From: Candidatus Cloacimonadales bacterium
Lineage (GTDB): Bacteria > Cloacimonadota > Cloacimonadia > Cloacimonadales > JAIOQZ01
DNA: 64,000 bases
Reading direction: 5' to 3'
NCBI GenBank assembly: GCA_963665815.1
Contig: OY762463.1
Location: 192,001 to 256,000 of the forward strand
This document shows positions 1-64,000 of the stretch, one piece after another. The notes beneath the pieces were generated by a model. The model did no database searches and was not told where the DNA came from. It was given only the letters and a program-made list of their open reading frames with translations. Every line of letters starts with the position of its first letter. Positions within the stretch are counted from its first letter, which is position 1. The position numbers and the translations under genes were made by a program.

Positions 1-441
1 TGGGCATAGAGTTGTTACCGGAACTTCTACTCCTATTATAAGATTGTATTCTGTATTGTAACTGGCTTTGAAAGTACACTGGTATGACATCAGTGATTCT
101 ATTCCGCTTATCGGTGCAGTCTTCTTGATGAAATATGGGAATCTTATCTTTGTGAAAGCCGAATCAGCAAAAAGCCTATCTTTTACCTCGAGAAGGAACG
201 CTTCCAGATTGACTATGAAGTTCCCTGTATGATATCTGTTAAGAATTTCAATGAATCGACTCATATGAGTGCCGCGATGTTCATGGGGGAGATTCACGTA
301 TATATCAAGATTTGCTACAGTGTTTTGAACTGAGTTCTCCCTGTCTTCTACAACAATAGGATACTGAACGTTTTTCACTCCAACTCTATCAATTGCAATA
401 TTTCTATCGTCTTTCTGGCTCTGTATATCTTTATTTATCAT
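1..441 (-). CDS. folE2: GTP cyclohydrolase I type 2 (FolE2/MptA family); 3' part runs off the window
   Basis: Missing from the ORF track. Manual translation from ATG at 441: MINKDIQSQKDDRNIAIDRVGVKNVQYPI...HRGTHMSRFIE...GVEVPVTTLCP, open to base 1, with the FolE2 motifs GTHMSRF and VPVTTLCP. Confidence 0.93.
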   Translation of the reverse strand, partial: MINKDIQSQKDDRNIAIDRVGVKNVQYPIVVEDRENSVQNTVANLDIYVNLPHEHRGTHMSRFIEILNRYHTGNFIVNLEAFLLEVKDRLFADSAFTKIRFPYFIKKTAPISGIESLMSYQCTFKASYNTEYNLIIGVEVPVTTLCP

Positions 442-445
442 AATT

Positions 446-1441
446 TTACTCTAAATATTTTTTTAATCCGGCAGATCTTAATGATGTCGGTTCTCCATTT
501 TTCATGAAGTATATCATTGTTTCAACATTCGGAAGTTTATTTGATAAATCTACGGCATCCTGTGGGTCCATAACGAAGAAGGCTGTTGATAAAGCATCGG
601 CCTGCATTGCGTTTGGAGCAATAACTGTTACTGATATTGTATTCTCAGCCGGGAATCCGGTTTTTGGATTAAGAATATGATGATACCTTCTATTATCTTT
701 CATAAAGAAACGCTCATAATCTCCTGAGGTTACAATAGCTTCATTTTTCATATGCAGTTTTTCGATAATCTTGTCTTTATCTCTTGGGTGCTGAATTCCT
801 ATGTTTACTGCAGAATCTAATCCAAAGTATCTGATATCGCCACCTGCATTTATGTATCCGGTGTAATCTCCTTGTGATTCAATGAAATCAACAGCTTTGT
901 CTATGATGTATCCTTTTGCAAGACTTCCCAGGTTTAATTTAAGCCCTTCCGGCAGATTAATTTTGTTATCATCGATAGTAATTCTGTAAAAGCCGACATT
1001 CTTTTGTGCTTCTTCAATCTCCTTTGCCGATGGAATATCTGCTTTGTCAAAATGCCAGATATCTACCAGTGCTCCAACAGACACATCATAAAGTGAATCA
1101 GATTGAATATAGACTTTACCTGCTTCAATGAGAATACTTAGTAACTCTTCTGATAAATCAGTCTTTACGTGGTTGTTTATCGCTTGGACTTCACTATTCT
1201 CATTGTAATATGAAAGAGCATCATCAAGAACTCTTATAAGTGTAAATGTACTGTCCAGAACAGTTTCAATATTCTTGTTATTCCCGGATATGGAGATGTC
1301 AACAATTGTATCCATAAGGATTTTTGAATCTCTGGACTCATATTTTCTGTTTTTGAATCTGTAGGCTGAAATACCTATAACTATCAATAATACAATCAAA
1401 TAAATAATATCTTTCTTTTTCATTTTCACCTGTTTATACAT
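446..1441 (-). CDS. apbE: FAD:protein FMN transferase (ApbE family)
   Basis: Motifs LGSLAKGYIID, INAGGDI, VTSGDYERFF, YHHILNPKTG, ADALSTA; N-terminal TM segment. True start may be ATG at 1423 (MKKKDII). Confidence 0.93.
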   Translation of the reverse strand: MYKQVKMKKKDIIYLIVLLIVIGISAYRFKNRKYESRDSKILMDTIVDISISGNNKNIETVLDSTFTLIRVLDDALSYYNENSEVQAINNHVKTDLSEELLSILIEAGKVYIQSDSLYDVSVGALVDIWHFDKADIPSAKEIEEAQKNVGFYRITIDDNKINLPEGLKLNLGSLAKGYIIDKAVDFIESQGDYTGYINAGGDIRYFGLDSAVNIGIQHPRDKDKIIEKLHMKNEAIVTSGDYERFFMKDNRRYHHILNPKTGFPAENTISVTVIAPNAMQADALSTAFFVMDPQDAVDLSNKLPNVETMIYFMKNGEPTSLRSAGLKKYLE

Positions 1442-1663
1442 TATTTTTCATTATAACAGAAATATAATTGGCTCAAATTTGTCAAATAAAACCAGAATTT
1501 CAGAATATGTTTAATTTCTTTAAGTATGAAAATTTACTAAAATTACTCAAGAAGTATCAAATGATTTTCTTTATCCAAAATTTTCTTTACAATAATTAAT
1601 TGTTATTTATTGTAAAACTTATTTTTTGGAAGGGAAACTATCTTAGGTTTTCAAAGGAGAATT

Positions 1664-2422
1664 ATGAAAAAGCTGAATGGAATAATTATTTTTGTTTTTC
1701 TGTTATTATTATTTCTGACTGCACTTATGGCAGATACAAACAAGATTGAGGACATAAAGAAACAGATATATTGCTTCGACAGAAATCTTGGTGACAACTT
1801 CAGTTTTGATGTGGAATGTCCTGAACTCATTGATAACATTGAAGGTAACGTGGAAATGGCAAATGCAGTTTCCTACCAGGTTGATACAGGATTTGAAAAG
1901 GACAAGTGGGAAATAATCTATCAGAAAGACAAAGGTCTGAATGTGAACGAGCCTGAACTATTTCTGGAAATTGTGAATGAGAACATGCCGGAAAATGCAA
2001 GAAACCAGATCCATGGATATAATATGCAACTGGAAAATCAGACTAAAGCAACAACTCAGGCAATTGTAATGATTCTCAAAGAGTTTTTTGTGGAAGATGT
2101 TATGACTGATTCAACATCAGAATTTAGTTTTGATGGAGACATTGTAATAAGAACAAGGATGAATCAGCATAATCAGAATAAGTCTGTTATTACGATGAAA
2201 TACAAGAATCTCAAAGGATTGTACATAATGGACGAATATAAGTACTTCGAGCAGAATCCGAGATTTAACGTTGATCAGAAAGTGAAGATTCATTACTCTA
2301 CAGGTGATAGCAAGAAGATAATACCGGAAAAGTTTGTTGCATCCACGACATTGACTGCACCAGATAACCAACAGCAAAACAGTGTGATGACATATAAGAT
2401 TACAAACTTAAATATTAACTGA
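1664..2422 (+). CDS. Hypothetical secreted protein
   Basis: 252-aa ORF, RBS AAGGAG, Sec-type signal peptide (MKKLNGIIIFVFLLLLFLTALMA); no family recognised. Confidence 0.75.
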   Translation: MKKLNGIIIFVFLLLLFLTALMADTNKIEDIKKQIYCFDRNLGDNFSFDVECPELIDNIEGNVEMANAVSYQVDTGFEKDKWEIIYQKDKGLNVNEPELFLEIVNENMPENARNQIHGYNMQLENQTKATTQAIVMILKEFFVEDVMTDSTSEFSFDGDIVIRTRMNQHNQNKSVITMKYKNLKGLYIMDEYKYFEQNPRFNVDQKVKIHYSTGDSKKIIPEKFVASTTLTAPDNQQQNSVMTYKITNLNIN

Positions 2423-2554
2423 GAAAAATATAAATTGTCATATCGGATTCGGATATTGCCGTAATGATAGGGAATGATTAATCTCTATGTATTATAATTA
2501 TTTTGTTCGATAACAATAAAGGCTGTGATTTGCAGTCTCTCTGTTTACATAGAC

Positions 2555-2932
2555 CTATTGCCCCATTATCTTATCGATTTTTTCTTTTAGAATATCTGCT
2601 GTGAATGGTTTAACTACATAATTAGATACGCCTGATTTCATTGCTTTTATGATATCATCTCTTACTGCTCTGGTTGTTACCATAAGTATGGGGATATGTT
2701 TCCATTTCTCTGTAGCTTTAAGGTTCTGAACTAATTGAAGCCCCGTCATTTCCGGCATGTTCCAGTCAGAAATGATGAAATTTATCTCAGGATGAAGTTC
2801 TAACCTGGTTAATGCAATTGAACCGTTTTCTGCCTCAATAACATCACGATATCCAATTCGTTTCAGTGTATTTTTTATGATCTTCCTCATTGTTGTGGAA
2901 TCATCGACTATCAAAATTTTTAATTCTGTCAT
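2555..2932 (-). CDS. cheY: Single-domain CheY-like response regulator
   Basis: ILIVDDSTTMRKII, ISDWNMPEMTG (phospho-Asp), YVVKPFT; 125 aa; GAGGA RBS. Confidence 0.85.
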   Translation of the reverse strand: MTELKILIVDDSTTMRKIIKNTLKRIGYRDVIEAENGSIALTRLELHPEINFIISDWNMPEMTGLQLVQNLKATEKWKHIPILMVTTRAVRDDIIKAMKSGVSNYVVKPFTADILKEKIDKIMGQ

Positions 2933-3077
2933 TTACATCCTCATATAGAATATTCTATTAACTAAAATAAGTTCTACGAAAAGCCTTTTTTTGACAAGTT
3001 TTTTATTTATAAATCGTCTTATAAAAAGAGGGGAAGGGACAAAGACTTTTCTGTATTATAGAGGAAAACTAAAAAAA

Positions 3078-3134
3078 AGAACATTGTTCTTAAAAAGACT
3101 TGACAACTATATCTGTTTTAGAGAACGTTGTTCT
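3078..3134. promoter_or_regulatory. Two palindromic operators AGAAC-N3-GTTCT flanking a TTGACA -35 hexamer (tetR promoter)
   Basis: AGAACATTGTTCT 3078-3090, TTGACA 3100-3105, AGAACGTTGTTCT 3122-3134. Confidence 0.8.
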
Positions 3135-3159
3135 TGAATGATAACTAAAGGATAAAAAA

Positions 3160-3804
3160 ATGACACAGTTCAAGAAAGATTTTGTGATGAGCTCAATTAT
3201 TGAGGCAGCTGAAAAAGAATTTCAAGAGAAAGGTTTCAGTAAAGCATCAATGAGATCTATTGCTGCAAATGCAAATGTTACATTAAGCAATATCTATAAT
3301 TATTTCAAGAACAAAGATGATTTGTTCTTAGCTGTTCTGAAACCTGTTCTTGAAGTAGTGGAAGAAGGAAAATCTGTACTTGAAGAACACGAAAAGTGCC
3401 ATGAAAGAATTGATCTTAAAGGACACCACGAGTTTATACTGCCTTCAGTTGATTATGTTTTCAAATATAGAGATAAATTCAAACTTCTTGCAAACAAAGC
3501 CGCAGGATCTTCGCTGGCTAACTTTAAGAATGAACTTATTGATTGGTATGTTACAAAAATGAGCAGAGAAATCAGTATTGATAATAACCATCATGATTTC
3601 TCTGAATTTGGAATATCTGAAAAAATTATGAGAGCAAATGCAATGTCCTGGATCTATTGTATTGAGCATACTGTTAACTCGGATGAAACATTGGAGGAAG
3701 CAAGAAAGGATATTCTGGATATGATGACTTATACTCACGGTGGCTGGCACTGCCTGATAGAGTATAAACTGACTCAGTTAAATAAATGTAAGACTGCAGA
3801 TTAA
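3160..3804 (+). CDS. TetR/AcrR family transcriptional regulator
   Basis: N-terminal HTH IIEAAEKEFQEKGFSKASMRSIAANANVTLSNIYNYFKNKDDLF. Confidence 0.95.
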   Translation: MTQFKKDFVMSSIIEAAEKEFQEKGFSKASMRSIAANANVTLSNIYNYFKNKDDLFLAVLKPVLEVVEEGKSVLEEHEKCHERIDLKGHHEFILPSVDYVFKYRDKFKLLANKAAGSSLANFKNELIDWYVTKMSREISIDNNHHDFSEFGISEKIMRANAMSWIYCIEHTVNSDETLEEARKDILDMMTYTHGGWHCLIEYKLTQLNKCKTAD

Positions 3805-3820
3805 TGCAGTCATTTTTTTT
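3792..3820 (+). terminator. Intrinsic terminator overlapping the tetR stop codon
   Basis: GACTGCA-gattaa-TGCAGTC followed by A and 8 T. Confidence 0.7.
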
Positions 3821-3821
3821 A

Positions 3822-3844
3822 AGAACAAAAGAGAACGTTGTTCA
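3822..3844. promoter_or_regulatory. Operator copy 3 with an extra half-site 10 bp upstream
   Basis: AGAACaaaagAGAACGTTGTTCA. Confidence 0.75.
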
Positions 3845-3876
3845 TGAAAGGATTATAAAAAATACAGGAGAATAAA

Positions 3877-4656
3877 ATGAAGACACTTATTATGACAATT
3901 ATAGCAATCGCAATTGCACTGAGCATATTTGCTGTGGAAGACAAACAGATTACAGGAAGAGAAATCATGGTAATGGTCGATGAAAGAGAGGATGGATATT
4001 CCAGAAAGTCAGAAATCACCATGACACTTGTTAACAAGAGAAACCGTCAGAGAGTCAGGAAAATTTCAAATTTGACCCGGGAATACGGAGAAGACTCAAA
4101 ATCAATTATGATGTTCAACCATCCTGCAGATGTAAAAGGAACAGGTTTTCTTTCCTGGGAATATGATGTGAAGGATAAGGAAGATGCCCGATGGTTGTAT
4201 ATGCCTGCTTTGAAAAAGACAAGACGAATATCCGGTTCATCAGATAACGATTACTTTATGGGATCTGACTTTACTTATGATGACCTGGGAGACAGAAGTG
4301 TTGATGAAGATACTCATAAGTTACTTGGTGAGAAAGATTGCAATGATCACACATGCTGGGTTGTTGAATCCACACCTGAAGGTGAAGATGAAGCATATAC
4401 AAAGAGAATCAGCTATGTCAGCAAGGCTTTGAAAATGTTCATGAAGGTTGAGTATTACAATAAGCTTGGGCTTATGAAGACACTGCATTTTGAAAACATT
4501 GAGAAGATAGATGGAATCTGGACAGCTCAGAAACTAATTATGGATAACAGCTCAAACAAACACAAGACTGTAATCGAGTTTTCAGATATTAAGTATAATA
4601 TAGAAATAGAAGATGATATGTTTACTGTTTCAACAATCAGAAGAGGACGATTATGA
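3877..4656 (+). CDS. Outer membrane lipoprotein-sorting (LolA-like) protein
   Basis: Signal peptide; motifs PADVKGTGFL, WLYMPALKKTRRISGS, FMGSDFTYDDL typical of MMPL-associated LolA-like proteins. Confidence 0.88.
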   Translation: MKTLIMTIIAIAIALSIFAVEDKQITGREIMVMVDEREDGYSRKSEITMTLVNKRNRQRVRKISNLTREYGEDSKSIMMFNHPADVKGTGFLSWEYDVKDKEDARWLYMPALKKTRRISGSSDNDYFMGSDFTYDDLGDRSVDEDTHKLLGEKDCNDHTCWVVESTPEGEDEAYTKRISYVSKALKMFMKVEYYNKLGLMKTLHFENIEKIDGIWTAQKLIMDNSSNKHKTVIEFSDIKYNIEIEDDMFTVSTIRRGRL

Positions 4657-5834
4657 GAAAAGCAATCTTCGTTCTTACGTTTTTTACTGTGTTTGCAGTT
4701 ATGGCTGCAGAAACTGAGTTTTCAGGATTTGCAGATACATTTAACGCAGCCTCGTTCAAGCATGGAGATATGACAGCTTCAAGAACAAGATTCAGAGGGA
4801 AGTTGAATGTATACTACGGTGATACTTCAATGTTTGCATCTATTAATGCCGAGAATAATGGTCTAAGTGACGAATCTGTCATAAAGCTGCACGAAGCTTA
4901 TATGGAAATGCAGATCAGAGACTATAATCTGAGAGTAGGAAAACAACTTATAATCTGGGGTAATTCTGATGGCTTTAGATTAACTGACATGATTTGTCCG
5001 CTTGATATGACTGAATTTGTTACTCAGGATTTCGATGATACTAGAATACCGATCAGTGCTGTGAACATTAGTACGATGAAAGGTCCTGTTGAATTACAAA
5101 TCATTGGAATTCCAACATTCTCAGAATCTGAATTTCCGTTGCAGGATAGTCCATGGCATTATGTACCGAACAATATGAAGGGAATGAAGATCCAGGATGA
5201 CAAACCAGAGAATAAACTACAGGATTCAGAAGCAGCGTTTAAGGCAGCTTTCTATTTCTCCAGAATTGATTTTGCCGTATCAGGTCTATATGTATGGACT
5301 GATTCTCCCCTGCATAAGATTAATGGAGATAATCTGGTAGCTTGTTTCAGACGACAAAAAGTTATAGGTATAGAGTCAAGCTGTACAATTGGAAAGTATG
5401 TACTGAGAAGCGAAAACACTGTTCATTTCGAAGAATACATGGAAAAAGAAAACTATGCAGGATTCAAAAAGAAGCATTTCCTGAAAAGTTTGTCCGGACT
5501 TGACTGGTATCCTGGAGAAGACTGGAATCTTTCCGGGCAACTATACTCAGAGGTAATATTGGACTATGCAGTCGATCTGAATAAAGATGAGATAGAAACA
5601 ACAATTACTTTAAACGTAGAAAAAAAACTTATGAATCAGATGCTGGATATTTCAGCAATGACATACTATAACATAAATCAAAAAGATATGTATAATAAAT
5701 TTCTGATTACCTATGATTTCAATGATAACATTTCTGCTGAAATTGGCATTGATGTATTCAGTGGAGAAGAAGGAACATACAGTAACCAATCAGATAACTC
5801 TCAGATAAGAACAAAACTGAAATACAGTTTCTGA
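4653..5834 (+). CDS. Putative outer-membrane beta-barrel protein (DUF1302-like)
   Basis: Signal peptide, LHEAY..LRVGKQLIIWGNSDG motif, C-terminal ..KLKYSF beta-signal; ATGA overlap with the upstream gene. Confidence 0.75.
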   Translation: MRKAIFVLTFFTVFAVMAAETEFSGFADTFNAASFKHGDMTASRTRFRGKLNVYYGDTSMFASINAENNGLSDESVIKLHEAYMEMQIRDYNLRVGKQLIIWGNSDGFRLTDMICPLDMTEFVTQDFDDTRIPISAVNISTMKGPVELQIIGIPTFSESEFPLQDSPWHYVPNNMKGMKIQDDKPENKLQDSEAAFKAAFYFSRIDFAVSGLYVWTDSPLHKINGDNLVACFRRQKVIGIESSCTIGKYVLRSENTVHFEEYMEKENYAGFKKKHFLKSLSGLDWYPGEDWNLSGQLYSEVILDYAVDLNKDEIETTITLNVEKKLMNQMLDISAMTYYNINQKDMYNKFLITYDFNDNISAEIGIDVFSGEEGTYSNQSDNSQIRTKLKYSF

Positions 5835-5842
5835 TTTTTTTG

Positions 5843-5865
5843 AGAACAAACAAGAACAATGTTCT
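5843..5865. promoter_or_regulatory. Operator copy 4 with an extra half-site 10 bp upstream
   Basis: AGAACaaacaAGAACAATGTTCT just before the MMPL RBS. Confidence 0.75.
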
Positions 5866-5880
5866 TTTAAGGGGATTAAA

Positions 5881-8376
5881 ATGAATTTAAAAATGATAAA
5901 TGAAAAGTTTGGAAAGTTTGGACATCTGATTATCAGAATGAGATGGTTGAACCTGATAGTATTTGTTATTCTTCTTGCAGTATCATTTGCTGGGATGAAA
6001 AGAATCAAAACAGATGTGTCTGATGATAACTGGTTTCTTGAGAATGATCCGATGCTGCAGAAACAGGAAGAGTTCGAAGATATATTCGGGAACAATGATT
6101 TTGCTGCTGTATTGATAGAAGCTGATGATGTATTTAATCCGGAAGTTTTGAAGGGGATTAAGAAACTCAGCGATGAACTGGAAGCGAAAACTCCATTTGC
6201 TGATGAAGTGACGTCTTTAACGCATTTCGAATTCACAGAAGGAAGTGAGTATGGTATAGAAATCAAGGATTTGATACCGGAGCCAATTCCGGAAGATCTG
6301 GAAACATTGAATGAAATCAGAGAAAAGGCGTTATCAAGAAAGATACTCATAAACAGGTTCATTTCAGATGACAGTAGGCAGACATGGGTCGTACTGAAGC
6401 TGACAACATATCCGGAAGATTGGGAAACAAACGAGGAGTACAAAAGTTTTATAACAAGAATTGTTAAAGAGGATCCTGAATTGTATGAAGGAATAACTCC
6501 GGAAAAACTTGAAGCACCTGAAATTATCGTGGGAAAGATCTTTAATAAGATAACAAGGAAAGATAAGTATAAAAAACTGAATCCGGGTACAACCGGAATG
6601 CCGATAATGAATACGGAACGATCTGAGTATTTTGGAACAGAATCTCCAAGACTTATGAAACTGGCACTATTGATGACTATAATCATATTGGCATTATCGT
6701 TAAAATCCTTCAGGGGCGTGATATTCCCAATAATAAGTGCTGCAGCAGCAATGATAATGGTGTTTGGTTTTCAGGGATTTGCCGGGATCACTTTTGATCC
6801 TATCATGATACCGCTTCCTATATTTCTGGGTTTAGCAGTCTCAATTGGATATTCCATACACATAATAACATTCTTCAAAATGGCGTTGAGAGAAGGTAAG
6901 AATCGTAAAGAAGCTGCGATACATTCAATATCAGAAGCAGGTTGGCCTGTGTTGTTTACAGCATTGACAACGATTGGTGCATTGATGTCATTCCTGTTCA
7001 TTAATGTGCGAATTCTGAGGTGGGTTGGATTAACTTCAGCCGGGCTTGTTTTTGTAACGTACTTTCTGGTACTGATTCTTCTTCCATCACTTCTTAGTTT
7101 TGGAAAAGCCGGAAGCTTAAAAGTGAGAAAGCGAAAAGCAGAAAATACATTTGTTGAAGGTTTAATGCTGAAAATGAATGATTTTGTTATGGGAAATCAG
7201 AAAAAGATAATTGTCACATTTGCAGTGTTTTCTATTGTAAGCATAATTGGACTGAGCATGGTTGAAGTATCTTTTGATATTGAAAGAACAATGGGGCGTG
7301 GAGTTGGTTATGTTAACAGAATGCTGGATATTGGAGATTCTAAGGTTGGTTCGATTTATTCATACAATGTTATGGTTGAATTCCCTGAATATGGAGAGGC
7401 AAAAGATCCTGCCAATCTGCGTAAATTAGATGAGCTTGATAAGCTGATAAACAGCTTCAAACTGACTAAGAAAACCAGCTCAATTCTCAATATTGTTAAA
7501 GATTTGAATCTGGTGATTAATGACGGAAAAGATGAATTTCACAAAGTTCCGGATGTAAATGACATATCGGAGTACAGAAATACAGAGATGACAGGTGATA
7601 AGCTTAAGGAAACTGATAAAATGGTGTTAGCCCAGACAATGCTTTTATATGAGAATGCAGGAGGATCTGAAGCTGAAAAATGGATGGATTATGATGAACA
7701 GAGACTTAACATTCAGGTAGAGCTTTCCAGATATTCATCATCAATGGTGGTTAAGGACTTTGCCGCAATTGAGGATACTTGCAAAGATTTATTTCCCGGG
7801 GCAAGAGTTGTGTTTGCTGGGCAGGTTGCCAAGTATGCAGTAATGCAGAAAAAAGTTGCCTGGGGGCAGATTAAATCATTTGCTATTGCTTTGTGCATGA
7901 TTGCTGTTCTTCTTATGCTGGTGTTTGGATCAGTAAGAGTTGGACTTATAGGGATGATTCCGAATGTTACACCTGCGTTATCTGTTGGGGCAGTAATGGG
8001 ATTTCTCAATATTCCGCTGGATATGATAACTGTTACAATTATGCCAGTGCTGCTTGGACTTGCAGTAGATGACACTATTCACTTTATTAATCACTCACAA
8101 CTGGAGTTTTCTAACACAGGCAGTTACGCAACTAGCATAAAAAGTACCTTCAGAACAATTGGTACAGCGTTGTTTATGACTTCTTTAGTATTAGTGATGA
8201 ATTTTGGAGTTTACTTAACTTCTTCAACAAAGATGTATCTGAATCTGGGAATATTAACTTGTACCGGTATAGCTTCTGCCCTGATAGCTGATTTCCTGAT
8301 TACACCGGTATTATTGCAGAAAGCTCGAGTTTTTGGAAATGAAAGAACTGCCGCAAAAGTAAGAAAAGTATCTTAA
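5881..8376 (+). CDS. MMPL/RND family transporter
   Basis: Two TM bundles with large periplasmic loops; GLAVSIGYSIH and GLAVDDTIHF motifs. Confidence 0.93.
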   Translation: MNLKMINEKFGKFGHLIIRMRWLNLIVFVILLAVSFAGMKRIKTDVSDDNWFLENDPMLQKQEEFEDIFGNNDFAAVLIEADDVFNPEVLKGIKKLSDELEAKTPFADEVTSLTHFEFTEGSEYGIEIKDLIPEPIPEDLETLNEIREKALSRKILINRFISDDSRQTWVVLKLTTYPEDWETNEEYKSFITRIVKEDPELYEGITPEKLEAPEIIVGKIFNKITRKDKYKKLNPGTTGMPIMNTERSEYFGTESPRLMKLALLMTIIILALSLKSFRGVIFPIISAAAAMIMVFGFQGFAGITFDPIMIPLPIFLGLAVSIGYSIHIITFFKMALREGKNRKEAAIHSISEAGWPVLFTALTTIGALMSFLFINVRILRWVGLTSAGLVFVTYFLVLILLPSLLSFGKAGSLKVRKRKAENTFVEGLMLKMNDFVMGNQKKIIVTFAVFSIVSIIGLSMVEVSFDIERTMGRGVGYVNRMLDIGDSKVGSIYSYNVMVEFPEYGEAKDPANLRKLDELDKLINSFKLTKKTSSILNIVKDLNLVINDGKDEFHKVPDVNDISEYRNTEMTGDKLKETDKMVLAQTMLLYENAGGSEAEKWMDYDEQRLNIQVELSRYSSSMVVKDFAAIEDTCKDLFPGARVVFAGQVAKYAVMQKKVAWGQIKSFAIALCMIAVLLMLVFGSVRVGLIGMIPNVTPALSVGAVMGFLNIPLDMITVTIMPVLLGLAVDDTIHFINHSQLEFSNTGSYATSIKSTFRTIGTALFMTSLVLVMNFGVYLTSSTKMYLNLGILTCTGIASALIADFLITPVLLQKARVFGNERTAAKVRKVS

Positions 8377-8386
8377 GGAGATTACA

Positions 8387-8941
8387 ATGGAAAAAAATAA
8401 ATGTCATGTATGCCCATGGAGAATGGCTTACTTGTTTGATAATCCGGCGAGAAAGATGATCCATAATCCCAAGAAGATTTTTGGGAGATACATAAAGAAG
8501 AATTCCGTTAATGTAGATATTGGCTGCGGAATGGGGTACTTCTCTATAGGAATGGCAAAGCTTGCTGATAAAGACTCCAGAGTCTTTGCTGTTGATTTGC
8601 AGAATGAAATGCTTGATGTAATGAAGAAAAGAGCCGATAGAGCAGGATTACTTCAAAAAATTACACCTATAAAAGCAGAGTCAAATAACTTCAGAATTCC
8701 TGAAGAAGCTGATTTCATGTTGATGTTCTGGGTACTGCATGAAACACCTGACATGAAGCAATCTTTACAGCAAATGTATGACAGATTGAAACCTGATGGG
8801 AAACTGATGATTGTTGAGCCCGGAATGCATGTCTCAGATAAAATGGTGGAGGAAGAATTAGAATTAGCCGAACAGATTGGATTTAAGCTGGTGGAGAAAC
8901 CGAAAGTGAAGTTAAGCAAAGCACTAGTTTTGTCTAAGTGA
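8387..8941 (+). CDS. Class I SAM-dependent methyltransferase
   Basis: VDIGCGMGYFS motif I, AVDLQ motif II, FWVLHE, LKPDGKLMIVEP. Confidence 0.9.
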   Translation: MEKNKCHVCPWRMAYLFDNPARKMIHNPKKIFGRYIKKNSVNVDIGCGMGYFSIGMAKLADKDSRVFAVDLQNEMLDVMKKRADRAGLLQKITPIKAESNNFRIPEEADFMLMFWVLHETPDMKQSLQQMYDRLKPDGKLMIVEPGMHVSDKMVEEELELAEQIGFKLVEKPKVKLSKALVLSK

Positions 8942-8952
8942 AAGTAGATATT

Positions 8953-9107
8953 TAGACCTTCGTATGATTGGTGTAGTTGACTCGATGTTTTGATTCATCA
9001 AATTCTGACTCAAAATGAACTTCTCTGAAAAGTTTTTGATGAATACAAAAATCTCATCGATACTTTTTAACCAAAACTACTTGATTATGCTATTATGCAT
9101 AGCTCTC
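8953..9107 (-). mobile_element. MITE copy A (155 bp, both ends)
   Basis: On the - strand it starts GAGAGCTATGCATAATAG and ends ATCGAGTCAACTACACCAATCATACGAAGGTCTA; the last 34 nt match the copy E right end at 27/34 by hand alignment. Confidence 0.75.
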
Positions 9108-9125
9108 ATATTGTATAATAGATTG

Positions 9126-9153
9126 AGACTGCTGAACGATCAGCAGTCTTTTT
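9126..9153 (+). terminator. Intrinsic terminator
   Basis: AGACTGCTGA-acga-TCAGCAGTCT followed by a T-run. Confidence 0.8.
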
Positions 9154-9234
9154 CTTCACACAATCTTTGTCAGATAATTCACATTCCCTCTTGACTTTCA
9201 TACAATTAACCTCAATTTTTGAGATGGAGGAACG

Positions 9235-10017
9235 ATGGCAGTAAATGAAGTAAATATGTATGAATTCGGTTCGTATATTGCGGACATATATGATCAATCC
9301 GAAACATATGCTGATGATGTGGATTTGATCACAAAACTGATAGGTAACAGAAAAAGCCTGAAAATACTGGAACCTTTTTGCGGTACAGGCAGGATTGCGA
9401 TTCTTTTGAGTGATGCAGGACATCATGTTACCGGTTTTGACAACTCTCCGGCAATGCTGCGGCGAGCAAAAGAAAAATACGGAAATTCTGAAGATTTGAA
9501 GCTTGAACTAAAGAATGTCATTGATGATGAATGGGGTAGAGGTTATGATCTGGTTATTCTTGGTGCAAATTGTTTTTATGAACTTGCAGTACCGGAAGAA
9601 CAGGAACTATTAATCAGAAAAGCAACCCAAAGCTTGAAGTCAAACGGATATTTGTTTATAGACAGTAATTTCATGGAAGGGGCTCTGGAATCAGACTGGA
9701 AGACTATTGGACAAAAACGCAGATCTCTGTGTGGAATAGCAGAGGATGGATCCGAAGTTATCACCGAAATGGAGATCGAAAGTTTTGACGAAGAAAATAA
9801 AACAACAGTATTCAGAAGATTTATCACCGTTTACAAGCCGAATGGACAAGTCCTGAAAAAGCAGTTCAGACAGCAGAAGCATCCGGTAAGTAATTCTGAG
9901 CTGTGCAACTGGATTGAGAGGCATGGATTTAAAGTAATCGAGCATTTTGGTGACAGATTGGGAGCTCCTTTTACTGAAGAGTCAAATAGATCTATTTATT
10001 GGCTAAAAAAGCAATAA
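9235..10017 (+). CDS. Class I SAM-dependent methyltransferase
   Basis: ILEPFCGTGRI motif I, GFDNSPAML; GGAGG RBS. Confidence 0.9.
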   Translation: MAVNEVNMYEFGSYIADIYDQSETYADDVDLITKLIGNRKSLKILEPFCGTGRIAILLSDAGHHVTGFDNSPAMLRRAKEKYGNSEDLKLELKNVIDDEWGRGYDLVILGANCFYELAVPEEQELLIRKATQSLKSNGYLFIDSNFMEGALESDWKTIGQKRRSLCGIAEDGSEVITEMEIESFDEENKTTVFRRFITVYKPNGQVLKKQFRQQKHPVSNSELCNWIERHGFKVIEHFGDRLGAPFTEESNRSIYWLKKQ

Positions 10018-10046
10018 AAAAAAGCCTGCTGAATTTTCAGCAGGCT
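10016..10046 (-). terminator. Intrinsic terminator between convergent genes
   Basis: Inverted repeat AGCCTGCTGA...TCAGCAGGCT (10023-10046) preceded by an A-run, i.e. a U-tract on the - strand. Confidence 0.8.
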
Positions 10047-10064
10047 AACAAAATTGATATTGTA

Positions 10065-12797
10065 TTATTTATTCATAATTTTTTTAACGTTGTCAAGCGA
10101 GTCAGCTTTAGATGAGATTTCTTTAATATCTCCTTTTTGCAGGTGCAGGAAATCGCTTCTTGGAATCTGTACATCATTGTTAAACCATTTCTGTTCTCTT
10201 GAACGGGTTTTAGTAGATGGATTCAACTTGCCCCACTCGCACCAGTAGCCGTACTTCATACCATCTTTGTAGTATCCTTCAGTTTTCAATTGTTCATCAT
10301 CATACCAGAAGTTCCACAGTTTGGATCTCTTTCCGTTTTCATACTCACCTTTGGATTCAAGGTTACCATTAAAGTGGTTAGTTGTCCAGATCCCCTCTTT
10401 TGCATTGTTTTCAAATATTCCCTGAGATTCAAGTGAACCATTATCATGCCAGGTTTTCCACAGTCCGGTTTTCATATTTCTTGTATAAGCACCTTCACTC
10501 TTCTTTACTGAATTTGAATGCCAGGTCATCCAATGTCCTGTTTTCAGGTCGTTTTTGTAACTTCCTTCGGTTTCTTTTACACCATCCGGATAATATGTTG
10601 TCCACATTCCTTCAAGTTTGTTGTCATAGTAACTACCTGTAGATTTAATTTTACCGTTGCTGTGAAAGAACTTCCATTGACCTTGTCTCTTATCATCAAC
10701 AAGTCGTCCTTCTCTTCCGGTTCCGTCTGTATCCCATTCTTTTACATATTCTGATCTGACACCATTAACATAGCTGTATTCGGCTTTTTTTGCTCCACCA
10801 GGATAATAGAGTTTCCAAAGACCAGTCCTATTACCGTTAGCATAATCACCTTCTTCAGATGATCCATCGGAATTCCATTTTTTCCTGTAAGACTGAGGAA
10901 CACCGTTCAGATACTTTACAAGTTCTTTTTTCTTACCGTCAGGGTAAAATTCCTGCCATTCACCTTCGCGTTGCCCATTCTTAAGATTACCAGTAAAATA
11001 AGTTCCATCGGCTTCCCATTCAGTCCATTCTCCATTTTTAATGCCTTTTTCGTAAGTCCCCTTTTTAAGGATTTTACCACTTGCATTGTGAAAGCTCCAG
11101 ATTCCATCACGCATTTCAGATGTGTAATTTCCGGTTTCATAGTTACCCATGGAGTCCCATTCCGTCCACACTCCATTTTTCACATCATTAATGTATGTTC
11201 CTTCGCTTTTCTTATTGCTCTGATTATAATAGTGTACCCAGGAACCATTTTTCTTGTCATTTGTATATGTAGCGTTGGCATATGTTCCATCTTCAAACCA
11301 GAGTGTCCAGTTTCCGTTTCTGGTGCCGTTTTCGAATGGACCTTCTGCATGTTTTCTACCGGATTTATCATAAAGAGTCCAGTTCCCGGTTTTCTTACCG
11401 TTAACGTAAGCTCCTCTTTCAATTGTTCCGTCAGCATTAATGAATTTCCAGTCTCCGCTTACTGTATTGTTGTTATAATTACATTCAGCAACAACTCCAT
11501 CCTTCATGTAAACTTTCCAGATTCCCTGCTTAACATTGTTAGAGAAATTACCTTCAGTAGTTTTATTGTTTGCATAATCGTAGTAAACCCAATTGCCGGA
11601 TTTAACATTGCTGATGTATGGTCCTACGCCATAGGATCTGTCTTTTTCCCACTCTGTCCATCTACCGACTTTAATTCCGTCAGCAAGATTTCCCTGAGCT
11701 TTCAGTTGACCATCAGGATAATAGTATTTCCAGTCACCGGTTGTTATCCCATTTTCATAGCGACCTTCGGATTTCGATCCGTCAGATTCCCAGAGAGCCC
11801 AGTATCCATGTTTGATGTCTTTAGAAAACGCTCCAACTGCTTTATCAGACTTATCTTTATAGAAGAATGCCCATTCTCCGGATTTAAGATTGTTTGTATA
11901 TCGTCCGGTTTCACGTTCTCCACTGGCAAATGTTGTATCCCATTTTCCATTTTTTATATCATTTTCGTATATACCTTCGTGATAATCTCCGTTTCTCTTC
12001 CATTCTTTCCAGAGTCCATTCTTTCTGCCGTTGGAGAGAGGTCCTTCAGACTTTTCTTTTCCATCAGCACTTGTGAATTTCCAGTATCCGTTTCTTACGT
12101 TATTTTCGTAAATGCCTTCAGCTTTAGAACCGTCAGCATTGAATTCTTCCCAGGAACCGTTTTTGATTCCATTGGTGAATTCACCTTTTTCAAGAAGATT
12201 ATCTTTATTATCGTAAAATGACCAGACTCCGGCTTTAACATTGTTGATGTACTTTCCGGTAGACATGTATCCGTTTTTCTCCCATTCTTTCCATTGTCCA
12301 TCTTTGACTTGAGCTTTATATTCACCTTCCATGTAAAGAAAGTCGTCTTTATCCCAGAACTTCCATATACCGGCTGTTTTATCATTAATGTAATTCCCGG
12401 AAGATTTGCTGCCATTTTCTTCCCATTCTGTCCATCTGCCGGTTCGCTTATTATTGGTATATGTTCCCTCTGCTTTGTCATTTCCATTTTTGTAATATGA
12501 AACAAACTTTCCGGATTTAACATCTGGATTCTTTGCAGTAATTTCGCATTCCCAGGCAAGCTGTCCATTCATATAATAAACCTTAGCTTTACCAACAGGT
12601 ATACCTTTCTTGTATTTAACAATCTGATAGTACTTTGCAGCAAGTGAGTTGTCTGTTTCATTAAATGCTCCATCAAGATAGTGCATCCACTTTCCCGCTC
12701 TTAAACCGTCATCGTCTGTTCTGTTAGGCAACTCCGGGAGAGCATTGCTCATTACAGTAAACGATAAAAAAAGAAAAAAGATTATAAATCTGTACAT
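10065..12797 (-). CDS. Secreted MORN-variant (YwqK-like) repeat protein, 910 aa
   Basis: Signal peptide, then more than 30 tandem ~23-24 aa repeats of type EG.Y.NG.K.G.W..(W/Y)..DG; GGAGG RBS. Confidence 0.9.
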   Translation of the reverse strand: MYRFIIFFLFLSFTVMSNALPELPNRTDDDGLRAGKWMHYLDGAFNETDNSLAAKYYQIVKYKKGIPVGKAKVYYMNGQLAWECEITAKNPDVKSGKFVSYYKNGNDKAEGTYTNNKRTGRWTEWEENGSKSSGNYINDKTAGIWKFWDKDDFLYMEGEYKAQVKDGQWKEWEKNGYMSTGKYINNVKAGVWSFYDNKDNLLEKGEFTNGIKNGSWEEFNADGSKAEGIYENNVRNGYWKFTSADGKEKSEGPLSNGRKNGLWKEWKRNGDYHEGIYENDIKNGKWDTTFASGERETGRYTNNLKSGEWAFFYKDKSDKAVGAFSKDIKHGYWALWESDGSKSEGRYENGITTGDWKYYYPDGQLKAQGNLADGIKVGRWTEWEKDRSYGVGPYISNVKSGNWVYYDYANNKTTEGNFSNNVKQGIWKVYMKDGVVAECNYNNNTVSGDWKFINADGTIERGAYVNGKKTGNWTLYDKSGRKHAEGPFENGTRNGNWTLWFEDGTYANATYTNDKKNGSWVHYYNQSNKKSEGTYINDVKNGVWTEWDSMGNYETGNYTSEMRDGIWSFHNASGKILKKGTYEKGIKNGEWTEWEADGTYFTGNLKNGQREGEWQEFYPDGKKKELVKYLNGVPQSYRKKWNSDGSSEEGDYANGNRTGLWKLYYPGGAKKAEYSYVNGVRSEYVKEWDTDGTGREGRLVDDKRQGQWKFFHSNGKIKSTGSYYDNKLEGMWTTYYPDGVKETEGSYKNDLKTGHWMTWHSNSVKKSEGAYTRNMKTGLWKTWHDNGSLESQGIFENNAKEGIWTTNHFNGNLESKGEYENGKRSKLWNFWYDDEQLKTEGYYKDGMKYGYWCEWGKLNPSTKTRSREQKWFNNDVQIPRSDFLHLQKGDIKEISSKADSLDNVKKIMNK

Positions 12798-13038
12798 CTA
12801 TTTTTTTCCTCCAGAAAATCTGTTAAAATTATTAACTGTTCGCTTTAAAAGTCAATCATTTTTTTTTTGAGTATTTTGCCATTATATTATAACTCTTAAG
12901 ACAATAATAAGATAGCTGATTGAAGAGCAAACTTCGTTTTTTTGTATTAGCATTGTAATTTATGTAATGTCAGTTTTTTAGGTATTATTGAAAATTATAT
13001 TTACTTTTATCTATAGTATAATTGAGAATATTTGCCTG

Positions 13039-13506
13039 TCAAGTTCTTCGTATGAAATTTCTTTTTCTTATATTTTCCAGACGTTTTTTTATCATTTTTT
13101 CTCCGATTGTGAAATAGAGAATTGCCAGAACCGCAACAGATATAAAAAAAACAATTCTGATTATAGTGATTAAAACAAAAGGAAGAGCAAAATGTCCTAA
13201 CTCTGTATGACTTATCACATCACCCGGTTCAATATCATAATCAAACAAAGTCATATCCATATCAGGCGCATTCTCGCCAGTGATTTTTGAAAACTCATCA
13301 AATGGAATAGAAAGGATTGCTGAAGCTTCCCTCAGGGTTGTGTCTTCCGTGATTTCTGAATAATCCAGACAGGCTCCTGAGTAGCTTTTCAAGTCGCGAA
13401 AATCTGCACATATACTTAGAACAACAATTATACCATAATACAGAATCAGGATCCCTGTTACAATATACTTTGAAAACTGTTTCCAGTGTTTAATCAGTTC
13501 TTCCAT
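13039..13506 (-). CDS. Hypothetical membrane protein (2 TM), paralog of the neighbouring gene
   Basis: 155 aa: TM, acidic loop, TM, basic tail. Confidence 0.75.
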   Translation of the reverse strand: MEELIKHWKQFSKYIVTGILILYYGIIVVLSICADFRDLKSYSGACLDYSEITEDTTLREASAILSIPFDEFSKITGENAPDMDMTLFDYDIEPGDVISHTELGHFALPFVLITIIRIVFFISVAVLAILYFTIGEKMIKKRLENIRKRNFIRRT

Positions 13507-13977
13507 TTACTTTTTTCCCATGAATTTTTTCATTTTTTGGAGATTGTTAATGTTATCTATTCTTTTCTGAGAAGATTGGTGTTTAACACGCTGCTTCTCT
13601 GCTTTTCTGATTACATATATCATCATGATCAGCCACCTTAAAATGATGTAGCACAATGCACTTAAAGATATTATTGATGCTGCTATATGGAGATAGTCTC
13701 CGGAGAATCGTTCTACATTACTGTTTTTCCACAAAATATCGGTGGATATTTCAAGATCTTTCAGTGTTTTATTGAAATCTATTTCTTTATTTGGGAAAAT
13801 AAATTCAGCTTCTCTCTGTGGGATGTTCAATCTCTTAAACGCTTTTGCCAGTGTTATATCTTCTTTTATTACAACAAAAAGAACTTCACTTGAAGCAACC
13901 CAGAATATCCTTAATGCTGTGATAAACAACATGAAGAAAAATGCTTCATTCATTGGATTACGTTTTATATTACTCAT
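13507..13977 (-). CDS. Hypothetical membrane protein (2 TM)
   Basis: 156 aa, GGAG RBS, stop codon abuts the next ATG. Confidence 0.75.
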   Translation of the reverse strand: MSNIKRNPMNEAFFFMLFITALRIFWVASSEVLFVVIKEDITLAKAFKRLNIPQREAEFIFPNKEIDFNKTLKDLEISTDILWKNSNVERFSGDYLHIAASIISLSALCYIILRWLIMMIYVIRKAEKQRVKHQSSQKRIDNINNLQKMKKFMGKK

Positions 13978-14165
13978 TTATTCTCCGGTAATATTATAGC
14001 TTTTATGATCATAATCTTGTTTGGCTGGAGATAATAGTCAAGCTTATTCATTGAAATGTTACTTATAAGAGGGTTCAGTGTCATGAAAATTGATCCGATA
14101 AAACATTTGACAATAATATTGGAGTGTTACTATTACTGAACATATTTAAAAACAGGGATGATATT

Positions 14166-15047
14166 ATGATAGATAGAACTTTTAAAGAATATGTTGATGG
14201 TTTAGATAAAAAAGGTCTGATAGCTGCAATGGATAGAGTTAACAGAGACCGTTATGAAGATTGTTATCAGTATATGAAAGAAGTGCTTGAAACAAAATAC
14301 AATAAATATGGTTTATCTGATGTAGTCGTGAACAGGGATGAAGAAACGGAAAGTACTTTCATTAATGTAAAAGATGAGGAAATCGCAGATGAGTTAGCTG
14401 AAGTGAATGATGAAGATGATTCAGACGATTCAGTGATTAATGTTTCCGGAATTGATAAAGAAAACCTTAATAGTGAAATCAGTGATATCTTCAGAAAACT
14501 GCATGACAAGAGTTATTGCGAGATAAAAGTAATTCATGATCAGTATCCTTCATTAAAAATTATACAAGAAAGGGAGAAGTATTACGTTTCTTATTTCAAA
14601 TGTCCCGGACTAAGCGAACTGAGTTTAAATGAAGCATCTGTCAAGAAGATACTTAAAGCTTATCTTAAAGACAATGATAGCTGGCAATCAGTATACTTGA
14701 GGGAACTGAAAAGTGTTGCCGCTGCGGCTAAAGTAAACAGAACTTTCTATAAATACTCTAAGATATTTGCTGCTGTAGTTTCAGTAGTATTGTTTCTTTC
14801 AGCAGCAATACCTGAATTAAGTTTTGTACACAACATGTATTTTAAAGATATTGAGAGAGTCATAGGTATATTCTCACTTACTTTTTTCCTTGGTTTCCTT
14901 GATGAACTCATACTTATTTTTAATGGTAATTATAAATTTGTTGGTTTCAGAACGTCCTTATATGTATTAGCTGTCAGTGGAGCAGCAATTGGATTTGTAA
15001 TATATTTCTACTATGATTTGTTCAGACTTTTGATTAGAATAATATAA
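14166..15047 (+). CDS. Hypothetical membrane protein (3 C-terminal TM)
   Basis: Acidic soluble N-terminus and three hydrophobic segments; ATG 14166 preferred to GTG 14124 because of the upstream AGGGA. Confidence 0.75.
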   Translation: MIDRTFKEYVDGLDKKGLIAAMDRVNRDRYEDCYQYMKEVLETKYNKYGLSDVVVNRDEETESTFINVKDEEIADELAEVNDEDDSDDSVINVSGIDKENLNSEISDIFRKLHDKSYCEIKVIHDQYPSLKIIQEREKYYVSYFKCPGLSELSLNEASVKKILKAYLKDNDSWQSVYLRELKSVAAAAKVNRTFYKYSKIFAAVVSVVLFLSAAIPELSFVHNMYFKDIERVIGIFSLTFFLGFLDELILIFNGNYKFVGFRTSLYVLAVSGAAIGFVIYFYYDLFRLLIRII

Positions 15048-15066
15048 TTGAGTAACAGGAGGAATT

Positions 15067-15681
15067 ATGAAGTTGAAAAGGTGTGTATTGTTTTTCGCTA
15101 TTTTAGTTTTAATGACAGGTTGTGCCAGTAGCTTTGTCTCCGTAGAAAATCAACTTCATAAGGATTATAGCAACACATTTGAAAATAATGATTTCAAAAC
15201 AGAATATTCTTTTCATGTGATGGAATAATCTCAGAATGAGACATATGCAAAGAAGGCACTCAAGAAAGGATTTCAGGTTTTAAGTATTAAACTGACCAAC
15301 AAGACTGACAGGGTTTTAAATCTGAGAAAGGATGTTAATTTTATGCTGAACGATCAGGTAGTATATCCTCTGAAAGTGCAGCAATTAGATCTGCATATCA
15401 GGCAATGGGTGCTTCCTCATTTGTTGTGGACTGGACTTTCTGCCGGTGCAATATTTGTTAATGATGATGCAGAATTTCTGAAAATCCCAATAGCCTTGTT
15501 TGGACCTCTCGTTGCATTCACTAATGTAATGAAAAGTAAAAAAGCGAATGAACTATTTGTTAAGTATATCTCAGATAATAATTTGATAAACAGGACAATT
15601 AAGTCGGGGGAAACTCTGGAAGGAGTTCTTGTGCTGAAATCATTTACGCATGGACAACTTAATATTGAGGTTATTGAATAA
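15067..15681 (+). pseudogene. Lipoprotein gene interrupted by an in-frame TAA at 15226-15228
   Basis: AGGAGG RBS, MKLKRCVLFFAILVLMTGC lipobox; after ..FHVME* the same frame continues SQNETYAKK.. into the 15343-15681 ORF. Confidence 0.85.
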
Positions 15682-16173
15682 GTAATTACAACGGATTATT
15701 CCATTATTTTGACCACAGAATATACGGAAAGAAGAACTTCTTATAAACTCTTTAGAAAGGGGTACGCAGGTAATGTACCTGCATTCACTTCAGGCTCGTA
15801 AACTCAATATTTCTACATGTACAAGCTTCAGCAATTCTGCCAAATGCGTAGAGGGATACAGCCGTTTGTCTCATCTTTGTCTCTTAACTCTGAAACAACA
15901 TCTGTTCATTCTTCATTACTTTTACTTTTTTGATAAGAGTTTAGAGGTTTGCTTTTGAGTTGAAGTCCAATATCTCCTAAGGTTGTAATAGTTTGATGCG
16001 AGAATTCATAGGGTATGAGAACTCCACATTGGTAAAGCAAGAATATTTACAGGTCAAGACCAGATATTAATGTGACAATTACTAATATATAAAAGTGTTT
16101 TTTTGAAAAGAAATATTAAATTATTTACAATGATCCGATTATAAACAACTAAATATATAATAAGGAGTTAATT

Positions 16174-17655
16174 ATGAAGGCGTTATTAATTTATCCTGAA
16201 ATTCCTGAAACATTTTGGAGTTTCAAATATGCAATGAAAATTATCAATAAGAAAGCTTCATCTCCTCCTTTAGGGTTGTTAACATTGGCATCATTAATGC
16301 CAAACAATTGGGACTTAAAACTGATAGATCTCAATGTAAACAAGATGACTGATGAGTTATTAGAGTGGGCAGATATTGTGCTGATAAGCAGTATGATTGT
16401 TCAGAAAGAAGCAACCATAGAGCTTATAAATAAATGTTCAAATTACGATGTTTTTATTGTCGTAGGAGGACCTCTGTTTACTGAAGAATATCTTAGTTTA
16501 GACAATATCAATTGCTATGTTTTGAATGAAGCAGAGATAACATTTCCTTTATTTTTGGAAGATCTTAGAAAGGGAGAGCTAAAAAAAATTTATAGAACTA
16601 CAAACTTCTCAGATATGACAAAAAGTCCTTGTCCTATGTGGGAGCTGGTTAATTTTGATTATTATGATTCTATTGGAATTCAGTTTTCCCGTGGTTGTCC
16701 TCATGATTGTGAATTTTGCAGTGTTACTTCTTTGTTTGGGCATAAACCAAGAATAAAAACTGCAGATCAGATATTACAGGAATTAGATAAAATATATAGC
16801 CTTGGATGGAAAGGAAGTATCTTTTTTGTAGATGACAATTTTATTGGAAACATGAAATATGTTAAATCTTTTTTGTTACCAAAAATTATTAAATGGAGGG
16901 CTCATAAAAAAGGTATTTCCTTTCATACTCAACTATCAATGAATATTGCAGATGATGAGGAAGCTGTGAATTTAATGGTAGAAGCGGGGTTTACGAAAGT
17001 TTTTGTTGGAATAGAAACACCTGAAGAAAGCAGTTTGGCTGAATGCAACAAGTATTCTAATCAACATCGTAATTTAATCAAAGATATTAATTTTTGTCAA
17101 AAAAAGGGTTTAGAGATACAAGGAGGATTTATCGTAGGGTTTGATCATGACCCTGTTTCAATTTTCAAAAAACAAATTGAGTTTATTCAAGAAAGTGCTA
17201 TTATTACTGCAATGGTGGGAATACTACAGGCTCTTCCCGGAACAGCTTTGTATAATCGGTTACAAAAGGAAGGCAGACTACAGGAGGCTTCATCAGGAGA
17301 TAATGTAGATGGTTCTACAAATATAATTCCTGTAATGGGATTGAATAATCTACAGGAAGGATATAAAATGATCATGAAAAAAATCTATTCCCCCAGTTTT
17401 TTTTATCAAAGAATAAAGAGATTTCTTCGAATTTACAGAAAGCCTGAAGCAAATGTTACAATAACTTTTAAACGGATACTGATTTTTTTACGTTCAGTTT
17501 TTTATATTGGTATCCTTGGTAAAGAACGAGTTTATTACTGGGATTTGATATTCTGGACTTTGGTGCATAGGCCAAAATTGTTTACTTTAGCTATTACATA
17601 TACGGTTTATGGTCAGCATTTCAGGAAGGTATGTGAGAAGTATAGTCTGATTTAA
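16174..17655 (+). CDS. Cobalamin-binding radical SAM protein (DUF4070-type, HpnP-like)
   Basis: TFWSF..PPLGLLTLA B12-binding start, RGCPHDCEFC CxxxCxxC, FFVDDNF, GGFIVGFDHD. Confidence 0.9.
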   Translation: MKALLIYPEIPETFWSFKYAMKIINKKASSPPLGLLTLASLMPNNWDLKLIDLNVNKMTDELLEWADIVLISSMIVQKEATIELINKCSNYDVFIVVGGPLFTEEYLSLDNINCYVLNEAEITFPLFLEDLRKGELKKIYRTTNFSDMTKSPCPMWELVNFDYYDSIGIQFSRGCPHDCEFCSVTSLFGHKPRIKTADQILQELDKIYSLGWKGSIFFVDDNFIGNMKYVKSFLLPKIIKWRAHKKGISFHTQLSMNIADDEEAVNLMVEAGFTKVFVGIETPEESSLAECNKYSNQHRNLIKDINFCQKKGLEIQGGFIVGFDHDPVSIFKKQIEFIQESAIITAMVGILQALPGTALYNRLQKEGRLQEASSGDNVDGSTNIIPVMGLNNLQEGYKMIMKKIYSPSFFYQRIKRFLRIYRKPEANVTITFKRILIFLRSVFYIGILGKERVYYWDLIFWTLVHRPKLFTLAITYTVYGQHFRKVCEKYSLI

Positions 17656-18100
17656 CTTCGGATAGCTGCATATTTTCTTTTGACTTTTTGATTTATTTCC
17701 CAATTTATGCGCTTAGGCAACAATGATGCTAATCTCCTCAGAAATAAACATTTATCATTCTTAAATAATAGATATCAAAACAAATTAGACAATAAATCCG
17801 TCAATCATTGAATTTTGCAACTGGAGATCACATTCGGAATGGATGTAATCCTTCCGACTAGTGTGACATATAGGCATAAGCATTTTTTTGGGGAACCACG
17901 GAAGGAACAAAAGGCCAGGATTGCTTTTGTTGAAGACTTTGAGCATGGAATAAAACCTCCGCAATTGTGAATTTTAAACATGGGTCTATATGTTGTTACA
18001 CCTCTGATTCAACACTGATGAATCTTTCTTACTATCAGGTAGAGCTTTGTCAATGCGTGTTTGAGTTGTTCTCGCAACCGTGTAAAAATGTGTATGTATC

Positions 18101-18206
18101 AAATAGCCGTTGCATGCAATGCCTCTACATTGTTCCCAGCCGCGCAGAGACAACCGGATGGTTGTCTAATAGAATGAAGGTAGATGTATGCATTGGTCAT
18201 GTAGGT
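18101..18206. repeat. Degenerate GTAG-type REP-like palindromes; 18138-18206 is a direct-repeat copy of 19548-19617
   Basis: CCGTTGCATGCAATGCCTCTAC and AGACAACCGGATGGTTGTCT; 24/30 identity over the first 30 nt with 19548-19577. Confidence 0.7.
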
Positions 18207-18237
18207 AGAAACTGATTTTTTTATGTGAGACTTCAAC

Positions 18238-18267
18238 AAAAAAAAGGCTGTCGAATGATCAACAGCC
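18238..18267 (-). terminator. aqpZ terminator
   Basis: A-run followed by GGCTGT-N10-ACAGCC. Confidence 0.65.
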
Positions 18268-18291
18268 ATATTTTAATATTGTTCAAGAATC

Positions 18292-18987
18292 TTATTTTTC
18301 TTTTCCAATGAAATTATAGATAAATCCACCCAGTGCTCCTCCAATTATAGGGAACACCCAGAAGAACCAGAGTTGCTTCAGAGCTATACCCTGAGCAAAA
18401 ACAGCAACACCCATGCTTCTCGCAGGATTAACTGATGTGTTTGTAATAGGAATGCTGATGAGGTGAATAAGTGTTAAACCAAGACCGATAGCTATTGGTG
18501 CCAGACCTGCAGGGGCTCGTTTGTCAGTAGCACCCATAATTATAAACAGAAACATCATTGTCATAACAACTTCACAAACAAGACCGGCGAGCATTGAATA
18601 TCCGCCCGGAGAATGTTCTGCAAAGCCATTCGAAGCAAAACCACCGGCTGCACTAAAGTCAGCAACACCACTGGCTATAAGATAAAGAACTCCTCCACCT
18701 AATATACCACCGATAACCTGTGCAAGAATATAGGGGAGTACGTCTTTGCCGGGGAAGCGTTTACCAGCCCACAATCCAATTGTTACAGCAGGATTAAGAT
18801 GACATCCCGAAATATGACCAATTGCATAGGCCATTGTTAAGACAGTAAGACCAAATGCCAGGGATACCCCCAGCAGACCAATACCGACACCAGGAAAAGC
18901 AGCAGCCAGAACTGCACTACCGCATCCACCAAGAACAAGCCAGAAAGTACCAATGATTTCAGCTGTAAATCGTTTAGACATATTCAT
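18292..18987 (-). CDS. aqpZ: Aquaporin Z
   Basis: [38 protein letters not shown] (both NPA motifs); start set at ATG 18987 after a GGGAGGA RBS. Confidence 0.97.
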
Positions 18988-19254
18988 ATTTAATCCTCCC
19001 TTGGATTTTTCAAAATCTGGTAACATAAACTCATAAATGTCAAGAATATAATTTTCCGGAACTTATAATTATGTGATTTACCTGATTGAGGGATTATTTG
19101 GTGAAAGCCCTTGCGTATGGCTGAAAATCTCCGCAATGTTGGATTTAAACTACGGATACTGAGCCATAGATTTCACTGATTTAACAGATAAAATTCTCCT
19201 CCAGGGGAGGAGTACGCCGCAATGCGGTGGGAGCTGGTTTACATCATTATCTGA

Positions 19255-19308
19255 ATCGAACTTATGCAAATACTTAACCCTCTTTCTCCATTCTGTCGAT
19301 ATTCACCC
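19255..19308 (-). repeat. ~54-bp dispersed repeat, copy 1 (copy 2 at 31663-31716, opposite strand)
   Basis: Shared core TCGACAGAATGGAGA(A/C)AGAGGGTTAAGTATT. Confidence 0.8.
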
Positions 19309-19436
19309 GTAGATGTTTTCGAAGAAACACATCCAGGATTAGCGTAGATGTTTACGCAGGAACACATCCAGGATTAGCGTAGGTGTTTCCGCAGGAACAC
19401 ACCTGGAATTAACGTAGATGTCTTTACGAAAAGGAC
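19308..19436 (+). repeat. Tandem array of 35-bp GTAG-headed hairpin units (3 full + 1 partial)
   Basis: Units start at 19308, 19343, 19378, 19413; consensus CGTAGATGTTT(C/A/T)CGCAGGAACACATCCAGGATTAG. Confidence 0.9.
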
Positions 19437-19547
19437 TTATTCGGTGTACTTACAGCGAAGACAGAACCACCCCGCCCTTCGGGCACCCCTCCAAGGGATG
19501 GGAATTATAGCCTGCTGCTGTTTTCTAAATATTTGTACTTTTCTGCT

Positions 19548-19617
19548 AACCGCGTAAAGGCAACCGGACGGTTGACTCATTGGGTGTAGAGCCGATGCAT
19601 GCATCGGCTATGTTGGT
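19548..19617. repeat. REP-like doublet with a perfect 20-bp palindrome
   Basis: CAACCGGACGGTTG, then GTAG + AGCCGATGCATGCATCGGCT (19590-19609). Confidence 0.8.
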
Positions 19618-19726
19618 TCAATAATCATTGTTCCTTATATATTGAAAACTACCCGATGCAAAAATAACTGGACATAATTTACCCCTAAAGTAACAAGAAT
19701 AATATAAATATTCAAGGTTGTATTTT

Positions 19727-22700
19727 ATGAGTGATTATAAGCAAACAAAGTTATGGAAAGAATTTGAATCGAAGGCTGATGTTGACAATGTTGTTGAAGT
19801 TGAATCACATATTAAAAAAGCAATTTCTAAACTAAAATTAGTAAGAGATACATTTCCCGCATACACATTACACGACGAAGAGCATTCTTTGAATGTCCTT
19901 AAATTAATGGGTGAACTTCTAGGCGATAGTATGCAGTATGTAGATAGTTTAGAACTCGTAATGCTTATTCTGAGCGCATATTATCATGATATTGGAATGG
20001 TTTACTCTAATTCAGAAAAAGATGCAATCAAGGACAATCCTCTTTTTAACGATTTTCTGAAAAGTAATCCAAAATACAAATTGAGAATTGCTGAATTGCA
20101 AAAAAATAAAAGTTCATTACCTGAAGATATTGTCCAGGCTTTCTGTCGTTGGAATCATCCACAGAAGAGCTATGATGATATTATGATTCAGGAAGGGATG
20201 AAATATGGAAAGATAACAATCAATAAAAAATTAGCCCTCCTTTGTCAAAGTCATGGGAATAGCATATATGAGGCAAAAAATAATGAAGCATTATTGGCAA
20301 ACTTCCATGAAAATACAGATTTACTCTTTTGCGCAATTATCCTGAGATTAGCTGACATCATGGATTTTGATTACTCCAGAACTCCTGAAGAGATATATCA
20401 GTATTTATCGTTATCATCTGAAACAAGTTCAAGTGCTAAAATTAGTAATGTAGAATGGTTGAAGCATATAGATTCAGAAGGTTTTTCATTTCCAAGAAAT
20501 GGAAGAAAAAACAATTATGCAATTAGTTTTCATGCACAACCGGATAAACCAATTATTGAAAAGGGTATCAGAGAATTCTTAAAAATAATTGAAAATGAGA
20601 TAAATGATTGTATTGCTGCACTTCGATATTGTTCAGACAGATGGAAGAACTTCAAACTTCCATCTAGTTATATTAATAAAGACAATATTTGTAGTCAAGG
20701 ATACACATATGGAGAATATCGATTTACCCTCGACCATGATAATGTGCTTAAGCTACTAATAGGTGAAAACTTATATTCAGACGATTTTGTTTTCATTAGA
20801 GAATTGCTTCAAAATTCAATAGATACCTCAAGATTCAGAGAAAGTTATGAAAAAGGAAGAGGAAATTCAGATTTTAAGTGTGAACCAATAAATATAACAT
20901 CATGGAGAGATGCGACTGGCTATGTTTGGTTTAGGATTGATGATTATGGAATGGGAATGAGTAAGGAGATAATTGAGAAATATTTCCTTCAGATAGGTCG
21001 ATCATATTATAATTCTGATGATTTCAAATTGGATACTCTTACTGACAAAAACAAGCTTGTACCGATTAGCAGATTTGGTATTGGTATTCTTTCTTGTTTT
21101 ATTGTTGGCGACCAAATTGAATTGAGCACAAGATATATTAAGAACGACGTTGCTAGAAATGCAATTAGAATGACAATGGAAGGGTCTTCAGGTTTCTTTA
21201 CGATGATGCATGAATATAATAACCTCAAAGCTAGTTCGATGCCTGCAAAATATGGGGAGTCTAATGATTATCGGAAAGCTGATGAATATGGAACATCTAT
21301 TGCAGTCAGGTTAAAACAATCATTCAGTTTTGATGAATTAGATTTCACTGAAGAAATAAAGAACTATGTATCTTTTTCTCCAATACAGATTCAGCATAAT
21401 GATATGTCTATTGGTTGCGATTATGATCGTATTCTCTATCCATGGATAAAAGATTATAAAATTGATCTTCCTAATGAAATTGTTTTACAGTTAGAAGAAG
21501 TTCTCAAAATGGACTTTGAGGATGGAATTAAGATTGGTTTATACACTATTGACATTACAAGACTTTCGCAAAACCCGAGCATAAAAGGACAAGTTCTTTA
21601 TATAAAACTTGAAATTTCAGATAGAGATAAGAAAACAATAGGTATAGAGTATAAAAGAGAAGTAAAGATTATTTTTGACAATATCTCAAGAACTTTTGAA
21701 CTTGATGTAAGATTTCGAGATGATGACACATTGAAGAGAATAGTATATATAGATGATAGAATAAACTATCTCAATATATCAATAAGATATGGCCTTCAAA
21801 AACTACTAGGTTATAATAAAGCAAAAGTAGAACTAATTCACAGTATCTTGGATAATGCATTCAGATTCAAAAAAGAAGATATAACAGATTTAAAAGAAGT
21901 CATGAATGCTAATGAAGATTTGGATTATCTAATGAGTGAAATAGATGCATTATATGATCAGATTACCGAATATAAAAATCTAAAAAAACTTAAGCATAAA
22001 GCTCTTATACATAAAAAAATATCTCTAGACCATTGCTTATGTGATGTCGAGAATATTTACCCTGTATTCAGTAAGTTTCACTTAACTTATAATGGAATTA
22101 ATTTACCCCAAAGTTTATTTGATGCGTTAGAGTTGAGTAACACAGAAGATGGAATATTACTTGGAGTCTGTGCATTATTTGATGAGCTAAGACCAGAAAT
22201 GTTAATTTCAAGAGATAGAGTAAGATTTATGCCCATTGAAATCTATTTGGCATTGCACTTCCCTTTATACAAAGCTCTAATGGACATTGATAATTGCATT
22301 TATAGTCCTTTTTATGGATACTATTATTTTAGTCAGGAAGGCTATAAGAAGTATTATCAACACAACTTAGTTTCATTTAAAGATACTTGGAAAGCTGAAA
22401 AAATTTTTTATACACAAAATGGTTTCTTGTCTATCTCTGATATTGATGAACTTATATGTATTAGTAATGAAATATACTTAACAGATTCTGAAGATGTTTT
22501 TTTTGGTAGTCTACACAAAAGTATACAATCTTTTAGTCTAGTAAAAGCACTTCTACTACAAACGAATTATTCTATTTCTTATATAAATAAATCTATTGTT
22601 ATTTCAAGAGTTTTAGAAAATGAGGAAAAGGAAATTTTTACGTATTTTCCACCTGTTTTCTTTATTGCTTATCAGAAGGAATCAAGAATTCTTAAGGCTA

Positions 22701-22948
22701 ACAATATACCACTTAATATAAACCATGATTTGTCAACATGGTTAATTGGGAATGCCCCCTTCTTATTCAATAATTATTCTAAGGTTTTTAATTTTTTGAT
22801 TGAAAAGCTTATGCGAATTGATAGATTGGAAAGTATTGATATTGCTGAAATAAACTTAAAATTGGATAAATTAAATGAAATCAATTCCAGTGAATACATA
22901 AAGGCAAATTTCAAAATTTCTGAAGCAGATTTTGAATTTACTGAATAG
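19727..22948 (+). CDS. HD-domain phosphohydrolase (HD-CE-like) fused to an HSP90-like GHKL ATPase and a long unknown C-terminus
   Basis: YTLHDEEHS, YYHDIGM, LRLADIMD (HD motifs); LYSDDFVFIRELLQNSIDT, DDYGMGMS, ISRFGIGILSCF, GTSI (Bergerat fold). ATG 19727 or TTG 19718. Confidence 0.85.
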   Translation: MSDYKQTKLWKEFESKADVDNVVEVESHIKKAISKLKLVRDTFPAYTLHDEEHSLNVLKLMGELLGDSMQYVDSLELVMLILSAYYHDIGMVYSNSEKDAIKDNPLFNDFLKSNPKYKLRIAELQKNKSSLPEDIVQAFCRWNHPQKSYDDIMIQEGMKYGKITINKKLALLCQSHGNSIYEAKNNEALLANFHENTDLLFCAIILRLADIMDFDYSRTPEEIYQYLSLSSETSSSAKISNVEWLKHIDSEGFSFPRNGRKNNYAISFHAQPDKPIIEKGIREFLKIIENEINDCIAALRYCSDRWKNFKLPSSYINKDNICSQGYTYGEYRFTLDHDNVLKLLIGENLYSDDFVFIRELLQNSIDTSRFRESYEKGRGNSDFKCEPINITSWRDATGYVWFRIDDYGMGMSKEIIEKYFLQIGRSYYNSDDFKLDTLTDKNKLVPISRFGIGILSCFIVGDQIELSTRYIKNDVARNAIRMTMEGSSGFFTMMHEYNNLKASSMPAKYGESNDYRKADEYGTSIAVRLKQSFSFDELDFTEEIKNYVSFSPIQIQHNDMSIGCDYDRILYPWIKDYKIDLPNEIVLQLEEVLKMDFEDGIKIGLYTIDITRLSQNPSIKGQVLYIKLEISDRDKKTIGIEYKREVKIIFDNISRTFELDVRFRDDDTLKRIVYIDDRINYLNISIRYGLQKLLGYNKAKVELIHSILDNAFRFKKEDITDLKEVMNANEDLDYLMSEIDALYDQITEYKNLKKLKHKALIHKKISLDHCLCDVENIYPVFSKFHLTYNGINLPQSLFDALELSNTEDGILLGVCALFDELRPEMLISRDRVRFMPIEIYLALHFPLYKALMDIDNCIYSPFYGYYYFSQEGYKKYYQHNLVSFKDTWKAEKIFYTQNGFLSISDIDELICISNEIYLTDSEDVFFGSLHKSIQSFSLVKALLLQTNYSISYINKSIVISRVLENEEKEIFTYFPPVFFIAYQKESRILKANNIPLNINHDLSTWLIGNAPFLFNNYSKVFNFLIEKLMRIDRLESIDIAEINLKLDKLNEINSSEYIKANFKISEADFEFTE

Positions 22949-23020
22949 TCATTAGTAATCTTTCTATATCTCTCATCCCCATTACCCCCCCCAACCTTTT
23001 ACGTCAACTCTAAAATTAAA

Positions 23021-23103
23021 ACGTGAAAAAAATCACGAAAAACTCTTGACTCTTTTTGCGGGAATTTTTAATCGTGATTTATATAACGTTATAAATTCAC
23101 GAT
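23021..23103. promoter_or_regulatory. Rex-like operators around the rex promoter
   Basis: ACGTGA-AAAAAA-TCACGA 23021-23038; TTGACT 23046-23051; near-palindrome ATCGTGATTTATATAACGTTATAAATTCACGAT 23071-23103. Confidence 0.8.
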
Positions 23104-23117
23104 AAGGAGTACTCAAT

Positions 23118-23750
23118 ATGAAAAGAGAAATACCTGTAGCGGTCATCAGAAGGATGCCGAAGTATCACAGAGAACTGTTAATACTAGATCAGGCGGGAGA
23201 AGATTTCGTCTCAACCCCTAAACTGGCAGCAGCAACCGGCGTGCACGATTCACAGATCAGAAAAGATATCGGGCTTACCGGACTTCGGGGAATTCCTAAG
23301 AAAGGACACAAAATCAAGGATCTCATTTCAGCTATTGAGACATTCCTTAACTGGAACGATGTTTCCTCAGCATTTCTTATCGGTGTTGGAAACATTGGTA
23401 AAGCATTACTCAACTATACTAACTATGAGCAATATGGTTTGAAAATCATCGCAGCATTTGATACTAACCCGGAAGTGGTTGGGCAGAAGATCAACGATAT
23501 CCAGGTTTTTCCTGTCGAGAAGCTGGAGAATCTTGTGCAGAGACTTAAGGTTCCTGTCGGAGTAATAACCGTGCCTGCAGACGCAGCACAGGAAACTGCT
23601 GACATGCTTGTTAAGAGCGGGATCAAGGGCATCTGGAATTTTGCACCGGTCACACTTGATCTCCCGGAACACATAATTCTCGAAAATGTCAATCTATACC
23701 ATGGACTGGGAGTCCTGTCAAAACGTCTGAAAGAAAAGTTAAACCCTTAA
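23118..23750 (+). CDS. rex: Redox-sensing transcriptional repressor Rex
   Basis: IPVAVIRRMPKYHR, SQIRKDI, IGVGNIGKAL Rossmann motif, AAFD, GIWNFAP. Confidence 0.95.
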   Translation: MKREIPVAVIRRMPKYHRELLILDQAGEDFVSTPKLAAATGVHDSQIRKDIGLTGLRGIPKKGHKIKDLISAIETFLNWNDVSSAFLIGVGNIGKALLNYTNYEQYGLKIIAAFDTNPEVVGQKINDIQVFPVEKLENLVQRLKVPVGVITVPADAAQETADMLVKSGIKGIWNFAPVTLDLPEHIILENVNLYHGLGVLSKRLKEKLNP

Positions 23751-23824
23751 CACTATTACTTCATGAGAGTCTTACGCTTAAGAAGCATGTAAACGTAACA
23801 AGATCTCTTAATGATGGAGGAAGA

Positions 23825-24322
23825 ATGAACAATACAGAAAACATGAATCAGTTTGAAAAAGTTGTTGAAATCGTTGAAAAGTATAATAACGATCCGACAA
23901 AATTAATTCCTATAATGCAGGCTATTCAGGAAGAATACAGATACCTGCCACAGGAAATTCTTACATCCGTAGCCGTTATGCTTGGTGTTTCACCTGCAAA
24001 AGTATACGGGATTGCCACTTTTTACTCACATTTCTCACTTGAGCCTAAAGGCAAATACATTATTAAAATATGTGATGGAACTGCATGTCATGTAAAAGGA
24101 TCAGGAGTACTGATCGAGAAAATGAAAGAACATCTCAAACTTGGAGAAGATCAGACAACAACCCCGGATATGCTGTTTACTCTCGAAAGCGTTTCCTGCC
24201 TCGGAGCATGCGGACTTGCTCCCGTAGTAGTTATCAATGATGACGTTTACGGACAGTTAACAGCGGCTAAAGGCGTATCACTTATTGATGAAATCAGAAC
24301 AAAGGAGCAGGATAATGTATAA
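23825..24322 (+). CDS. hydC: Bifurcating [FeFe] hydrogenase NuoE-like 2Fe-2S subunit (HydC)
   Basis: ATFYSHF, CDGTACHVKG, SCLGACGLAP. Confidence 0.92.
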   Translation: MNNTENMNQFEKVVEIVEKYNNDPTKLIPIMQAIQEEYRYLPQEILTSVAVMLGVSPAKVYGIATFYSHFSLEPKGKYIIKICDGTACHVKGSGVLIEKMKEHLKLGEDQTTTPDMLFTLESVSCLGACGLAPVVVINDDVYGQLTAAKGVSLIDEIRTKEQDNV

Positions 24323-26213
24323 CAAAACACTTGAAAGCATTAAAGAAAGTTATTCATCAGCTACCGGAAACATCAAAAAAAGAATCGTTGTCTGTGCAGG
24401 AACAGGTTGTATAGCTAACGGCTCCAGAGGGGTTTACGATGAGTTAGTTAAAGTAATGAATGAACTTGGTGTTGAATCAGTTGTTGATATTGCAATGGAA
24501 GACTGTCACGATGGTAAGGTTCATCTTTCCGAAAGCGGCTGTCAGGGATTCTGTCAGGTTGGTCCTCTTGTAACTGTTCTCCCTGATGATATTCTGTATG
24601 TTCATGTAAAGAAAGAATCTGCCAGAGATATAATCGAAAAAACAATATTGAACAATGAAATAGTAGAAGAATTATTATACACTAATCCCGTTGATAAACA
24701 GCATTACAAAGGTCACCATGAAATTCCTTTCTACAAGCTTCAGACCAGAAACGTAATTGCTCAGTGCGGTGTAATAGATCCGGGCGATCTTAACGAATAC
24801 ATTGCAAAGGACGGATATAAATCAGCAAGAGACGTAATCACGAACCTGACAGAGGAAGAGACTTGTCAGTATATTCTTGATTCAGGTCTTCGCGGACGCG
24901 GCGGCGGTGGATTTCTTACAGGTAGAAAATGGATGTTCGCACAAAAGAAAGCTGCTGATAAGAAATACATAATCTGTAATGGAGATGAGGGAGACCCTGG
25001 TGCATTCATGGACAGATCACTTCTGGAAGGTAATCCTCATTCAGTTCTGGAAGGTATGATGATTGCTGCCAGAGCAATTGGTGCAGACGAAGGCTACATC
25101 TATGTAAGAGTTGAGTATCCGCTTGCTGTACAGAGAGTAAGAAGAGCGATCAGGGATGCGGAAGAAAACGGAATTCTCGGAAACAACGTATTCGGAACAG
25201 ACTTTAGTTTTAAAATAAATGTAATGGAAGGTGCAGGTGCGTTTGTCTGTGGTGAAGAAACAGCTCTTATCGCTTCAATTGAAGGTCAGAGAGGTATGCC
25301 GAAACCTAAACCGCCTTTTCCTGCTGATAAAGGATTATTTGGTAAACCGACTATCATCAACAACGTCGAAACACTTTCAACTATCCCGCTTATTTTCCTT
25401 CAGGGGAACGAAGCTTATACTAAAGTAGGAACAGAAAGCTCTCCTGGAACCAAAACTTTTGCACTCACCGGACATGTTGCTAACACAGGACTTATTGAAG
25501 TACCTTTCGGGTCAACTGTCAGAGATATTGTATTTAACATTGGTGGTGGAGTAATTGATAATGATGGTAACGTAGACAACTCCCAGTTTAAAGCAGTACA
25601 GATTGGTGGGCCGTCCGGGGGATGCCTTACCGAAGAACACCTCGATGTTCCGCTTGACTTTGATTCTCTGACCTCGATTGGTGCTATGGTTGGCTCCGGC
25701 GGACTTGTTGTCATGAACAAAAGCACCTGTATCGTGCAGATTGCCAGATTCTTCATGAACTTCACCCAGAACGAAAGCTGTGGAAAATGTGTTCCATGTA
25801 GAGAAGGAACAAGCCAGATGCTGAGACTCCTTGATGATATTATTGAAGGAAACGGATCTCTTGAAACTCTGGATCTTCTGGAAAAAACAGCAAAGACGGT
25901 TAAAAGTGCATCACTCTGCGGACTGGGTAAATCAGCTCCAAGTCCTGTACTCTCAACCCTGAAGTACTTCAGAGAAGAATATGAAAAGCATGTTGTTAAA
26001 GGATACTGCCCGACAGGTCAATGTAAAGCATTAACGGTATATTCAATTGATCCTGAGCTTTGTAAAGGCTGTACACTTTGCAAAAGAGCCTGCCCGGTAG
26101 ATGCAATAACCGGTGATGTTAGACAACCACATATTATAGACCCTGAAAAATGCATTAAATGCGGAGCATGCGTTGCTACCTGTAAATTCAATGCAATCAA
26201 TGGAGGTGCATAG
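24315..26213 (+). CDS. hydB: Bifurcating [FeFe] hydrogenase NuoF-like FMN/NADH subunit (HydB)
   Basis: SGLRGRGGGGF, CNGDEGDPGAFMDR, GAGAFVCGEETAL, ESCGKCVPCREG, C-terminal 2x[4Fe-4S]; start ATG 24315 after AAGGAG. Confidence 0.95.
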   Translation: MYNKTLESIKESYSSATGNIKKRIVVCAGTGCIANGSRGVYDELVKVMNELGVESVVDIAMEDCHDGKVHLSESGCQGFCQVGPLVTVLPDDILYVHVKKESARDIIEKTILNNEIVEELLYTNPVDKQHYKGHHEIPFYKLQTRNVIAQCGVIDPGDLNEYIAKDGYKSARDVITNLTEEETCQYILDSGLRGRGGGGFLTGRKWMFAQKKAADKKYIICNGDEGDPGAFMDRSLLEGNPHSVLEGMMIAARAIGADEGYIYVRVEYPLAVQRVRRAIRDAEENGILGNNVFGTDFSFKINVMEGAGAFVCGEETALIASIEGQRGMPKPKPPFPADKGLFGKPTIINNVETLSTIPLIFLQGNEAYTKVGTESSPGTKTFALTGHVANTGLIEVPFGSTVRDIVFNIGGGVIDNDGNVDNSQFKAVQIGGPSGGCLTEEHLDVPLDFDSLTSIGAMVGSGGLVVMNKSTCIVQIARFFMNFTQNESCGKCVPCREGTSQMLRLLDDIIEGNGSLETLDLLEKTAKTVKSASLCGLGKSAPSPVLSTLKYFREEYEKHVVKGYCPTGQCKALTVYSIDPELCKGCTLCKRACPVDAITGDVRQPHIIDPEKCIKCGACVATCKFNAINGGA

Positions 26214-28225
26214 TGAAAAAAGAAAGAAAATACATGTTTGTAAACAATAGAAAAGTTGAAATTACCGATGAAAAAAATGTTCTTCAGGTAGCAAGAAACG
26301 CCGGTGTAGAAATCCCGACATTCTGTTATCACTCAGAACTCAGTGTTTATGGTGCCTGCCGTCTCTGCCTCGTAGAAATCGAAGGAATGGGAACAGTTGC
26401 ATCATGTACAATCACTCCTCAGGAAGGAATGAGAGTTAAAACGCATACTCAGGAAATCAGAGAAACAAGAAAGACTATCATGGAACTGCTTCTGGCGAAT
26501 CACGATCAGAAATGTACTTCCTGCATTAAAAGCAGTGACTGTAAGCTGAGAGAACTTGCTGACAAAATCGGTGTCGGTGAAAACCATTACAAGCACACCA
26601 AACCTGAATATGAAATGGATACAATCTCAGATTGTCTTATCCGCGACCCTAACAAATGCGTACTCTGCGGTGACTGTGTGAGATATTGCGAAGAGATTCA
26701 GGGAATCGGTGCCATAGACTTTGCCGGCAGAGGTGAAAACGTGATCGTATCACCTGCATTCGGACAGTCAATTGCTCATGTGGACTGTATAAACTGCGGT
26801 CAATGTGCTGCTGTGTGTCCGACCGGTGCAATCGTACCTAAGGGACAGATTGATGATGTCTGGAATGTAATCAACGATGATACAAAAACTGTTGTAGCTC
26901 AGGTAGCTCCGGCTGTAAGAGTAGCTCTTGGTGAAATGTTCGGATACAAAGCCGGAGAACTCACAATAGGTGAAATGACAGGCGTTATGAAAATGATGGG
27001 ATTCAACAAGGTATATGATACATCATTTGCGGCAGACCTTACTACACTGGAAGAAGCTAACGAATTCATACAGAGAAAACAGAATGGCGGAAAGCTTCCT
27101 ATATTCACATCATGTTGTCCTGCCTGGGTGAAATATGCTGAGCAGTCACTTCCTGAGCTGCTTCCTAATCTTTCATCCTGTAAATCACCTCAGCAGATGT
27201 TTGGTTCAGTTGCCAAAGAAGAACTCCCTGAAATGCTGAAAGTAGATAAGAAAGATCTGGTTGTTGTTTCAATCATGCCATGTACAGCAAAAAAATTCGA
27301 AGCAAGAAGACCTGAATTCAGCAAAGACGGAGTTAAAGAAGTAGATTATGTCCTTACAACTAAAGAACTGGGACTCATGATAAAAGAAGCAGGCATAATG
27401 TTCAATGAAATCAATCCTGAATCAATGGACCTTCCTTACGGATTCGCAACAGGAGCAGGTGTTATTTTTGGTAACACTGGTGGTGTAACAGAGTCTGTAC
27501 TGAGATATGTTGGTTCATTAACAGACAGCGAAGTATACGCTGATTCTGATTTTGAAGATATTCGCGGATTTGAGGGAGTTAAAGAAACTCAGGTTACTGT
27601 CGGTGATCTTAAACTCAAACTTGCGGTAGTTCACGGGATCAAGAACGCTAAGAGTCTGGCAGACAAGATTCAGGCTGGTGAAGTTGAATATGATATCGTA
27701 GAAGTAATGGCTTGCCCGGGCGGATGTATCGGTGGAGCGGGACAACCTGTAACACACAACGAAAAAATACGTCAGGCACGTGCAAAAGGTATATATCATG
27801 CTGACAAGATCATGCAGCTTCATAAACCTGATGACAACCCATTTATAAAAGAATTGTACACCAGAAAACTCAAAGAACCGGGAAGCAGTGTTGCTCACGA
27901 GTTACTCCATACCAAATACAAAATGCGTAAAAGAATTCAGACTAACGACATTCAGGTAATGCAGTCTGAAAATCCTGATGCAGTAAAAGTAAGTGTATGT
28001 GTAGGAACCGGATGCTTTATCAGAGGATCAAGAAAAGTACTTACTGACCTGACAAAGCTTGTAGCGAATGATCCGCTTAAAGACAAAGTCAATATTTGTG
28101 CAACCTTCTGCAGTGAAAACTGCGATAAAGGTCCTACAGTGACTATCGGAGATGACAAAGTATATAAAGCTGATGCAGATACAGTAATGACGGTTTTGAG
28201 AGAGCGAATTAACGCGCATAGTTAG
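26213..28225 (+). CDS. hydA: [FeFe] hydrogenase catalytic subunit (group A3, HydA) with a C-terminal thioredoxin-like 2Fe-2S domain
   Basis: H-cluster motifs TSCCPAW, MPCTAKKFE, EVMACPGGCIGGAGQP; N-terminal FeS clusters; C-terminal CVGTGC..CSENC. Confidence 0.96.
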   Translation: MKKERKYMFVNNRKVEITDEKNVLQVARNAGVEIPTFCYHSELSVYGACRLCLVEIEGMGTVASCTITPQEGMRVKTHTQEIRETRKTIMELLLANHDQKCTSCIKSSDCKLRELADKIGVGENHYKHTKPEYEMDTISDCLIRDPNKCVLCGDCVRYCEEIQGIGAIDFAGRGENVIVSPAFGQSIAHVDCINCGQCAAVCPTGAIVPKGQIDDVWNVINDDTKTVVAQVAPAVRVALGEMFGYKAGELTIGEMTGVMKMMGFNKVYDTSFAADLTTLEEANEFIQRKQNGGKLPIFTSCCPAWVKYAEQSLPELLPNLSSCKSPQQMFGSVAKEELPEMLKVDKKDLVVVSIMPCTAKKFEARRPEFSKDGVKEVDYVLTTKELGLMIKEAGIMFNEINPESMDLPYGFATGAGVIFGNTGGVTESVLRYVGSLTDSEVYADSDFEDIRGFEGVKETQVTVGDLKLKLAVVHGIKNAKSLADKIQAGEVEYDIVEVMACPGGCIGGAGQPVTHNEKIRQARAKGIYHADKIMQLHKPDDNPFIKELYTRKLKEPGSSVAHELLHTKYKMRKRIQTNDIQVMQSENPDAVKVSVCVGTGCFIRGSRKVLTDLTKLVANDPLKDKVNICATFCSENCDKGPTVTIGDDKVYKADADTVMTVLRERINAHS

Positions 28226-28361
28226 ACATAAATTAAGATTTGTGATGTAGTTACGGAAGTTTGGTCGCATTGATAGTTATGTATCGAAGTTCATCTTTTA
28301 TCTCCAGTCAATGCGACTTCTTCTAATCATTAAAATCTTACAAGGACATAAGGTGGTTGAC

Positions 28362-28613
28362 ATGAAACGTGAACCTGAGATAATTATTTGTATGGGAAGT
28401 TCCTGTTTCAGCAGGGGCAATAAAGAGAATCTTGAGATTATTAAAAACTGGCTGTCCCTCCATGATGTTAATGCAGTAGTTAAGCTCCGAGGTACACTAT
28501 GTACTGATAATTGCAGTGCAGGACCCAATATGTGTGTCAACGGGCAATGGTTTCAAGTTCCTGATCGTCAGGTTTTATTGTCAAAACTTAAGAACATGCT
28601 CACGGACAGTTAG
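28362..28613 (+). CDS. hfsA: Thioredoxin-like 2Fe-2S ferredoxin (HfsA-like)
   Basis: ICMGSSCFSRG..LCTDNCSAGP; ATG 28362 after AAGGTGG. Confidence 0.85.
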   Translation: MKREPEIIICMGSSCFSRGNKENLEIIKNWLSLHDVNAVVKLRGTLCTDNCSAGPNMCVNGQWFQVPDRQVLLSKLKNMLTDS

Positions 28614-28625
28614 TAAATAGATAAG

Positions 28626-28726
28626 GAGAGCTTTGCATAACAGCAAAATCAATTAGATTTGAATAGACTTTTCAGATTTAAACCGTATCTTTTACTTATC
28701 AGCCTGTAGAATTAATGAGTCAGATT
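28626..28726 (+). mobile_element. MITE copy B (left end plus internal remnants; right end not seen)
   Basis: GAGAGCTTTGCATAACAGCAAAATCAA; internal ACTTTTCAGA and TGAGTCAGA shared with copy A. Confidence 0.65.
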
Positions 28727-28745
28727 TAAAACAAAGGATTTTAAC

Positions 28746-30470
28746 ATGAACAAGATTGATCCTATTTATACAGAAAAAACCGAATGTCAGGATTGTTATA
28801 AATGTGTAAGACATTGTCCGGTTAAGGCTATTACCGTGGAAGATGGTAGTGCTGTTGTTGATTCCGAACTGTGTATTTTCTGCGGAAAATGTGTAGAAAT
28901 CTGTCCTGTTGGAGCAAAAAGGATCAGACTTGATCTGTCACTGGCTAAGCAACTGTTGAAACAAAAAGATAGAGTATATGTTTCACTGGCACCATCTTAT
29001 GTCACCGAGTACCCTGATATTCACCCTTCACAGCTTATCCAGGCTATAAAGAGACTTGGCTTCCGGGGCGTTTCTGAAACAGCTATAGGAGCTCAGCTTG
29101 TGAGTGATGAATGTCTCAGCTATATAGAATCGGAAGGGCGGAAGTTCTACATTTCTTCCGCTTGTCCGGTTACAAACAACCTTATATCCAAGTATTTCCC
29201 TGATATTAAAGATAATGTCACAGCAATAATGTCCCCTGTACTGGCTCATTGTACCTTTTTGAAACAGCACTTAGGGGATGATATAGGCATTGTCTTCATC
29301 TCTCCCTGTATTGCAAAAAAGCAGGAAGCAGACAGTTACCCGGATGTTATGGATGTTTCTATCACATTCCGGGATCTGAATCAGTGGTTTGAAGAGGAGC
29401 AGATTAAGCCGGAATACTTAAGGGTTGATGAGGCTCAACAGCCAGTACCTTTTGCAGCGGATGACGGGGCGTACTACCCTATAGACGGTGGTATGAGCCG
29501 TTCCATGAAAGCTGCAGGTTCTATGGATGATATTGTTGTAATGACTTTTTCCGGTATCAGAGATATCAAAGATGCACTCAAGGATATTGAAAAACTCCCT
29601 GATGGTAAAACATATTTTATAGAAGTTCTTGCCTGCGAAGGTGGATGTGTGAACGGACCGTGCTCACAGACAAGAGATTCTACGATTGTCAAAAACAGTC
29701 AGATTCTTAACAGAGGCAAAGACTCGCGCTCAGAGAGTGCTTCTGTGAAAGAAAGCATAAAAATGGAAATTGAGACTGCCGGTTTGCATAAGAAGCAGTA
29801 TACGCTTTCTCAATTGCATGAAGCTCTGTTGAGCGTTGGTAAATACAGCACCAGAGATGAACTTAACTGCGGAGGCTGCGGCTATAACTCTTGTAAGGAA
29901 TTTGCGGCAGCTATGATAGACGGAAAGGCTGAGAAGACCATGTGCGTTTCCTATATGAGGAAGTTGGCTACCAAGAAAGCTAATGCCTTGATGCAGGCTA
30001 TGCCGTCCGGTGTTGTGATTGTTGATAAGGATCTGCGAATTGTTGACTGTAACAAAAAGTTTGTAGAGCTTGTTGGTGGTGATGCCGAGTTTGTTTATGA
30101 AGCTAACCCCGGGCTTGAGGGAGCATATCTCAAAAAGCTGATTGATTTCCATGAGCATTTCTCTAACATGTTTAATTCGGATAATGCTGAGCTTACAATA
30201 AACATAAAGAACAATGATAAATATCTGAATTTGACCTTATTTAACATAGAAGATCAGCGACTGGTCGGAGGTATAATTCAGGATATTACAACACCTTATA
30301 TACAGAGAGATCATGTTATACTTAAAGCAAAGGAAGTTATCCGCAAGAATTTGACTACAGTACAACAGATTGCCTTCCTTCTTGGTGAAAACGCTTCTGA
30401 GAGCGAAGTGATGCTGCAGGAGATAATTGACTCCTTCGGTAGTGCTCAGCATCCGAGAAAAGATTCCTGA
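28746..30470 (+). CDS. hfsB: Putative sensory [FeFe] hydrogenase with PAS domain (group C; HydS/HfsB)
   Basis: 2x[4Fe-4S] N-terminus; altered H-cluster motifs ISSACPV, ISPCIAKKQE, EVLACEGGCVNG; LNCGGCGYNSC; C-terminal PAS. Confidence 0.92.
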   Translation: MNKIDPIYTEKTECQDCYKCVRHCPVKAITVEDGSAVVDSELCIFCGKCVEICPVGAKRIRLDLSLAKQLLKQKDRVYVSLAPSYVTEYPDIHPSQLIQAIKRLGFRGVSETAIGAQLVSDECLSYIESEGRKFYISSACPVTNNLISKYFPDIKDNVTAIMSPVLAHCTFLKQHLGDDIGIVFISPCIAKKQEADSYPDVMDVSITFRDLNQWFEEEQIKPEYLRVDEAQQPVPFAADDGAYYPIDGGMSRSMKAAGSMDDIVVMTFSGIRDIKDALKDIEKLPDGKTYFIEVLACEGGCVNGPCSQTRDSTIVKNSQILNRGKDSRSESASVKESIKMEIETAGLHKKQYTLSQLHEALLSVGKYSTRDELNCGGCGYNSCKEFAAAMIDGKAEKTMCVSYMRKLATKKANALMQAMPSGVVIVDKDLRIVDCNKKFVELVGGDAEFVYEANPGLEGAYLKKLIDFHEHFSNMFNSDNAELTINIKNNDKYLNLTLFNIEDQRLVGGIIQDITTPYIQRDHVILKAKEVIRKNLTTVQQIAFLLGENASESEVMLQEIIDSFGSAQHPRKDS

Positions 30471-30480
30471 GGTAAGTCTC

Positions 30481-31662
30481 ATGCAAACATTTATTGAAGT
30501 TGGTTACTATCAGCAGAATAAACATAAGCAGGGGACATGCGGAGATGTGTTTCTCACTAAAAAGACGCCTGACAACAGCAGAACAATAACAGTGCTTTCT
30601 GATGGACTTGGGAGTGGAGTAAAAGCTAATGTTCTGGCTACATTGACAGCCTCTATGGCATCTAACTACATTATCGGAGATATTGCACCGGAAAGAGCTG
30701 CAAAGATTATAATGGAGACTTTACCGATTTGTGCTAAGAGGAAGATCGGTTACTCAACTTTTACGATAGTAGATATGCATTCTAACGGGTTAACCAGAAT
30801 TATTGAGCATGATAATCCTCCCTGTATGATCATTCGAGATGGAAAACTCATGGATTTTGAAAGTCGGGAAGTTTTTCGCAGAATGAAGATGGACTACAAT
30901 CAGGTTGTCTACAGCAAGTCATTTCAGGCTGAACCGGGGGACAGGATTGTTTTCTTCTCAGATGGAGTCAGTCAATCGGGAATAGGATTTATGAATACAC
31001 CTTTTGGATGGGAGCGGGATAAACTGGAGAAGTATGTTCTCTCAATAATTGAGGATACTCATGATATTACTTGTAAACACCTTAGTGAGAAAATTGTCAA
31101 AACAGCTATTCAGTTGGACGGCTCCAGAGCCAGAGACGACATCAGCTGTGCCTGCGTGAGTATAAGAGAGATACGAAAAGCTATTGTGTTTACAGGCCCT
31201 CCCTATAAAAAAGAGAGTGATTCAGAGCTTGCCAGAATTGCAGACAGCTTTAAGGGTAGAAAAATAATCTGTGGTGGAACAACCTCCAAGATACTTGCCA
31301 GGGAGCTTGATCTGGAGATAAATGTTGACCTGGACGATCTGGAACTGGGCTCTCATATTCCTCCATGTGCTTATATGGACGGATTTGCTCTAGTAACGGA
31401 AGGCACAATAACTCTGACTGAGGCATACAGGATACTTAAGCAAAGAAAAGATTACTCCAAATTGAAGAACGCAGCCCAGAGACTGGTAAATGAGCTTCTA
31501 AACAGTGATGATATTCAGTTTGTCATTGGGACTAAGGTAAACGAGGCTCATCAGGATCCGACTTTACCGGAAGAACTGGAGATTCGCCGCAACCTGATTA
31601 AGAAGCTGTGTAAGATTCTCGAGAATAGCTACCTGAAACAGGTTGGATTCAGGTATATATAG
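30481..31662 (+). CDS. hfsC: SpoIIE-like (PP2C) Ser/Thr phosphatase (HfsC-like)
   Basis: CGDVF, VLSDGLGSGVKANVLA, FSDGVSQSG, ARDDIS; ATG 30481 after GAGG. Confidence 0.9.
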   Translation: MQTFIEVGYYQQNKHKQGTCGDVFLTKKTPDNSRTITVLSDGLGSGVKANVLATLTASMASNYIIGDIAPERAAKIIMETLPICAKRKIGYSTFTIVDMHSNGLTRIIEHDNPPCMIIRDGKLMDFESREVFRRMKMDYNQVVYSKSFQAEPGDRIVFFSDGVSQSGIGFMNTPFGWERDKLEKYVLSIIEDTHDITCKHLSEKIVKTAIQLDGSRARDDISCACVSIREIRKAIVFTGPPYKKESDSELARIADSFKGRKIICGGTTSKILARELDLEINVDLDDLELGSHIPPCAYMDGFALVTEGTITLTEAYRILKQRKDYSKLKNAAQRLVNELLNSDDIQFVIGTKVNEAHQDPTLPEELEIRRNLIKKLCKILENSYLKQVGFRYI

Positions 31663-31716
31663 GGGGAGATGTCGACAGAATGGAGACAGAGGGTTAAGTA
31701 TTAGAATAAACTCGAA
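31663..31716 (+). repeat. ~54-bp dispersed repeat, copy 2
   Basis: GGGGAGATGTCGACAGAATGGAGACAGAGGGTTAAGTATTAGAATAAACTCGAA directly after the hfsC stop. Confidence 0.8.
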
Positions 31717-32062
31717 TTACTTACATATTCATAACTTCCATAGCGAACTAAAGTCTTTCCGGATTTCATCCGTAATAACTTAAGTCCGTGCAAAGTTTGT
31801 TCTCTCAATCACGTAGTTCATGAGAAACAAGGTGCAGATGTAAAATTAACAATCTAATTTCTGTATTCTGATTCATTTTGCAAGAAATCATTTGACAATA
31901 ACGAGTGCCCCTGATTACTGCTGGATTATCTTGATAGAAGGACACAATGTGCTAGATAAAACATTTAAGGAATATGTATTACCTTTCTGTGTTATCAGCA
32001 GTTATATAAAAATATTAAAAATATTCATTACTTTTATTAACATATTAAGGAGGAAAATTAAG

Positions 32063-32614
32063 TTGTATTCAGGGGGAAAAATATTAATTCTAATAGCTGT
32101 TTTATTAATAATATCTGGTTGCTCAATTCAGTATAATGTTATTACAGCTAACCAGTTTATTCAAATGAAAGACATAAACTTAGCTGTGAGTAAATTCATT
32201 GTTATAAATAATGAAGTTATACAAGACTCAAGTTTCAAGTCGAAATATATTGTGGAAATGTTGAGAGCTATTTATAATAAAAACAAAGCTGAAACTAACT
32301 CCATTATTACAGGAATGGAAGTTAATTGTAAGGATAGTGATCAGATGTGGTTTTGTCGTGGACTTTATGCATTTCATGATTATGACTATGTTAAAGCAAT
32401 ATCCTGTTTAAAAAAATATGATGCTGATGAATTCAAGTATTTGAAACATGTGTATATAGGTTTTGCAAAAATGGAACTGAGAAAAAGAAAACTTAAACGC
32501 TACAGTGATAAAGAGATTCTGAGTGATTATCAGACTGCATTAAACCATACAGATGATGAGAAGATAAAAGAAAGTATAAGGCTTTATGTGAGATACATAA
32601 GGCATGGAGTTTAA
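32063..32614 (+). CDS. Hypothetical lipoprotein with a helical (TPR-like) C-terminus
   Basis: AAGGAGG at 32047-32053, in-frame TTG at 32063, lipobox ILILIAVLLIISGC. Confidence 0.65.
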   Translation: MYSGGKILILIAVLLIISGCSIQYNVITANQFIQMKDINLAVSKFIVINNEVIQDSSFKSKYIVEMLRAIYNKNKAETNSIITGMEVNCKDSDQMWFCRGLYAFHDYDYVKAISCLKKYDADEFKYLKHVYIGFAKMELRKRKLKRYSDKEILSDYQTALNHTDDEKIKESIRLYVRYIRHGV

Positions 32615-33728
32615 AATGATAAAAAAATCTTTAATTCCCATAATTGTATTATTGTTCGTTCTGGGTTGCACCTCTACAAACGAAATGCTTCAAAATATTT
32701 CAAGCAATCCAAAAGATCTATATTATTTATATGACAGTGAAATTGATACACTCAAAAAGGAAGTAGGAGTAAATATTGCTCCTGTTACTTCAAATTCAGA
32801 TGTTTTTTTTCCAGCGACATCTATTACAAATGATAACTGGTTTTTATTGCCATTTCTGGTAGTAAACTTCTGGAACTACGAATACACATGGCGATTAGGT
32901 CAAGATTCTTATAAACAGAATTTTGATGAATTTCTGAATACTTCTTTGTATAATGAGGCTATGCGATCCGGTAATTTTGTTACGAATCCTTTAGCAGAAG
33001 AATCACAATCAATTGCATCAAATTATACTCTTGATGTAGAGATTGTTGATGCAGCAATATATGGACCGTTCTTTGACAGGGGATTTGCATTAATCAGTCC
33101 TTACGGATATGCATATTATTTTTCGGCGTCGGCAGGACCTGGTACAGCTGAAATTAAACTTAAATATACTCTGAATCACGGAGAAAAGACTGTTAGTAGC
33201 GGAATTGTAGAGAAATCTACCGAACTGGATAAACTCCCATCCAAAATGAAAAAAGGTCTGATTGAAACATATCATCTCTTGCTGATTGAATGTTTCTGCA
33301 GTACCGTAAATGAAGCATGTAAATCAATTGTAAATGAAACAAACCGTTATATAAATCAGAATGAATCAGATGCATTCACAAGAAATGTAAAATATGCCGA
33401 TATAACCAAGACAACTGAGGTCAAAGATGACGTTGCCTCAAAAAAGATTTTGAAACACCAGCACAAGATTGTTATGAAGAATAGTGACACGTTGATTTGT
33501 GAAATCCTGGAAGTGAAAACCGGAAAAGTAATAGCTTGTGCGGATGACACGCTGTATTATATTCAACCTGAATGGATTACGTTGATTGAAGATTATGAGT
33601 CAAACAACGTAACAAGAATCAAGATATCACCGGCAAAGTATAAGAAATATAAGTTTAATCAGTTTGAGAATTGTAGAGACTTGAACTCAAGAACTTTGCC
33701 TTTAGATCCCCTAAATGGTCGCAAATAG
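32604..33728 (+). CDS. Hypothetical lipoprotein
   Basis: MIKKSLIPIIVLLFVLGC lipobox; overlaps the upstream gene. Confidence 0.75.
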   Translation: MEFKMIKKSLIPIIVLLFVLGCTSTNEMLQNISSNPKDLYYLYDSEIDTLKKEVGVNIAPVTSNSDVFFPATSITNDNWFLLPFLVVNFWNYEYTWRLGQDSYKQNFDEFLNTSLYNEAMRSGNFVTNPLAEESQSIASNYTLDVEIVDAAIYGPFFDRGFALISPYGYAYYFSASAGPGTAEIKLKYTLNHGEKTVSSGIVEKSTELDKLPSKMKKGLIETYHLLLIECFCSTVNEACKSIVNETNRYINQNESDAFTRNVKYADITKTTEVKDDVASKKILKHQHKIVMKNSDTLICEILEVKTGKVIACADDTLYYIQPEWITLIEDYESNNVTRIKISPAKYKKYKFNQFENCRDLNSRTLPLDPLNGRK

Positions 33729-33887
33729 TATCTACTAATCATTCCTTTTTTTCTAACAAAATAAGTAGGAAACGTGAGATTAAAAAAGGTGTGTTTTGCT
33801 TGATAATAAATCTTTTTACTTACGGAGAACTAAAAATCGAGCTTGTATAATTGTTAACAATAGATGATTTTCATCTAAATTGTAAAG

Positions 33888-33931
33888 ATCCGGAATGGGC
33901 TGGCAATAACCTGTTCCGGATTATGTTTTTT
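33888..33931 (+). terminator. Terminator-like hairpin
   Basis: ATCCGGAATGGG...CCTGTTCCGGAT (12-bp stem with 2 G-U pairs) followed by TATGTTTTTT. Confidence 0.55.
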
Positions 33932-33957
33932 CTGAGTAGTAAAACATAATTCTGTCT

Positions 33958-34060
33958 GAGACCTCTACATAATTATGGTAGTACTTTACTCGGTTTTTAC
34001 TAAAAAAAAGAGTTGAAACAATTTTTAGAATTCATCAAACCCTACTCAAAACAAGCTTCA
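33958..34060 (-). mobile_element. MITE copy C (degenerate right end plus internal part)
   Basis: GAGACCTCTACATAATT..ACTCGG and ATTCATCAAA..ACTCAAAA..CTTC, colinear with copy A. Confidence 0.55.
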
Positions 34061-34181
34061 TTAAGTATCATTTCGCTTATAAAAATACTGATTAGTCAAT
34101 TATTCCGGTTTACTCGGATTTTATTCTTGACTATTTGCATGCTGAATACATGTTAAGAACATCTCATTTCGGAGGACTTCA

Positions 34182-37100
34182 ATGAAAAAAATGAACATAT
34201 TGATAATCTTTCTCATTATATTACTTTTTGCCTGTAGTAAAACTAAAGAAAAACAACAACATCCTGAACATCATCGCTTTGTTGCAAACTATACAGTTGA
34301 TTTTAACGAGAAATCACCAATTAAAGTTAGATTCTCTGAAAAAATGTCCGGGAATATTAAAGCTGATCCTAAGTTGTTAAAGAAATGTTTCAGTTTTAAT
34401 GTATCCGTTGATTTTTCAGTTAATGCGTTGAATGATTTTGAAGTTGAAATACAGCCTGAGAAAGGTAGAAAATTTGCCAGAGTAAATAAGCTTATTATTG
34501 ATGAGAAGAGCCTGTTTGATCTTGATTATGGTGCCGATATTGAACTTCCTGTTAAAGTGCGCAAGAATCAGATTATCACAGTTGAACCTGATTTTAAAAA
34601 CCTTGGAAAGAAAGCGGTATTCAAAGCTGTTGTGGAATTACGAGATGAGATTACTTCGGAAGAATTGAAAAACTCAATTACATTGCAATTGAGCAATAAG
34701 GACATTGAATTCACCGTCTCCAAAAGAATTGGAACAGGAAATCAGTTTATTGTCGAGACTTCAACATTTAATAAAACTGACAAAAATCAGATGGTCAAAC
34801 TGTCTATAACGGATGATTTAATTCCTCTTGAGTTACCAGTAGACAAAGAATACAACATTGCTTCACTTCATGCAATGCAGGTATTATGCACATATACAAA
34901 ACTTGTTGAAAACAGAGGGACAATCGAAGTTCTTTTCTCAGAAGAGATAGATTTCAGTCAGCGAATTGAGAATTATGTAGAGCTGAAGCATGATAAGAAA
35001 GTAATGAATGTAACTTGTGTGAAGCAGAGTGATAGAATAATTCTGACAGGAAACCTGCAAAGCGGGAAATCTTACGATTTAACATTGAAAAAGGGAATTC
35101 TCAACAAGCACAATCATGAGCTTGAGAAGGATTATCATGATACAATAATCATAAATGATGTAAGCCCATACATTGCATTTGCAGAGAGTGGGAATTTATA
35201 TTCTACAAAAGGGAACAACAAAGTCAGGATTCGTTCGGTAAATTACAGCAAGATTAGAGTTCGGATTTACCGGATTGCTGAAAAAAATATGGGACACTTC
35301 ATTTACAGGGAAGGATTCAAACCCTATCGTTACAACTTGTATGATGGTCTGTTTTCACGGAAGATTATTGAACAGGAACTGAACTTGAACACTGAAAAAA
35401 ATAAGTGGGAAGAAACGGATCTTGATTTGTCGAAAATTATCGGAGCAGATAAGAATGGGATGTATGTTGTTGATATTGAGGGAAATAGCGTAAACGAAAA
35501 TGTTTATGCAAATCCAACCCAGAGCAACGATACTAAAGTGATGTTAATCTCAGACCTTGGAATAACATATAAAAGAGAAGCAGAGGACAGGCATAAGGTT
35601 ATTGTAACCAACCTCATAACAGCAAAACCTGAATCCGGATGCAATGTCAAAATTTATGATAAACAGAATATTCTGATGATTAATGGCAGTACAGATTCAA
35701 GAGGTATGTTTGATTTTCAATTAAATGATAAAGGATTTGAAGGTCGAACAGAGCGTAAGATGATCATTATAACTGCTGAGAACAGTAAATCTCTGACTAT
35801 ATTGTATCCAAATAAAATGCAATGGAATACATCCACATTTGACGTAGCAGGTGCAAGCATAGATCAGGCAGGTAATTCCTTTGTATATACAGAAAGAGGA
35901 GTATACAGACCGGGAGATGAAATTAACTTCTCGTTTGTGCTGAGATCAGCCGACGGAACATTTCCTGCAAATCAACCTGTAAATATTGAGATTTTCAATC
36001 CGAGGGGATCCAAAAAACTTTCTAAGACCATCAAGAATGGGAAAGATGGCTTTTACACAATGTCATTTACAACTGATGAAAACGCTCAAACGGGAACCTG
36101 GTCATTAAAGTACTCTTCCGGAGGAATAAAAGGAAGTCATTCATTCAAAGTTGAAACTGTTGTTGCGGAAAGACTGAAAGTGGAAATTACTCCTGAGAAA
36201 AATGTAGTCAATGTTGATGACAAATCATTTAAGATTGATGTGAAATCTCAATATCTTTTCGGAGCCCCAGCAAGCAATCTCAAGTACAAAGTTAATGCCG
36301 AAATTTCCAAGGTGAGTAAAAAAATACAGACACTGCCCGGATTTATTTTTGATGATGTTACAACTTCGTTCAAAAGGACAAATGTTATTGTTGGAGAAGG
36401 AAATCTGGATAAAAATGGAGATACTCAGGTTAAATGGAAAATACCTGATCTCGGAAACTCTCCGGCTTCTTTAATGGCAGTATTAAAAGCTGAAGTAATT
36501 GATAATGGAGGTAGAGCATCCAAAGCAACAAAGTATGTTGATATTAATCCATACAGCTATTACGTAGGTATTAAACTACCGGATGATATGCATATCCGGA
36601 GTACTAACAAGGTAAAAGTAGCACTTATTGATGTTGATGGAAAGCTTGTGCCCGGTGAAGATCTCACATTATCTATTTACCACAAAAGTCGATACTGGTG
36701 GTATGAGAGGGGAAGAACAAGCAGAAACTCCTACAAGGCAAATGATAAAGTGGCTCTGGTATACTCTCAGAATTTGAAAAGCGATGTTGATCCTCTTGAA
36801 GTTGACATTGATATTAGTAACTGGGGGGAATATCTTATTGAAGTAACACATAGTGCTTCTAGTGGTCACACGGCAGCACAATATTTTTATCCCTACTGGT
36901 ACGGAAGCAAAGAAAATGGAGCTATGGATGATGGAATCCTGTCTCTTAAAACAGATAAGAAAACATATAAATCAGGTGAAACGGCTAAAGTACAGTTTGA
37001 TGCCCCTGAAAAAAGTGTTGTTCTTGTATCTCTTGAGTCAAAGGGAAAGATTCTCAAGACTTACTGGGATAACCCAAAAGTAAAGGATGGAAAAGGTGAG

Positions 37101-39626
37101 ATTAGTTTCAGAGTAGATGATTCAATGATTCCGAATGGATATTGTACTATATCAGTTATTCAGCCTGTAGAAAATGAAAATGACTTGCCTGTGAGAACTT
37201 ATGGAGTTGTACCAATATCTGTTTTTGAAGAGAGAAGTAAAAATGCTGTATCAATTACAACCTCCGAAAGCTTCAGATCTAAAAAGAAGTTCAATGTAGA
37301 GATACGGACTGAAAGAAAAGAAAAATCTCAGGTAACAATTGCAGTTGTAGATGAAGGATTGTTATCACTTACAAATTTCAGATCACCTGATCCATGGGGG
37401 TTTTTCTACAGGAAGATTATTCATTCTGTTATATCTTTTGATAATTACGGATTTGTATCTGGTTTACCACAAGGAGATCCTTATAAATCATTCCTCATAG
37501 GTGGTGATCTTGCCGCAAGAGCAGCTATGGAACGAGATTTGAGAAAAAGGAGAAAACTTAGTGAACTGACAGATAATAAAAAGCGTTTCAAACCTGTCTG
37601 CATGTATTCAGGAATCCTTGAAACAGATGAAAATGGATACTTGAAGCACGAATTCACAATGCCGGAATATATTGGGGCAGTCAGAATAATGGCTGTTGTT
37701 GTTAATGGTAAAACCTATGACTCCGCAGAAAAAACTGTACCTGTAAAAGAAAATTTGATGGTAAAAGCTACATTTCCTCGTTTTCTCAATACAGGAAACA
37801 AGTTCTCAATTCCTGTTGAAATATTCAAAGATAAGGATGTGAAAGGTATAAAAAATGTTGATGTCTCAATAGAAACAGACAGTCGAATTGAAATATCCGG
37901 TTCAGGCAAAAAGACTGTAACATTGAATGAGAACGGACAAGCTGTTGTGAAATTTGCAGCAGAGAGTAATGATGTATTGGGCTTTTCTCATATTACAGTC
38001 AAAGCAGTTTCCGGTAAATATAAAGCGGAATCAAATACTGATATTAATATATATTCACCGAATCCGACAATACTGAAATCTGAAAACAAGAAAGTCAAAA
38101 AAGGTGAATATATAGAATTCACAATACCTGATGATGGCTATAAGGGTTCAATGGATGCCGCAGTAACTGTTAATACGTTGGAGAACCTGGATGTATCAAA
38201 CAGGCTAAAATGGTTGATAAAGTATCCGTATGGTTGTATAGAACAGACAACATCTTCTGTGTTTCCTCAACTTTATTTAGGTGATTTCATTAGAACAAAA
38301 ACATACAAACTTGATGCAATTGATAGAAATATAAATGCCGGAATTTCACGTTTGAAGAAATTTCAGGTCTCAACAGGAGGTTTAGGTTATTGGCCGGGAA
38401 GCTATCATGTAAGTGAATGGGGTACAATGTATGCAGGTCACTTCCTTTTCGAAGCAAAGAAGAAAGGTTACTTTGTTCCTGAAACATTAATTAAATCGGT
38501 TTTAACAAAGCTCAGATATGACACTCGTAATTTTATTGCAGATAAAAAGGATACGTATGCATTCAGAACTCAGGTAATGAAACTGTATCTCCTTACTTTA
38601 GCTGAAAAACCGGACGAATCTTCCATGAATATTATATACGAGAGCTATCTTGGACAGCTTAACAGAACTTACAGACTCCTTCTTGCAGCAGCGTATCTGA
38701 AAATTGGAGATAAAAAAACTTCAGATATAATCATGACAAAGCTGAATGAACCGGTTGCTGATTCTGATGAAAGGAACTACTACAGAAGAAGTTGGGGAAG
38801 CGGTTTGCGTGACGAAGGATTAACATTGCTTGCTCTCACAGAACTGAATGCAGATGATGAAGCTTATACATTATTCAACTCAATTGCCAGGAAAATTAAT
38901 AATAAAAACTGGTATTCCACTCAGACTCTCGGATACACACTTACTGCACTTGGAAAGTACTATATAAAACACAAGGATACTTTTGATGTTGATAACAGTC
39001 TTTCATGCTATGTTGAATTTGCTGACAAATCAAGAAAAAGAATCAAAGTAAGTGGGAACACTGCATCATTTGATCTTGGAAATCACTTCGGTGAGAAAAT
39101 CAAAGTGCATTTTGAGGAAAGTGAAAAGCTGAAAACGCTTTACGTTGCACTCGATTGGTCTGGAGTTATCAAGGATGAAAGAGTTGAAAATGTCAGCGAT
39201 AACATGACTGTTACCAGAAAATGGAAAAACAGCTCAGGCAAATATGTTGATCCCGGAGAAGTAAAACAGGGTGATATTCTGACCTGTGAACTGACTGTGA
39301 AAATTAACACAAATCTCAATAAAGATAACATTGCTCTTGTACAGGCTTTACCGGCAGGCTGGGAAATTGAAAACGAAAGACTTCAAAATAAAACTGCTTC
39401 AAAGAAAACCAATTATGACTATCTTGATATCAGAGATGATCGGATAATGTGGTTCTTCAGCATAGACAATTACAAGGATCGTAGATCAAAAACTTTCAGT
39501 TTCAAGGTCAGAGCGGTTACAAGTGGTGAATTTATGCTTCCTCCAACATATTGCGAAGCAATGTATGACAATAATTACAAGGCTGTACTTAAAGGATCTC
39601 CGGTTAAGGTAATCGAGAAAAAATGA
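34182..39626 (+). CDS. yfhM: Bacterial alpha-2-macroglobulin (lipoprotein)
   Basis: Lipobox LFAC, YTERGVYRPG, AVVDEGLL, thioester motif YPYGCIEQ, DIRDDR; followed by pbpC. Confidence 0.95.
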   Translation: MKKMNILIIFLIILLFACSKTKEKQQHPEHHRFVANYTVDFNEKSPIKVRFSEKMSGNIKADPKLLKKCFSFNVSVDFSVNALNDFEVEIQPEKGRKFARVNKLIIDEKSLFDLDYGADIELPVKVRKNQIITVEPDFKNLGKKAVFKAVVELRDEITSEELKNSITLQLSNKDIEFTVSKRIGTGNQFIVETSTFNKTDKNQMVKLSITDDLIPLELPVDKEYNIASLHAMQVLCTYTKLVENRGTIEVLFSEEIDFSQRIENYVELKHDKKVMNVTCVKQSDRIILTGNLQSGKSYDLTLKKGILNKHNHELEKDYHDTIIINDVSPYIAFAESGNLYSTKGNNKVRIRSVNYSKIRVRIYRIAEKNMGHFIYREGFKPYRYNLYDGLFSRKIIEQELNLNTEKNKWEETDLDLSKIIGADKNGMYVVDIEGNSVNENVYANPTQSNDTKVMLISDLGITYKREAEDRHKVIVTNLITAKPESGCNVKIYDKQNILMINGSTDSRGMFDFQLNDKGFEGRTERKMIIITAENSKSLTILYPNKMQWNTSTFDVAGASIDQAGNSFVYTERGVYRPGDEINFSFVLRSADGTFPANQPVNIEIFNPRGSKKLSKTIKNGKDGFYTMSFTTDENAQTGTWSLKYSSGGIKGSHSFKVETVVAERLKVEITPEKNVVNVDDKSFKIDVKSQYLFGAPASNLKYKVNAEISKVSKKIQTLPGFIFDDVTTSFKRTNVIVGEGNLDKNGDTQVKWKIPDLGNSPASLMAVLKAEVIDNGGRASKATKYVDINPYSYYVGIKLPDDMHIRSTNKVKVALIDVDGKLVPGEDLTLSIYHKSRYWWYERGRTSRNSYKANDKVALVYSQNLKSDVDPLEVDIDISNWGEYLIEVTHSASSGHTAAQYFYPYWYGSKENGAMDDGILSLKTDKKTYKSGETAKVQFDAPEKSVVLVSLESKGKILKTYWDNPKVKDGKGEISFRVDDSMIPNGYCTISVIQPVENENDLPVRTYGVVPISVFEERSKNAVSITTSESFRSKKKFNVEIRTERKEKSQVTIAVVDEGLLSLTNFRSPDPWGFFYRKIIHSVISFDNYGFVSGLPQGDPYKSFLIGGDLAARAAMERDLRKRRKLSELTDNKKRFKPVCMYSGILETDENGYLKHEFTMPEYIGAVRIMAVVVNGKTYDSAEKTVPVKENLMVKATFPRFLNTGNKFSIPVEIFKDKDVKGIKNVDVSIETDSRIEISGSGKKTVTLNENGQAVVKFAAESNDVLGFSHITVKAVSGKYKAESNTDINIYSPNPTILKSENKKVKKGEYIEFTIPDDGYKGSMDAAVTVNTLENLDVSNRLKWLIKYPYGCIEQTTSSVFPQLYLGDFIRTKTYKLDAIDRNINAGISRLKKFQVSTGGLGYWPGSYHVSEWGTMYAGHFLFEAKKKGYFVPETLIKSVLTKLRYDTRNFIADKKDTYAFRTQVMKLYLLTLAEKPDESSMNIIYESYLGQLNRTYRLLLAAAYLKIGDKKTSDIIMTKLNEPVADSDERNYYRRSWGSGLRDEGLTLLALTELNADDEAYTLFNSIARKINNKNWYSTQTLGYTLTALGKYYIKHKDTFDVDNSLSCYVEFADKSRKRIKVSGNTASFDLGNHFGEKIKVHFEESEKLKTLYVALDWSGVIKDERVENVSDNMTVTRKWKNSSGKYVDPGEVKQGDILTCELTVKINTNLNKDNIALVQALPAGWEIENERLQNKTASKKTNYDYLDIRDDRIMWFFSIDNYKDRRSKTFSFKVRAVTSGEFMLPPTYCEAMYDNNYKAVLKGSPVKVIEKK

Positions 39627-41938
39627 GGTTGTCTCTCAATAAGAAAACAAAAGTACTGATTGCAGTTCTTCTGGCTGTGATTCTTTTATTTGTTTTTCTG
39701 CCGGATTCCTCAGAAATGGAGGAAAAGAGTTACAGTAAAGTAATCTGTGATAAAAATGGCGAGATTTTAAGAGTGTTTCTCAATGATTCGCAACAATGGT
39801 TTTTGCCTCCTGATGAAAAACTCATTGTTCCTGAGAAGCTGTATAAATGTGTTACAGAATATGAAGATCGCTTTTTCAAGTATCATCTCGGAGTGAATCC
39901 GATTGCAGTAGTAAAAGCATTATCAGATAATATCAGGGCTAAAAGAATTGTGCGGGGTGGAAGTACTCTCACAATGCAGCTTGTGAGCCTGAGCAATCCC
40001 GTAAAACGATCATACTGGAATAAATTCTGCGAGATGCTGTTTGCAGTGAAACTTGAAATCCTGTACTCTAAACAGGAAATTCTAAGAATGTATCTGGAAC
40101 GTGCACCTTATGGTGGAAATGTAATTGGATTCAAAGCTGCATCTTTGAAGTACTACAGAAAACTACCATTTGAACTCTCCTGGGGGGAGGCTGCAACTCT
40201 GGCTGTTCTGCCAAATGCTCCCGGACTGATTACTCCCGGGAAAAATCATAGCATACTTGTTGCTAAAAGAAACAGCTTACTCAGAAGGCTTCATGAATCA
40301 GGAAAGCTAGATGAAAGTGAGCTTCATATTGCTGAGAGCGAGCCTGTTCCTGTTGAATCGGCAGTGTTTAAAATAAAGGCACCTCATTTTACTCGCTATG
40401 TTAAAAATAACTCCCCGGATCAGGACGTGATAAAGACAACGCTGGATTCTCATTTACAGTCTCTTGCAGAAAACACAGTTATGGAGTATTCTCGAGAACT
40501 AAACAGTGTGGGAATTCAGAATTGTGCAGCAATTATTACAGAAACAAAAACCGGAAAGATAAGAGCCTGGATTGGGTCTCAGGACTTCTGGGACACAGCA
40601 GATAATGGTCAGGTAGATGGTGTGATTGCAATGAGATCAACAGGTTCTGTTTTAAAACCATTTCTATATGCTGCAGCTATGGACGAAGGGATTCTTCTGC
40701 CTGAAACTTTGATGAACGATGTACCCTCATATTACGGAACATTCTCACCGGAAAATGCATCCCATACTTTTTCAGGACTGGTTCCTGCATCTGAAGCGTT
40801 AATTAAATCATTAAATGTACCGGCTGTAAGGTTGCTGAAGAAATATGGATTATACAGCTTTTATTCATTTCTTAAAAGAACATGCGATGAAAGTCTTTTC
40901 AGGTCTGCTGATGATTACGGATTAACTTTGATAATAGGAGGTTCTGAGATAACGCTTCTTGAGTTATCAGCTCTATATAATGGATTAGGGAGCTCCGGAG
41001 AATTCAGGAAGGCTGTTTTCAGAGAAGATCAGTCAAGTGAGCAGAAAGTGAAGCTTCTCAGTAAAGGTGCATGTTTTTTAACTCTTGAGACACTGAAAGA
41101 TCTGAAAAGATCAGGATCTGATCGCTACTGGGAAGTTTTCGATGGAAAAAGACAGATTGCCTGGAAAACAGGCACAAGTTATGGACATAGAGATGCCTGG
41201 GCGGCAGGAGTAACACCGGAATGGACGGTGTGTGTATGGGCCGGAAATTTTACAGGGGAAATGAATCCCCGGATTATTGGGACATCAGCGGCAGGACCAT
41301 TAATGTTCAGATTGTTTGAACTTCTTGAAGAAAAGGAGAATAGCTGGTTTGAGTCACCTTTACAGGATATTGAACCTGTTACTCTGTGTGCGGAAACAGG
41401 ATTTGTTGCCGGTGAGGATTGCAAAAGCACAATCAGTAGCTGGAAGCCGGTTCATGCCCCTCAGTTGCAGACATGTCCATATCATAAAAAGATATTCGTG
41501 AGTAAAAGTAAAGGTCATCAGGTGTGTTCTCTATGTTGGGACAGAGAAGATGTCGTTGAAAAAGTTGTGCTGGAGTATCCACCTCATGTAATTGAGTATC
41601 TGGCTGAAAGCGGAAAACCGATACCCGAAATTCCCGAGCATAATCCTGAATGTGAAACAAGGAAAATCACTCCGTATCTTCAAATTGTCTATCCTAATAA
41701 TGGTGCAGAGTTGTTTGTACCCAGAGATGCTTCCGGTGAGCATCAGAAAGTTTTGCTCAAAGCAGCTCATAATAAACCTGAAGCGATGATATATTGGTAT
41801 CTTAATGACAAATTTGTTACTTCAACGAAAGGAGAGCATAATATTACTGCTGATATTAAGGCAGGTGAATACATTTTAAGCCTCATAGATGAATTTGGTA
41901 ATGAGAAATCAGTTAAATTCTCCATTTCAAGGAATTGA
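39623..41938 (+). CDS. pbpC: Penicillin-binding protein 1C
   Basis: EDRFF.H.G, GGSTLTMQL, GSVLKP (SxxK), SLN, KTGT; adjacent to A2M. Confidence 0.95.
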   Translation: MRLSLNKKTKVLIAVLLAVILLFVFLPDSSEMEEKSYSKVICDKNGEILRVFLNDSQQWFLPPDEKLIVPEKLYKCVTEYEDRFFKYHLGVNPIAVVKALSDNIRAKRIVRGGSTLTMQLVSLSNPVKRSYWNKFCEMLFAVKLEILYSKQEILRMYLERAPYGGNVIGFKAASLKYYRKLPFELSWGEAATLAVLPNAPGLITPGKNHSILVAKRNSLLRRLHESGKLDESELHIAESEPVPVESAVFKIKAPHFTRYVKNNSPDQDVIKTTLDSHLQSLAENTVMEYSRELNSVGIQNCAAIITETKTGKIRAWIGSQDFWDTADNGQVDGVIAMRSTGSVLKPFLYAAAMDEGILLPETLMNDVPSYYGTFSPENASHTFSGLVPASEALIKSLNVPAVRLLKKYGLYSFYSFLKRTCDESLFRSADDYGLTLIIGGSEITLLELSALYNGLGSSGEFRKAVFREDQSSEQKVKLLSKGACFLTLETLKDLKRSGSDRYWEVFDGKRQIAWKTGTSYGHRDAWAAGVTPEWTVCVWAGNFTGEMNPRIIGTSAAGPLMFRLFELLEEKENSWFESPLQDIEPVTLCAETGFVAGEDCKSTISSWKPVHAPQLQTCPYHKKIFVSKSKGHQVCSLCWDREDVVEKVVLEYPPHVIEYLAESGKPIPEIPEHNPECETRKITPYLQIVYPNNGAELFVPRDASGEHQKVLLKAAHNKPEAMIYWYLNDKFVTSTKGEHNITADIKAGEYILSLIDEFGNEKSVKFSISRN

Positions 41939-42046
41939 GACACTATTAGATAATTATTCGTGTTTATATTGGAGTGGAATTTATGTTTCGCAGGAAATTT
42001 ATTGACTAAATCTTAATTTGTGTTCTAAAATTACAGAAATCATACA

Positions 42047-42126
42047 TAGAGCTATGCATAACAGTAAAATCAAACAGCATTGAATAAAAAGTATTGAGTC
42101 AACAACCCCAATTATGCAAAGGTCAC
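42047..42126 (+). mobile_element. MITE copy D (80 bp, both ends)
   Basis: TAGAGCTATGCATAACAG...ATTGAGTCAACAACCCCAATTATGCAAAGGTCAC. Confidence 0.8.
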
Positions 42127-42146
42127 ATAAAATGTTAGAGGTTCAG

Positions 42147-43694
42147 ATGACAGAAAGAGTAAAAGAACTACTGGGAATTCTGGAAGGTGTTGAAGGAAAA
42201 GACAGAATTGATCCGCTTGAAAGGCTAACTAATAATTTAATGTCAACAAAGCCGGGAGAAGCAATTAAATATGCAGCAGAAGGTCTGAAAACTGCAAGCG
42301 AATTTCAAGAGGATTACTATGTTTCCACATTCTCTAATAGATTGGGGATTTGTAATTATTACCTCGGAAATTTCGAAGATTCTTTAATGTTCTACAAAAA
42401 AGCTGCTGAAATTGATAATAGAATAGGGGAGATGAAGAACTATTGCACTAATATAAGTAATATTGCTGTTATCAAAATTATCCAGGGAAATTATGCTGAA
42501 GCTCTTGAGTCCTTGAATTCCTGTATTCCTATTGAAAAGGAACTTGGTAATTATGAAAATCTAAGCTCAACATATAACAACATTGGAAATGTCTATAATA
42601 AGCTTAATGATAATGAAAGAGCTCTGAAGTATTATCTCAAAGCATTAAGTATCAGGGAAGAACATAATCTGGAGAGGCTGCTTTTGTCATCTTATGCAAA
42701 CATTGGAGCTTTGCTGCGTACAAGCTATGAGTCCGAACGTGCGAACATGTATATCGAAAAGGGAATTGAGCTTTGTGATAAACTTGGTCAATTTCATCAA
42801 AAACCTTTCCTGCTCAATCAGAGAGCACTGATTCTTGCCTCCAGTGGTGAACTGGATACTGCCCTTGAAATTTTGAATCAATCTGTTGAACTTAATAAAC
42901 AGAATGGTAATAAAGAAGGACTGGCAGTTGCATATGAGCATATTGCAGAAATTTATAGTGATTTCCAATGCTACAAAGAATCACTTGATGCTCATAATAA
43001 CTCTTTCAGATATACCAGAGAGCTTAAAATGATGGACTATCTGATCAAAGGTCTGGTTAGAGCGGCAAATTCTTATTTAAAGATTCATGAAGTTGAAAAA
43101 GCTGAAGAGATGTTAGCAGAAGCTGAGGAATATCTCAAGAATTACGAAGATGATAATTTAAAATCAGATTTGAACAAGATTAAAGCAAAGTACTATGCTG
43201 AGCGGGGTGACTATAAGAAAGCATTTGAATGTTCTGACAGAAATTCGGATCTTGAAGCAAAAATAAGAGATAACGCCCTTAAGCAGAGAGCTCAAGAGCT
43301 TGAAATAATATATGCAGTAGAAAGAAAAGAAACGGAAAATGAGATTCTTCAACATAATAATACTGAACTCTCAGAAAAGAATTTAAGACTTGAGGAGCTG
43401 AACAGAGAATTGCTCGAAACTCAGAAGTCACTTCAGGAGAAGGAACGCAAAGTTGCTGTACTGGCAATGGCAGCAACAGCGAATCATGAGATAAACCAAC
43501 CATTAATGATAATAAAAGGCTCACTGGAATTGCTGGAAATGGAACTCGGAAAAGTTTCGCCTAAGGGAAGCAGACACTTCAAACATATCTCTGAGTCGGT
43601 AGATCGGATACAAAGAATTCTAAATACATATAAAACTGTAAATAATGTAGAATATGAGGATTATGTCGAAGATAATCCAATGGTTTCAATATAA
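42147..43694 (+). CDS. TPR-repeat protein with a C-terminal HisKA (DHp) domain and no ATPase domain
   Basis: TPRs (e.g. SSTYNNIGNVYNKLNDNERALKYYLKAL), coiled coil, H-box AATANHEINQPL. The track start at 42114 lies inside the MITE; GAGG RBS favours ATG 42147. Confidence 0.85.
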   Translation: MTERVKELLGILEGVEGKDRIDPLERLTNNLMSTKPGEAIKYAAEGLKTASEFQEDYYVSTFSNRLGICNYYLGNFEDSLMFYKKAAEIDNRIGEMKNYCTNISNIAVIKIIQGNYAEALESLNSCIPIEKELGNYENLSSTYNNIGNVYNKLNDNERALKYYLKALSIREEHNLERLLLSSYANIGALLRTSYESERANMYIEKGIELCDKLGQFHQKPFLLNQRALILASSGELDTALEILNQSVELNKQNGNKEGLAVAYEHIAEIYSDFQCYKESLDAHNNSFRYTRELKMMDYLIKGLVRAANSYLKIHEVEKAEEMLAEAEEYLKNYEDDNLKSDLNKIKAKYYAERGDYKKAFECSDRNSDLEAKIRDNALKQRAQELEIIYAVERKETENEILQHNNTELSEKNLRLEELNRELLETQKSLQEKERKVAVLAMAATANHEINQPLMIIKGSLELLEMELGKVSPKGSRHFKHISESVDRIQRILNTYKTVNNVEYEDYVEDNPMVSI

Positions 43695-43703
43695 GCAGGT
43701 GTT

Positions 43704-44162
43704 GTGATGCTTAAAGATATAGCATACAAATTGGAAAATGATAAAGCTTCCTTGATAAAAGAATTAACTGAGATTCTTGAACTCCCAGTCGTAAAAGTCA
43801 TGTATCACTTGGAAGAAGAACCGATTCGTCATTTTCTCGAGTTTTATATAAATGATTTCGGCGGTTTAGGCAGAATTGAGTATGCAGAATACAACAGACT
43901 GGAAGCTCAAGAAGATGCTGTTTCAAGATCAACAATCTGGCGAGTTGATACCTGGAGTAACTTTATCGAAGAAAATTCAGAGTTTTTCAGAGATTTGATA
44001 ATGATGGAAATTGGTATCAATGAATTTACAATGAGAGCAGACAATATGTATAAGCTTTCTTGCTGGAAAAAACAGGAAGACGGTGTTATCCGGCAAAAAG
44101 AACTGATTGCTGAAATTGATTTGAGATTTATAAACAGTTCCTGGCGAGTTCGAACTGAGTAA
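43704..44162 (+). CDS. Hypothetical protein
   Basis: 152-aa ORF 9 bp after the TPR gene, AGGT RBS-like. Confidence 0.7.
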   Translation: MMLKDIAYKLENDKASLIKELTEILELPVVKVMYHLEEEPIRHFLEFYINDFGGLGRIEYAEYNRLEAQEDAVSRSTIWRVDTWSNFIEENSEFFRDLIMMEIGINEFTMRADNMYKLSCWKKQEDGVIRQKELIAEIDLRFINSSWRVRTE

Positions 44163-44261
44163 TGAATGAATTTTCAGTGAATATAATGAGGAATTACGAA
44201 ATAAAAATCTTGACTATACTGTAAAGAAATAAGTTAGTGTCATTCAGTAAAGAGGCTTAAA

Positions 44262-44555
44262 ATGAAAAAATGTCCAATATGTCATCAGCATACTCTATTG
44301 AATGAGTTAACTACTGATACCAGAAAAAGAGAAATCAGGGGGATATGTCTTAATTGTGGAAGGTTTAGTATAACTGAATCTTTTATGGATGATGCCAGAG
44401 ATGCAGGCGTATATAATTCCAGTATTTCTTTGATTACTAAAAGAGAATCTATAAACAGCAATGACGCTACAAGAATCTCTTCTCTTTCTGATTTCAGGAA
44501 GCTTGCAGAAAAATACAAAATAAAAATTGCTTACAGGTGCAGACCGGAACTCTAA
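44262..44555 (+). CDS. Small putative zinc-ribbon protein
   Basis: CPIC..CLNC pairs, GAGG RBS, upstream TTGACT. Confidence 0.65.
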   Translation: MKKCPICHQHTLLNELTTDTRKREIRGICLNCGRFSITESFMDDARDAGVYNSSISLITKRESINSNDATRISSLSDFRKLAEKYKIKIAYRCRPEL

Positions 44556-45811
44556 CACTGTTTTACGTGAAAATCTAACTCTTCAAGCTTGTCAAAAAAA
44601 TCCGGAAAGGATTTTTTAACTGATTCTGTTTCTGACAGTCTCAGAAATGGGAAAACACTCTTCAATATTGAGAAAGACATAACAACTCTGTGATCTTCAT
44701 AAGTGTCTATTACGACAGGTAATGGATTCATTTTTAATGGATGAATAACAATGCTGTTATCTTTTAAAGCGTATAACACACCAATCTTAGTGAAATTATC
44801 TATCATTGCTTTTATTCTATCTGTTTCTTTATATCTTAAATGATTTATCCCGGATATTACTGTGGGTGAATCAGCAAAAAGAGCGAGAATAGCAAGAGTG
44901 AGAACCTGGTCAGGCATTGTACTCATATCTGCATTGATACCATGAAGTTCATTCTTTCTGACGCTTGCATATTTTGAAATCAAATTTACTTCTGCCCCCA
45001 TTTTTTTTAGAATGGAGAAGAATCCTGTATCCGCCTGATCGAAATCAATATCCTTTATCTCAATACCGGTTTGGCTTAATGCTCCCAATGCACCAAAGTA
45101 ACAGGCCGAGGACATGTCACCGGGAATAAAAATTTCTTTAGGGAATTTGTATTCCTGACTACATCTGATTTTTATTTTATCATCGGATTTATCAACAGCA
45201 ATACCGTTTTCTTCCATTAAACTGATAGTTAAATCAATATATTTCATACTCACTTGCTTTGGATGTAACATCACTTCTGTGTCTTCAGAAAAATAAGGAG
45301 CTGAAAGCAGAATACTACTTAAATACTGACTGCTGACATCAGGGCTGATATCAACAATTCCACCATTAAGCCTTGTCCCGGTTATTTTAACTGAATCTTT
45401 ATGAGGTGTGACATCCCCCTTCATGTTATTAATCGCCTGATAAAGTAAATCCGTTGGTCTCAAAGCAAGTTGATCTGATACTTTAATTTTTGTAAGTAGC
45501 CTTGGATAGTTTGCGAGTCTTGTCAGGAGGAATCGATATGCAGAAGCCGAATTTTTTATGTATAATTCAATATTCTCAGAAATTTGTCCATTATAGTTAA
45601 TTATCACATTCGAATCATTATGTGTGAAAGTATATCCCAGTTTCTTCATTGTATTCTCAAATGTTTTGATATCTTCAGCTCTTGAGTAGTTCTTAAGTTT
45701 AACAGATGTATGAGAATAAGAGATCATTGTCAGTAATCTCTGGATTACAGATTTTGATCCCGGGAAGAGGATACTTTTCTGTTTATTTGTAAGTAATATT
45801 GATTTATACAT
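44552..45811 (-). CDS. aroA: 3-phosphoshikimate 1-carboxyvinyltransferase (EPSP synthase)
   Basis: PGSKS, SSQYLSSILL, GDMSSA, LRYKETDRI, EDHR, VKKSFPDFF. Confidence 0.93.
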   Translation of the reverse strand: MYKSILLTNKQKSILFPGSKSVIQRLLTMISYSHTSVKLKNYSRAEDIKTFENTMKKLGYTFTHNDSNVIINYNGQISENIELYIKNSASAYRFLLTRLANYPRLLTKIKVSDQLALRPTDLLYQAINNMKGDVTPHKDSVKITGTRLNGGIVDISPDVSSQYLSSILLSAPYFSEDTEVMLHPKQVSMKYIDLTISLMEENGIAVDKSDDKIKIRCSQEYKFPKEIFIPGDMSSACYFGALGALSQTGIEIKDIDFDQADTGFFSILKKMGAEVNLISKYASVRKNELHGINADMSTMPDQVLTLAILALFADSPTVISGINHLRYKETDRIKAMIDNFTKIGVLYALKDNSIVIHPLKMNPLPVVIDTYEDHRVVMSFSILKSVFPFLRLSETESVKKSFPDFFDKLEELDFHVKQC

Positions 45812-45882
45812 GCAAACCTCATTAATTTGCTTTACATACTACAAACATGTGCTATCTCTTGACAAGATAAATTTATCTTTAT

Positions 45883-48750
45883 GTGAAAAGGATTTATATG
45901 GAAGCTATTGAAAAAATCTTTGATATAATGAGATACGGTGTAGAAGATTATCATACTCTCATGCAGAGAAAAGTCAACAGGGTACTAATGGTTTCATCTG
46001 TTTATGATGCTTTTACTTTTGAAAAGGATGGAAAGCTATCTGATCGGTTATATGGTGAATACAGAAAACTTGATTTATCCTCCAATCCGGAGTTTGTTAA
46101 TGTGTCTACTGCAGATCAGGCTCTGGAAGCTATTCGATATGAAAACTTCGATCTGGTCATAACGCTCCTCAGAATAGGTGAAATGTCAGTCTTTGATTTC
46201 TCGAAGAAAGTAAAACATATTGCACCGGATCTCGGCTTAGTTCTTCTTCTTAATATACCATCTGATATTTCTATTGTTGAGAGAAACAGGAATCAGATGA
46301 GTGCCATAGACGAAGTTTACCTCTGGAATGGAGATATAAATCTATTTCTGGCGATTATTAAGCAGGTTGAAGATAAACTAAACTATGAGAATGATATACT
46401 TAAATGCGATATCCCTTTGATTCTGCTTGTAGAGGACAGTATTGCATATTACTCAAAATTTCTCCCTCTTTTGTATTCGGAGATTATGCAGCAGACACAG
46501 CGTCTGATTAAAAGCGAACTTGATGATTTGCAAAAAAGATACCACATGAAAGCTAGAGCAAAAGTATTGATGGTACATAATTATGAGGATGCTGTTTTCT
46601 TTTTTAAGAAATACAGAAAACAATTATACTTAGTAATTTCTGATGTCAGGTACCCGATGTCGGGTGAATTATGTAAAGACGCAGGTTTGCAGCTCATCAG
46701 ATTAGTAAAGGAATACGGTACGGATATTCCCTGTATTCTGCAATCATCAGAAGAACATAACAGAGAACTTGCTACAGAAATGTCTGTTTCTTTCCTCAAT
46801 AAACATTCACATACTCTGCTGAAAGATCTACGGTTTGTGCTTGTCGAATTCCTCGGCTATGGAGAATTTGTTTTCAGGGATAAATACGGGAATGAATGCA
46901 GAAGAGCAGAAACTATAAGCGACTTCATAAGCAGTTTACATGATGTCAATAATGAGTGCATTAAGTACCACGCTGAACGTAATCATTTTTCAAGGTGGTT
47001 TACTGCTCACGGTTTTTTACAGATGGCTCAGGATTTGAAAAAGAAGAAATTATCTGATTTTTCGTGTGTTGAAGATGTTAAAAAATATCTCAAAGAAATA
47101 TACTATCACGTTTACAGAAGTAAGTTTCAGGGCAAAGTAATTCAGTATGATAAAAGGAATATAGGTAAGAAGAATCAGATAATGCTCCTGAGTGAAGGAT
47201 CCTTTGGTGGAAAAGGGCGTGGAATTACTTTCCTTAATGCATTGGCATCGGCAGTTAAAAGAAAATCGAATATTCATGATTTTGATGTTGTTATACCATC
47301 GACATACATAATTGGGACTGATGAAATGCTGGAATTTATTCAGAAAAACGGTTATCCGGATATGGAGAACGATGAAGAGCGTGAGGAACTCTTCATGAAC
47401 GGTACTTTTTCTGATGTGTTAAATGAAAGACTGTTTGAAATTGCAGAAAGAACTCATTCTCCTTTAGTTGTAAGATCTTCCGGGCTGCTCGAAGATACAT
47501 TGTCAATTCCTGTAGCCGGACTTTACGAAACAGTTTTTGTAAGTAACTCAGATAAAGATGTTAATTTTAGGTTCAACGAACTTAAAAAGGCAGTCAGAAA
47601 AGTATATTCATCCCTGTATAAAAAAGAAGTTCAGGATTTTCTCAGATCTGTTAACTATTTGATGCAGAATGAAAAAATGGCTGTCATTATACAGGAAGTT
47701 GCCGGTCATAAGAAAATCGGTTACTTTTATCCTGATGTATCAGGGATTGTGAGATCTCCTTTTTTTGAGCAGACTCAAACACCATCAGTATCACTATGTC
47801 TCGGACTGGGAACGGCATTAGAGGAGCAGCAGACTTTTTACTCTTGTGTATCTGATTCCGGAAGACCGGATAGCTGTAGACTTCCATATTCAAAACATAT
47901 TTCCGGGAGACAAGAACTTGTTAGTTTGATTAACCTTCCTGAACACAAGATTGAGAATGTAGACATCGATGTTTTCAACGAAAGAAATGAAACAACTGGA
48001 TTTAACAACGATCTTGAGTCTGTTTATAATCGTTTCGAAAAAGTCTATGATGATCTAATAAATGTTTTAACTTTATACACAGGTTTGATTGAGAATTTTC
48101 TTCAGACTTCAGTTGAAATTGAGTTTTCTTTTGATCTGGCTAAAAAGGAAGGAGCTCGAAACAAAATTTATCTTTTACAGGTTAAGCCGTTCAGCAGAGA
48201 TCAGTATCAGCTAAACGATTTCAGTTTGTTAAACAAGACTTATAAGCCTGATATTCTTATCACAAATTGTTATGGTCACGGAATTATTGATTCAATAAAG
48301 ACGATAATTATTCATAAGGTTATTCCTGAAAACGATCTTGAGGCGGGATATATTGCCAGTGAACTCAATGAATTAAACAGTAAAATGAAAAAAATGGATA
48401 GAGAATATGTTCTGATAGGTAAAGGGAAATGGGGAGGACGTGTAGCGACCAAAAGCATTCCTGTAAATGCAATGAATATCAGTCATGCAAGAATATTTAT
48501 CAATATTCTGGACATTGTGGACGAATCATTTTATTTCACTCATTTTTTCTTTAACCTTAATGTTATGGATACTGTTTATATGCAGACAATATCTAACCCT
48601 CATCAAGACTACATTAACTTAGAAAAAGTAAAAGAAAAATCTGAAACAGAAGCACATGAGTATTTCGATATAATAGAATTAAAAGCAGATTCAAAAATCA
48701 TTATGAATGGAAGGAAAAACACTTTTAAGTTCTACACTGATTTCAGGTAG
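45883..48750 (+). CDS. PEP/pyruvate-binding (PEP synthase/PPDK N-domain-like) protein with N-terminal receiver-like domains
   Basis: VLMVSSVYDAF, ILLVEDS, VISDVRYP, GGKGRG, VRSSGLLED..AGLYET, EKMAVIIQEV, EIEF..LLQVKP. Confidence 0.8.
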   Translation: MKRIYMEAIEKIFDIMRYGVEDYHTLMQRKVNRVLMVSSVYDAFTFEKDGKLSDRLYGEYRKLDLSSNPEFVNVSTADQALEAIRYENFDLVITLLRIGEMSVFDFSKKVKHIAPDLGLVLLLNIPSDISIVERNRNQMSAIDEVYLWNGDINLFLAIIKQVEDKLNYENDILKCDIPLILLVEDSIAYYSKFLPLLYSEIMQQTQRLIKSELDDLQKRYHMKARAKVLMVHNYEDAVFFFKKYRKQLYLVISDVRYPMSGELCKDAGLQLIRLVKEYGTDIPCILQSSEEHNRELATEMSVSFLNKHSHTLLKDLRFVLVEFLGYGEFVFRDKYGNECRRAETISDFISSLHDVNNECIKYHAERNHFSRWFTAHGFLQMAQDLKKKKLSDFSCVEDVKKYLKEIYYHVYRSKFQGKVIQYDKRNIGKKNQIMLLSEGSFGGKGRGITFLNALASAVKRKSNIHDFDVVIPSTYIIGTDEMLEFIQKNGYPDMENDEEREELFMNGTFSDVLNERLFEIAERTHSPLVVRSSGLLEDTLSIPVAGLYETVFVSNSDKDVNFRFNELKKAVRKVYSSLYKKEVQDFLRSVNYLMQNEKMAVIIQEVAGHKKIGYFYPDVSGIVRSPFFEQTQTPSVSLCLGLGTALEEQQTFYSCVSDSGRPDSCRLPYSKHISGRQELVSLINLPEHKIENVDIDVFNERNETTGFNNDLESVYNRFEKVYDDLINVLTLYTGLIENFLQTSVEIEFSFDLAKKEGARNKIYLLQVKPFSRDQYQLNDFSLLNKTYKPDILITNCYGHGIIDSIKTIIIHKVIPENDLEAGYIASELNELNSKMKKMDREYVLIGKGKWGGRVATKSIPVNAMNISHARIFINILDIVDESFYFTHFFFNLNVMDTVYMQTISNPHQDYINLEKVKEKSETEAHEYFDIIELKADSKIIMNGRKNTFKFYTDFR

Positions 48751-50644
48751 CTGTTTCTCCTTCTTTCTTGATAAGTTTTGATAATATCATGCTGAACTCT
48801 TCTTTTTGAAATGGTTTCTTTACTAATGAGAACTCTCCGATTTTTTTCATAAGTTTAACAGTCTGCTCATTAATGAATCCTGTAAGAATAATTACACTTT
48901 TTTCTTTATCCATTTCTCTTATGTATTTAAAGGCTTCTTTTCCGTCCATAACCGGCATTGTCATATCCAGAATTACAAGATCTATTAATTCTTTCTTTTG
49001 TTCAAAGGTATTTACCGCCTCTGCACCATTTTTTGTAAGAATCACATTATAACCGAGGTATTCAAGAATCTTCTGCAGCGTAATTCTGACAATCTCCTCA
49101 TCATCTGCAAGGAGAATTGTTCCCTGACCTTTTTGAGCTTCTAATGTACTTTCTTCTGAATCTCCAGAGCTGATGTGAATAGGCAGGAGAATTTTAAAAG
49201 TGGTTCCTACACCGGTTTCACTTTCTACATTTATTAAACCATTATGTTCTTTTATAATACCGTATGCTGCCGAGAGTCCCAATCCTGTTCCTTCTCCTTC
49301 CTTTTTGGTTGTAAAGAAAGGCTCAAATATTTTTTTCAGGTTTTCAGGAAGTATACCGCAGCCATCGTCAGCAATTGAAAGCTCAATGTATTCTCCTGGT
49401 TGTATCAGTTCAGCAATCTCATTAACTTGAGCTTTAGTAAAATTTACATTTCTGGTGCAAAACTTCAATGTCCCGTCAATATTCATTGCATGGCTGGCAT
49501 TGATTCCCATATTAAGTATTACATTTTGTAATTGTGAACTGTCACAATGCAGCAGAGATGATTCAGCAGAGAAATCAGTAAACACATTAATTTTCTTGTT
49601 AATACTTCTCTCAAGGATTGTTTTGGTCTCATTGACAAGACTGTGCAAGTCAATATCTTTTAACTCTTTTTTGCTCTTCCTGCTGAAAAACAACAGTTTT
49701 GATGTTAAATCAGCAGCTCTTAATGATGTATTGAATATAATATCCAGAAATTCTCTGGTATCCTCTTCAATGTCTCCATTATCTCTGATAACTTCTACAG
49801 CTCCAATTATTCCGGTTAGCAGATTATTGAAATCATGAGCAATTCCTCCGGAAAGCTGCCCAAGAGATTCCATTTTTCTGGCATGTCTCAGCTCGTTCTC
49901 GATGTTTATCTTTTCTGTAATATCCTCGGACATGAGAATAAAGCCGTTTATACCTCTTTTATTGTGTACAGGAAATGATCGAATCAGCTTTGTAACTTCT
50001 TCATTGCCACTTTTCCTGTGGACTATTTCTTCATGTGGTTCACCATCTGTAAGTGTAAGTATTCCGGGACAATTATCGCAAACACAGTCCTGAGAATTAC
50101 CAAAGAAATAATAACACTTTCTTCCAATGAAATAGGATTCTTCGCATCTATAATTGTTTTGGAGCTCTGAATTTACCATCTGAATAGTGAAGTATGAATC
50201 AACATAGAACAGCTCAAAACTGATGCTATCGAATAAATTTCTGTGCATGTTCTGGATTCTTTTTAACTCATCATCTCTGCTAATGTCATTTACAATACGC
50301 ATAACCACTTCAGGCAATAAATCCAGAAAATTAGAGTCTTTGACGATATAGTCTCTTGCTCCAAGTTTCATCATTTCTACAGCAATCTTCTCGTCACCTC
50401 TTCCTGTGGCTACAAGAAAAGGGGGAATCATTATACGGTTACTCCGTAACTCGGTTATCAACTCTTTGCCATTCATGTCAGGAAGACTGTAGTCCAGAAT
50501 CAACAGATCCGGAGTTATATCATCCAGCTTTTCTATAACTTCACCTGCGTTGTACATATTGACAACTTTATGCCCTTTGTTTTCAAGAATATCCTTCTGA
50601 AGGAATCCTAATCCTATATCATCTTCAATAACTGCAATTTTCAT
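48743..50644 (-). CDS. Hybrid histidine kinase REC-PAS-HisKA-HATPase-REC
   Basis: LDYSLPD; GGIAHDFNNLL; FEPFFTTK..GTGLGLS; LDMTMP. Confidence 0.93.
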   Translation of the reverse strand: MKIAVIEDDIGLGFLQKDILENKGHKVVNMYNAGEVIEKLDDITPDLLILDYSLPDMNGKELITELRSNRIMIPPFLVATGRGDEKIAVEMMKLGARDYIVKDSNFLDLLPEVVMRIVNDISRDDELKRIQNMHRNLFDSISFELFYVDSYFTIQMVNSELQNNYRCEESYFIGRKCYYFFGNSQDCVCDNCPGILTLTDGEPHEEIVHRKSGNEEVTKLIRSFPVHNKRGINGFILMSEDITEKINIENELRHARKMESLGQLSGGIAHDFNNLLTGIIGAVEVIRDNGDIEEDTREFLDIIFNTSLRAADLTSKLLFFSRKSKKELKDIDLHSLVNETKTILERSINKKINVFTDFSAESSLLHCDSSQLQNVILNMGINASHAMNIDGTLKFCTRNVNFTKAQVNEIAELIQPGEYIELSIADDGCGILPENLKKIFEPFFTTKKEGEGTGLGLSAAYGIIKEHNGLINVESETGVGTTFKILLPIHISSGDSEESTLEAQKGQGTILLADDEEIVRITLQKILEYLGYNVILTKNGAEAVNTFEQKKELIDLVILDMTMPVMDGKEAFKYIREMDKEKSVIILTGFINEQTVKLMKKIGEFSLVKKPFQKEEFSMILSKLIKKEGETAT

Positions 50645-50656
50645 AATTAGTCCCGA

Positions 50657-51076
50657 TTATATTTTTATAACTTGTATAAATAGTCCAAGTCTGCTCAAGG
50701 TGTTAACAAATTCAGTGAAATCAATTGGTTTAGTAATGTAGCAACTGCATCCAAGTTCATAACAGTTTTTGATTTCTCGTGGGTCATCTGTTGTAGTAAG
50801 TATCATCACCGGAATCTTTTTTAAATCTTTATCTTGCTTCATGTTTTCCAGAACCTCAATCCCTGACATTCTCGGCATATTAATATCAAGAAGCACAAGA
50901 GGGTGATTGTTTACAGCGTTGGTTCCTTTTTGGGTTTCATTGAGAAATTCCCAAAGAGATTTACCATCTTCAAATCTGGTTATCGTATTATAAATACCGG
51001 CTCTTTGCAGGGTTTCTCTGATCAGGAGAGCATGTCCATCGTCATCTTCTGCAATAAGTATTTCCAGTTTGTTCAT
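50657..51076 (-). CDS. Single-domain response regulator (Rcp1-like)
   Basis: AEDDDGHA, LLDINMP, LTTTDD, YITKP. Confidence 0.92.
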   Translation of the reverse strand: MNKLEILIAEDDDGHALLIRETLQRAGIYNTITRFEDGKSLWEFLNETQKGTNAVNNHPLVLLDINMPRMSGIEVLENMKQDKDLKKIPVMILTTTDDPREIKNCYELGCSCYITKPIDFTEFVNTLSRLGLFIQVIKI

Positions 51077-51088
51077 CTTTTATTTCCT

Positions 51089-54000
51089 TTACTCAAAATA
51101 AGTTCTTCTTAATGAAACAATAACCTCAGTACCTTCATCTATTTCTGATTTCATGTTTACCTGACCCTTCAGTTTCTCAGAGATTCTCTTTACAATACTG
51201 AGTCCCAGTCCCTCCCCTTCTACTTCAGGAATTGTTCCTGCCCTGTAAAATACATTCCAGATTCGTTCCATATTTTTAGCTTCAATACCAATACCGTTGT
51301 CACAAACATGGTAATTATTGAAAAGACTATCCTTTTCAGCAAAAATGTTTATTGTAAGATTTTGTCCTCTTTTTCGATACTTGATACAATTTGATACTAT
51401 GTTAGAGAACAACTGATTCAAGAGATTCTTGTCTGCATAGCAGTTAGGAAGCTCTTCAACACGGACTTCAATTCCATACTTATCAATTTCATATTTGTAA
51501 CTGTTCAGGACTGACTGTACAAATTCATTCATATCAATATTCTCAACACTGATCGGTGCTCGCCCGGTTCTGGAAATTTTAAGAAGACCCTTGATAAGAA
51601 TATCCATTTTCTTTACATTGTTGAATATGAAATTCATGGATTGTGGCAACTGATTAACTGTAATATCCTGAAACTCATCGTCATTATATAATTCAAGGCA
51701 TTTCTCTTTCACGATTTCGGAAATTTTAAATGAATGTCTGCTGATTCTGTCGGTAAATCCCTGAATGTTAACAAGTGGAGATCTTAAATCGTGTGATGCA
51801 ACATACAGATAATTTTCAAGCTCCTTGTTCTTCTCTTTTATTAAAGCTTCGGCCTTCTTTTTCTCTGTTATGTTCAATCTTGTACCACAAATTCTGGATG
51901 GTTTTCCATCTGATGTAAAGCTGACAATTTTACCTCTATCTAATACCCATATCCATTTCCCTGATTTATGTTGGAGTCTTAATTCACACTCAAACATATC
52001 GTTAATCCCATTAACATGATCCTCGAATTTTTGTAAAACAGAGCTCAAATCTTTCTCATGTATTAACTCCTTCCAGAATGCTGGATTATCTCCGATCTCA
52101 TCGACTGTATAACCGAGCATTTCAGCATATCGGTCATTTATGATTAATGAATTTGCAGGAATATCTATATCCCAGCTGCCAAGATCAGCCCCTTTCAATG
52201 CCAGATCAAGTCTTTTACTGCTTTCTTTTAAGAGGAATTCCGATTGTTTTCTATCGGATACATCTCGCACTAATTCTACAAGAAATTCAATGTTTCCGTG
52301 ATTATCAAGTATCGGGAGTATCCGGAGATCAATCCATATATTGTTATCAAGATGTATTTCTTCCTGATATGGTTCTTTCGTTTCAATAACTTTGCTGACT
52401 TTGCATTCGGGGCAAATTGCATCAAAATTACGATATGCTTTGTAACACTTTGTACCGTTTTTTCGATTTACAGGTGAAATATTAAATACACCATTCCAAT
52501 TACTAAAAATTATGTTCATATCAAGATCATGCAGAGAAACGAGATCAGGGACAGTTTTCAGTACTTTATCAAATCTTTCTTCATTTTTACGAATTGTTTC
52601 ATGAAGTTTATATTCCTGAGTTACATCTCTGAACACTAAAACTACTCCTGTAACAGCTCCGGTTGAGTCTTTTATCGGTGCTGCTGAATCAGCTATCTGA
52701 TACTCAAGACCATCTCTGGATTTAAGGACTGTATGATTTGCCAGCCCCACTATTTTACCATTCTTAAGAACTTCCTCGACAGGGCATTCTGCCATTTCAC
52801 CTGTCTGTGAGTTTGAAATATTGAAAACCTCTGAAAGCATTTTACCGGAGGCTTCATCAGATATCCAACCTGTAAGTAATTCAGCTATTGGATTCATCCG
52901 GTCAATTTTTCCCTGATAGTCGGTTGTAATGACGGCATCTCCAATTGAATTTAGGGTTGTACTAAGTTTTTCAGCCATCTGTACAAATTTGTTTCTATCT
53001 TTACTTAATTTTTCAATTAAAAGCGCGATTATCACACTTCCAACAAAAATTATGAAAAAGCTCATCATTCTCAATATAATATGATGTAAATCATGCTTAA
53101 TCAGGAATAGATTCAGAATATTAGCACCTTCTTTATTAAACCAGAAGTAATACATCAATACATCAGTAATCCAGACTAAGATTGCTATGGTGACACCTGC
53201 AAACAAAGTGTTAAGTGATGCCCTGGTAGAGAATAACTTGCTGAATCCGGAAAGATCACGAATATATTCCGATATTGCAAGTAAATACAGGCAAATAATA
53301 AGTATTATGAATATTGATATAAGTATTAAGTTATCGGCTATAATTTTATGTTGATGTTCATCTAAAGCCCATTTTTCAATTATTTTATTATAGTCTTCGG
53401 TTAATGTATTGTTTTCATTTTCCATGAAGTTGTTTATTCTGTTCAGTATATTTTTATCGGAAGAACTTGCTGAGGCAAAATATGTTTCAAATGGATGGAA
53501 AACAATGGCAGTGTGAATAGCTTGCTTATCGATGAATTTCACATTTAGTAAAGTCATTCTATCACCAATACCACAATCAAACTTTTTACTGATAATACCT
53601 TTAAACATTTCCGGGTAATTTTCAACTTCAATCAATGTATATTTGATGTTAAACTTATCGGCAAATTCAATAAAGTGATTCTTAAACATGGATTTTTTTA
53701 CATATGCAACATTTTTACCGTTAATATCTAACATAGACTCTATTGCATTGTCAGTACTGGAAAATACTGTTCCCCAACTGGATATTACAGGAATTTCAGA
53801 AAAATCAAGTAAACTGTCTCTTTGCTGTGTATAGCCTATAGGAACCATAATATCAGCTTTCCCGGTGGAAACTTGCTTTAGTGCATTCGAAAATGTTGTG
53901 CTGTGATATGATAATTTCCAGTTGTTTTTTTTCCCTGTTTCTTCAAGGATATCTTTCGCCAGACCACGTGTTTGCCCATCTTTATCAGTAAAAATGACAG

Positions 54001-54091
54001 GTTTTTTCTCGAAGTAAACAACATCTACATTTATTGATAAGATAACTGAGAACGAAAACAGTATTATCAGTGCAGTAAAGAGCTTATTCAA
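51089..54091 (-). CDS. Membrane sensor histidine kinase (periplasmic solute-binding domain, TMs, 3 PAS, HisKA, HATPase)
   Basis: SBP family 3-like N-terminus; SIGDAVITTD PAS; YVASHDLRSPL; DNGIGI, GEGLGL. Confidence 0.93.
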   Translation of the reverse strand: MNKLFTALIILFSFSVILSINVDVVYFEKKPVIFTDKDGQTRGLAKDILEETGKKNNWKLSYHSTTFSNALKQVSTGKADIMVPIGYTQQRDSLLDFSEIPVISSWGTVFSSTDNAIESMLDINGKNVAYVKKSMFKNHFIEFADKFNIKYTLIEVENYPEMFKGIISKKFDCGIGDRMTLLNVKFIDKQAIHTAIVFHPFETYFASASSSDKNILNRINNFMENENNTLTEDYNKIIEKWALDEHQHKIIADNLILISIFIILIICLYLLAISEYIRDLSGFSKLFSTRASLNTLFAGVTIAILVWITDVLMYYFWFNKEGANILNLFLIKHDLHHIILRMMSFFIIFVGSVIIALLIEKLSKDRNKFVQMAEKLSTTLNSIGDAVITTDYQGKIDRMNPIAELLTGWISDEASGKMLSEVFNISNSQTGEMAECPVEEVLKNGKIVGLANHTVLKSRDGLEYQIADSAAPIKDSTGAVTGVVLVFRDVTQEYKLHETIRKNEERFDKVLKTVPDLVSLHDLDMNIIFSNWNGVFNISPVNRKNGTKCYKAYRNFDAICPECKVSKVIETKEPYQEEIHLDNNIWIDLRILPILDNHGNIEFLVELVRDVSDRKQSEFLLKESSKRLDLALKGADLGSWDIDIPANSLIINDRYAEMLGYTVDEIGDNPAFWKELIHEKDLSSVLQKFEDHVNGINDMFECELRLQHKSGKWIWVLDRGKIVSFTSDGKPSRICGTRLNITEKKKAEALIKEKNKELENYLYVASHDLRSPLVNIQGFTDRISRHSFKISEIVKEKCLELYNDDEFQDITVNQLPQSMNFIFNNVKKMDILIKGLLKISRTGRAPISVENIDMNEFVQSVLNSYKYEIDKYGIEVRVEELPNCYADKNLLNQLFSNIVSNCIKYRKRGQNLTINIFAEKDSLFNNYHVCDNGIGIEAKNMERIWNVFYRAGTIPEVEGEGLGLSIVKRISEKLKGQVNMKSEIDEGTEVIVSLRRTYFE

Positions 54092-54632
54092 ATCTGTCTC
54101 CTTTTAGAGAGTGATGTATGATTTTTATTGCAAAAAAGGGACCTGCTATTATTAAAGTACCTGTCATGTGGGCAAGAGCCCATTTAAGCCAGCCGGAAAG
54201 TGCTTTGTCAACAGGTATCAAACCCAGGATGAATTTAGATCCAATTCCTCCTGTAGCTGTAAGAACTGGAGTAAGAATTGCACCAAGGAAGATAAGTAGG
54301 AAAACTCCCCGCCTTATTTTGTACTCAGCTGAATGCTCATATTTTTTTATCAGTAAAGCCGAAACAGTTGGTCCAATAGTATTCATTATGGAAATCATGC
54401 ATGCAAAAATGAAACTGCTGCCAAGAGAAAAATAGTTAGCTGCAATTGCTCCCAGTGCAATTCCCGGAGATACTTTCCATCCAAAGTAATATGCAGCAAT
54501 GAATGCAATGGATGCTGCTGGCCAGACGGGCATGGGGAGAATTCCTAAATTGTGGAATATGAGATAATTCACATGAGATACACCCCAGTATAGAACAATG
54601 ACATATAAATTATTCCTTATATTTTTTCTCAT
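54084..54632 (-). CDS. Stand-alone MASE1-like membrane protein
   Basis: PVWPAASIA, PGIALGA, NTIG, W..AH.TG.L pattern; 8-bp overlap with the kinase gene. Confidence 0.75.
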   Translation of the reverse strand: MRKNIRNNLYVIVLYWGVSHVNYLIFHNLGILPMPVWPAASIAFIAAYYFGWKVSPGIALGAIAANYFSLGSSFIFACMISIMNTIGPTVSALLIKKYEHSAEYKIRRGVFLLIFLGAILTPVLTATGGIGSKFILGLIPVDKALSGWLKWALAHMTGTLIIAGPFFAIKIIHHSLKGDRFE

Positions 54633-54793
54633 AATAAGTCTCCCTGAATTGATACTGATTCAATATTACAAATATACTCTGTATTTGCTACATTGTCAAA
54701 ACATATTTATTTACAAATGATTTTTTTTATTCCTAAAAAGAATTCATTTCTTTACTAATTTATGAAATGTACAATTCTGGCAGTGGAGTGAAT

Positions 54794-55930
54794 ATGGAAT
54801 TTTTATATCAAAATGAAAAAAAATACTTTGGGCAAATTGCCGGAAGTATGGAGTCTCTGGGACTGCGTGAGTTGATAAGTCTTGGAGCATATGACGTTAA
54901 GTCAGGATACAGAGGTGTTTACTTTAAAGCAGATCAGTACACCCTATATCGTATTGTTATGACATCAAGATTGTTTTCACGGGTACTTATACCTTTAAAT
55001 AAATTTGACTGTCATTCAACAAAATACTTGTACTCTAAAACCAAAGAAATACCCTGGGATTCTTTTTTCAGTGTAAAAAATTCATTCAGGATTTTTTCAA
55101 CAGTGTCAAACAGTAAAATCAGGCATTCCAAGTATGCGTCGCTTGTTATGAAAGACGCTATTGCTGACTATTTCAGAGAAAAGTATGGTGAAAGACCTTC
55201 GGTAGATACTGCTAATCCTGATGTGACCTTTAATCTGCATATAGATAAGAATTTTGCAGTCATCAGTATTGATGCAAGTGGTGAATCAATGCATAAAAGA
55301 GGATATCGTATAAAAAGCGTGAATGCTCCAATGCAGGAGACACTTGCTGCTGCAATCCTGGATCTCTCGGGGTGGGATGGAACTAAGAAACTATATGATC
55401 CATTCTGCGGATCAGGAACAATACTGTGTGAAGCAATTATGAAGTACTGTAATATTCCAGCTTCCTATAACAGAGCAAAATTTGGTTTTAAGTATCTCCC
55501 TGATTTCAATCAGGAGATGTATAATAAGGTTTTAACTGAAATTCACGATGTAACACGGGATTTACCTGAAGGCTTGATTTCCGGTTCTGATATCAGTAAA
55601 ATGGCTGTAGAAGCAGCAAAAGAAAACATATCAGATCTTGAATACGATCTGGAAATTTTCAGAATGCCTTTCCAGAAACTTGGCAATTTCACTGACACAG
55701 TATTTGTAACGAATCCACCATATGGAAAAAGGCTCGGTGATGAGAGCAAAGTAAGAGTAATGCTTAAAGAATTCGGGGATTTCCTGAAAAATAACTGTAA
55801 GGGTTGTGAAGCATATATTTATCTCGGAGATTACAAGCTTGTGAAATCTCTTGGTTTAAAACCAACCTGGAAGAAACCGTTAGTTAATGGTTCTCTTGAT
55901 GGGCGATTAGTCAAGCTGGAGTTATACTAA
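54794..55930 (+). CDS. THUMP-domain rRNA methyltransferase (RlmL/YpsC-like)
   Basis: SMHKRGYR, APMQETLAAA, DPFCGSGT, TNPPYG; ATG 54794 after GGAG (track start 54767). Confidence 0.9.
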   Translation: MEFLYQNEKKYFGQIAGSMESLGLRELISLGAYDVKSGYRGVYFKADQYTLYRIVMTSRLFSRVLIPLNKFDCHSTKYLYSKTKEIPWDSFFSVKNSFRIFSTVSNSKIRHSKYASLVMKDAIADYFREKYGERPSVDTANPDVTFNLHIDKNFAVISIDASGESMHKRGYRIKSVNAPMQETLAAAILDLSGWDGTKKLYDPFCGSGTILCEAIMKYCNIPASYNRAKFGFKYLPDFNQEMYNKVLTEIHDVTRDLPEGLISGSDISKMAVEAAKENISDLEYDLEIFRMPFQKLGNFTDTVFVTNPPYGKRLGDESKVRVMLKEFGDFLKNNCKGCEAYIYLGDYKLVKSLGLKPTWKKPLVNGSLDGRLVKLELY

Positions 55931-56087
55931 TTTTTCTTATCTGAGTTTTTGAACGGGTGCAAAAAAAATATTTTCCTCTGTGAAATGTTAATATGGTATT
56001 AGGATTATGTTAGATTTAATTTCTTGACTGTTATAAACTTAATCAAAACTTTGAAAATGTAAAAATATCAAAAAAAATGGAGGAATA

Positions 56088-57476
56088 ATGATCCGTAAGT
56101 CTACAATTGATCGGGTGATTAACAAAGCCTTGTCAAACGGTGCTGATTTTGCAGAAATCTTTGCTGAGAATACTTACTCTTCAACTCTTAATATGAACAA
56201 TAGAGTTATCAAGCAAAGTATTGTCGGAAATGATTATGGTGCAGGAATCAGAGTGTTCTATGGCAATAGTGCAATTTATGCCTATACAAATGATCTTAGT
56301 GAACAATCACTGATGAAAGTCGCTGAGGCTATCAGTAAAGCACAATCTTCAGATACAATCATTAAACCTGTAGAAGTTGAAAAAGAAGATGTAAATTCTA
56401 TTCATAAGTTTATGCAAAAACATGATGATGTATCCAAACAAGAAAAGATTGAAATATTGACAAGAGCTGACAAAGCTGCAAGAAACTATGATTCTTTGAT
56501 TACAGAAGTTGATATAAGAATGATGGAGAAAATGCAGAGAGTTTTGATTGCTAACAGTGAAGGGCTTTATAAAGAGGATGAACGATTTTATTCACGACTT
56601 TATACTACTGCAATTGCAGAAAAAAATGGTGAAAAGCAAACCGGATCAGATGGTCCCGGATCTTTACAGGGATTTGAGTTTTTCAGAAATCTTGATGTAG
56701 ATAAAGTTGGTATTGAAGCTGCACGTATCGCAGTAACAATGATAAATGCAGATTACGCACCGGGTGGAACTTTCCCGGTAATTATAGATAATGGATTTGG
56801 AGGAGTTATCTTCCACGAAGCGTGTGGACATGCTCTGGAGACAACTTCAGTTGCCAAAGGTGCATCGGTTTTTGCCGATAAACTTAATCAGAAGATTGCT
56901 CATGAAGCAGTTACAGCAATTGATGATGGTACAATGCCAAACACATGGGGATCTATTGCAATTGATGATGAAGGAACTCCAACACAGAAAACTGTTCTTA
57001 TCGAAAATGGTATCCTGAAATCATTTATGATTGATAAACTTGGCGGAAGAAAAATCGGTATGAAATCTACCGGATCCGGAAGACGCCAGTCATATAAGTT
57101 TGCTCCTACATCCAGAATGAGAAACACATTTCTTGCTCCGGGGAAATATAAACTGGAAGATCTGATTGCTACTGTTGATTACGGTATATATGCTAAAAAA
57201 ATGGGTGGCGGATCAGTTATGCCCGGAACAGGAAATTACAATTTCTCAGTTGCAGAAGGCTATATCATAAGAAACGGAAAAATTATGGAACCGGTAAGAG
57301 GTGCTACTCTTATTGGAAACGGTGCTGAAACTCTTCATAAAATCAGTATGGTTGCAGATAACCTGGCATTGGCTCCCGGTATGTGCGGTTCTGTGAGTGG
57401 AAGTGTACCAACAACAGTTGGGCAGCCTGCTATCAGAGTTGATGAGATAATTGTTGGCGGAAGAAAGGAGCAGTAA
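56088..57476 (+). CDS. tldD: TldD metalloprotease subunit
   Basis: HEACGH zinc motif, DDEG, STGSGRRQSY, SRMRNT, GMCG..SG.VP..VGQP. Confidence 0.94.
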   Translation: MIRKSTIDRVINKALSNGADFAEIFAENTYSSTLNMNNRVIKQSIVGNDYGAGIRVFYGNSAIYAYTNDLSEQSLMKVAEAISKAQSSDTIIKPVEVEKEDVNSIHKFMQKHDDVSKQEKIEILTRADKAARNYDSLITEVDIRMMEKMQRVLIANSEGLYKEDERFYSRLYTTAIAEKNGEKQTGSDGPGSLQGFEFFRNLDVDKVGIEAARIAVTMINADYAPGGTFPVIIDNGFGGVIFHEACGHALETTSVAKGASVFADKLNQKIAHEAVTAIDDGTMPNTWGSIAIDDEGTPTQKTVLIENGILKSFMIDKLGGRKIGMKSTGSGRRQSYKFAPTSRMRNTFLAPGKYKLEDLIATVDYGIYAKKMGGGSVMPGTGNYNFSVAEGYIIRNGKIMEPVRGATLIGNGAETLHKISMVADNLALAPGMCGSVSGSVPTTVGQPAIRVDEIIVGGRKEQ

Positions 57477-57477
57477 G

Positions 57478-58824
57478 ATGAGTGATAAAATGAGAAATGA
57501 AGATAAATTTGAACTTATCAGAAAATATGCGGAAGGCAGAGTGGATGATATTGAAGTTGTAATGAGTACTGATCAAACTTTCTCTACCAGGGTGCATAAA
57601 CAGAAAACAGAATCTTTCGACTACTCCAATAGTAAGGGAATAGGACTCAGAATCAAGAAAGACGGGAAAATCGGTTATTCATACACAGAAAATTTTGATG
57701 ATGATGTAATTAAAGGAATGATAGATGAAGCTATTGCTAATTCCAAAATTCTAAGCTCTGATGATGAAGAGTATATTGAAAAATTCGATCATGAAGATAA
57801 AGATCTTAAAATATATAATCCTGATTTAAATTCTATTCCTATTGAGAAGAAAATTGAACTGCTTAAAGCTCTTGAAGATAAAATCTACAAAATGGACAAA
57901 AGAGTAATCAATGTACCTTATTGTGGTTATAGTGATGGCTCATCAAGCTTCAGAATTTTTAACTCTAAAGGAATGGATAAAACTTTCTCAAGCAACAGTG
58001 TTGTAATGTATGCTGGAGCTCTTGCCGAAGAAAACGGTGAAAAGAGATCAGCAATGGATTTCATTATTACAAGGGATTTTGCTGACGTTAACCCGGATAA
58101 AATCGCAGAGAAATCTGTAAGCAAAACAATTGATCTTCTTAACTCAAAACCTCTCGAAAAGGGACAATATCCTGTTGTATTTAACAACTCTGCAGCTTCA
58201 TCATTGCTGGGTACTTTTATTGGTACTTTCTCATCAAGAGAAGTACAGGAAGGTCGGTCTCTGCTTAAAGGAAAGATGAACACTAAAATTGCAGGAGATA
58301 ATGTAACTCTTATTGATGATGGTCTCTATGTTAATGGAATATCTTCCAAGCCATTCGATGGTGAAGGATATCCATCACAGACAACAGTTCTCATGGAAAA
58401 CGGTGTCTTGAACAATTTCCTTTATAACACAATCACTGCACGAAAAGATGGAGTTAAATCCACAGGCAATGCAAGCCGATACTATAAAGGCGAGATTGGT
58501 GTTGGTACAACAAACATTATCCTGAAACCGGGAACAGATAACAGAGAAGCTCTTCTCGGAAGTGCTAATAAGGTAATAGAAATTGTTTCTCTTCAGGGAC
58601 TCCATTCCGGAGCAAATCCAATATCTGGAGATTTCTCATTGTCAGCTGAAGGATTTCTTTATGAAAACGGCGTAAAGCAGCATTCACTTAAAAGCTTTAT
58701 CGTCTCAGGAAACTTCTTTGATGTGATGAAGAATATCGATGGGTTTGCTGATGACTTCGAATTCAGTATGAGCTCAATCGGAACAGCATCCATTCTTGTT
58801 AATGGACTTGCCGTAAGCGGTTAA
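57478..58824 (+). CDS. pmbA: PmbA/TldE partner subunit
   Basis: FDGEG, STGNA, ISGDFS, no HExxH; ATG 57478 after AAGGAG. Confidence 0.92.
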   Translation: MSDKMRNEDKFELIRKYAEGRVDDIEVVMSTDQTFSTRVHKQKTESFDYSNSKGIGLRIKKDGKIGYSYTENFDDDVIKGMIDEAIANSKILSSDDEEYIEKFDHEDKDLKIYNPDLNSIPIEKKIELLKALEDKIYKMDKRVINVPYCGYSDGSSSFRIFNSKGMDKTFSSNSVVMYAGALAEENGEKRSAMDFIITRDFADVNPDKIAEKSVSKTIDLLNSKPLEKGQYPVVFNNSAASSLLGTFIGTFSSREVQEGRSLLKGKMNTKIAGDNVTLIDDGLYVNGISSKPFDGEGYPSQTTVLMENGVLNNFLYNTITARKDGVKSTGNASRYYKGEIGVGTTNIILKPGTDNREALLGSANKVIEIVSLQGLHSGANPISGDFSLSAEGFLYENGVKQHSLKSFIVSGNFFDVMKNIDGFADDFEFSMSSIGTASILVNGLAVSG

Positions 58825-58843
58825 GATATATATTATCATAATA

Positions 58844-58876
58844 GACAGGCTGTAAACTTTGCAGCCTGTTTTTTTT
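58844..58876 (+). terminator. Intrinsic terminator after tldD-pmbA
   Basis: GACAGGCTGTAA-act-TTGCAGCCTGTT followed by a T-run. Confidence 0.85.
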
Positions 58877-59338
58877 ATCCTCTACAATTTTTTTTTACTG
58901 ACACATTTATTCTGACATAAATAGACAATTTGATTTAACAATTTTGACACATAAGTATGTAAGTTGGCAATGAATTATTTCATTACAATAGTTTTTCATC
59001 TTTATTATAGTTTTTTTTGTCAAACATATAATTTGCTTTGAGAACTATTTGATATTATCTATCATACAAAACTGCTGTTTTAACTAATCGGAAAATATAA
59101 AAAACTTTACAATGAATAAACTAATATATTTTTTGAATGTGCATTCGAGAGCATTTTTCTCAGGGTGTGAGTTTCCAATTACTTCTTTTATCAGTTTGTT
59201 GTTTAATAAATATAATTGCTACCTAATTTAAATTGCCGTTTTTAACTATCAATGTAAGTACTCTATAAAACAAATTATCATTTAATTGACAAAAAACAAA
59301 TATATTTAAGTCTGCATGTAAAAAATGGTGGAGGTTCC

Positions 59339-60319
59339 ATGATTCCGGTTATAGATTTACATGCAGATTCTTTTTCTAAGCGCATGGCTTACGACAGACA
59401 TAACATTTTCGATAAATGCTACATCAAAATAAAAAACAACTTCTACAGTCTGGAAAGCTCATTTCATATCAATGATCAGGCTGTTAAACAGGGTAACCTG
59501 AGAGTTCAGACGCAATCGCTTTATATAGATGATGCAGAAATGCAGTATCCGTTCAAAGCCGGAATGATGATGATTCAGAAGATGCTGAAGTTCGTACAGG
59601 ATCATGATGAGTATATAATCATTCGGAATCAGGCTGATCTTGATCGATGTCTCAACGGTGAGAAATACGGCATTCAGATTTCTATTGAAGGTCTGGAAGT
59701 ACTCGAAAACAATCTTGATCTACTGGATATCTTCCATGAGCTTGGGGTAAGGATTATTGCACCCACATGGAACAGAGTACTCCCGTATATGATGCCTGTT
59801 GGCTGCGAGGGGGGATTGCTGAAGAAAGGTAAAAGACTGATTGAGAAGATGAATAACTGGAATTGTCTGATAGATGTTTCTCATATGTCAGAAGGAAGCT
59901 TCTTCGATGTGGAAAGGGAATTCAAGGGGATTATGATTGCATCCCACTCCAATCCGAAAACACTTAACTCTCACCAGAGAAATCTGACTGACGATCAGGT
60001 TAAGGTTATTCAGGAGCGTGGGGGAGTCATGGGTATAAATCTGGCACCTGCGTTTATAGAACCAATTGACAAAAAATCTGATAACGGTCTGGAATGGATT
60101 TATGGGATTGTCGATTATGTATGCTCAAATTTCAGCGAGGATATCATTGCATTTGGCTGTGACTTTGATGGAATAATGTCATTACCTCCCGGAATAAAAG
60201 ACTGCAGTTTCTTCTCGGAACTCAATTCATATCTATCCCAAAAGGGATTTAGCAATGATCTTCTGGAGAAGCTGTACTACAAAAACGCGGAACGGGTTAT
60301 CAAGTCAGTGTTACCATAA
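59339..60319 (+). CDS. Membrane dipeptidase (peptidase M19)
   Basis: DLHAD, SIEG, IDVSHM, ASHSN, RNLTD, GCDFDG. Confidence 0.92.
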   Translation: MIPVIDLHADSFSKRMAYDRHNIFDKCYIKIKNNFYSLESSFHINDQAVKQGNLRVQTQSLYIDDAEMQYPFKAGMMMIQKMLKFVQDHDEYIIIRNQADLDRCLNGEKYGIQISIEGLEVLENNLDLLDIFHELGVRIIAPTWNRVLPYMMPVGCEGGLLKKGKRLIEKMNNWNCLIDVSHMSEGSFFDVEREFKGIMIASHSNPKTLNSHQRNLTDDQVKVIQERGGVMGINLAPAFIEPIDKKSDNGLEWIYGIVDYVCSNFSEDIIAFGCDFDGIMSLPPGIKDCSFFSELNSYLSQKGFSNDLLEKLYYKNAERVIKSVLP

Positions 60320-60406
60320 TAAATAAATACCAAAACAAGGAAATATTTAAGAAAAAACATTGGAATTCTTGACATCAATCACGATGTTTCAATTGTAAAT
60401 CAAATA

Positions 60407-60462
60407 GAGAGCTTTGCATAATTGCAAAATCGAGTCAAATACTTCAATTATTCAAAGGTCTC
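60407..60462 (+). mobile_element. MITE copy E (56 bp, both ends)
   Basis: Left GAGAGCTTTGCATAATTG; right end reverse complement GAGACCTTTGAATAATTG. Confidence 0.8.
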
Positions 60463-60489
60463 AAAAAATATTCGAATAAATTTGGAGGA

Positions 60490-61665
60490 ATGATGATATA
60501 TAGAAAATCAATAGATGGGAAACTGGAAGTTTCACCTTTAGGCTTTGGTGCAATGCGACTGCCATTAAATAGTGATGATCAGAAAGATATAAATGAAGAA
60601 AAAGCAATTGGCATGATCCGCTCTGCGATCGACAGTGGAATTAATTACGTAGACACGGCTTATGACTACCACCAACAGCAAAGCGAACGTCTGGTAAACA
60701 AAGCTCTACAAGACGGATACAGAGAAAAAGTTCTGCTGGCTGATAAACTCCCTATGTGGCATATCAAAGAAAAAAAAGATATGGAACGCATTTTTAACGA
60801 GCAATTGGAAAAACTCGGAACGGATAAAATTGATCTCTATATGCTTCATGCTATGAATGCTAAGTACTGGCAGCTTGTTAAAGACTTTGATATTATGAGC
60901 TGGATGGAACAGAAAAAGAAAGATGGCAAGATCGGACAGATCGGTTTTTCATTTCATGATTCTTTTAACTCCTTCAAAATGATTGTTGATGAATATGATA
61001 AATGGGATTTCTGTCAGATTCAGTATAATCTGATGGATGAAGACTATCAGGCTGGAAAGGCAGGTCTGAAGTACGCCTACGAAAGAGGGATTAATGTAGT
61101 TGTGATGGAACCGCTCAGAGGTGGAGATATTGTTAAAAGCATACCGGATCAGGTTAAAGAAGTCTATGATACTGCTGAGAATAAAAGATCATACGCAGGG
61201 TGGGCATTGCAATGGCTGTGGGATCAACCGGAAGTCTGGCTTGTCCTCAGCGGAATGAACACTCAGGAAGAAGTAGACGAGGATGTACGTCTTGCTGCTG
61301 ATTCCGAAGTAAACAAATTCTCTGAAGCAGATGCAGCACTGATTAAGAAAGTACAAGATCAGTACAGAAACATGCAGTTCACAAGATGTACCGGGTGTAA
61401 CTATTGTAAGAGCTGTCCGGAAGGAATAAATATTCCTCAGCAGTTAAAACTTCTTGATGAGTATTCTATGTATCATAATGATGCAAAAGTAAAATTCCAC
61501 ATGATGTTTGTTAAATTCGAAGAACGAGCAATTCATTGTACTGCATGTGGCCATTGCGTTGAGCTTTGTCCTCAGCAGATTGATATTCCTTCACATTTGA
61601 AGAAGTACTCAGAAATGTACAAAAACTATGGTCTGCCAATGGAAAAGCCTGAGGTTAAGAAATAA
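60490..61665 (+). CDS. Aldo/keto reductase with a C-terminal 4Fe-4S domain
   Basis: LGFGAMRLP, DTAYDYH, GFSFHD, MEPLRGG, CTGCNYC..CP, CTACGHC..CPQ. Confidence 0.93.
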   Translation: MMIYRKSIDGKLEVSPLGFGAMRLPLNSDDQKDINEEKAIGMIRSAIDSGINYVDTAYDYHQQQSERLVNKALQDGYREKVLLADKLPMWHIKEKKDMERIFNEQLEKLGTDKIDLYMLHAMNAKYWQLVKDFDIMSWMEQKKKDGKIGQIGFSFHDSFNSFKMIVDEYDKWDFCQIQYNLMDEDYQAGKAGLKYAYERGINVVVMEPLRGGDIVKSIPDQVKEVYDTAENKRSYAGWALQWLWDQPEVWLVLSGMNTQEEVDEDVRLAADSEVNKFSEADAALIKKVQDQYRNMQFTRCTGCNYCKSCPEGINIPQQLKLLDEYSMYHNDAKVKFHMMFVKFEERAIHCTACGHCVELCPQQIDIPSHLKKYSEMYKNYGLPMEKPEVKK

Positions 61666-62339
61666 TGAATATTCTCGCTATTGATACATCATCAATGTCC
61701 GGAAGTGTAGCTGTTGGTAGCTACGAAAAACTGGTAAACCTCTCGTATCTGGACCTCAAATCCACACATTCCGAAAGGCTTATGCCTCAGATAGATTCCT
61801 CTTTGAAAGCTTCAGGGCTTACTATTGAAGATATTGGCTGTATTGCTGTTGTAACTGGTCCCGGTTCTTTTACAGGGCTCAGGATCGGACTGGCTACCGC
61901 TAAAGGCTTGTGCGTTGCCAGAAAAATCCCACTCGTTGCAGTAAGGTCACTTGATGTCCTGGCATTTCAGGTTACGGGTGTAGAAAAGCCTGTTATCGCC
62001 TGTATTGATGCCAGAATGGGGGAGATCTATGCTGCAGTTTACGATAAAAGCATGAATTACTTAATCGAACCGGATAATTTTAAACCAGATGTCTTCACAA
62101 AAAAATGCATAGAATTGGATGATACGTTCTATGCTGTTGGTTCCGGATTGATGTTGATAAAAGATGAGATGAAACTTGTGGAAGGTGCAATGCATCAGAA
62201 CATAATTATGGCATCATCGTTGATAAGCTATATGAAGCATAAAGGGCTTAAACCTGTATATAATCCTGATTTTGTGGCATTAGTTGAGCCTGAATATATG
62301 CGTAAATCTCAAGCTGAATTGAATTTTAAGAAGAGTTAG
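61665..62339 (+). CDS. tsaB: tRNA threonylcarbamoyladenosine biosynthesis protein TsaB
   Basis: ILAIDTS, HSERLMP, GPGSFTGLRIG, IDARMGEIY, PEYMR. Confidence 0.95.
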   Translation: MNILAIDTSSMSGSVAVGSYEKLVNLSYLDLKSTHSERLMPQIDSSLKASGLTIEDIGCIAVVTGPGSFTGLRIGLATAKGLCVARKIPLVAVRSLDVLAFQVTGVEKPVIACIDARMGEIYAAVYDKSMNYLIEPDNFKPDVFTKKCIELDDTFYAVGSGLMLIKDEMKLVEGAMHQNIIMASSLISYMKHKGLKPVYNPDFVALVEPEYMRKSQAELNFKKS

Positions 62340-62363
62340 TCTGTTTAAAATTTAAGATTCAGT

Positions 62364-63290
62364 CTATTTTATATATTTCTTAATATCTTTTGCCAGAATA
62401 GAAGAAAATTTCTTTGCACCTGTATGATTCAGATGTAGCTCATCGTAAAAGTATTCCTGTTTCTTCATGTAATCGTATTTACCATTATTATAGTCAAGTA
62501 GAGGGATGTTGTACTTTTTTCTGTATTCTGTGAACTTTTCAGGATAATCATTTTTATCAAAATAGTATATAGGAGCATCAACAAAAATTAGATTTATATC
62601 ATTATCTCTACATATTTTCATTGTATATATGAATTCATCAACTATTTCTTCTTTATATACATGAGGTGAGGTTACAGTTTCTGGGACTTCAGGAACAAGG
62701 GTTCCTGTCATTGGGCTGAAACCTTTTGTCCTCATTATATCTTGAGCTAAAAACTTCTCTTTGAGGATATAGAATATTTTTGAGTTATACTTTAGTGATT
62801 TTAAGATAAGATACATTCTATTCTTTGAGTTCAGCTTCAGTAGTCTCTCTTTAATAATTGGGTGATCATATATGACAGACAGCTTGTCGAAGCCTGAATC
62901 AATCTCTACATTACAGGAAGATCTTCTTACAGTCATAACAAGATTCTCAGGTATGTAACCTTTATCAATCATATACATAAGTGCACTGTTCTGAGAGTAT
63001 ATACTTATTCCATTCACTCCGGTGTTTAATACTGAAATGTTTAGTTCTTTTTCAAGAGTATCCGGGATCAGGTGCTTATATATGCGAGAATTACCATGCA
63101 GAAGCAAATCGGGTTTTGACTCTATTGCAGCAAAATATTTTCCACAGTATTTTCCATTCCTTGCTGAAAGAGCCATACGATTTAAAGGAATTGAAACAAT
63201 ATTATCAATAGAAACTACTATTATCACAAGTATAACAATCTTAACAAACAGTTTCATACTAGAATTGGAAATAAATGAACTGGGAATCAT
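62364..63290 (-). CDS. Membrane-anchored SGNH-like protein (likely partner of the MBOAT acyltransferase)
   Basis: N-terminal TM, GNSR block I, NTGVNG, DELHLN (DxxH); coupled to the MBOAT gene. Confidence 0.7.
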   Translation of the reverse strand: MIPSSFISNSSMKLFVKIVILVIIVVSIDNIVSIPLNRMALSARNGKYCGKYFAAIESKPDLLLHGNSRIYKHLIPDTLEKELNISVLNTGVNGISIYSQNSALMYMIDKGYIPENLVMTVRRSSCNVEIDSGFDKLSVIYDHPIIKERLLKLNSKNRMYLILKSLKYNSKIFYILKEKFLAQDIMRTKGFSPMTGTLVPEVPETVTSPHVYKEEIVDEFIYTMKICRDNDINLIFVDAPIYYFDKNDYPEKFTEYRKKYNIPLLDYNNGKYDYMKKQEYFYDELHLNHTGAKKFSSILAKDIKKYIK

Positions 63291-64000
63291 TTAATACTCC
63301 TAAGAAAATAATTGCAAAAATACCGAAAATATAAATCATCCATCTGGTTATCAAGGATCTTTCTTTAAAGAACTTATCTAACCCTTTAAATCTTATAATT
63401 GAATCAACAGTTACTAACAATACAATTCCAAAAATATAGTATACCCATAATCTTGATTTAGCCCAGAAAGGAACATCAATCTGGAATTTAACAAGCTTGT
63501 AAATAATAGAAAAAGCATCATTAACAGTAACTGCTCGGAAGAAAATGAGCCCGAAGCAAAGCATTACAAATGTAATCAAACCTCGGATTATTGTCAGAGG
63601 ATATTCCATAGAATGTTTCCTCATAAATTTTGTGATTGCTTTTTTTCTTTTTCTGACAATTATATCAAAACAAAGATAAACACCTTGTATGATGCCCCAT
63701 ATAACGAAAGTCCAGTTTGCTCCATGCCATAATCCACTGATAGTGAATGTAAGCATTGTAACAGAAAGAATACGCCATAAGACAGGATTTTTCTCTATCA
63801 ATGGGAAATATATATAATCTCTGAACCAAGTAGTAAGAGAGATATGATTTCTTTTCCAGTATTCAGTAACATTTGTACTGAAATAAGGTGTTTTGAAGTT
63901 ATCCATCAAACTAAATCCCATGCTTCTGGCAGTTCCGATTGCAATATCAGAGTAGCCAGAGAAATCACAGTAAATTTGAATGGCAAAGAATATTGAAGCA
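63259..64000 (-). CDS. MBOAT family O-acyltransferase (AlgI-like); 5' part lies outside the window
   Basis: QIYCDFSGYSDIA (upstream of the track start, same frame), NF.TPY, W.R.HISL..W.RDY, SGLWHGA, FIYFQF. Confidence 0.93.
   Translation of the reverse strand, partial: ASIFFAIQIYCDFSGYSDIAIGTARSMGFSLMDNFKTPYFSTNVTEYWKRNHISLTTWFRDYIYFPLIEKNPVLWRILSVTMLTFTISGLWHGANWTFVIWGIIQGVYLCFDIIVRKRKKAITKFMRKHSMEYPLTIIRGLITFVMLCFGLIFFRAVTVNDAFSIIYKLVKFQIDVPFWAKSRLWVYYIFGIVLLVTVDSIIRFKGLDKFFKERSLITRWMIYIFGIFAIIFLGVLNDSQFIYFQF

Follow-up and report, generated by a model that had tools for sequence, protein, structure and literature searches.

Genomic Locus

On the + strand of the window (the whole stretch of DNA analyzed, 64,000 nucleotides), one open frame extends over positions 19718–22948, in which an ATG at 19727 opens a gene (19727–22948; stop codon at 22946–22948) encoding 1073 amino acids, according to the ORF list and its translation. 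The product is represented in the protein collection by an exact self-match (P0002, 1073 aa). This fusion protein is an accessory, stand-alone protein with two modules, an N-terminal HD-CE domain, predicted to be a metal-dependent phosphohydrolase, and a divergent but complete-looking Hsp90-type machine.

The gene is flanked on the left by a MIP-family channel gene (18292–19026, − strand; Pfam MIP, E 9e-51) and on the right by a gene for a rex-type redox repressor (23118–23750, + strand; Pfam Put_DNA-bind_N and CoA_binding), which is followed by hydrogenase genes. Each flanking protein is 99% identical to its counterpart in the same-genus relative G001. The left border is marked by three tandem, 35-bp-spaced repeats (19308–19421) of 80–100% identity, which belong to a dispersed genomic repeat family; the stretch 19240–19640 has matches at 26 other sites in the genome. 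The placement of the gene between a repeat cluster and rex, as described in an earlier note on this DNA, is thus correct, and so is its AT-richness: the GC content is 0.28–0.33 across the fusion gene versus 0.40–0.44 in the rex-hyd genes.

A blastn comparison of the window with G001 delimits a cargo segment of 3360 bases (19639–22998). The flanks match at 18168–19074 (96%), 19308–19638 (95%), and 22999–31663 (94.6%), but in place of the cargo, G001 carries 3591 unrelated bases with four unrelated ORFs of unknown type. The GC content of both cargos is 0.30. Since the cargo between the shared flanks is AT-rich in both sister genomes but differs from one to the other, the site is a small variable hotspot. 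Contigs from two runs of one study depart from the window at 19579–19638 and rejoin it at 22999, with a loose end resembling the G001 junction. In runs X4 and X5, read cover is near zero over the interior (19649–22960), which is not counted as absence. The fusion gene has no integrase, transposase, or phage gene next to it in the window, and none of its scanned neighbors there is defense-like. The window contains no tRNA, Rfam gave no match at E ≤ 0.1 on 12000–24000, and promoter and terminator scans were not above the shuffled expectation.

Among 40 relatives, no orthologue of the fusion protein was found, except for one distant 824-aa form. Because of this absence, the low GC content, and the cargo exchange in the sister species, the gene is regarded as horizontally acquired, as the earlier note had supposed. 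It is also intact, with 1073 codons running without interruption.

HD-CE Domain

The HD-CE domain (residues 43–293; 19853–20605, + strand) matches Pfam HD-CE PF24391 at 140.5 bits (cut-off 27; E 1e-40), covering profile positions 1–262 of 263; the generic HD model PF01966 scores 20.8 bits, under its cut-off of 22. The CE in the name stands for "conflict effector". The HD motifs are TLHDEEH (H49 and H53), YHDIGM (H87 and D88), WNH (H144), SH (H176), and LADIMD (D210), among which H49, H87-D88, H144, H176, and D210 are assigned as metal ligands. The H...HD...D ligands of the HD superfamily are therefore present together with two extra histidines, and in alignments of 23 and 76 sequences their columns either do not vary or are conserved to at least 90%. 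Indeed, every HD ligand and every Bergerat ATPase box named in the earlier note was found and is conserved to this degree, and the architecture that it proposed, HD-CE plus Hsp90-like ATPase, is supported by the Pfam HD-CE and NCBIfam HSP90/HtpG matches and the intact catalytic residues.

In a structure comparison, the neighbors of the HD domain were PPX/GppA, class I and cyclic-nucleotide phosphodiesterases, and SpoT. SAMHD1- or Dgt-type chains did not appear among its 50 best structural matches, an absence that is no exclusion, and residues 1–330 had no meaningful relative among PDB sequences. Nucleotide depletion, the activity formerly proposed, is not supported, and the neighbors named here are not dNTPases. 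In addition, two relatives (P0111 and one G001 protein) bear a calcineurin-like phosphoesterase in place of the HD domain on the same Hsp90-like module, and this exchange suggests phosphodiester cleavage.

Hsp90-like ATPase, Middle Domain, and C-Terminus

The AF2 model of the fusion protein has a pLDDT of 80.8 and a pTM of 0.76, and its best Foldseek matches are full-length Hsp90/TRAP1 (E ~1e-11). The ATP-binding domain (residues 331–565; 20717–21421, + strand) is of the Hsp90-type GHKL class. NCBIfam HSP90/HtpG models match residues 331–603, a profile against PDB sequences of HtpG, GRP94, and TRAP1 gives an E-value of 3.5e-15 for this domain, and when the family profile is compared with 24 HtpG sequences, hhalign returns a probability of 98.9, with the N-domain alone aligned. 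The motifs RELLQN (E359 and N363), DYGMG (D406, G408, and G410), RFGIG (G451 and G453), and GT (G522 and T523) are all present. Conservation of motifs I–IV together with a transducer domain places the protein among the GHKL (Bergerat-fold) ATPases, of which Hsp90 is the closest to its ATP-binding domain; the transducer superposes on those of Hsp90, MutL, topoisomerase II, and MORC.

The Hsp90 middle, or GHKL transducer, domain is split in two. Its first half (residues 566–640; 21422–21646, + strand) is separated from the second by an insert (residues 641–780; 21647–22066, + strand) that is recognized by low model confidence and length variation: pLDDT stays under 50 for most of residues 640–780, and among 76 homologs the insert measures 44–229 aa with a mean pairwise identity of 0.14. 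The second half (residues 781–863; 22067–22315, + strand) has conserved columns and lies within the part superposing on the Hsp90 middle domain, a fold match that extends through residue 863 with no hhalign sequence signal there. G790 is invariant and N789 is at least 90% conserved; R829, invariant in the 23-sequence alignment A1, would be the counterpart of the Hsp90 catalytic arginine.

The remaining 210 residues (864–1073; 22316–22945, + strand) form a family-specific α/β domain plus helices, with the motif N997-x-x-H1000...W1005. Although pLDDT is mostly 70–95, neither structural nor profile nor language-model searches with this region gave a confident match, its ESM Atlas scores of 0.80–0.81 being at the noise level. 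Hsp90 alignments reach the C-terminus only in loose, high-rmsd form, and no profile signal for the Hsp90 dimerization domain was detected. A relationship of the C-terminal half to Hsp90 by sequence was rejected, as hhalign of residues 565–1073, 780–1073, 860–1073, and 565–640 against the HtpG middle and C-terminal columns gave probabilities of ~1% or less; because of these values, the idea that "LSxSR" and "NxxHP" resemble motifs of Hsp90 has no sequence support either. The ~540-aa C-terminus that had been called unrecognized is so for its last 210 aa, whereas ~300 aa of it are the Hsp90 middle (transducer) domain; its designation as the sensor is not supported for the same reason. Mean pairwise identity drops from 0.38 in the HD domain and 0.42 in the ATPase to 0.14–0.26 in the middle domain with its insert and to 0.21 over the C-terminal domain.

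Distribution and Neighborhoods of Homologs

The family has been catalogued by a Pfam domain name alone and is missing from the PADLOC library that was searched, and the fusion protein is a member of it; full-text literature searches found no experimental paper on an HD-CE/Hsp90-like family. It comprises 922 representative clusters at E ≤ 1e-30, a number that rises to 3361 at E ≤ 1e-10, spread over many phyla, and metagenomes yielded at least 553 confirmed matches from at least 586 candidate stretches. The best non-self homologs, from several phyla, are 35–46% identical. Within the phylum of the source genome, 6 of the 232 genomes contain HD-CE, and none of the 7 others assigned to the same family does. 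The accessory status of the fusion protein is also seen from a canonical HtpG, which is encoded elsewhere in the same genome, as it is in all 31 relatives examined for it.

That the gene stands alone, as the earlier note had it, is borne out by 49 distinct homolog loci, beside which no gene recurs. PADLOC-type neighbors (E ≤ 1e-18) were found within three ORFs at 16 of these loci, and none at the other 33. They include Gabija, Shedu, Menshen, Mokosh, bSEFIR, PbeA/C, a type I restriction enzyme, and PDC-S05, S06, S20, and M31. Integrases or recombinases lie near L017, L026, L030, L036, and L039, and several loci lie among housekeeping or polysaccharide genes. Two plasmid copies have defense-type or mobile-element genes beside them: for that of A. 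butzleri, these are a Shedu nuclease, a restriction S subunit, and IS21, and for that of B. mycoides, a DUF3800 protein and IS3 transposase genes. PADLOC models were matched by 21 of 242 neighbor ORFs, whereas in the control 3 of 106 ORFs did so, which gives an odds ratio of 3.3 (p 0.06); the control is one genome of another taxon, and the p-value precedes a post-hoc clean-up. This roughly threefold enrichment of defense neighbors over a rough control is suggestive only.

The fusion protein itself was compared with PADLOC-DB v2.0.0, a library that presumably contains a model of Tiamat (see below), and matched 0 families at E ≤ 1. The defense role proposed in the earlier note is partly supported, by the neighborhoods of 16 of the 49 loci, set against the 3 control ORFs of 106, and weakened by the 33 loci without such neighbors, the lack of a PADLOC model match, and the lack of a defense-like neighbor in the window.

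Comparison with Known Systems

The nearest relatives are the ~1000-aa members of the HD-CE plus HSP90-like ATPase family, which show the same order of HD, ATPase, middle domain, and C-terminus. Four of them (P0004, P0007, P0008, and P0117) share conserved motifs with the fusion protein over the whole length. Within the family, the fusion protein is set apart by having no other sequence more than 46% identical and by the particular form of its variable insert.

Compared with the Hsp90 chaperones HtpG, TRAP1, and GRP94, it falls far under the NCBIfam cut-offs (NF003555, 59.5 versus 371 bits; NF010683, 69.4 versus 455 bits) and does not match Pfam HSP90 PF00183 at E ≤ 1. It has an extra HD domain at its N-terminus and an insert of 140 aa, and its C-terminal 210 aa are not recognizable as Hsp90. 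The GHKL ATPases of MORC/paraMORC, MutL, and type II topoisomerases are also counted among the nearest known systems.

Tiamat, as presented in a preprint, is a single-gene antiphage protein composed of an Hsp90-like ATPase, DUF3684, and a PD-(D/E)xK nuclease (10.64898/2026.09.30.754977). As in that system, one polypeptide joins an Hsp90-like GHL ATPase to an effector predicted to cleave phosphoesters, and effectors are swapped among relatives. The effector of the fusion protein is, in contrast, an HD domain and is N-terminal; neither DUF3684 nor PD-(D/E)xK gave a Pfam match at E ≤ 1, and neither HD domains nor phosphohydrolases are named in the text of the Tiamat preprint. A second preprint from 2026 states that STAND NTPases can be replaced by HSP90-like NTPase domains in effector-switch-sensor immune proteins (10.64898/2026.10.19.760177). 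The fusion protein resembles such tripartite proteins (STAND/NLR-like; Avs and bNACHT) in having a conserved effector, an NTPase switch, and a fast-evolving remainder; yet its NTPase is of the GHKL type rather than P-loop, and Pfam detected no repeat-type sensor (TPR, LRR, or WD40).

Proposed Function and Alternatives

The family is probably a one-gene defense or conflict system. For the fusion protein, the explanation that we favor, with modest confidence, is that it acts alone as a conflict system, probably directed against phages or mobile elements, with its HD effector under the control of an Hsp90-like ATP clamp. The variable middle insert and the C-terminal half would bind the trigger, much as Hsp90 binds its clients. 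Upon ATP binding, the clamp would close and bring the N-terminal ends together, which may switch on the HD domains and lead to cleavage of a phosphoester substrate, more likely a phosphodiester (nucleic acid or a signaling nucleotide) than a dNTP. As a result, the invader or the infected cell would be stopped.

A more specific form of this model, offered tentatively, is an immune receptor built from a chaperone. Its Hsp90-like middle and C-terminal half would recognize phage proteins as "clients", e.g., abundant, partly folded structural proteins, and ATP-driven clamp closure would dimerize and fire the N-terminal HD phosphodiesterase.

A specialized physiological enzyme, i.e., an Hsp90 paralog coupling the state of protein folding or stress to hydrolysis of a signaling or storage phosphate such as (p)ppGpp, polyphosphate, or a cyclic nucleotide, appears unlikely. 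HD-CE is confined to the 6 genomes of the phylum given above, searches of the genus and family turned up no orthologue, and the genome already has a normal HtpG. Other cargo occupies the same site in the sister species, the gene is low in GC, and half of the protein is fast-evolving and length-variable. For these reasons, a housekeeping role fits poorly.

HD dGTPases are known antiphage enzymes, and in a defense protein working as the earlier note proposed, the HD domain might likewise be a (d)NTP triphosphohydrolase that starves the phage of nucleotides once the ATPase is triggered. The HD-superfamily metal ligands and the PADLOC-type neighbors of the homologs would also suit this reading. 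It is nevertheless improbable: the protein matches no PADLOC family at E ≤ 1 in a library that we take to include dGTPase and dCTP-deaminase models, the HD region alone has no PDB sequence relative, and its 50 best structural matches lack SAMHD1- and Dgt-type chains, although absence from that list is no exclusion. The calcineurin-like replacement of the HD domain in relatives likewise suggests phosphodiester cleavage.

Service to a mobile element, as an addiction or competition toxin or as a counter-defense enzyme destroying immune signaling nucleotides, is given still less weight. Integrases, serine recombinases, and IS genes adjoin several homologs. Three plasmid records, two viral contigs (L096 and L097), and one phage record (H16) carry partial matches that span both the HD and the ATPase region, and a PDE-like fold would suit signal degradation. 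Yet most copies of the family are chromosomal, viral contigs number 3 among the matches listed against the at least 553 confirmed in metagenomes, and the gene in the window adjoins no element of this kind. Lastly, a decaying remnant without function is hardly credible: low GC, a variable site, and broken homologs (L027 is fragmented, and on the A. butzleri plasmid the gene is split into two CDS) are outweighed by an unbroken 1073-codon frame, the retention of all catalytic columns, and a confident AF2 model.

If the conflict system favored here proves to protect against phages, it would be a new one-gene system with a true Hsp90-type ATPase as its switch, as well as a simple model for Hsp90-like clamps controlling an enzyme. 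The four unknown genes that G001 holds at the hotspot are further candidates. Should the chaperone-built receptor be true, client recognition in the manner of a chaperone would constitute a mode of pattern recognition in bacterial immunity, combined with swappable effectors (HD and calcineurin-like) across at least 922 clusters.

Overall Architecture and Active Sites

The gene under study is a single uninterrupted open frame on the + strand (19718–22948), and its ATG at 19727 gives a protein of 1073 residues, identical in sequence to P0002, an entry of the protein collection. There is hardly any doubt that this protein combines an HD domain with an Hsp90-like ATPase. The Pfam HD-CE profile (PF24391) was covered entirely (E 1e-40), weak GHKL matches were also present in Pfam, and the N-terminal part of the NCBIfam HSP90/HtpG models was matched with scores far under their cut-offs. 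All of the motifs quoted in the earlier note were found, namely H49 and H53 (TLHDEEH), H87-D88 (YHDIGM), H144, H176, and D210 (LADIMD) for the HD domain, and E359 and N363 (RELLQN), D406-G408-G410 (DYGMG), G451-G453 (RFGIG), and G522-T523 for the ATPase. When 23 and 76 family members were aligned, the columns of all these residues proved either invariant or conserved to at least 90%. Judged by these residues, the HD active site is intact, and so is the Hsp90-type ATP site, with the middle domain docked onto it in the structural model.

The AlphaFold2 model built from 76 homologs (pLDDT 80.8, pTM 0.76) is confident except at residues 640–780. Because of this model, about 300 of the ~540 C-terminal residues previously described as unrecognized can be assigned to the Hsp90 middle (transducer) domain, while the description still holds for the final 210 (residues 864–1073), which have a confident fold prediction and no fold match. 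With a separate model of residues 560–1073, Foldseek found nothing at E ≤ 0.001, an ESM Atlas search with residues 864–1073 returned only noise, and profile–profile comparison with 24 HtpG sequences recognized the N-domain only. As modeled, the ATPase module is thus that of Hsp90 as far as through the middle domain, a new point of this analysis. Arg829 may be the counterpart of the catalytic arginine of Hsp90, and the C-terminus may serve as a dimerization domain. The middle domain is interrupted by an insert of 44–229 residues across homologs, with a mean identity of 14%. Overall, the enzymatic half is conserved (mean identity 38–42%), whereas the other half evolves fast (14–26%).

Distribution of the Family

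An ordinary HtpG is encoded elsewhere in the same genome and in 31 of the 31 relatives searched. No orthologue of the 1073-residue protein was found in 40 relatives, except for a distant 824-residue form in one of them (G036); the remaining matches were HtpG and a calcineurin-like/Hsp90-like fusion in the sister species G001. The HD-CE profile was found in 6 of 232 genomes of the phylum and in none of the seven other genomes of the family. The best homologs are 35–46% identical, their named sources being Cohnella, Chlorobium, Mucilaginibacter, Chitinophagaceae, Nibribacter, Fluviicola, and Dysgonomonas. An exhaustive search returned 6111 family representatives at E ≤ 0.001; a cut-off of 1e-10 leaves 3361 of them, and one of 1e-30 leaves 922. 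In two homolog loci, further HD-CE genes occur: one of 994 residues directly upstream of the HD-CE/Hsp90-like gene (L067, 2–2983) and one of 501 residues three ORFs downstream (L085, 10289–11794), suggesting that such genes duplicate locally or are used in pairs.

A Variable Site Shared with the Sister Species

The gene is very probably accessory cargo in a variable site. As the earlier note had stated, it is AT-rich (GC 0.28–0.33, versus 0.40–0.44 in the rex-hydrogenase genes) and adjoins a repeat cluster, here a tandem repeat with 35-bp spacing at 19308–19421. The flanks are nearly the same in G001, a genome of the same genus: its MIP channel protein and its Rex both share 99% identity with those of the window, and blastn gave 96% for 18168–19074 on the left, 95% for 19308–19638, and 94.6% for 22999–31663 on the right. 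In place of 19639–22998, G001 has 3591 unrelated bases with four co-directional ORFs of 427, 464, 117, and 148 residues (L108, 9000–12471, +). None of these had a match in Pfam or PADLOC, and together they may form an uncharacterized system. Each cargo has a GC of 0.30. In two runs of one sediment study, contigs depart from the window at 19579–19638 and rejoin it at 22999, and their loose end resembles the G001 junction. Low GC, patchy distribution, and the exchange of cargo at the same site uphold the proposed horizontal acquisition.

The left-border repeat element has 26 further matches in the genome. It belongs to an intergenic cluster of a dispersed family (19240–19640) whose contig depth is about ten-fold over the flanks and which may drive recombination at the site. 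Next to the gene in the window there is no integrase, transposase, tRNA, or Rfam element. Given this and the cargo swap, the gene is regarded as cargo of a small variable hotspot and not of a recognizable mobile element. On the opposite side of the MIP gene in G001, an AlkZ-like DNA glycosylase adjoins a Toprim/topoisomerase protein (L108, 14225–17435, −) that matches PADLOC DpdF at 3e-116; an AlkZ-like gene is likewise near the homolog in L092.

Several other features of the window were recorded. A second low-GC stretch (12500–18200, 0.31–0.34) contains ORFs without an assigned family (14124–15047, 15343–15681, 15773–15958, and 17967–18215) and a B12-binding radical SAM/DUF4070 gene (16174–17655); the small ORFs upstream of the latter could encode peptide precursors. 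This stretch is not syntenic in G001, where its pieces are located elsewhere. After the hydrogenase genes, a [FeFe]-hydrogenase-like protein with a PAS domain and a SpoIIE-type phosphatase (28746–31662) look like a sensory hydrogenase module. A bacterial alpha-2-macroglobulin (1814 residues) followed by a PBP1C-type penicillin-binding protein (34182–41938) is an ordinary known pair, and a 910-residue MORN-repeat protein lies at 10065–12797 (−).

Neighborhoods of Homologs

The sample of 59 loci (56 of 80 metagenome loci, two viral contigs, and one genome contig) gave 49 with distinct central proteins, and up to three ORFs were scanned per side. No neighbor gene family recurs across these 49 loci; the gene therefore stands alone, as had been proposed. 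At a PADLOC threshold of E ≤ 1e-18, leaving out two ORFs that were the homolog's own pieces, 21 of 242 neighbor ORFs matched. These lie in 16 of the 49 loci, the other 33 having no defense-type neighbor. Clear defense-type neighbors are PbeA/PbeC (L017), the PDC-S20 KAP NTPase (L019), Shedu (L025), bSEFIR (L027), MkoA (L034), PDC-S05 RhuM alongside three serine recombinases (L036), PDC-S03 (L049), PDC-M31A/B alongside double-GTPases (L051), NsnB/C (L059), GajA/GajB/Vsr (L074), a type I restriction enzyme (L085), PD-T4-1 with McrBC (L088), and PDC-S06 (L092). Probable look-alikes are an ABC ATPase that matches mad3 (L055), a methyltransferase that matches mad2 (L058), and a deaminase that partially matches a dCTPase (L070).

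In a control set of 106 ORFs, taken from twelve 12-kb regions evenly spaced over this genome, three passed the E ≤ 1e-18 threshold (mad2, a DpdE/ZorD-like SNF2 helicase, and an RtcR-like activator), and 21 further ORFs in the window gave none. The raw comparison yields an odds ratio of 3.3 (p 0.06); with evident look-alikes removed post hoc on both sides, it becomes 18/242 versus 1/106 (p 0.01). Since the control is one genome of a different taxon, this modest excess in our sample is suggestive only.

Several homologs lie inside polysaccharide or metabolic clusters. Two plasmid copies are in defense-type or mobile surroundings. That on an A. butzleri plasmid (L147, 8899–11720), split into two CDS, has a Shedu nuclease, a restriction S subunit, and IS21 nearby; that on a B. 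mycoides plasmid has a DUF3800 protein and IS3 transposase genes nearby. Phage records gave almost nothing except Hsp90-like ATPase matches, and three viral contigs are among the matches listed. In L027, the homolog (9986–12763) is in pieces and adjoins the bSEFIR gene. Genes for a MIP channel and a glycerol kinase lie beside the homolog in L034 (13924–16320); that the window gene has a MIP neighbor too is probably a coincidence.

HD Domain and Proposed Mechanism

The HD domain has no sequence relative in the PDB. In a search with the whole model, residues 1–328 aligned best to three structural groups (PPX/GppA, class I phosphodiesterases, and SpoT). These matches are helical folds, and at their Z scores they may reflect only common HD/PDEase ancestry; the substrate cannot be read from them. 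The earlier suggestion that the protein depletes a nucleotide finds no support, and this also holds for dNTPs in particular. On the same Hsp90-like module, a calcineurin-like phosphoesterase replaces the HD domain in two relatives of the same architecture, P0111 from the protein collection and a 1263-residue protein of G001 (L109, 4651–8439, +), which points to a swappable phosphoester-cleaving effector.

On balance, we lean slightly toward a conflict or defense role, and more tentatively consider an HD domain controlled by a clamp. The whole protein would act as an effector–switch–sensor unit, in which the variable insert and the C-terminal half would bind a trigger and ATP binding would close the clamp as in Hsp90. 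In Hsp90, clamp closure joins two protomers at their N-termini. Closure here would accordingly bring the N-terminal HD domains together and switch them on to cleave a phosphoester substrate.

Comparison with Known Systems

The protein belongs to the Pfam HD-CE family and to the GHKL class. It is predicted to work like Hsp90, but the HtpG family thresholds are not reached. PADLOC matched no model to the protein itself. According to a 2026 preprint by the group surveying such systems (10.64898/2026.10.19.760177), STAND NTPases can be replaced by HSP90-like NTPases in "tripartite" immune proteins, and HD phosphoesterases are named among the effectors. Tiamat, according to another preprint (10.64898/2026.09.30.754977), is an antiphage protein that combines an Hsp90-like ATPase with a PD-(D/E)xK nuclease, and effectors are exchanged among its relatives; neither HD domains nor phosphohydrolases are mentioned in the text of that preprint. 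The present protein is not Tiamat. Because its architecture is already catalogued and an immune role already predicted, according to the former preprint, it does not represent a new category. What is newly added is the extent of the Hsp90 likeness through the middle domain, the other cargo in the sister species, the modest defense association of the family in this sample, and the finding that the substrate claim was without foundation. It is a good candidate for bench testing and comes from an abundant family.
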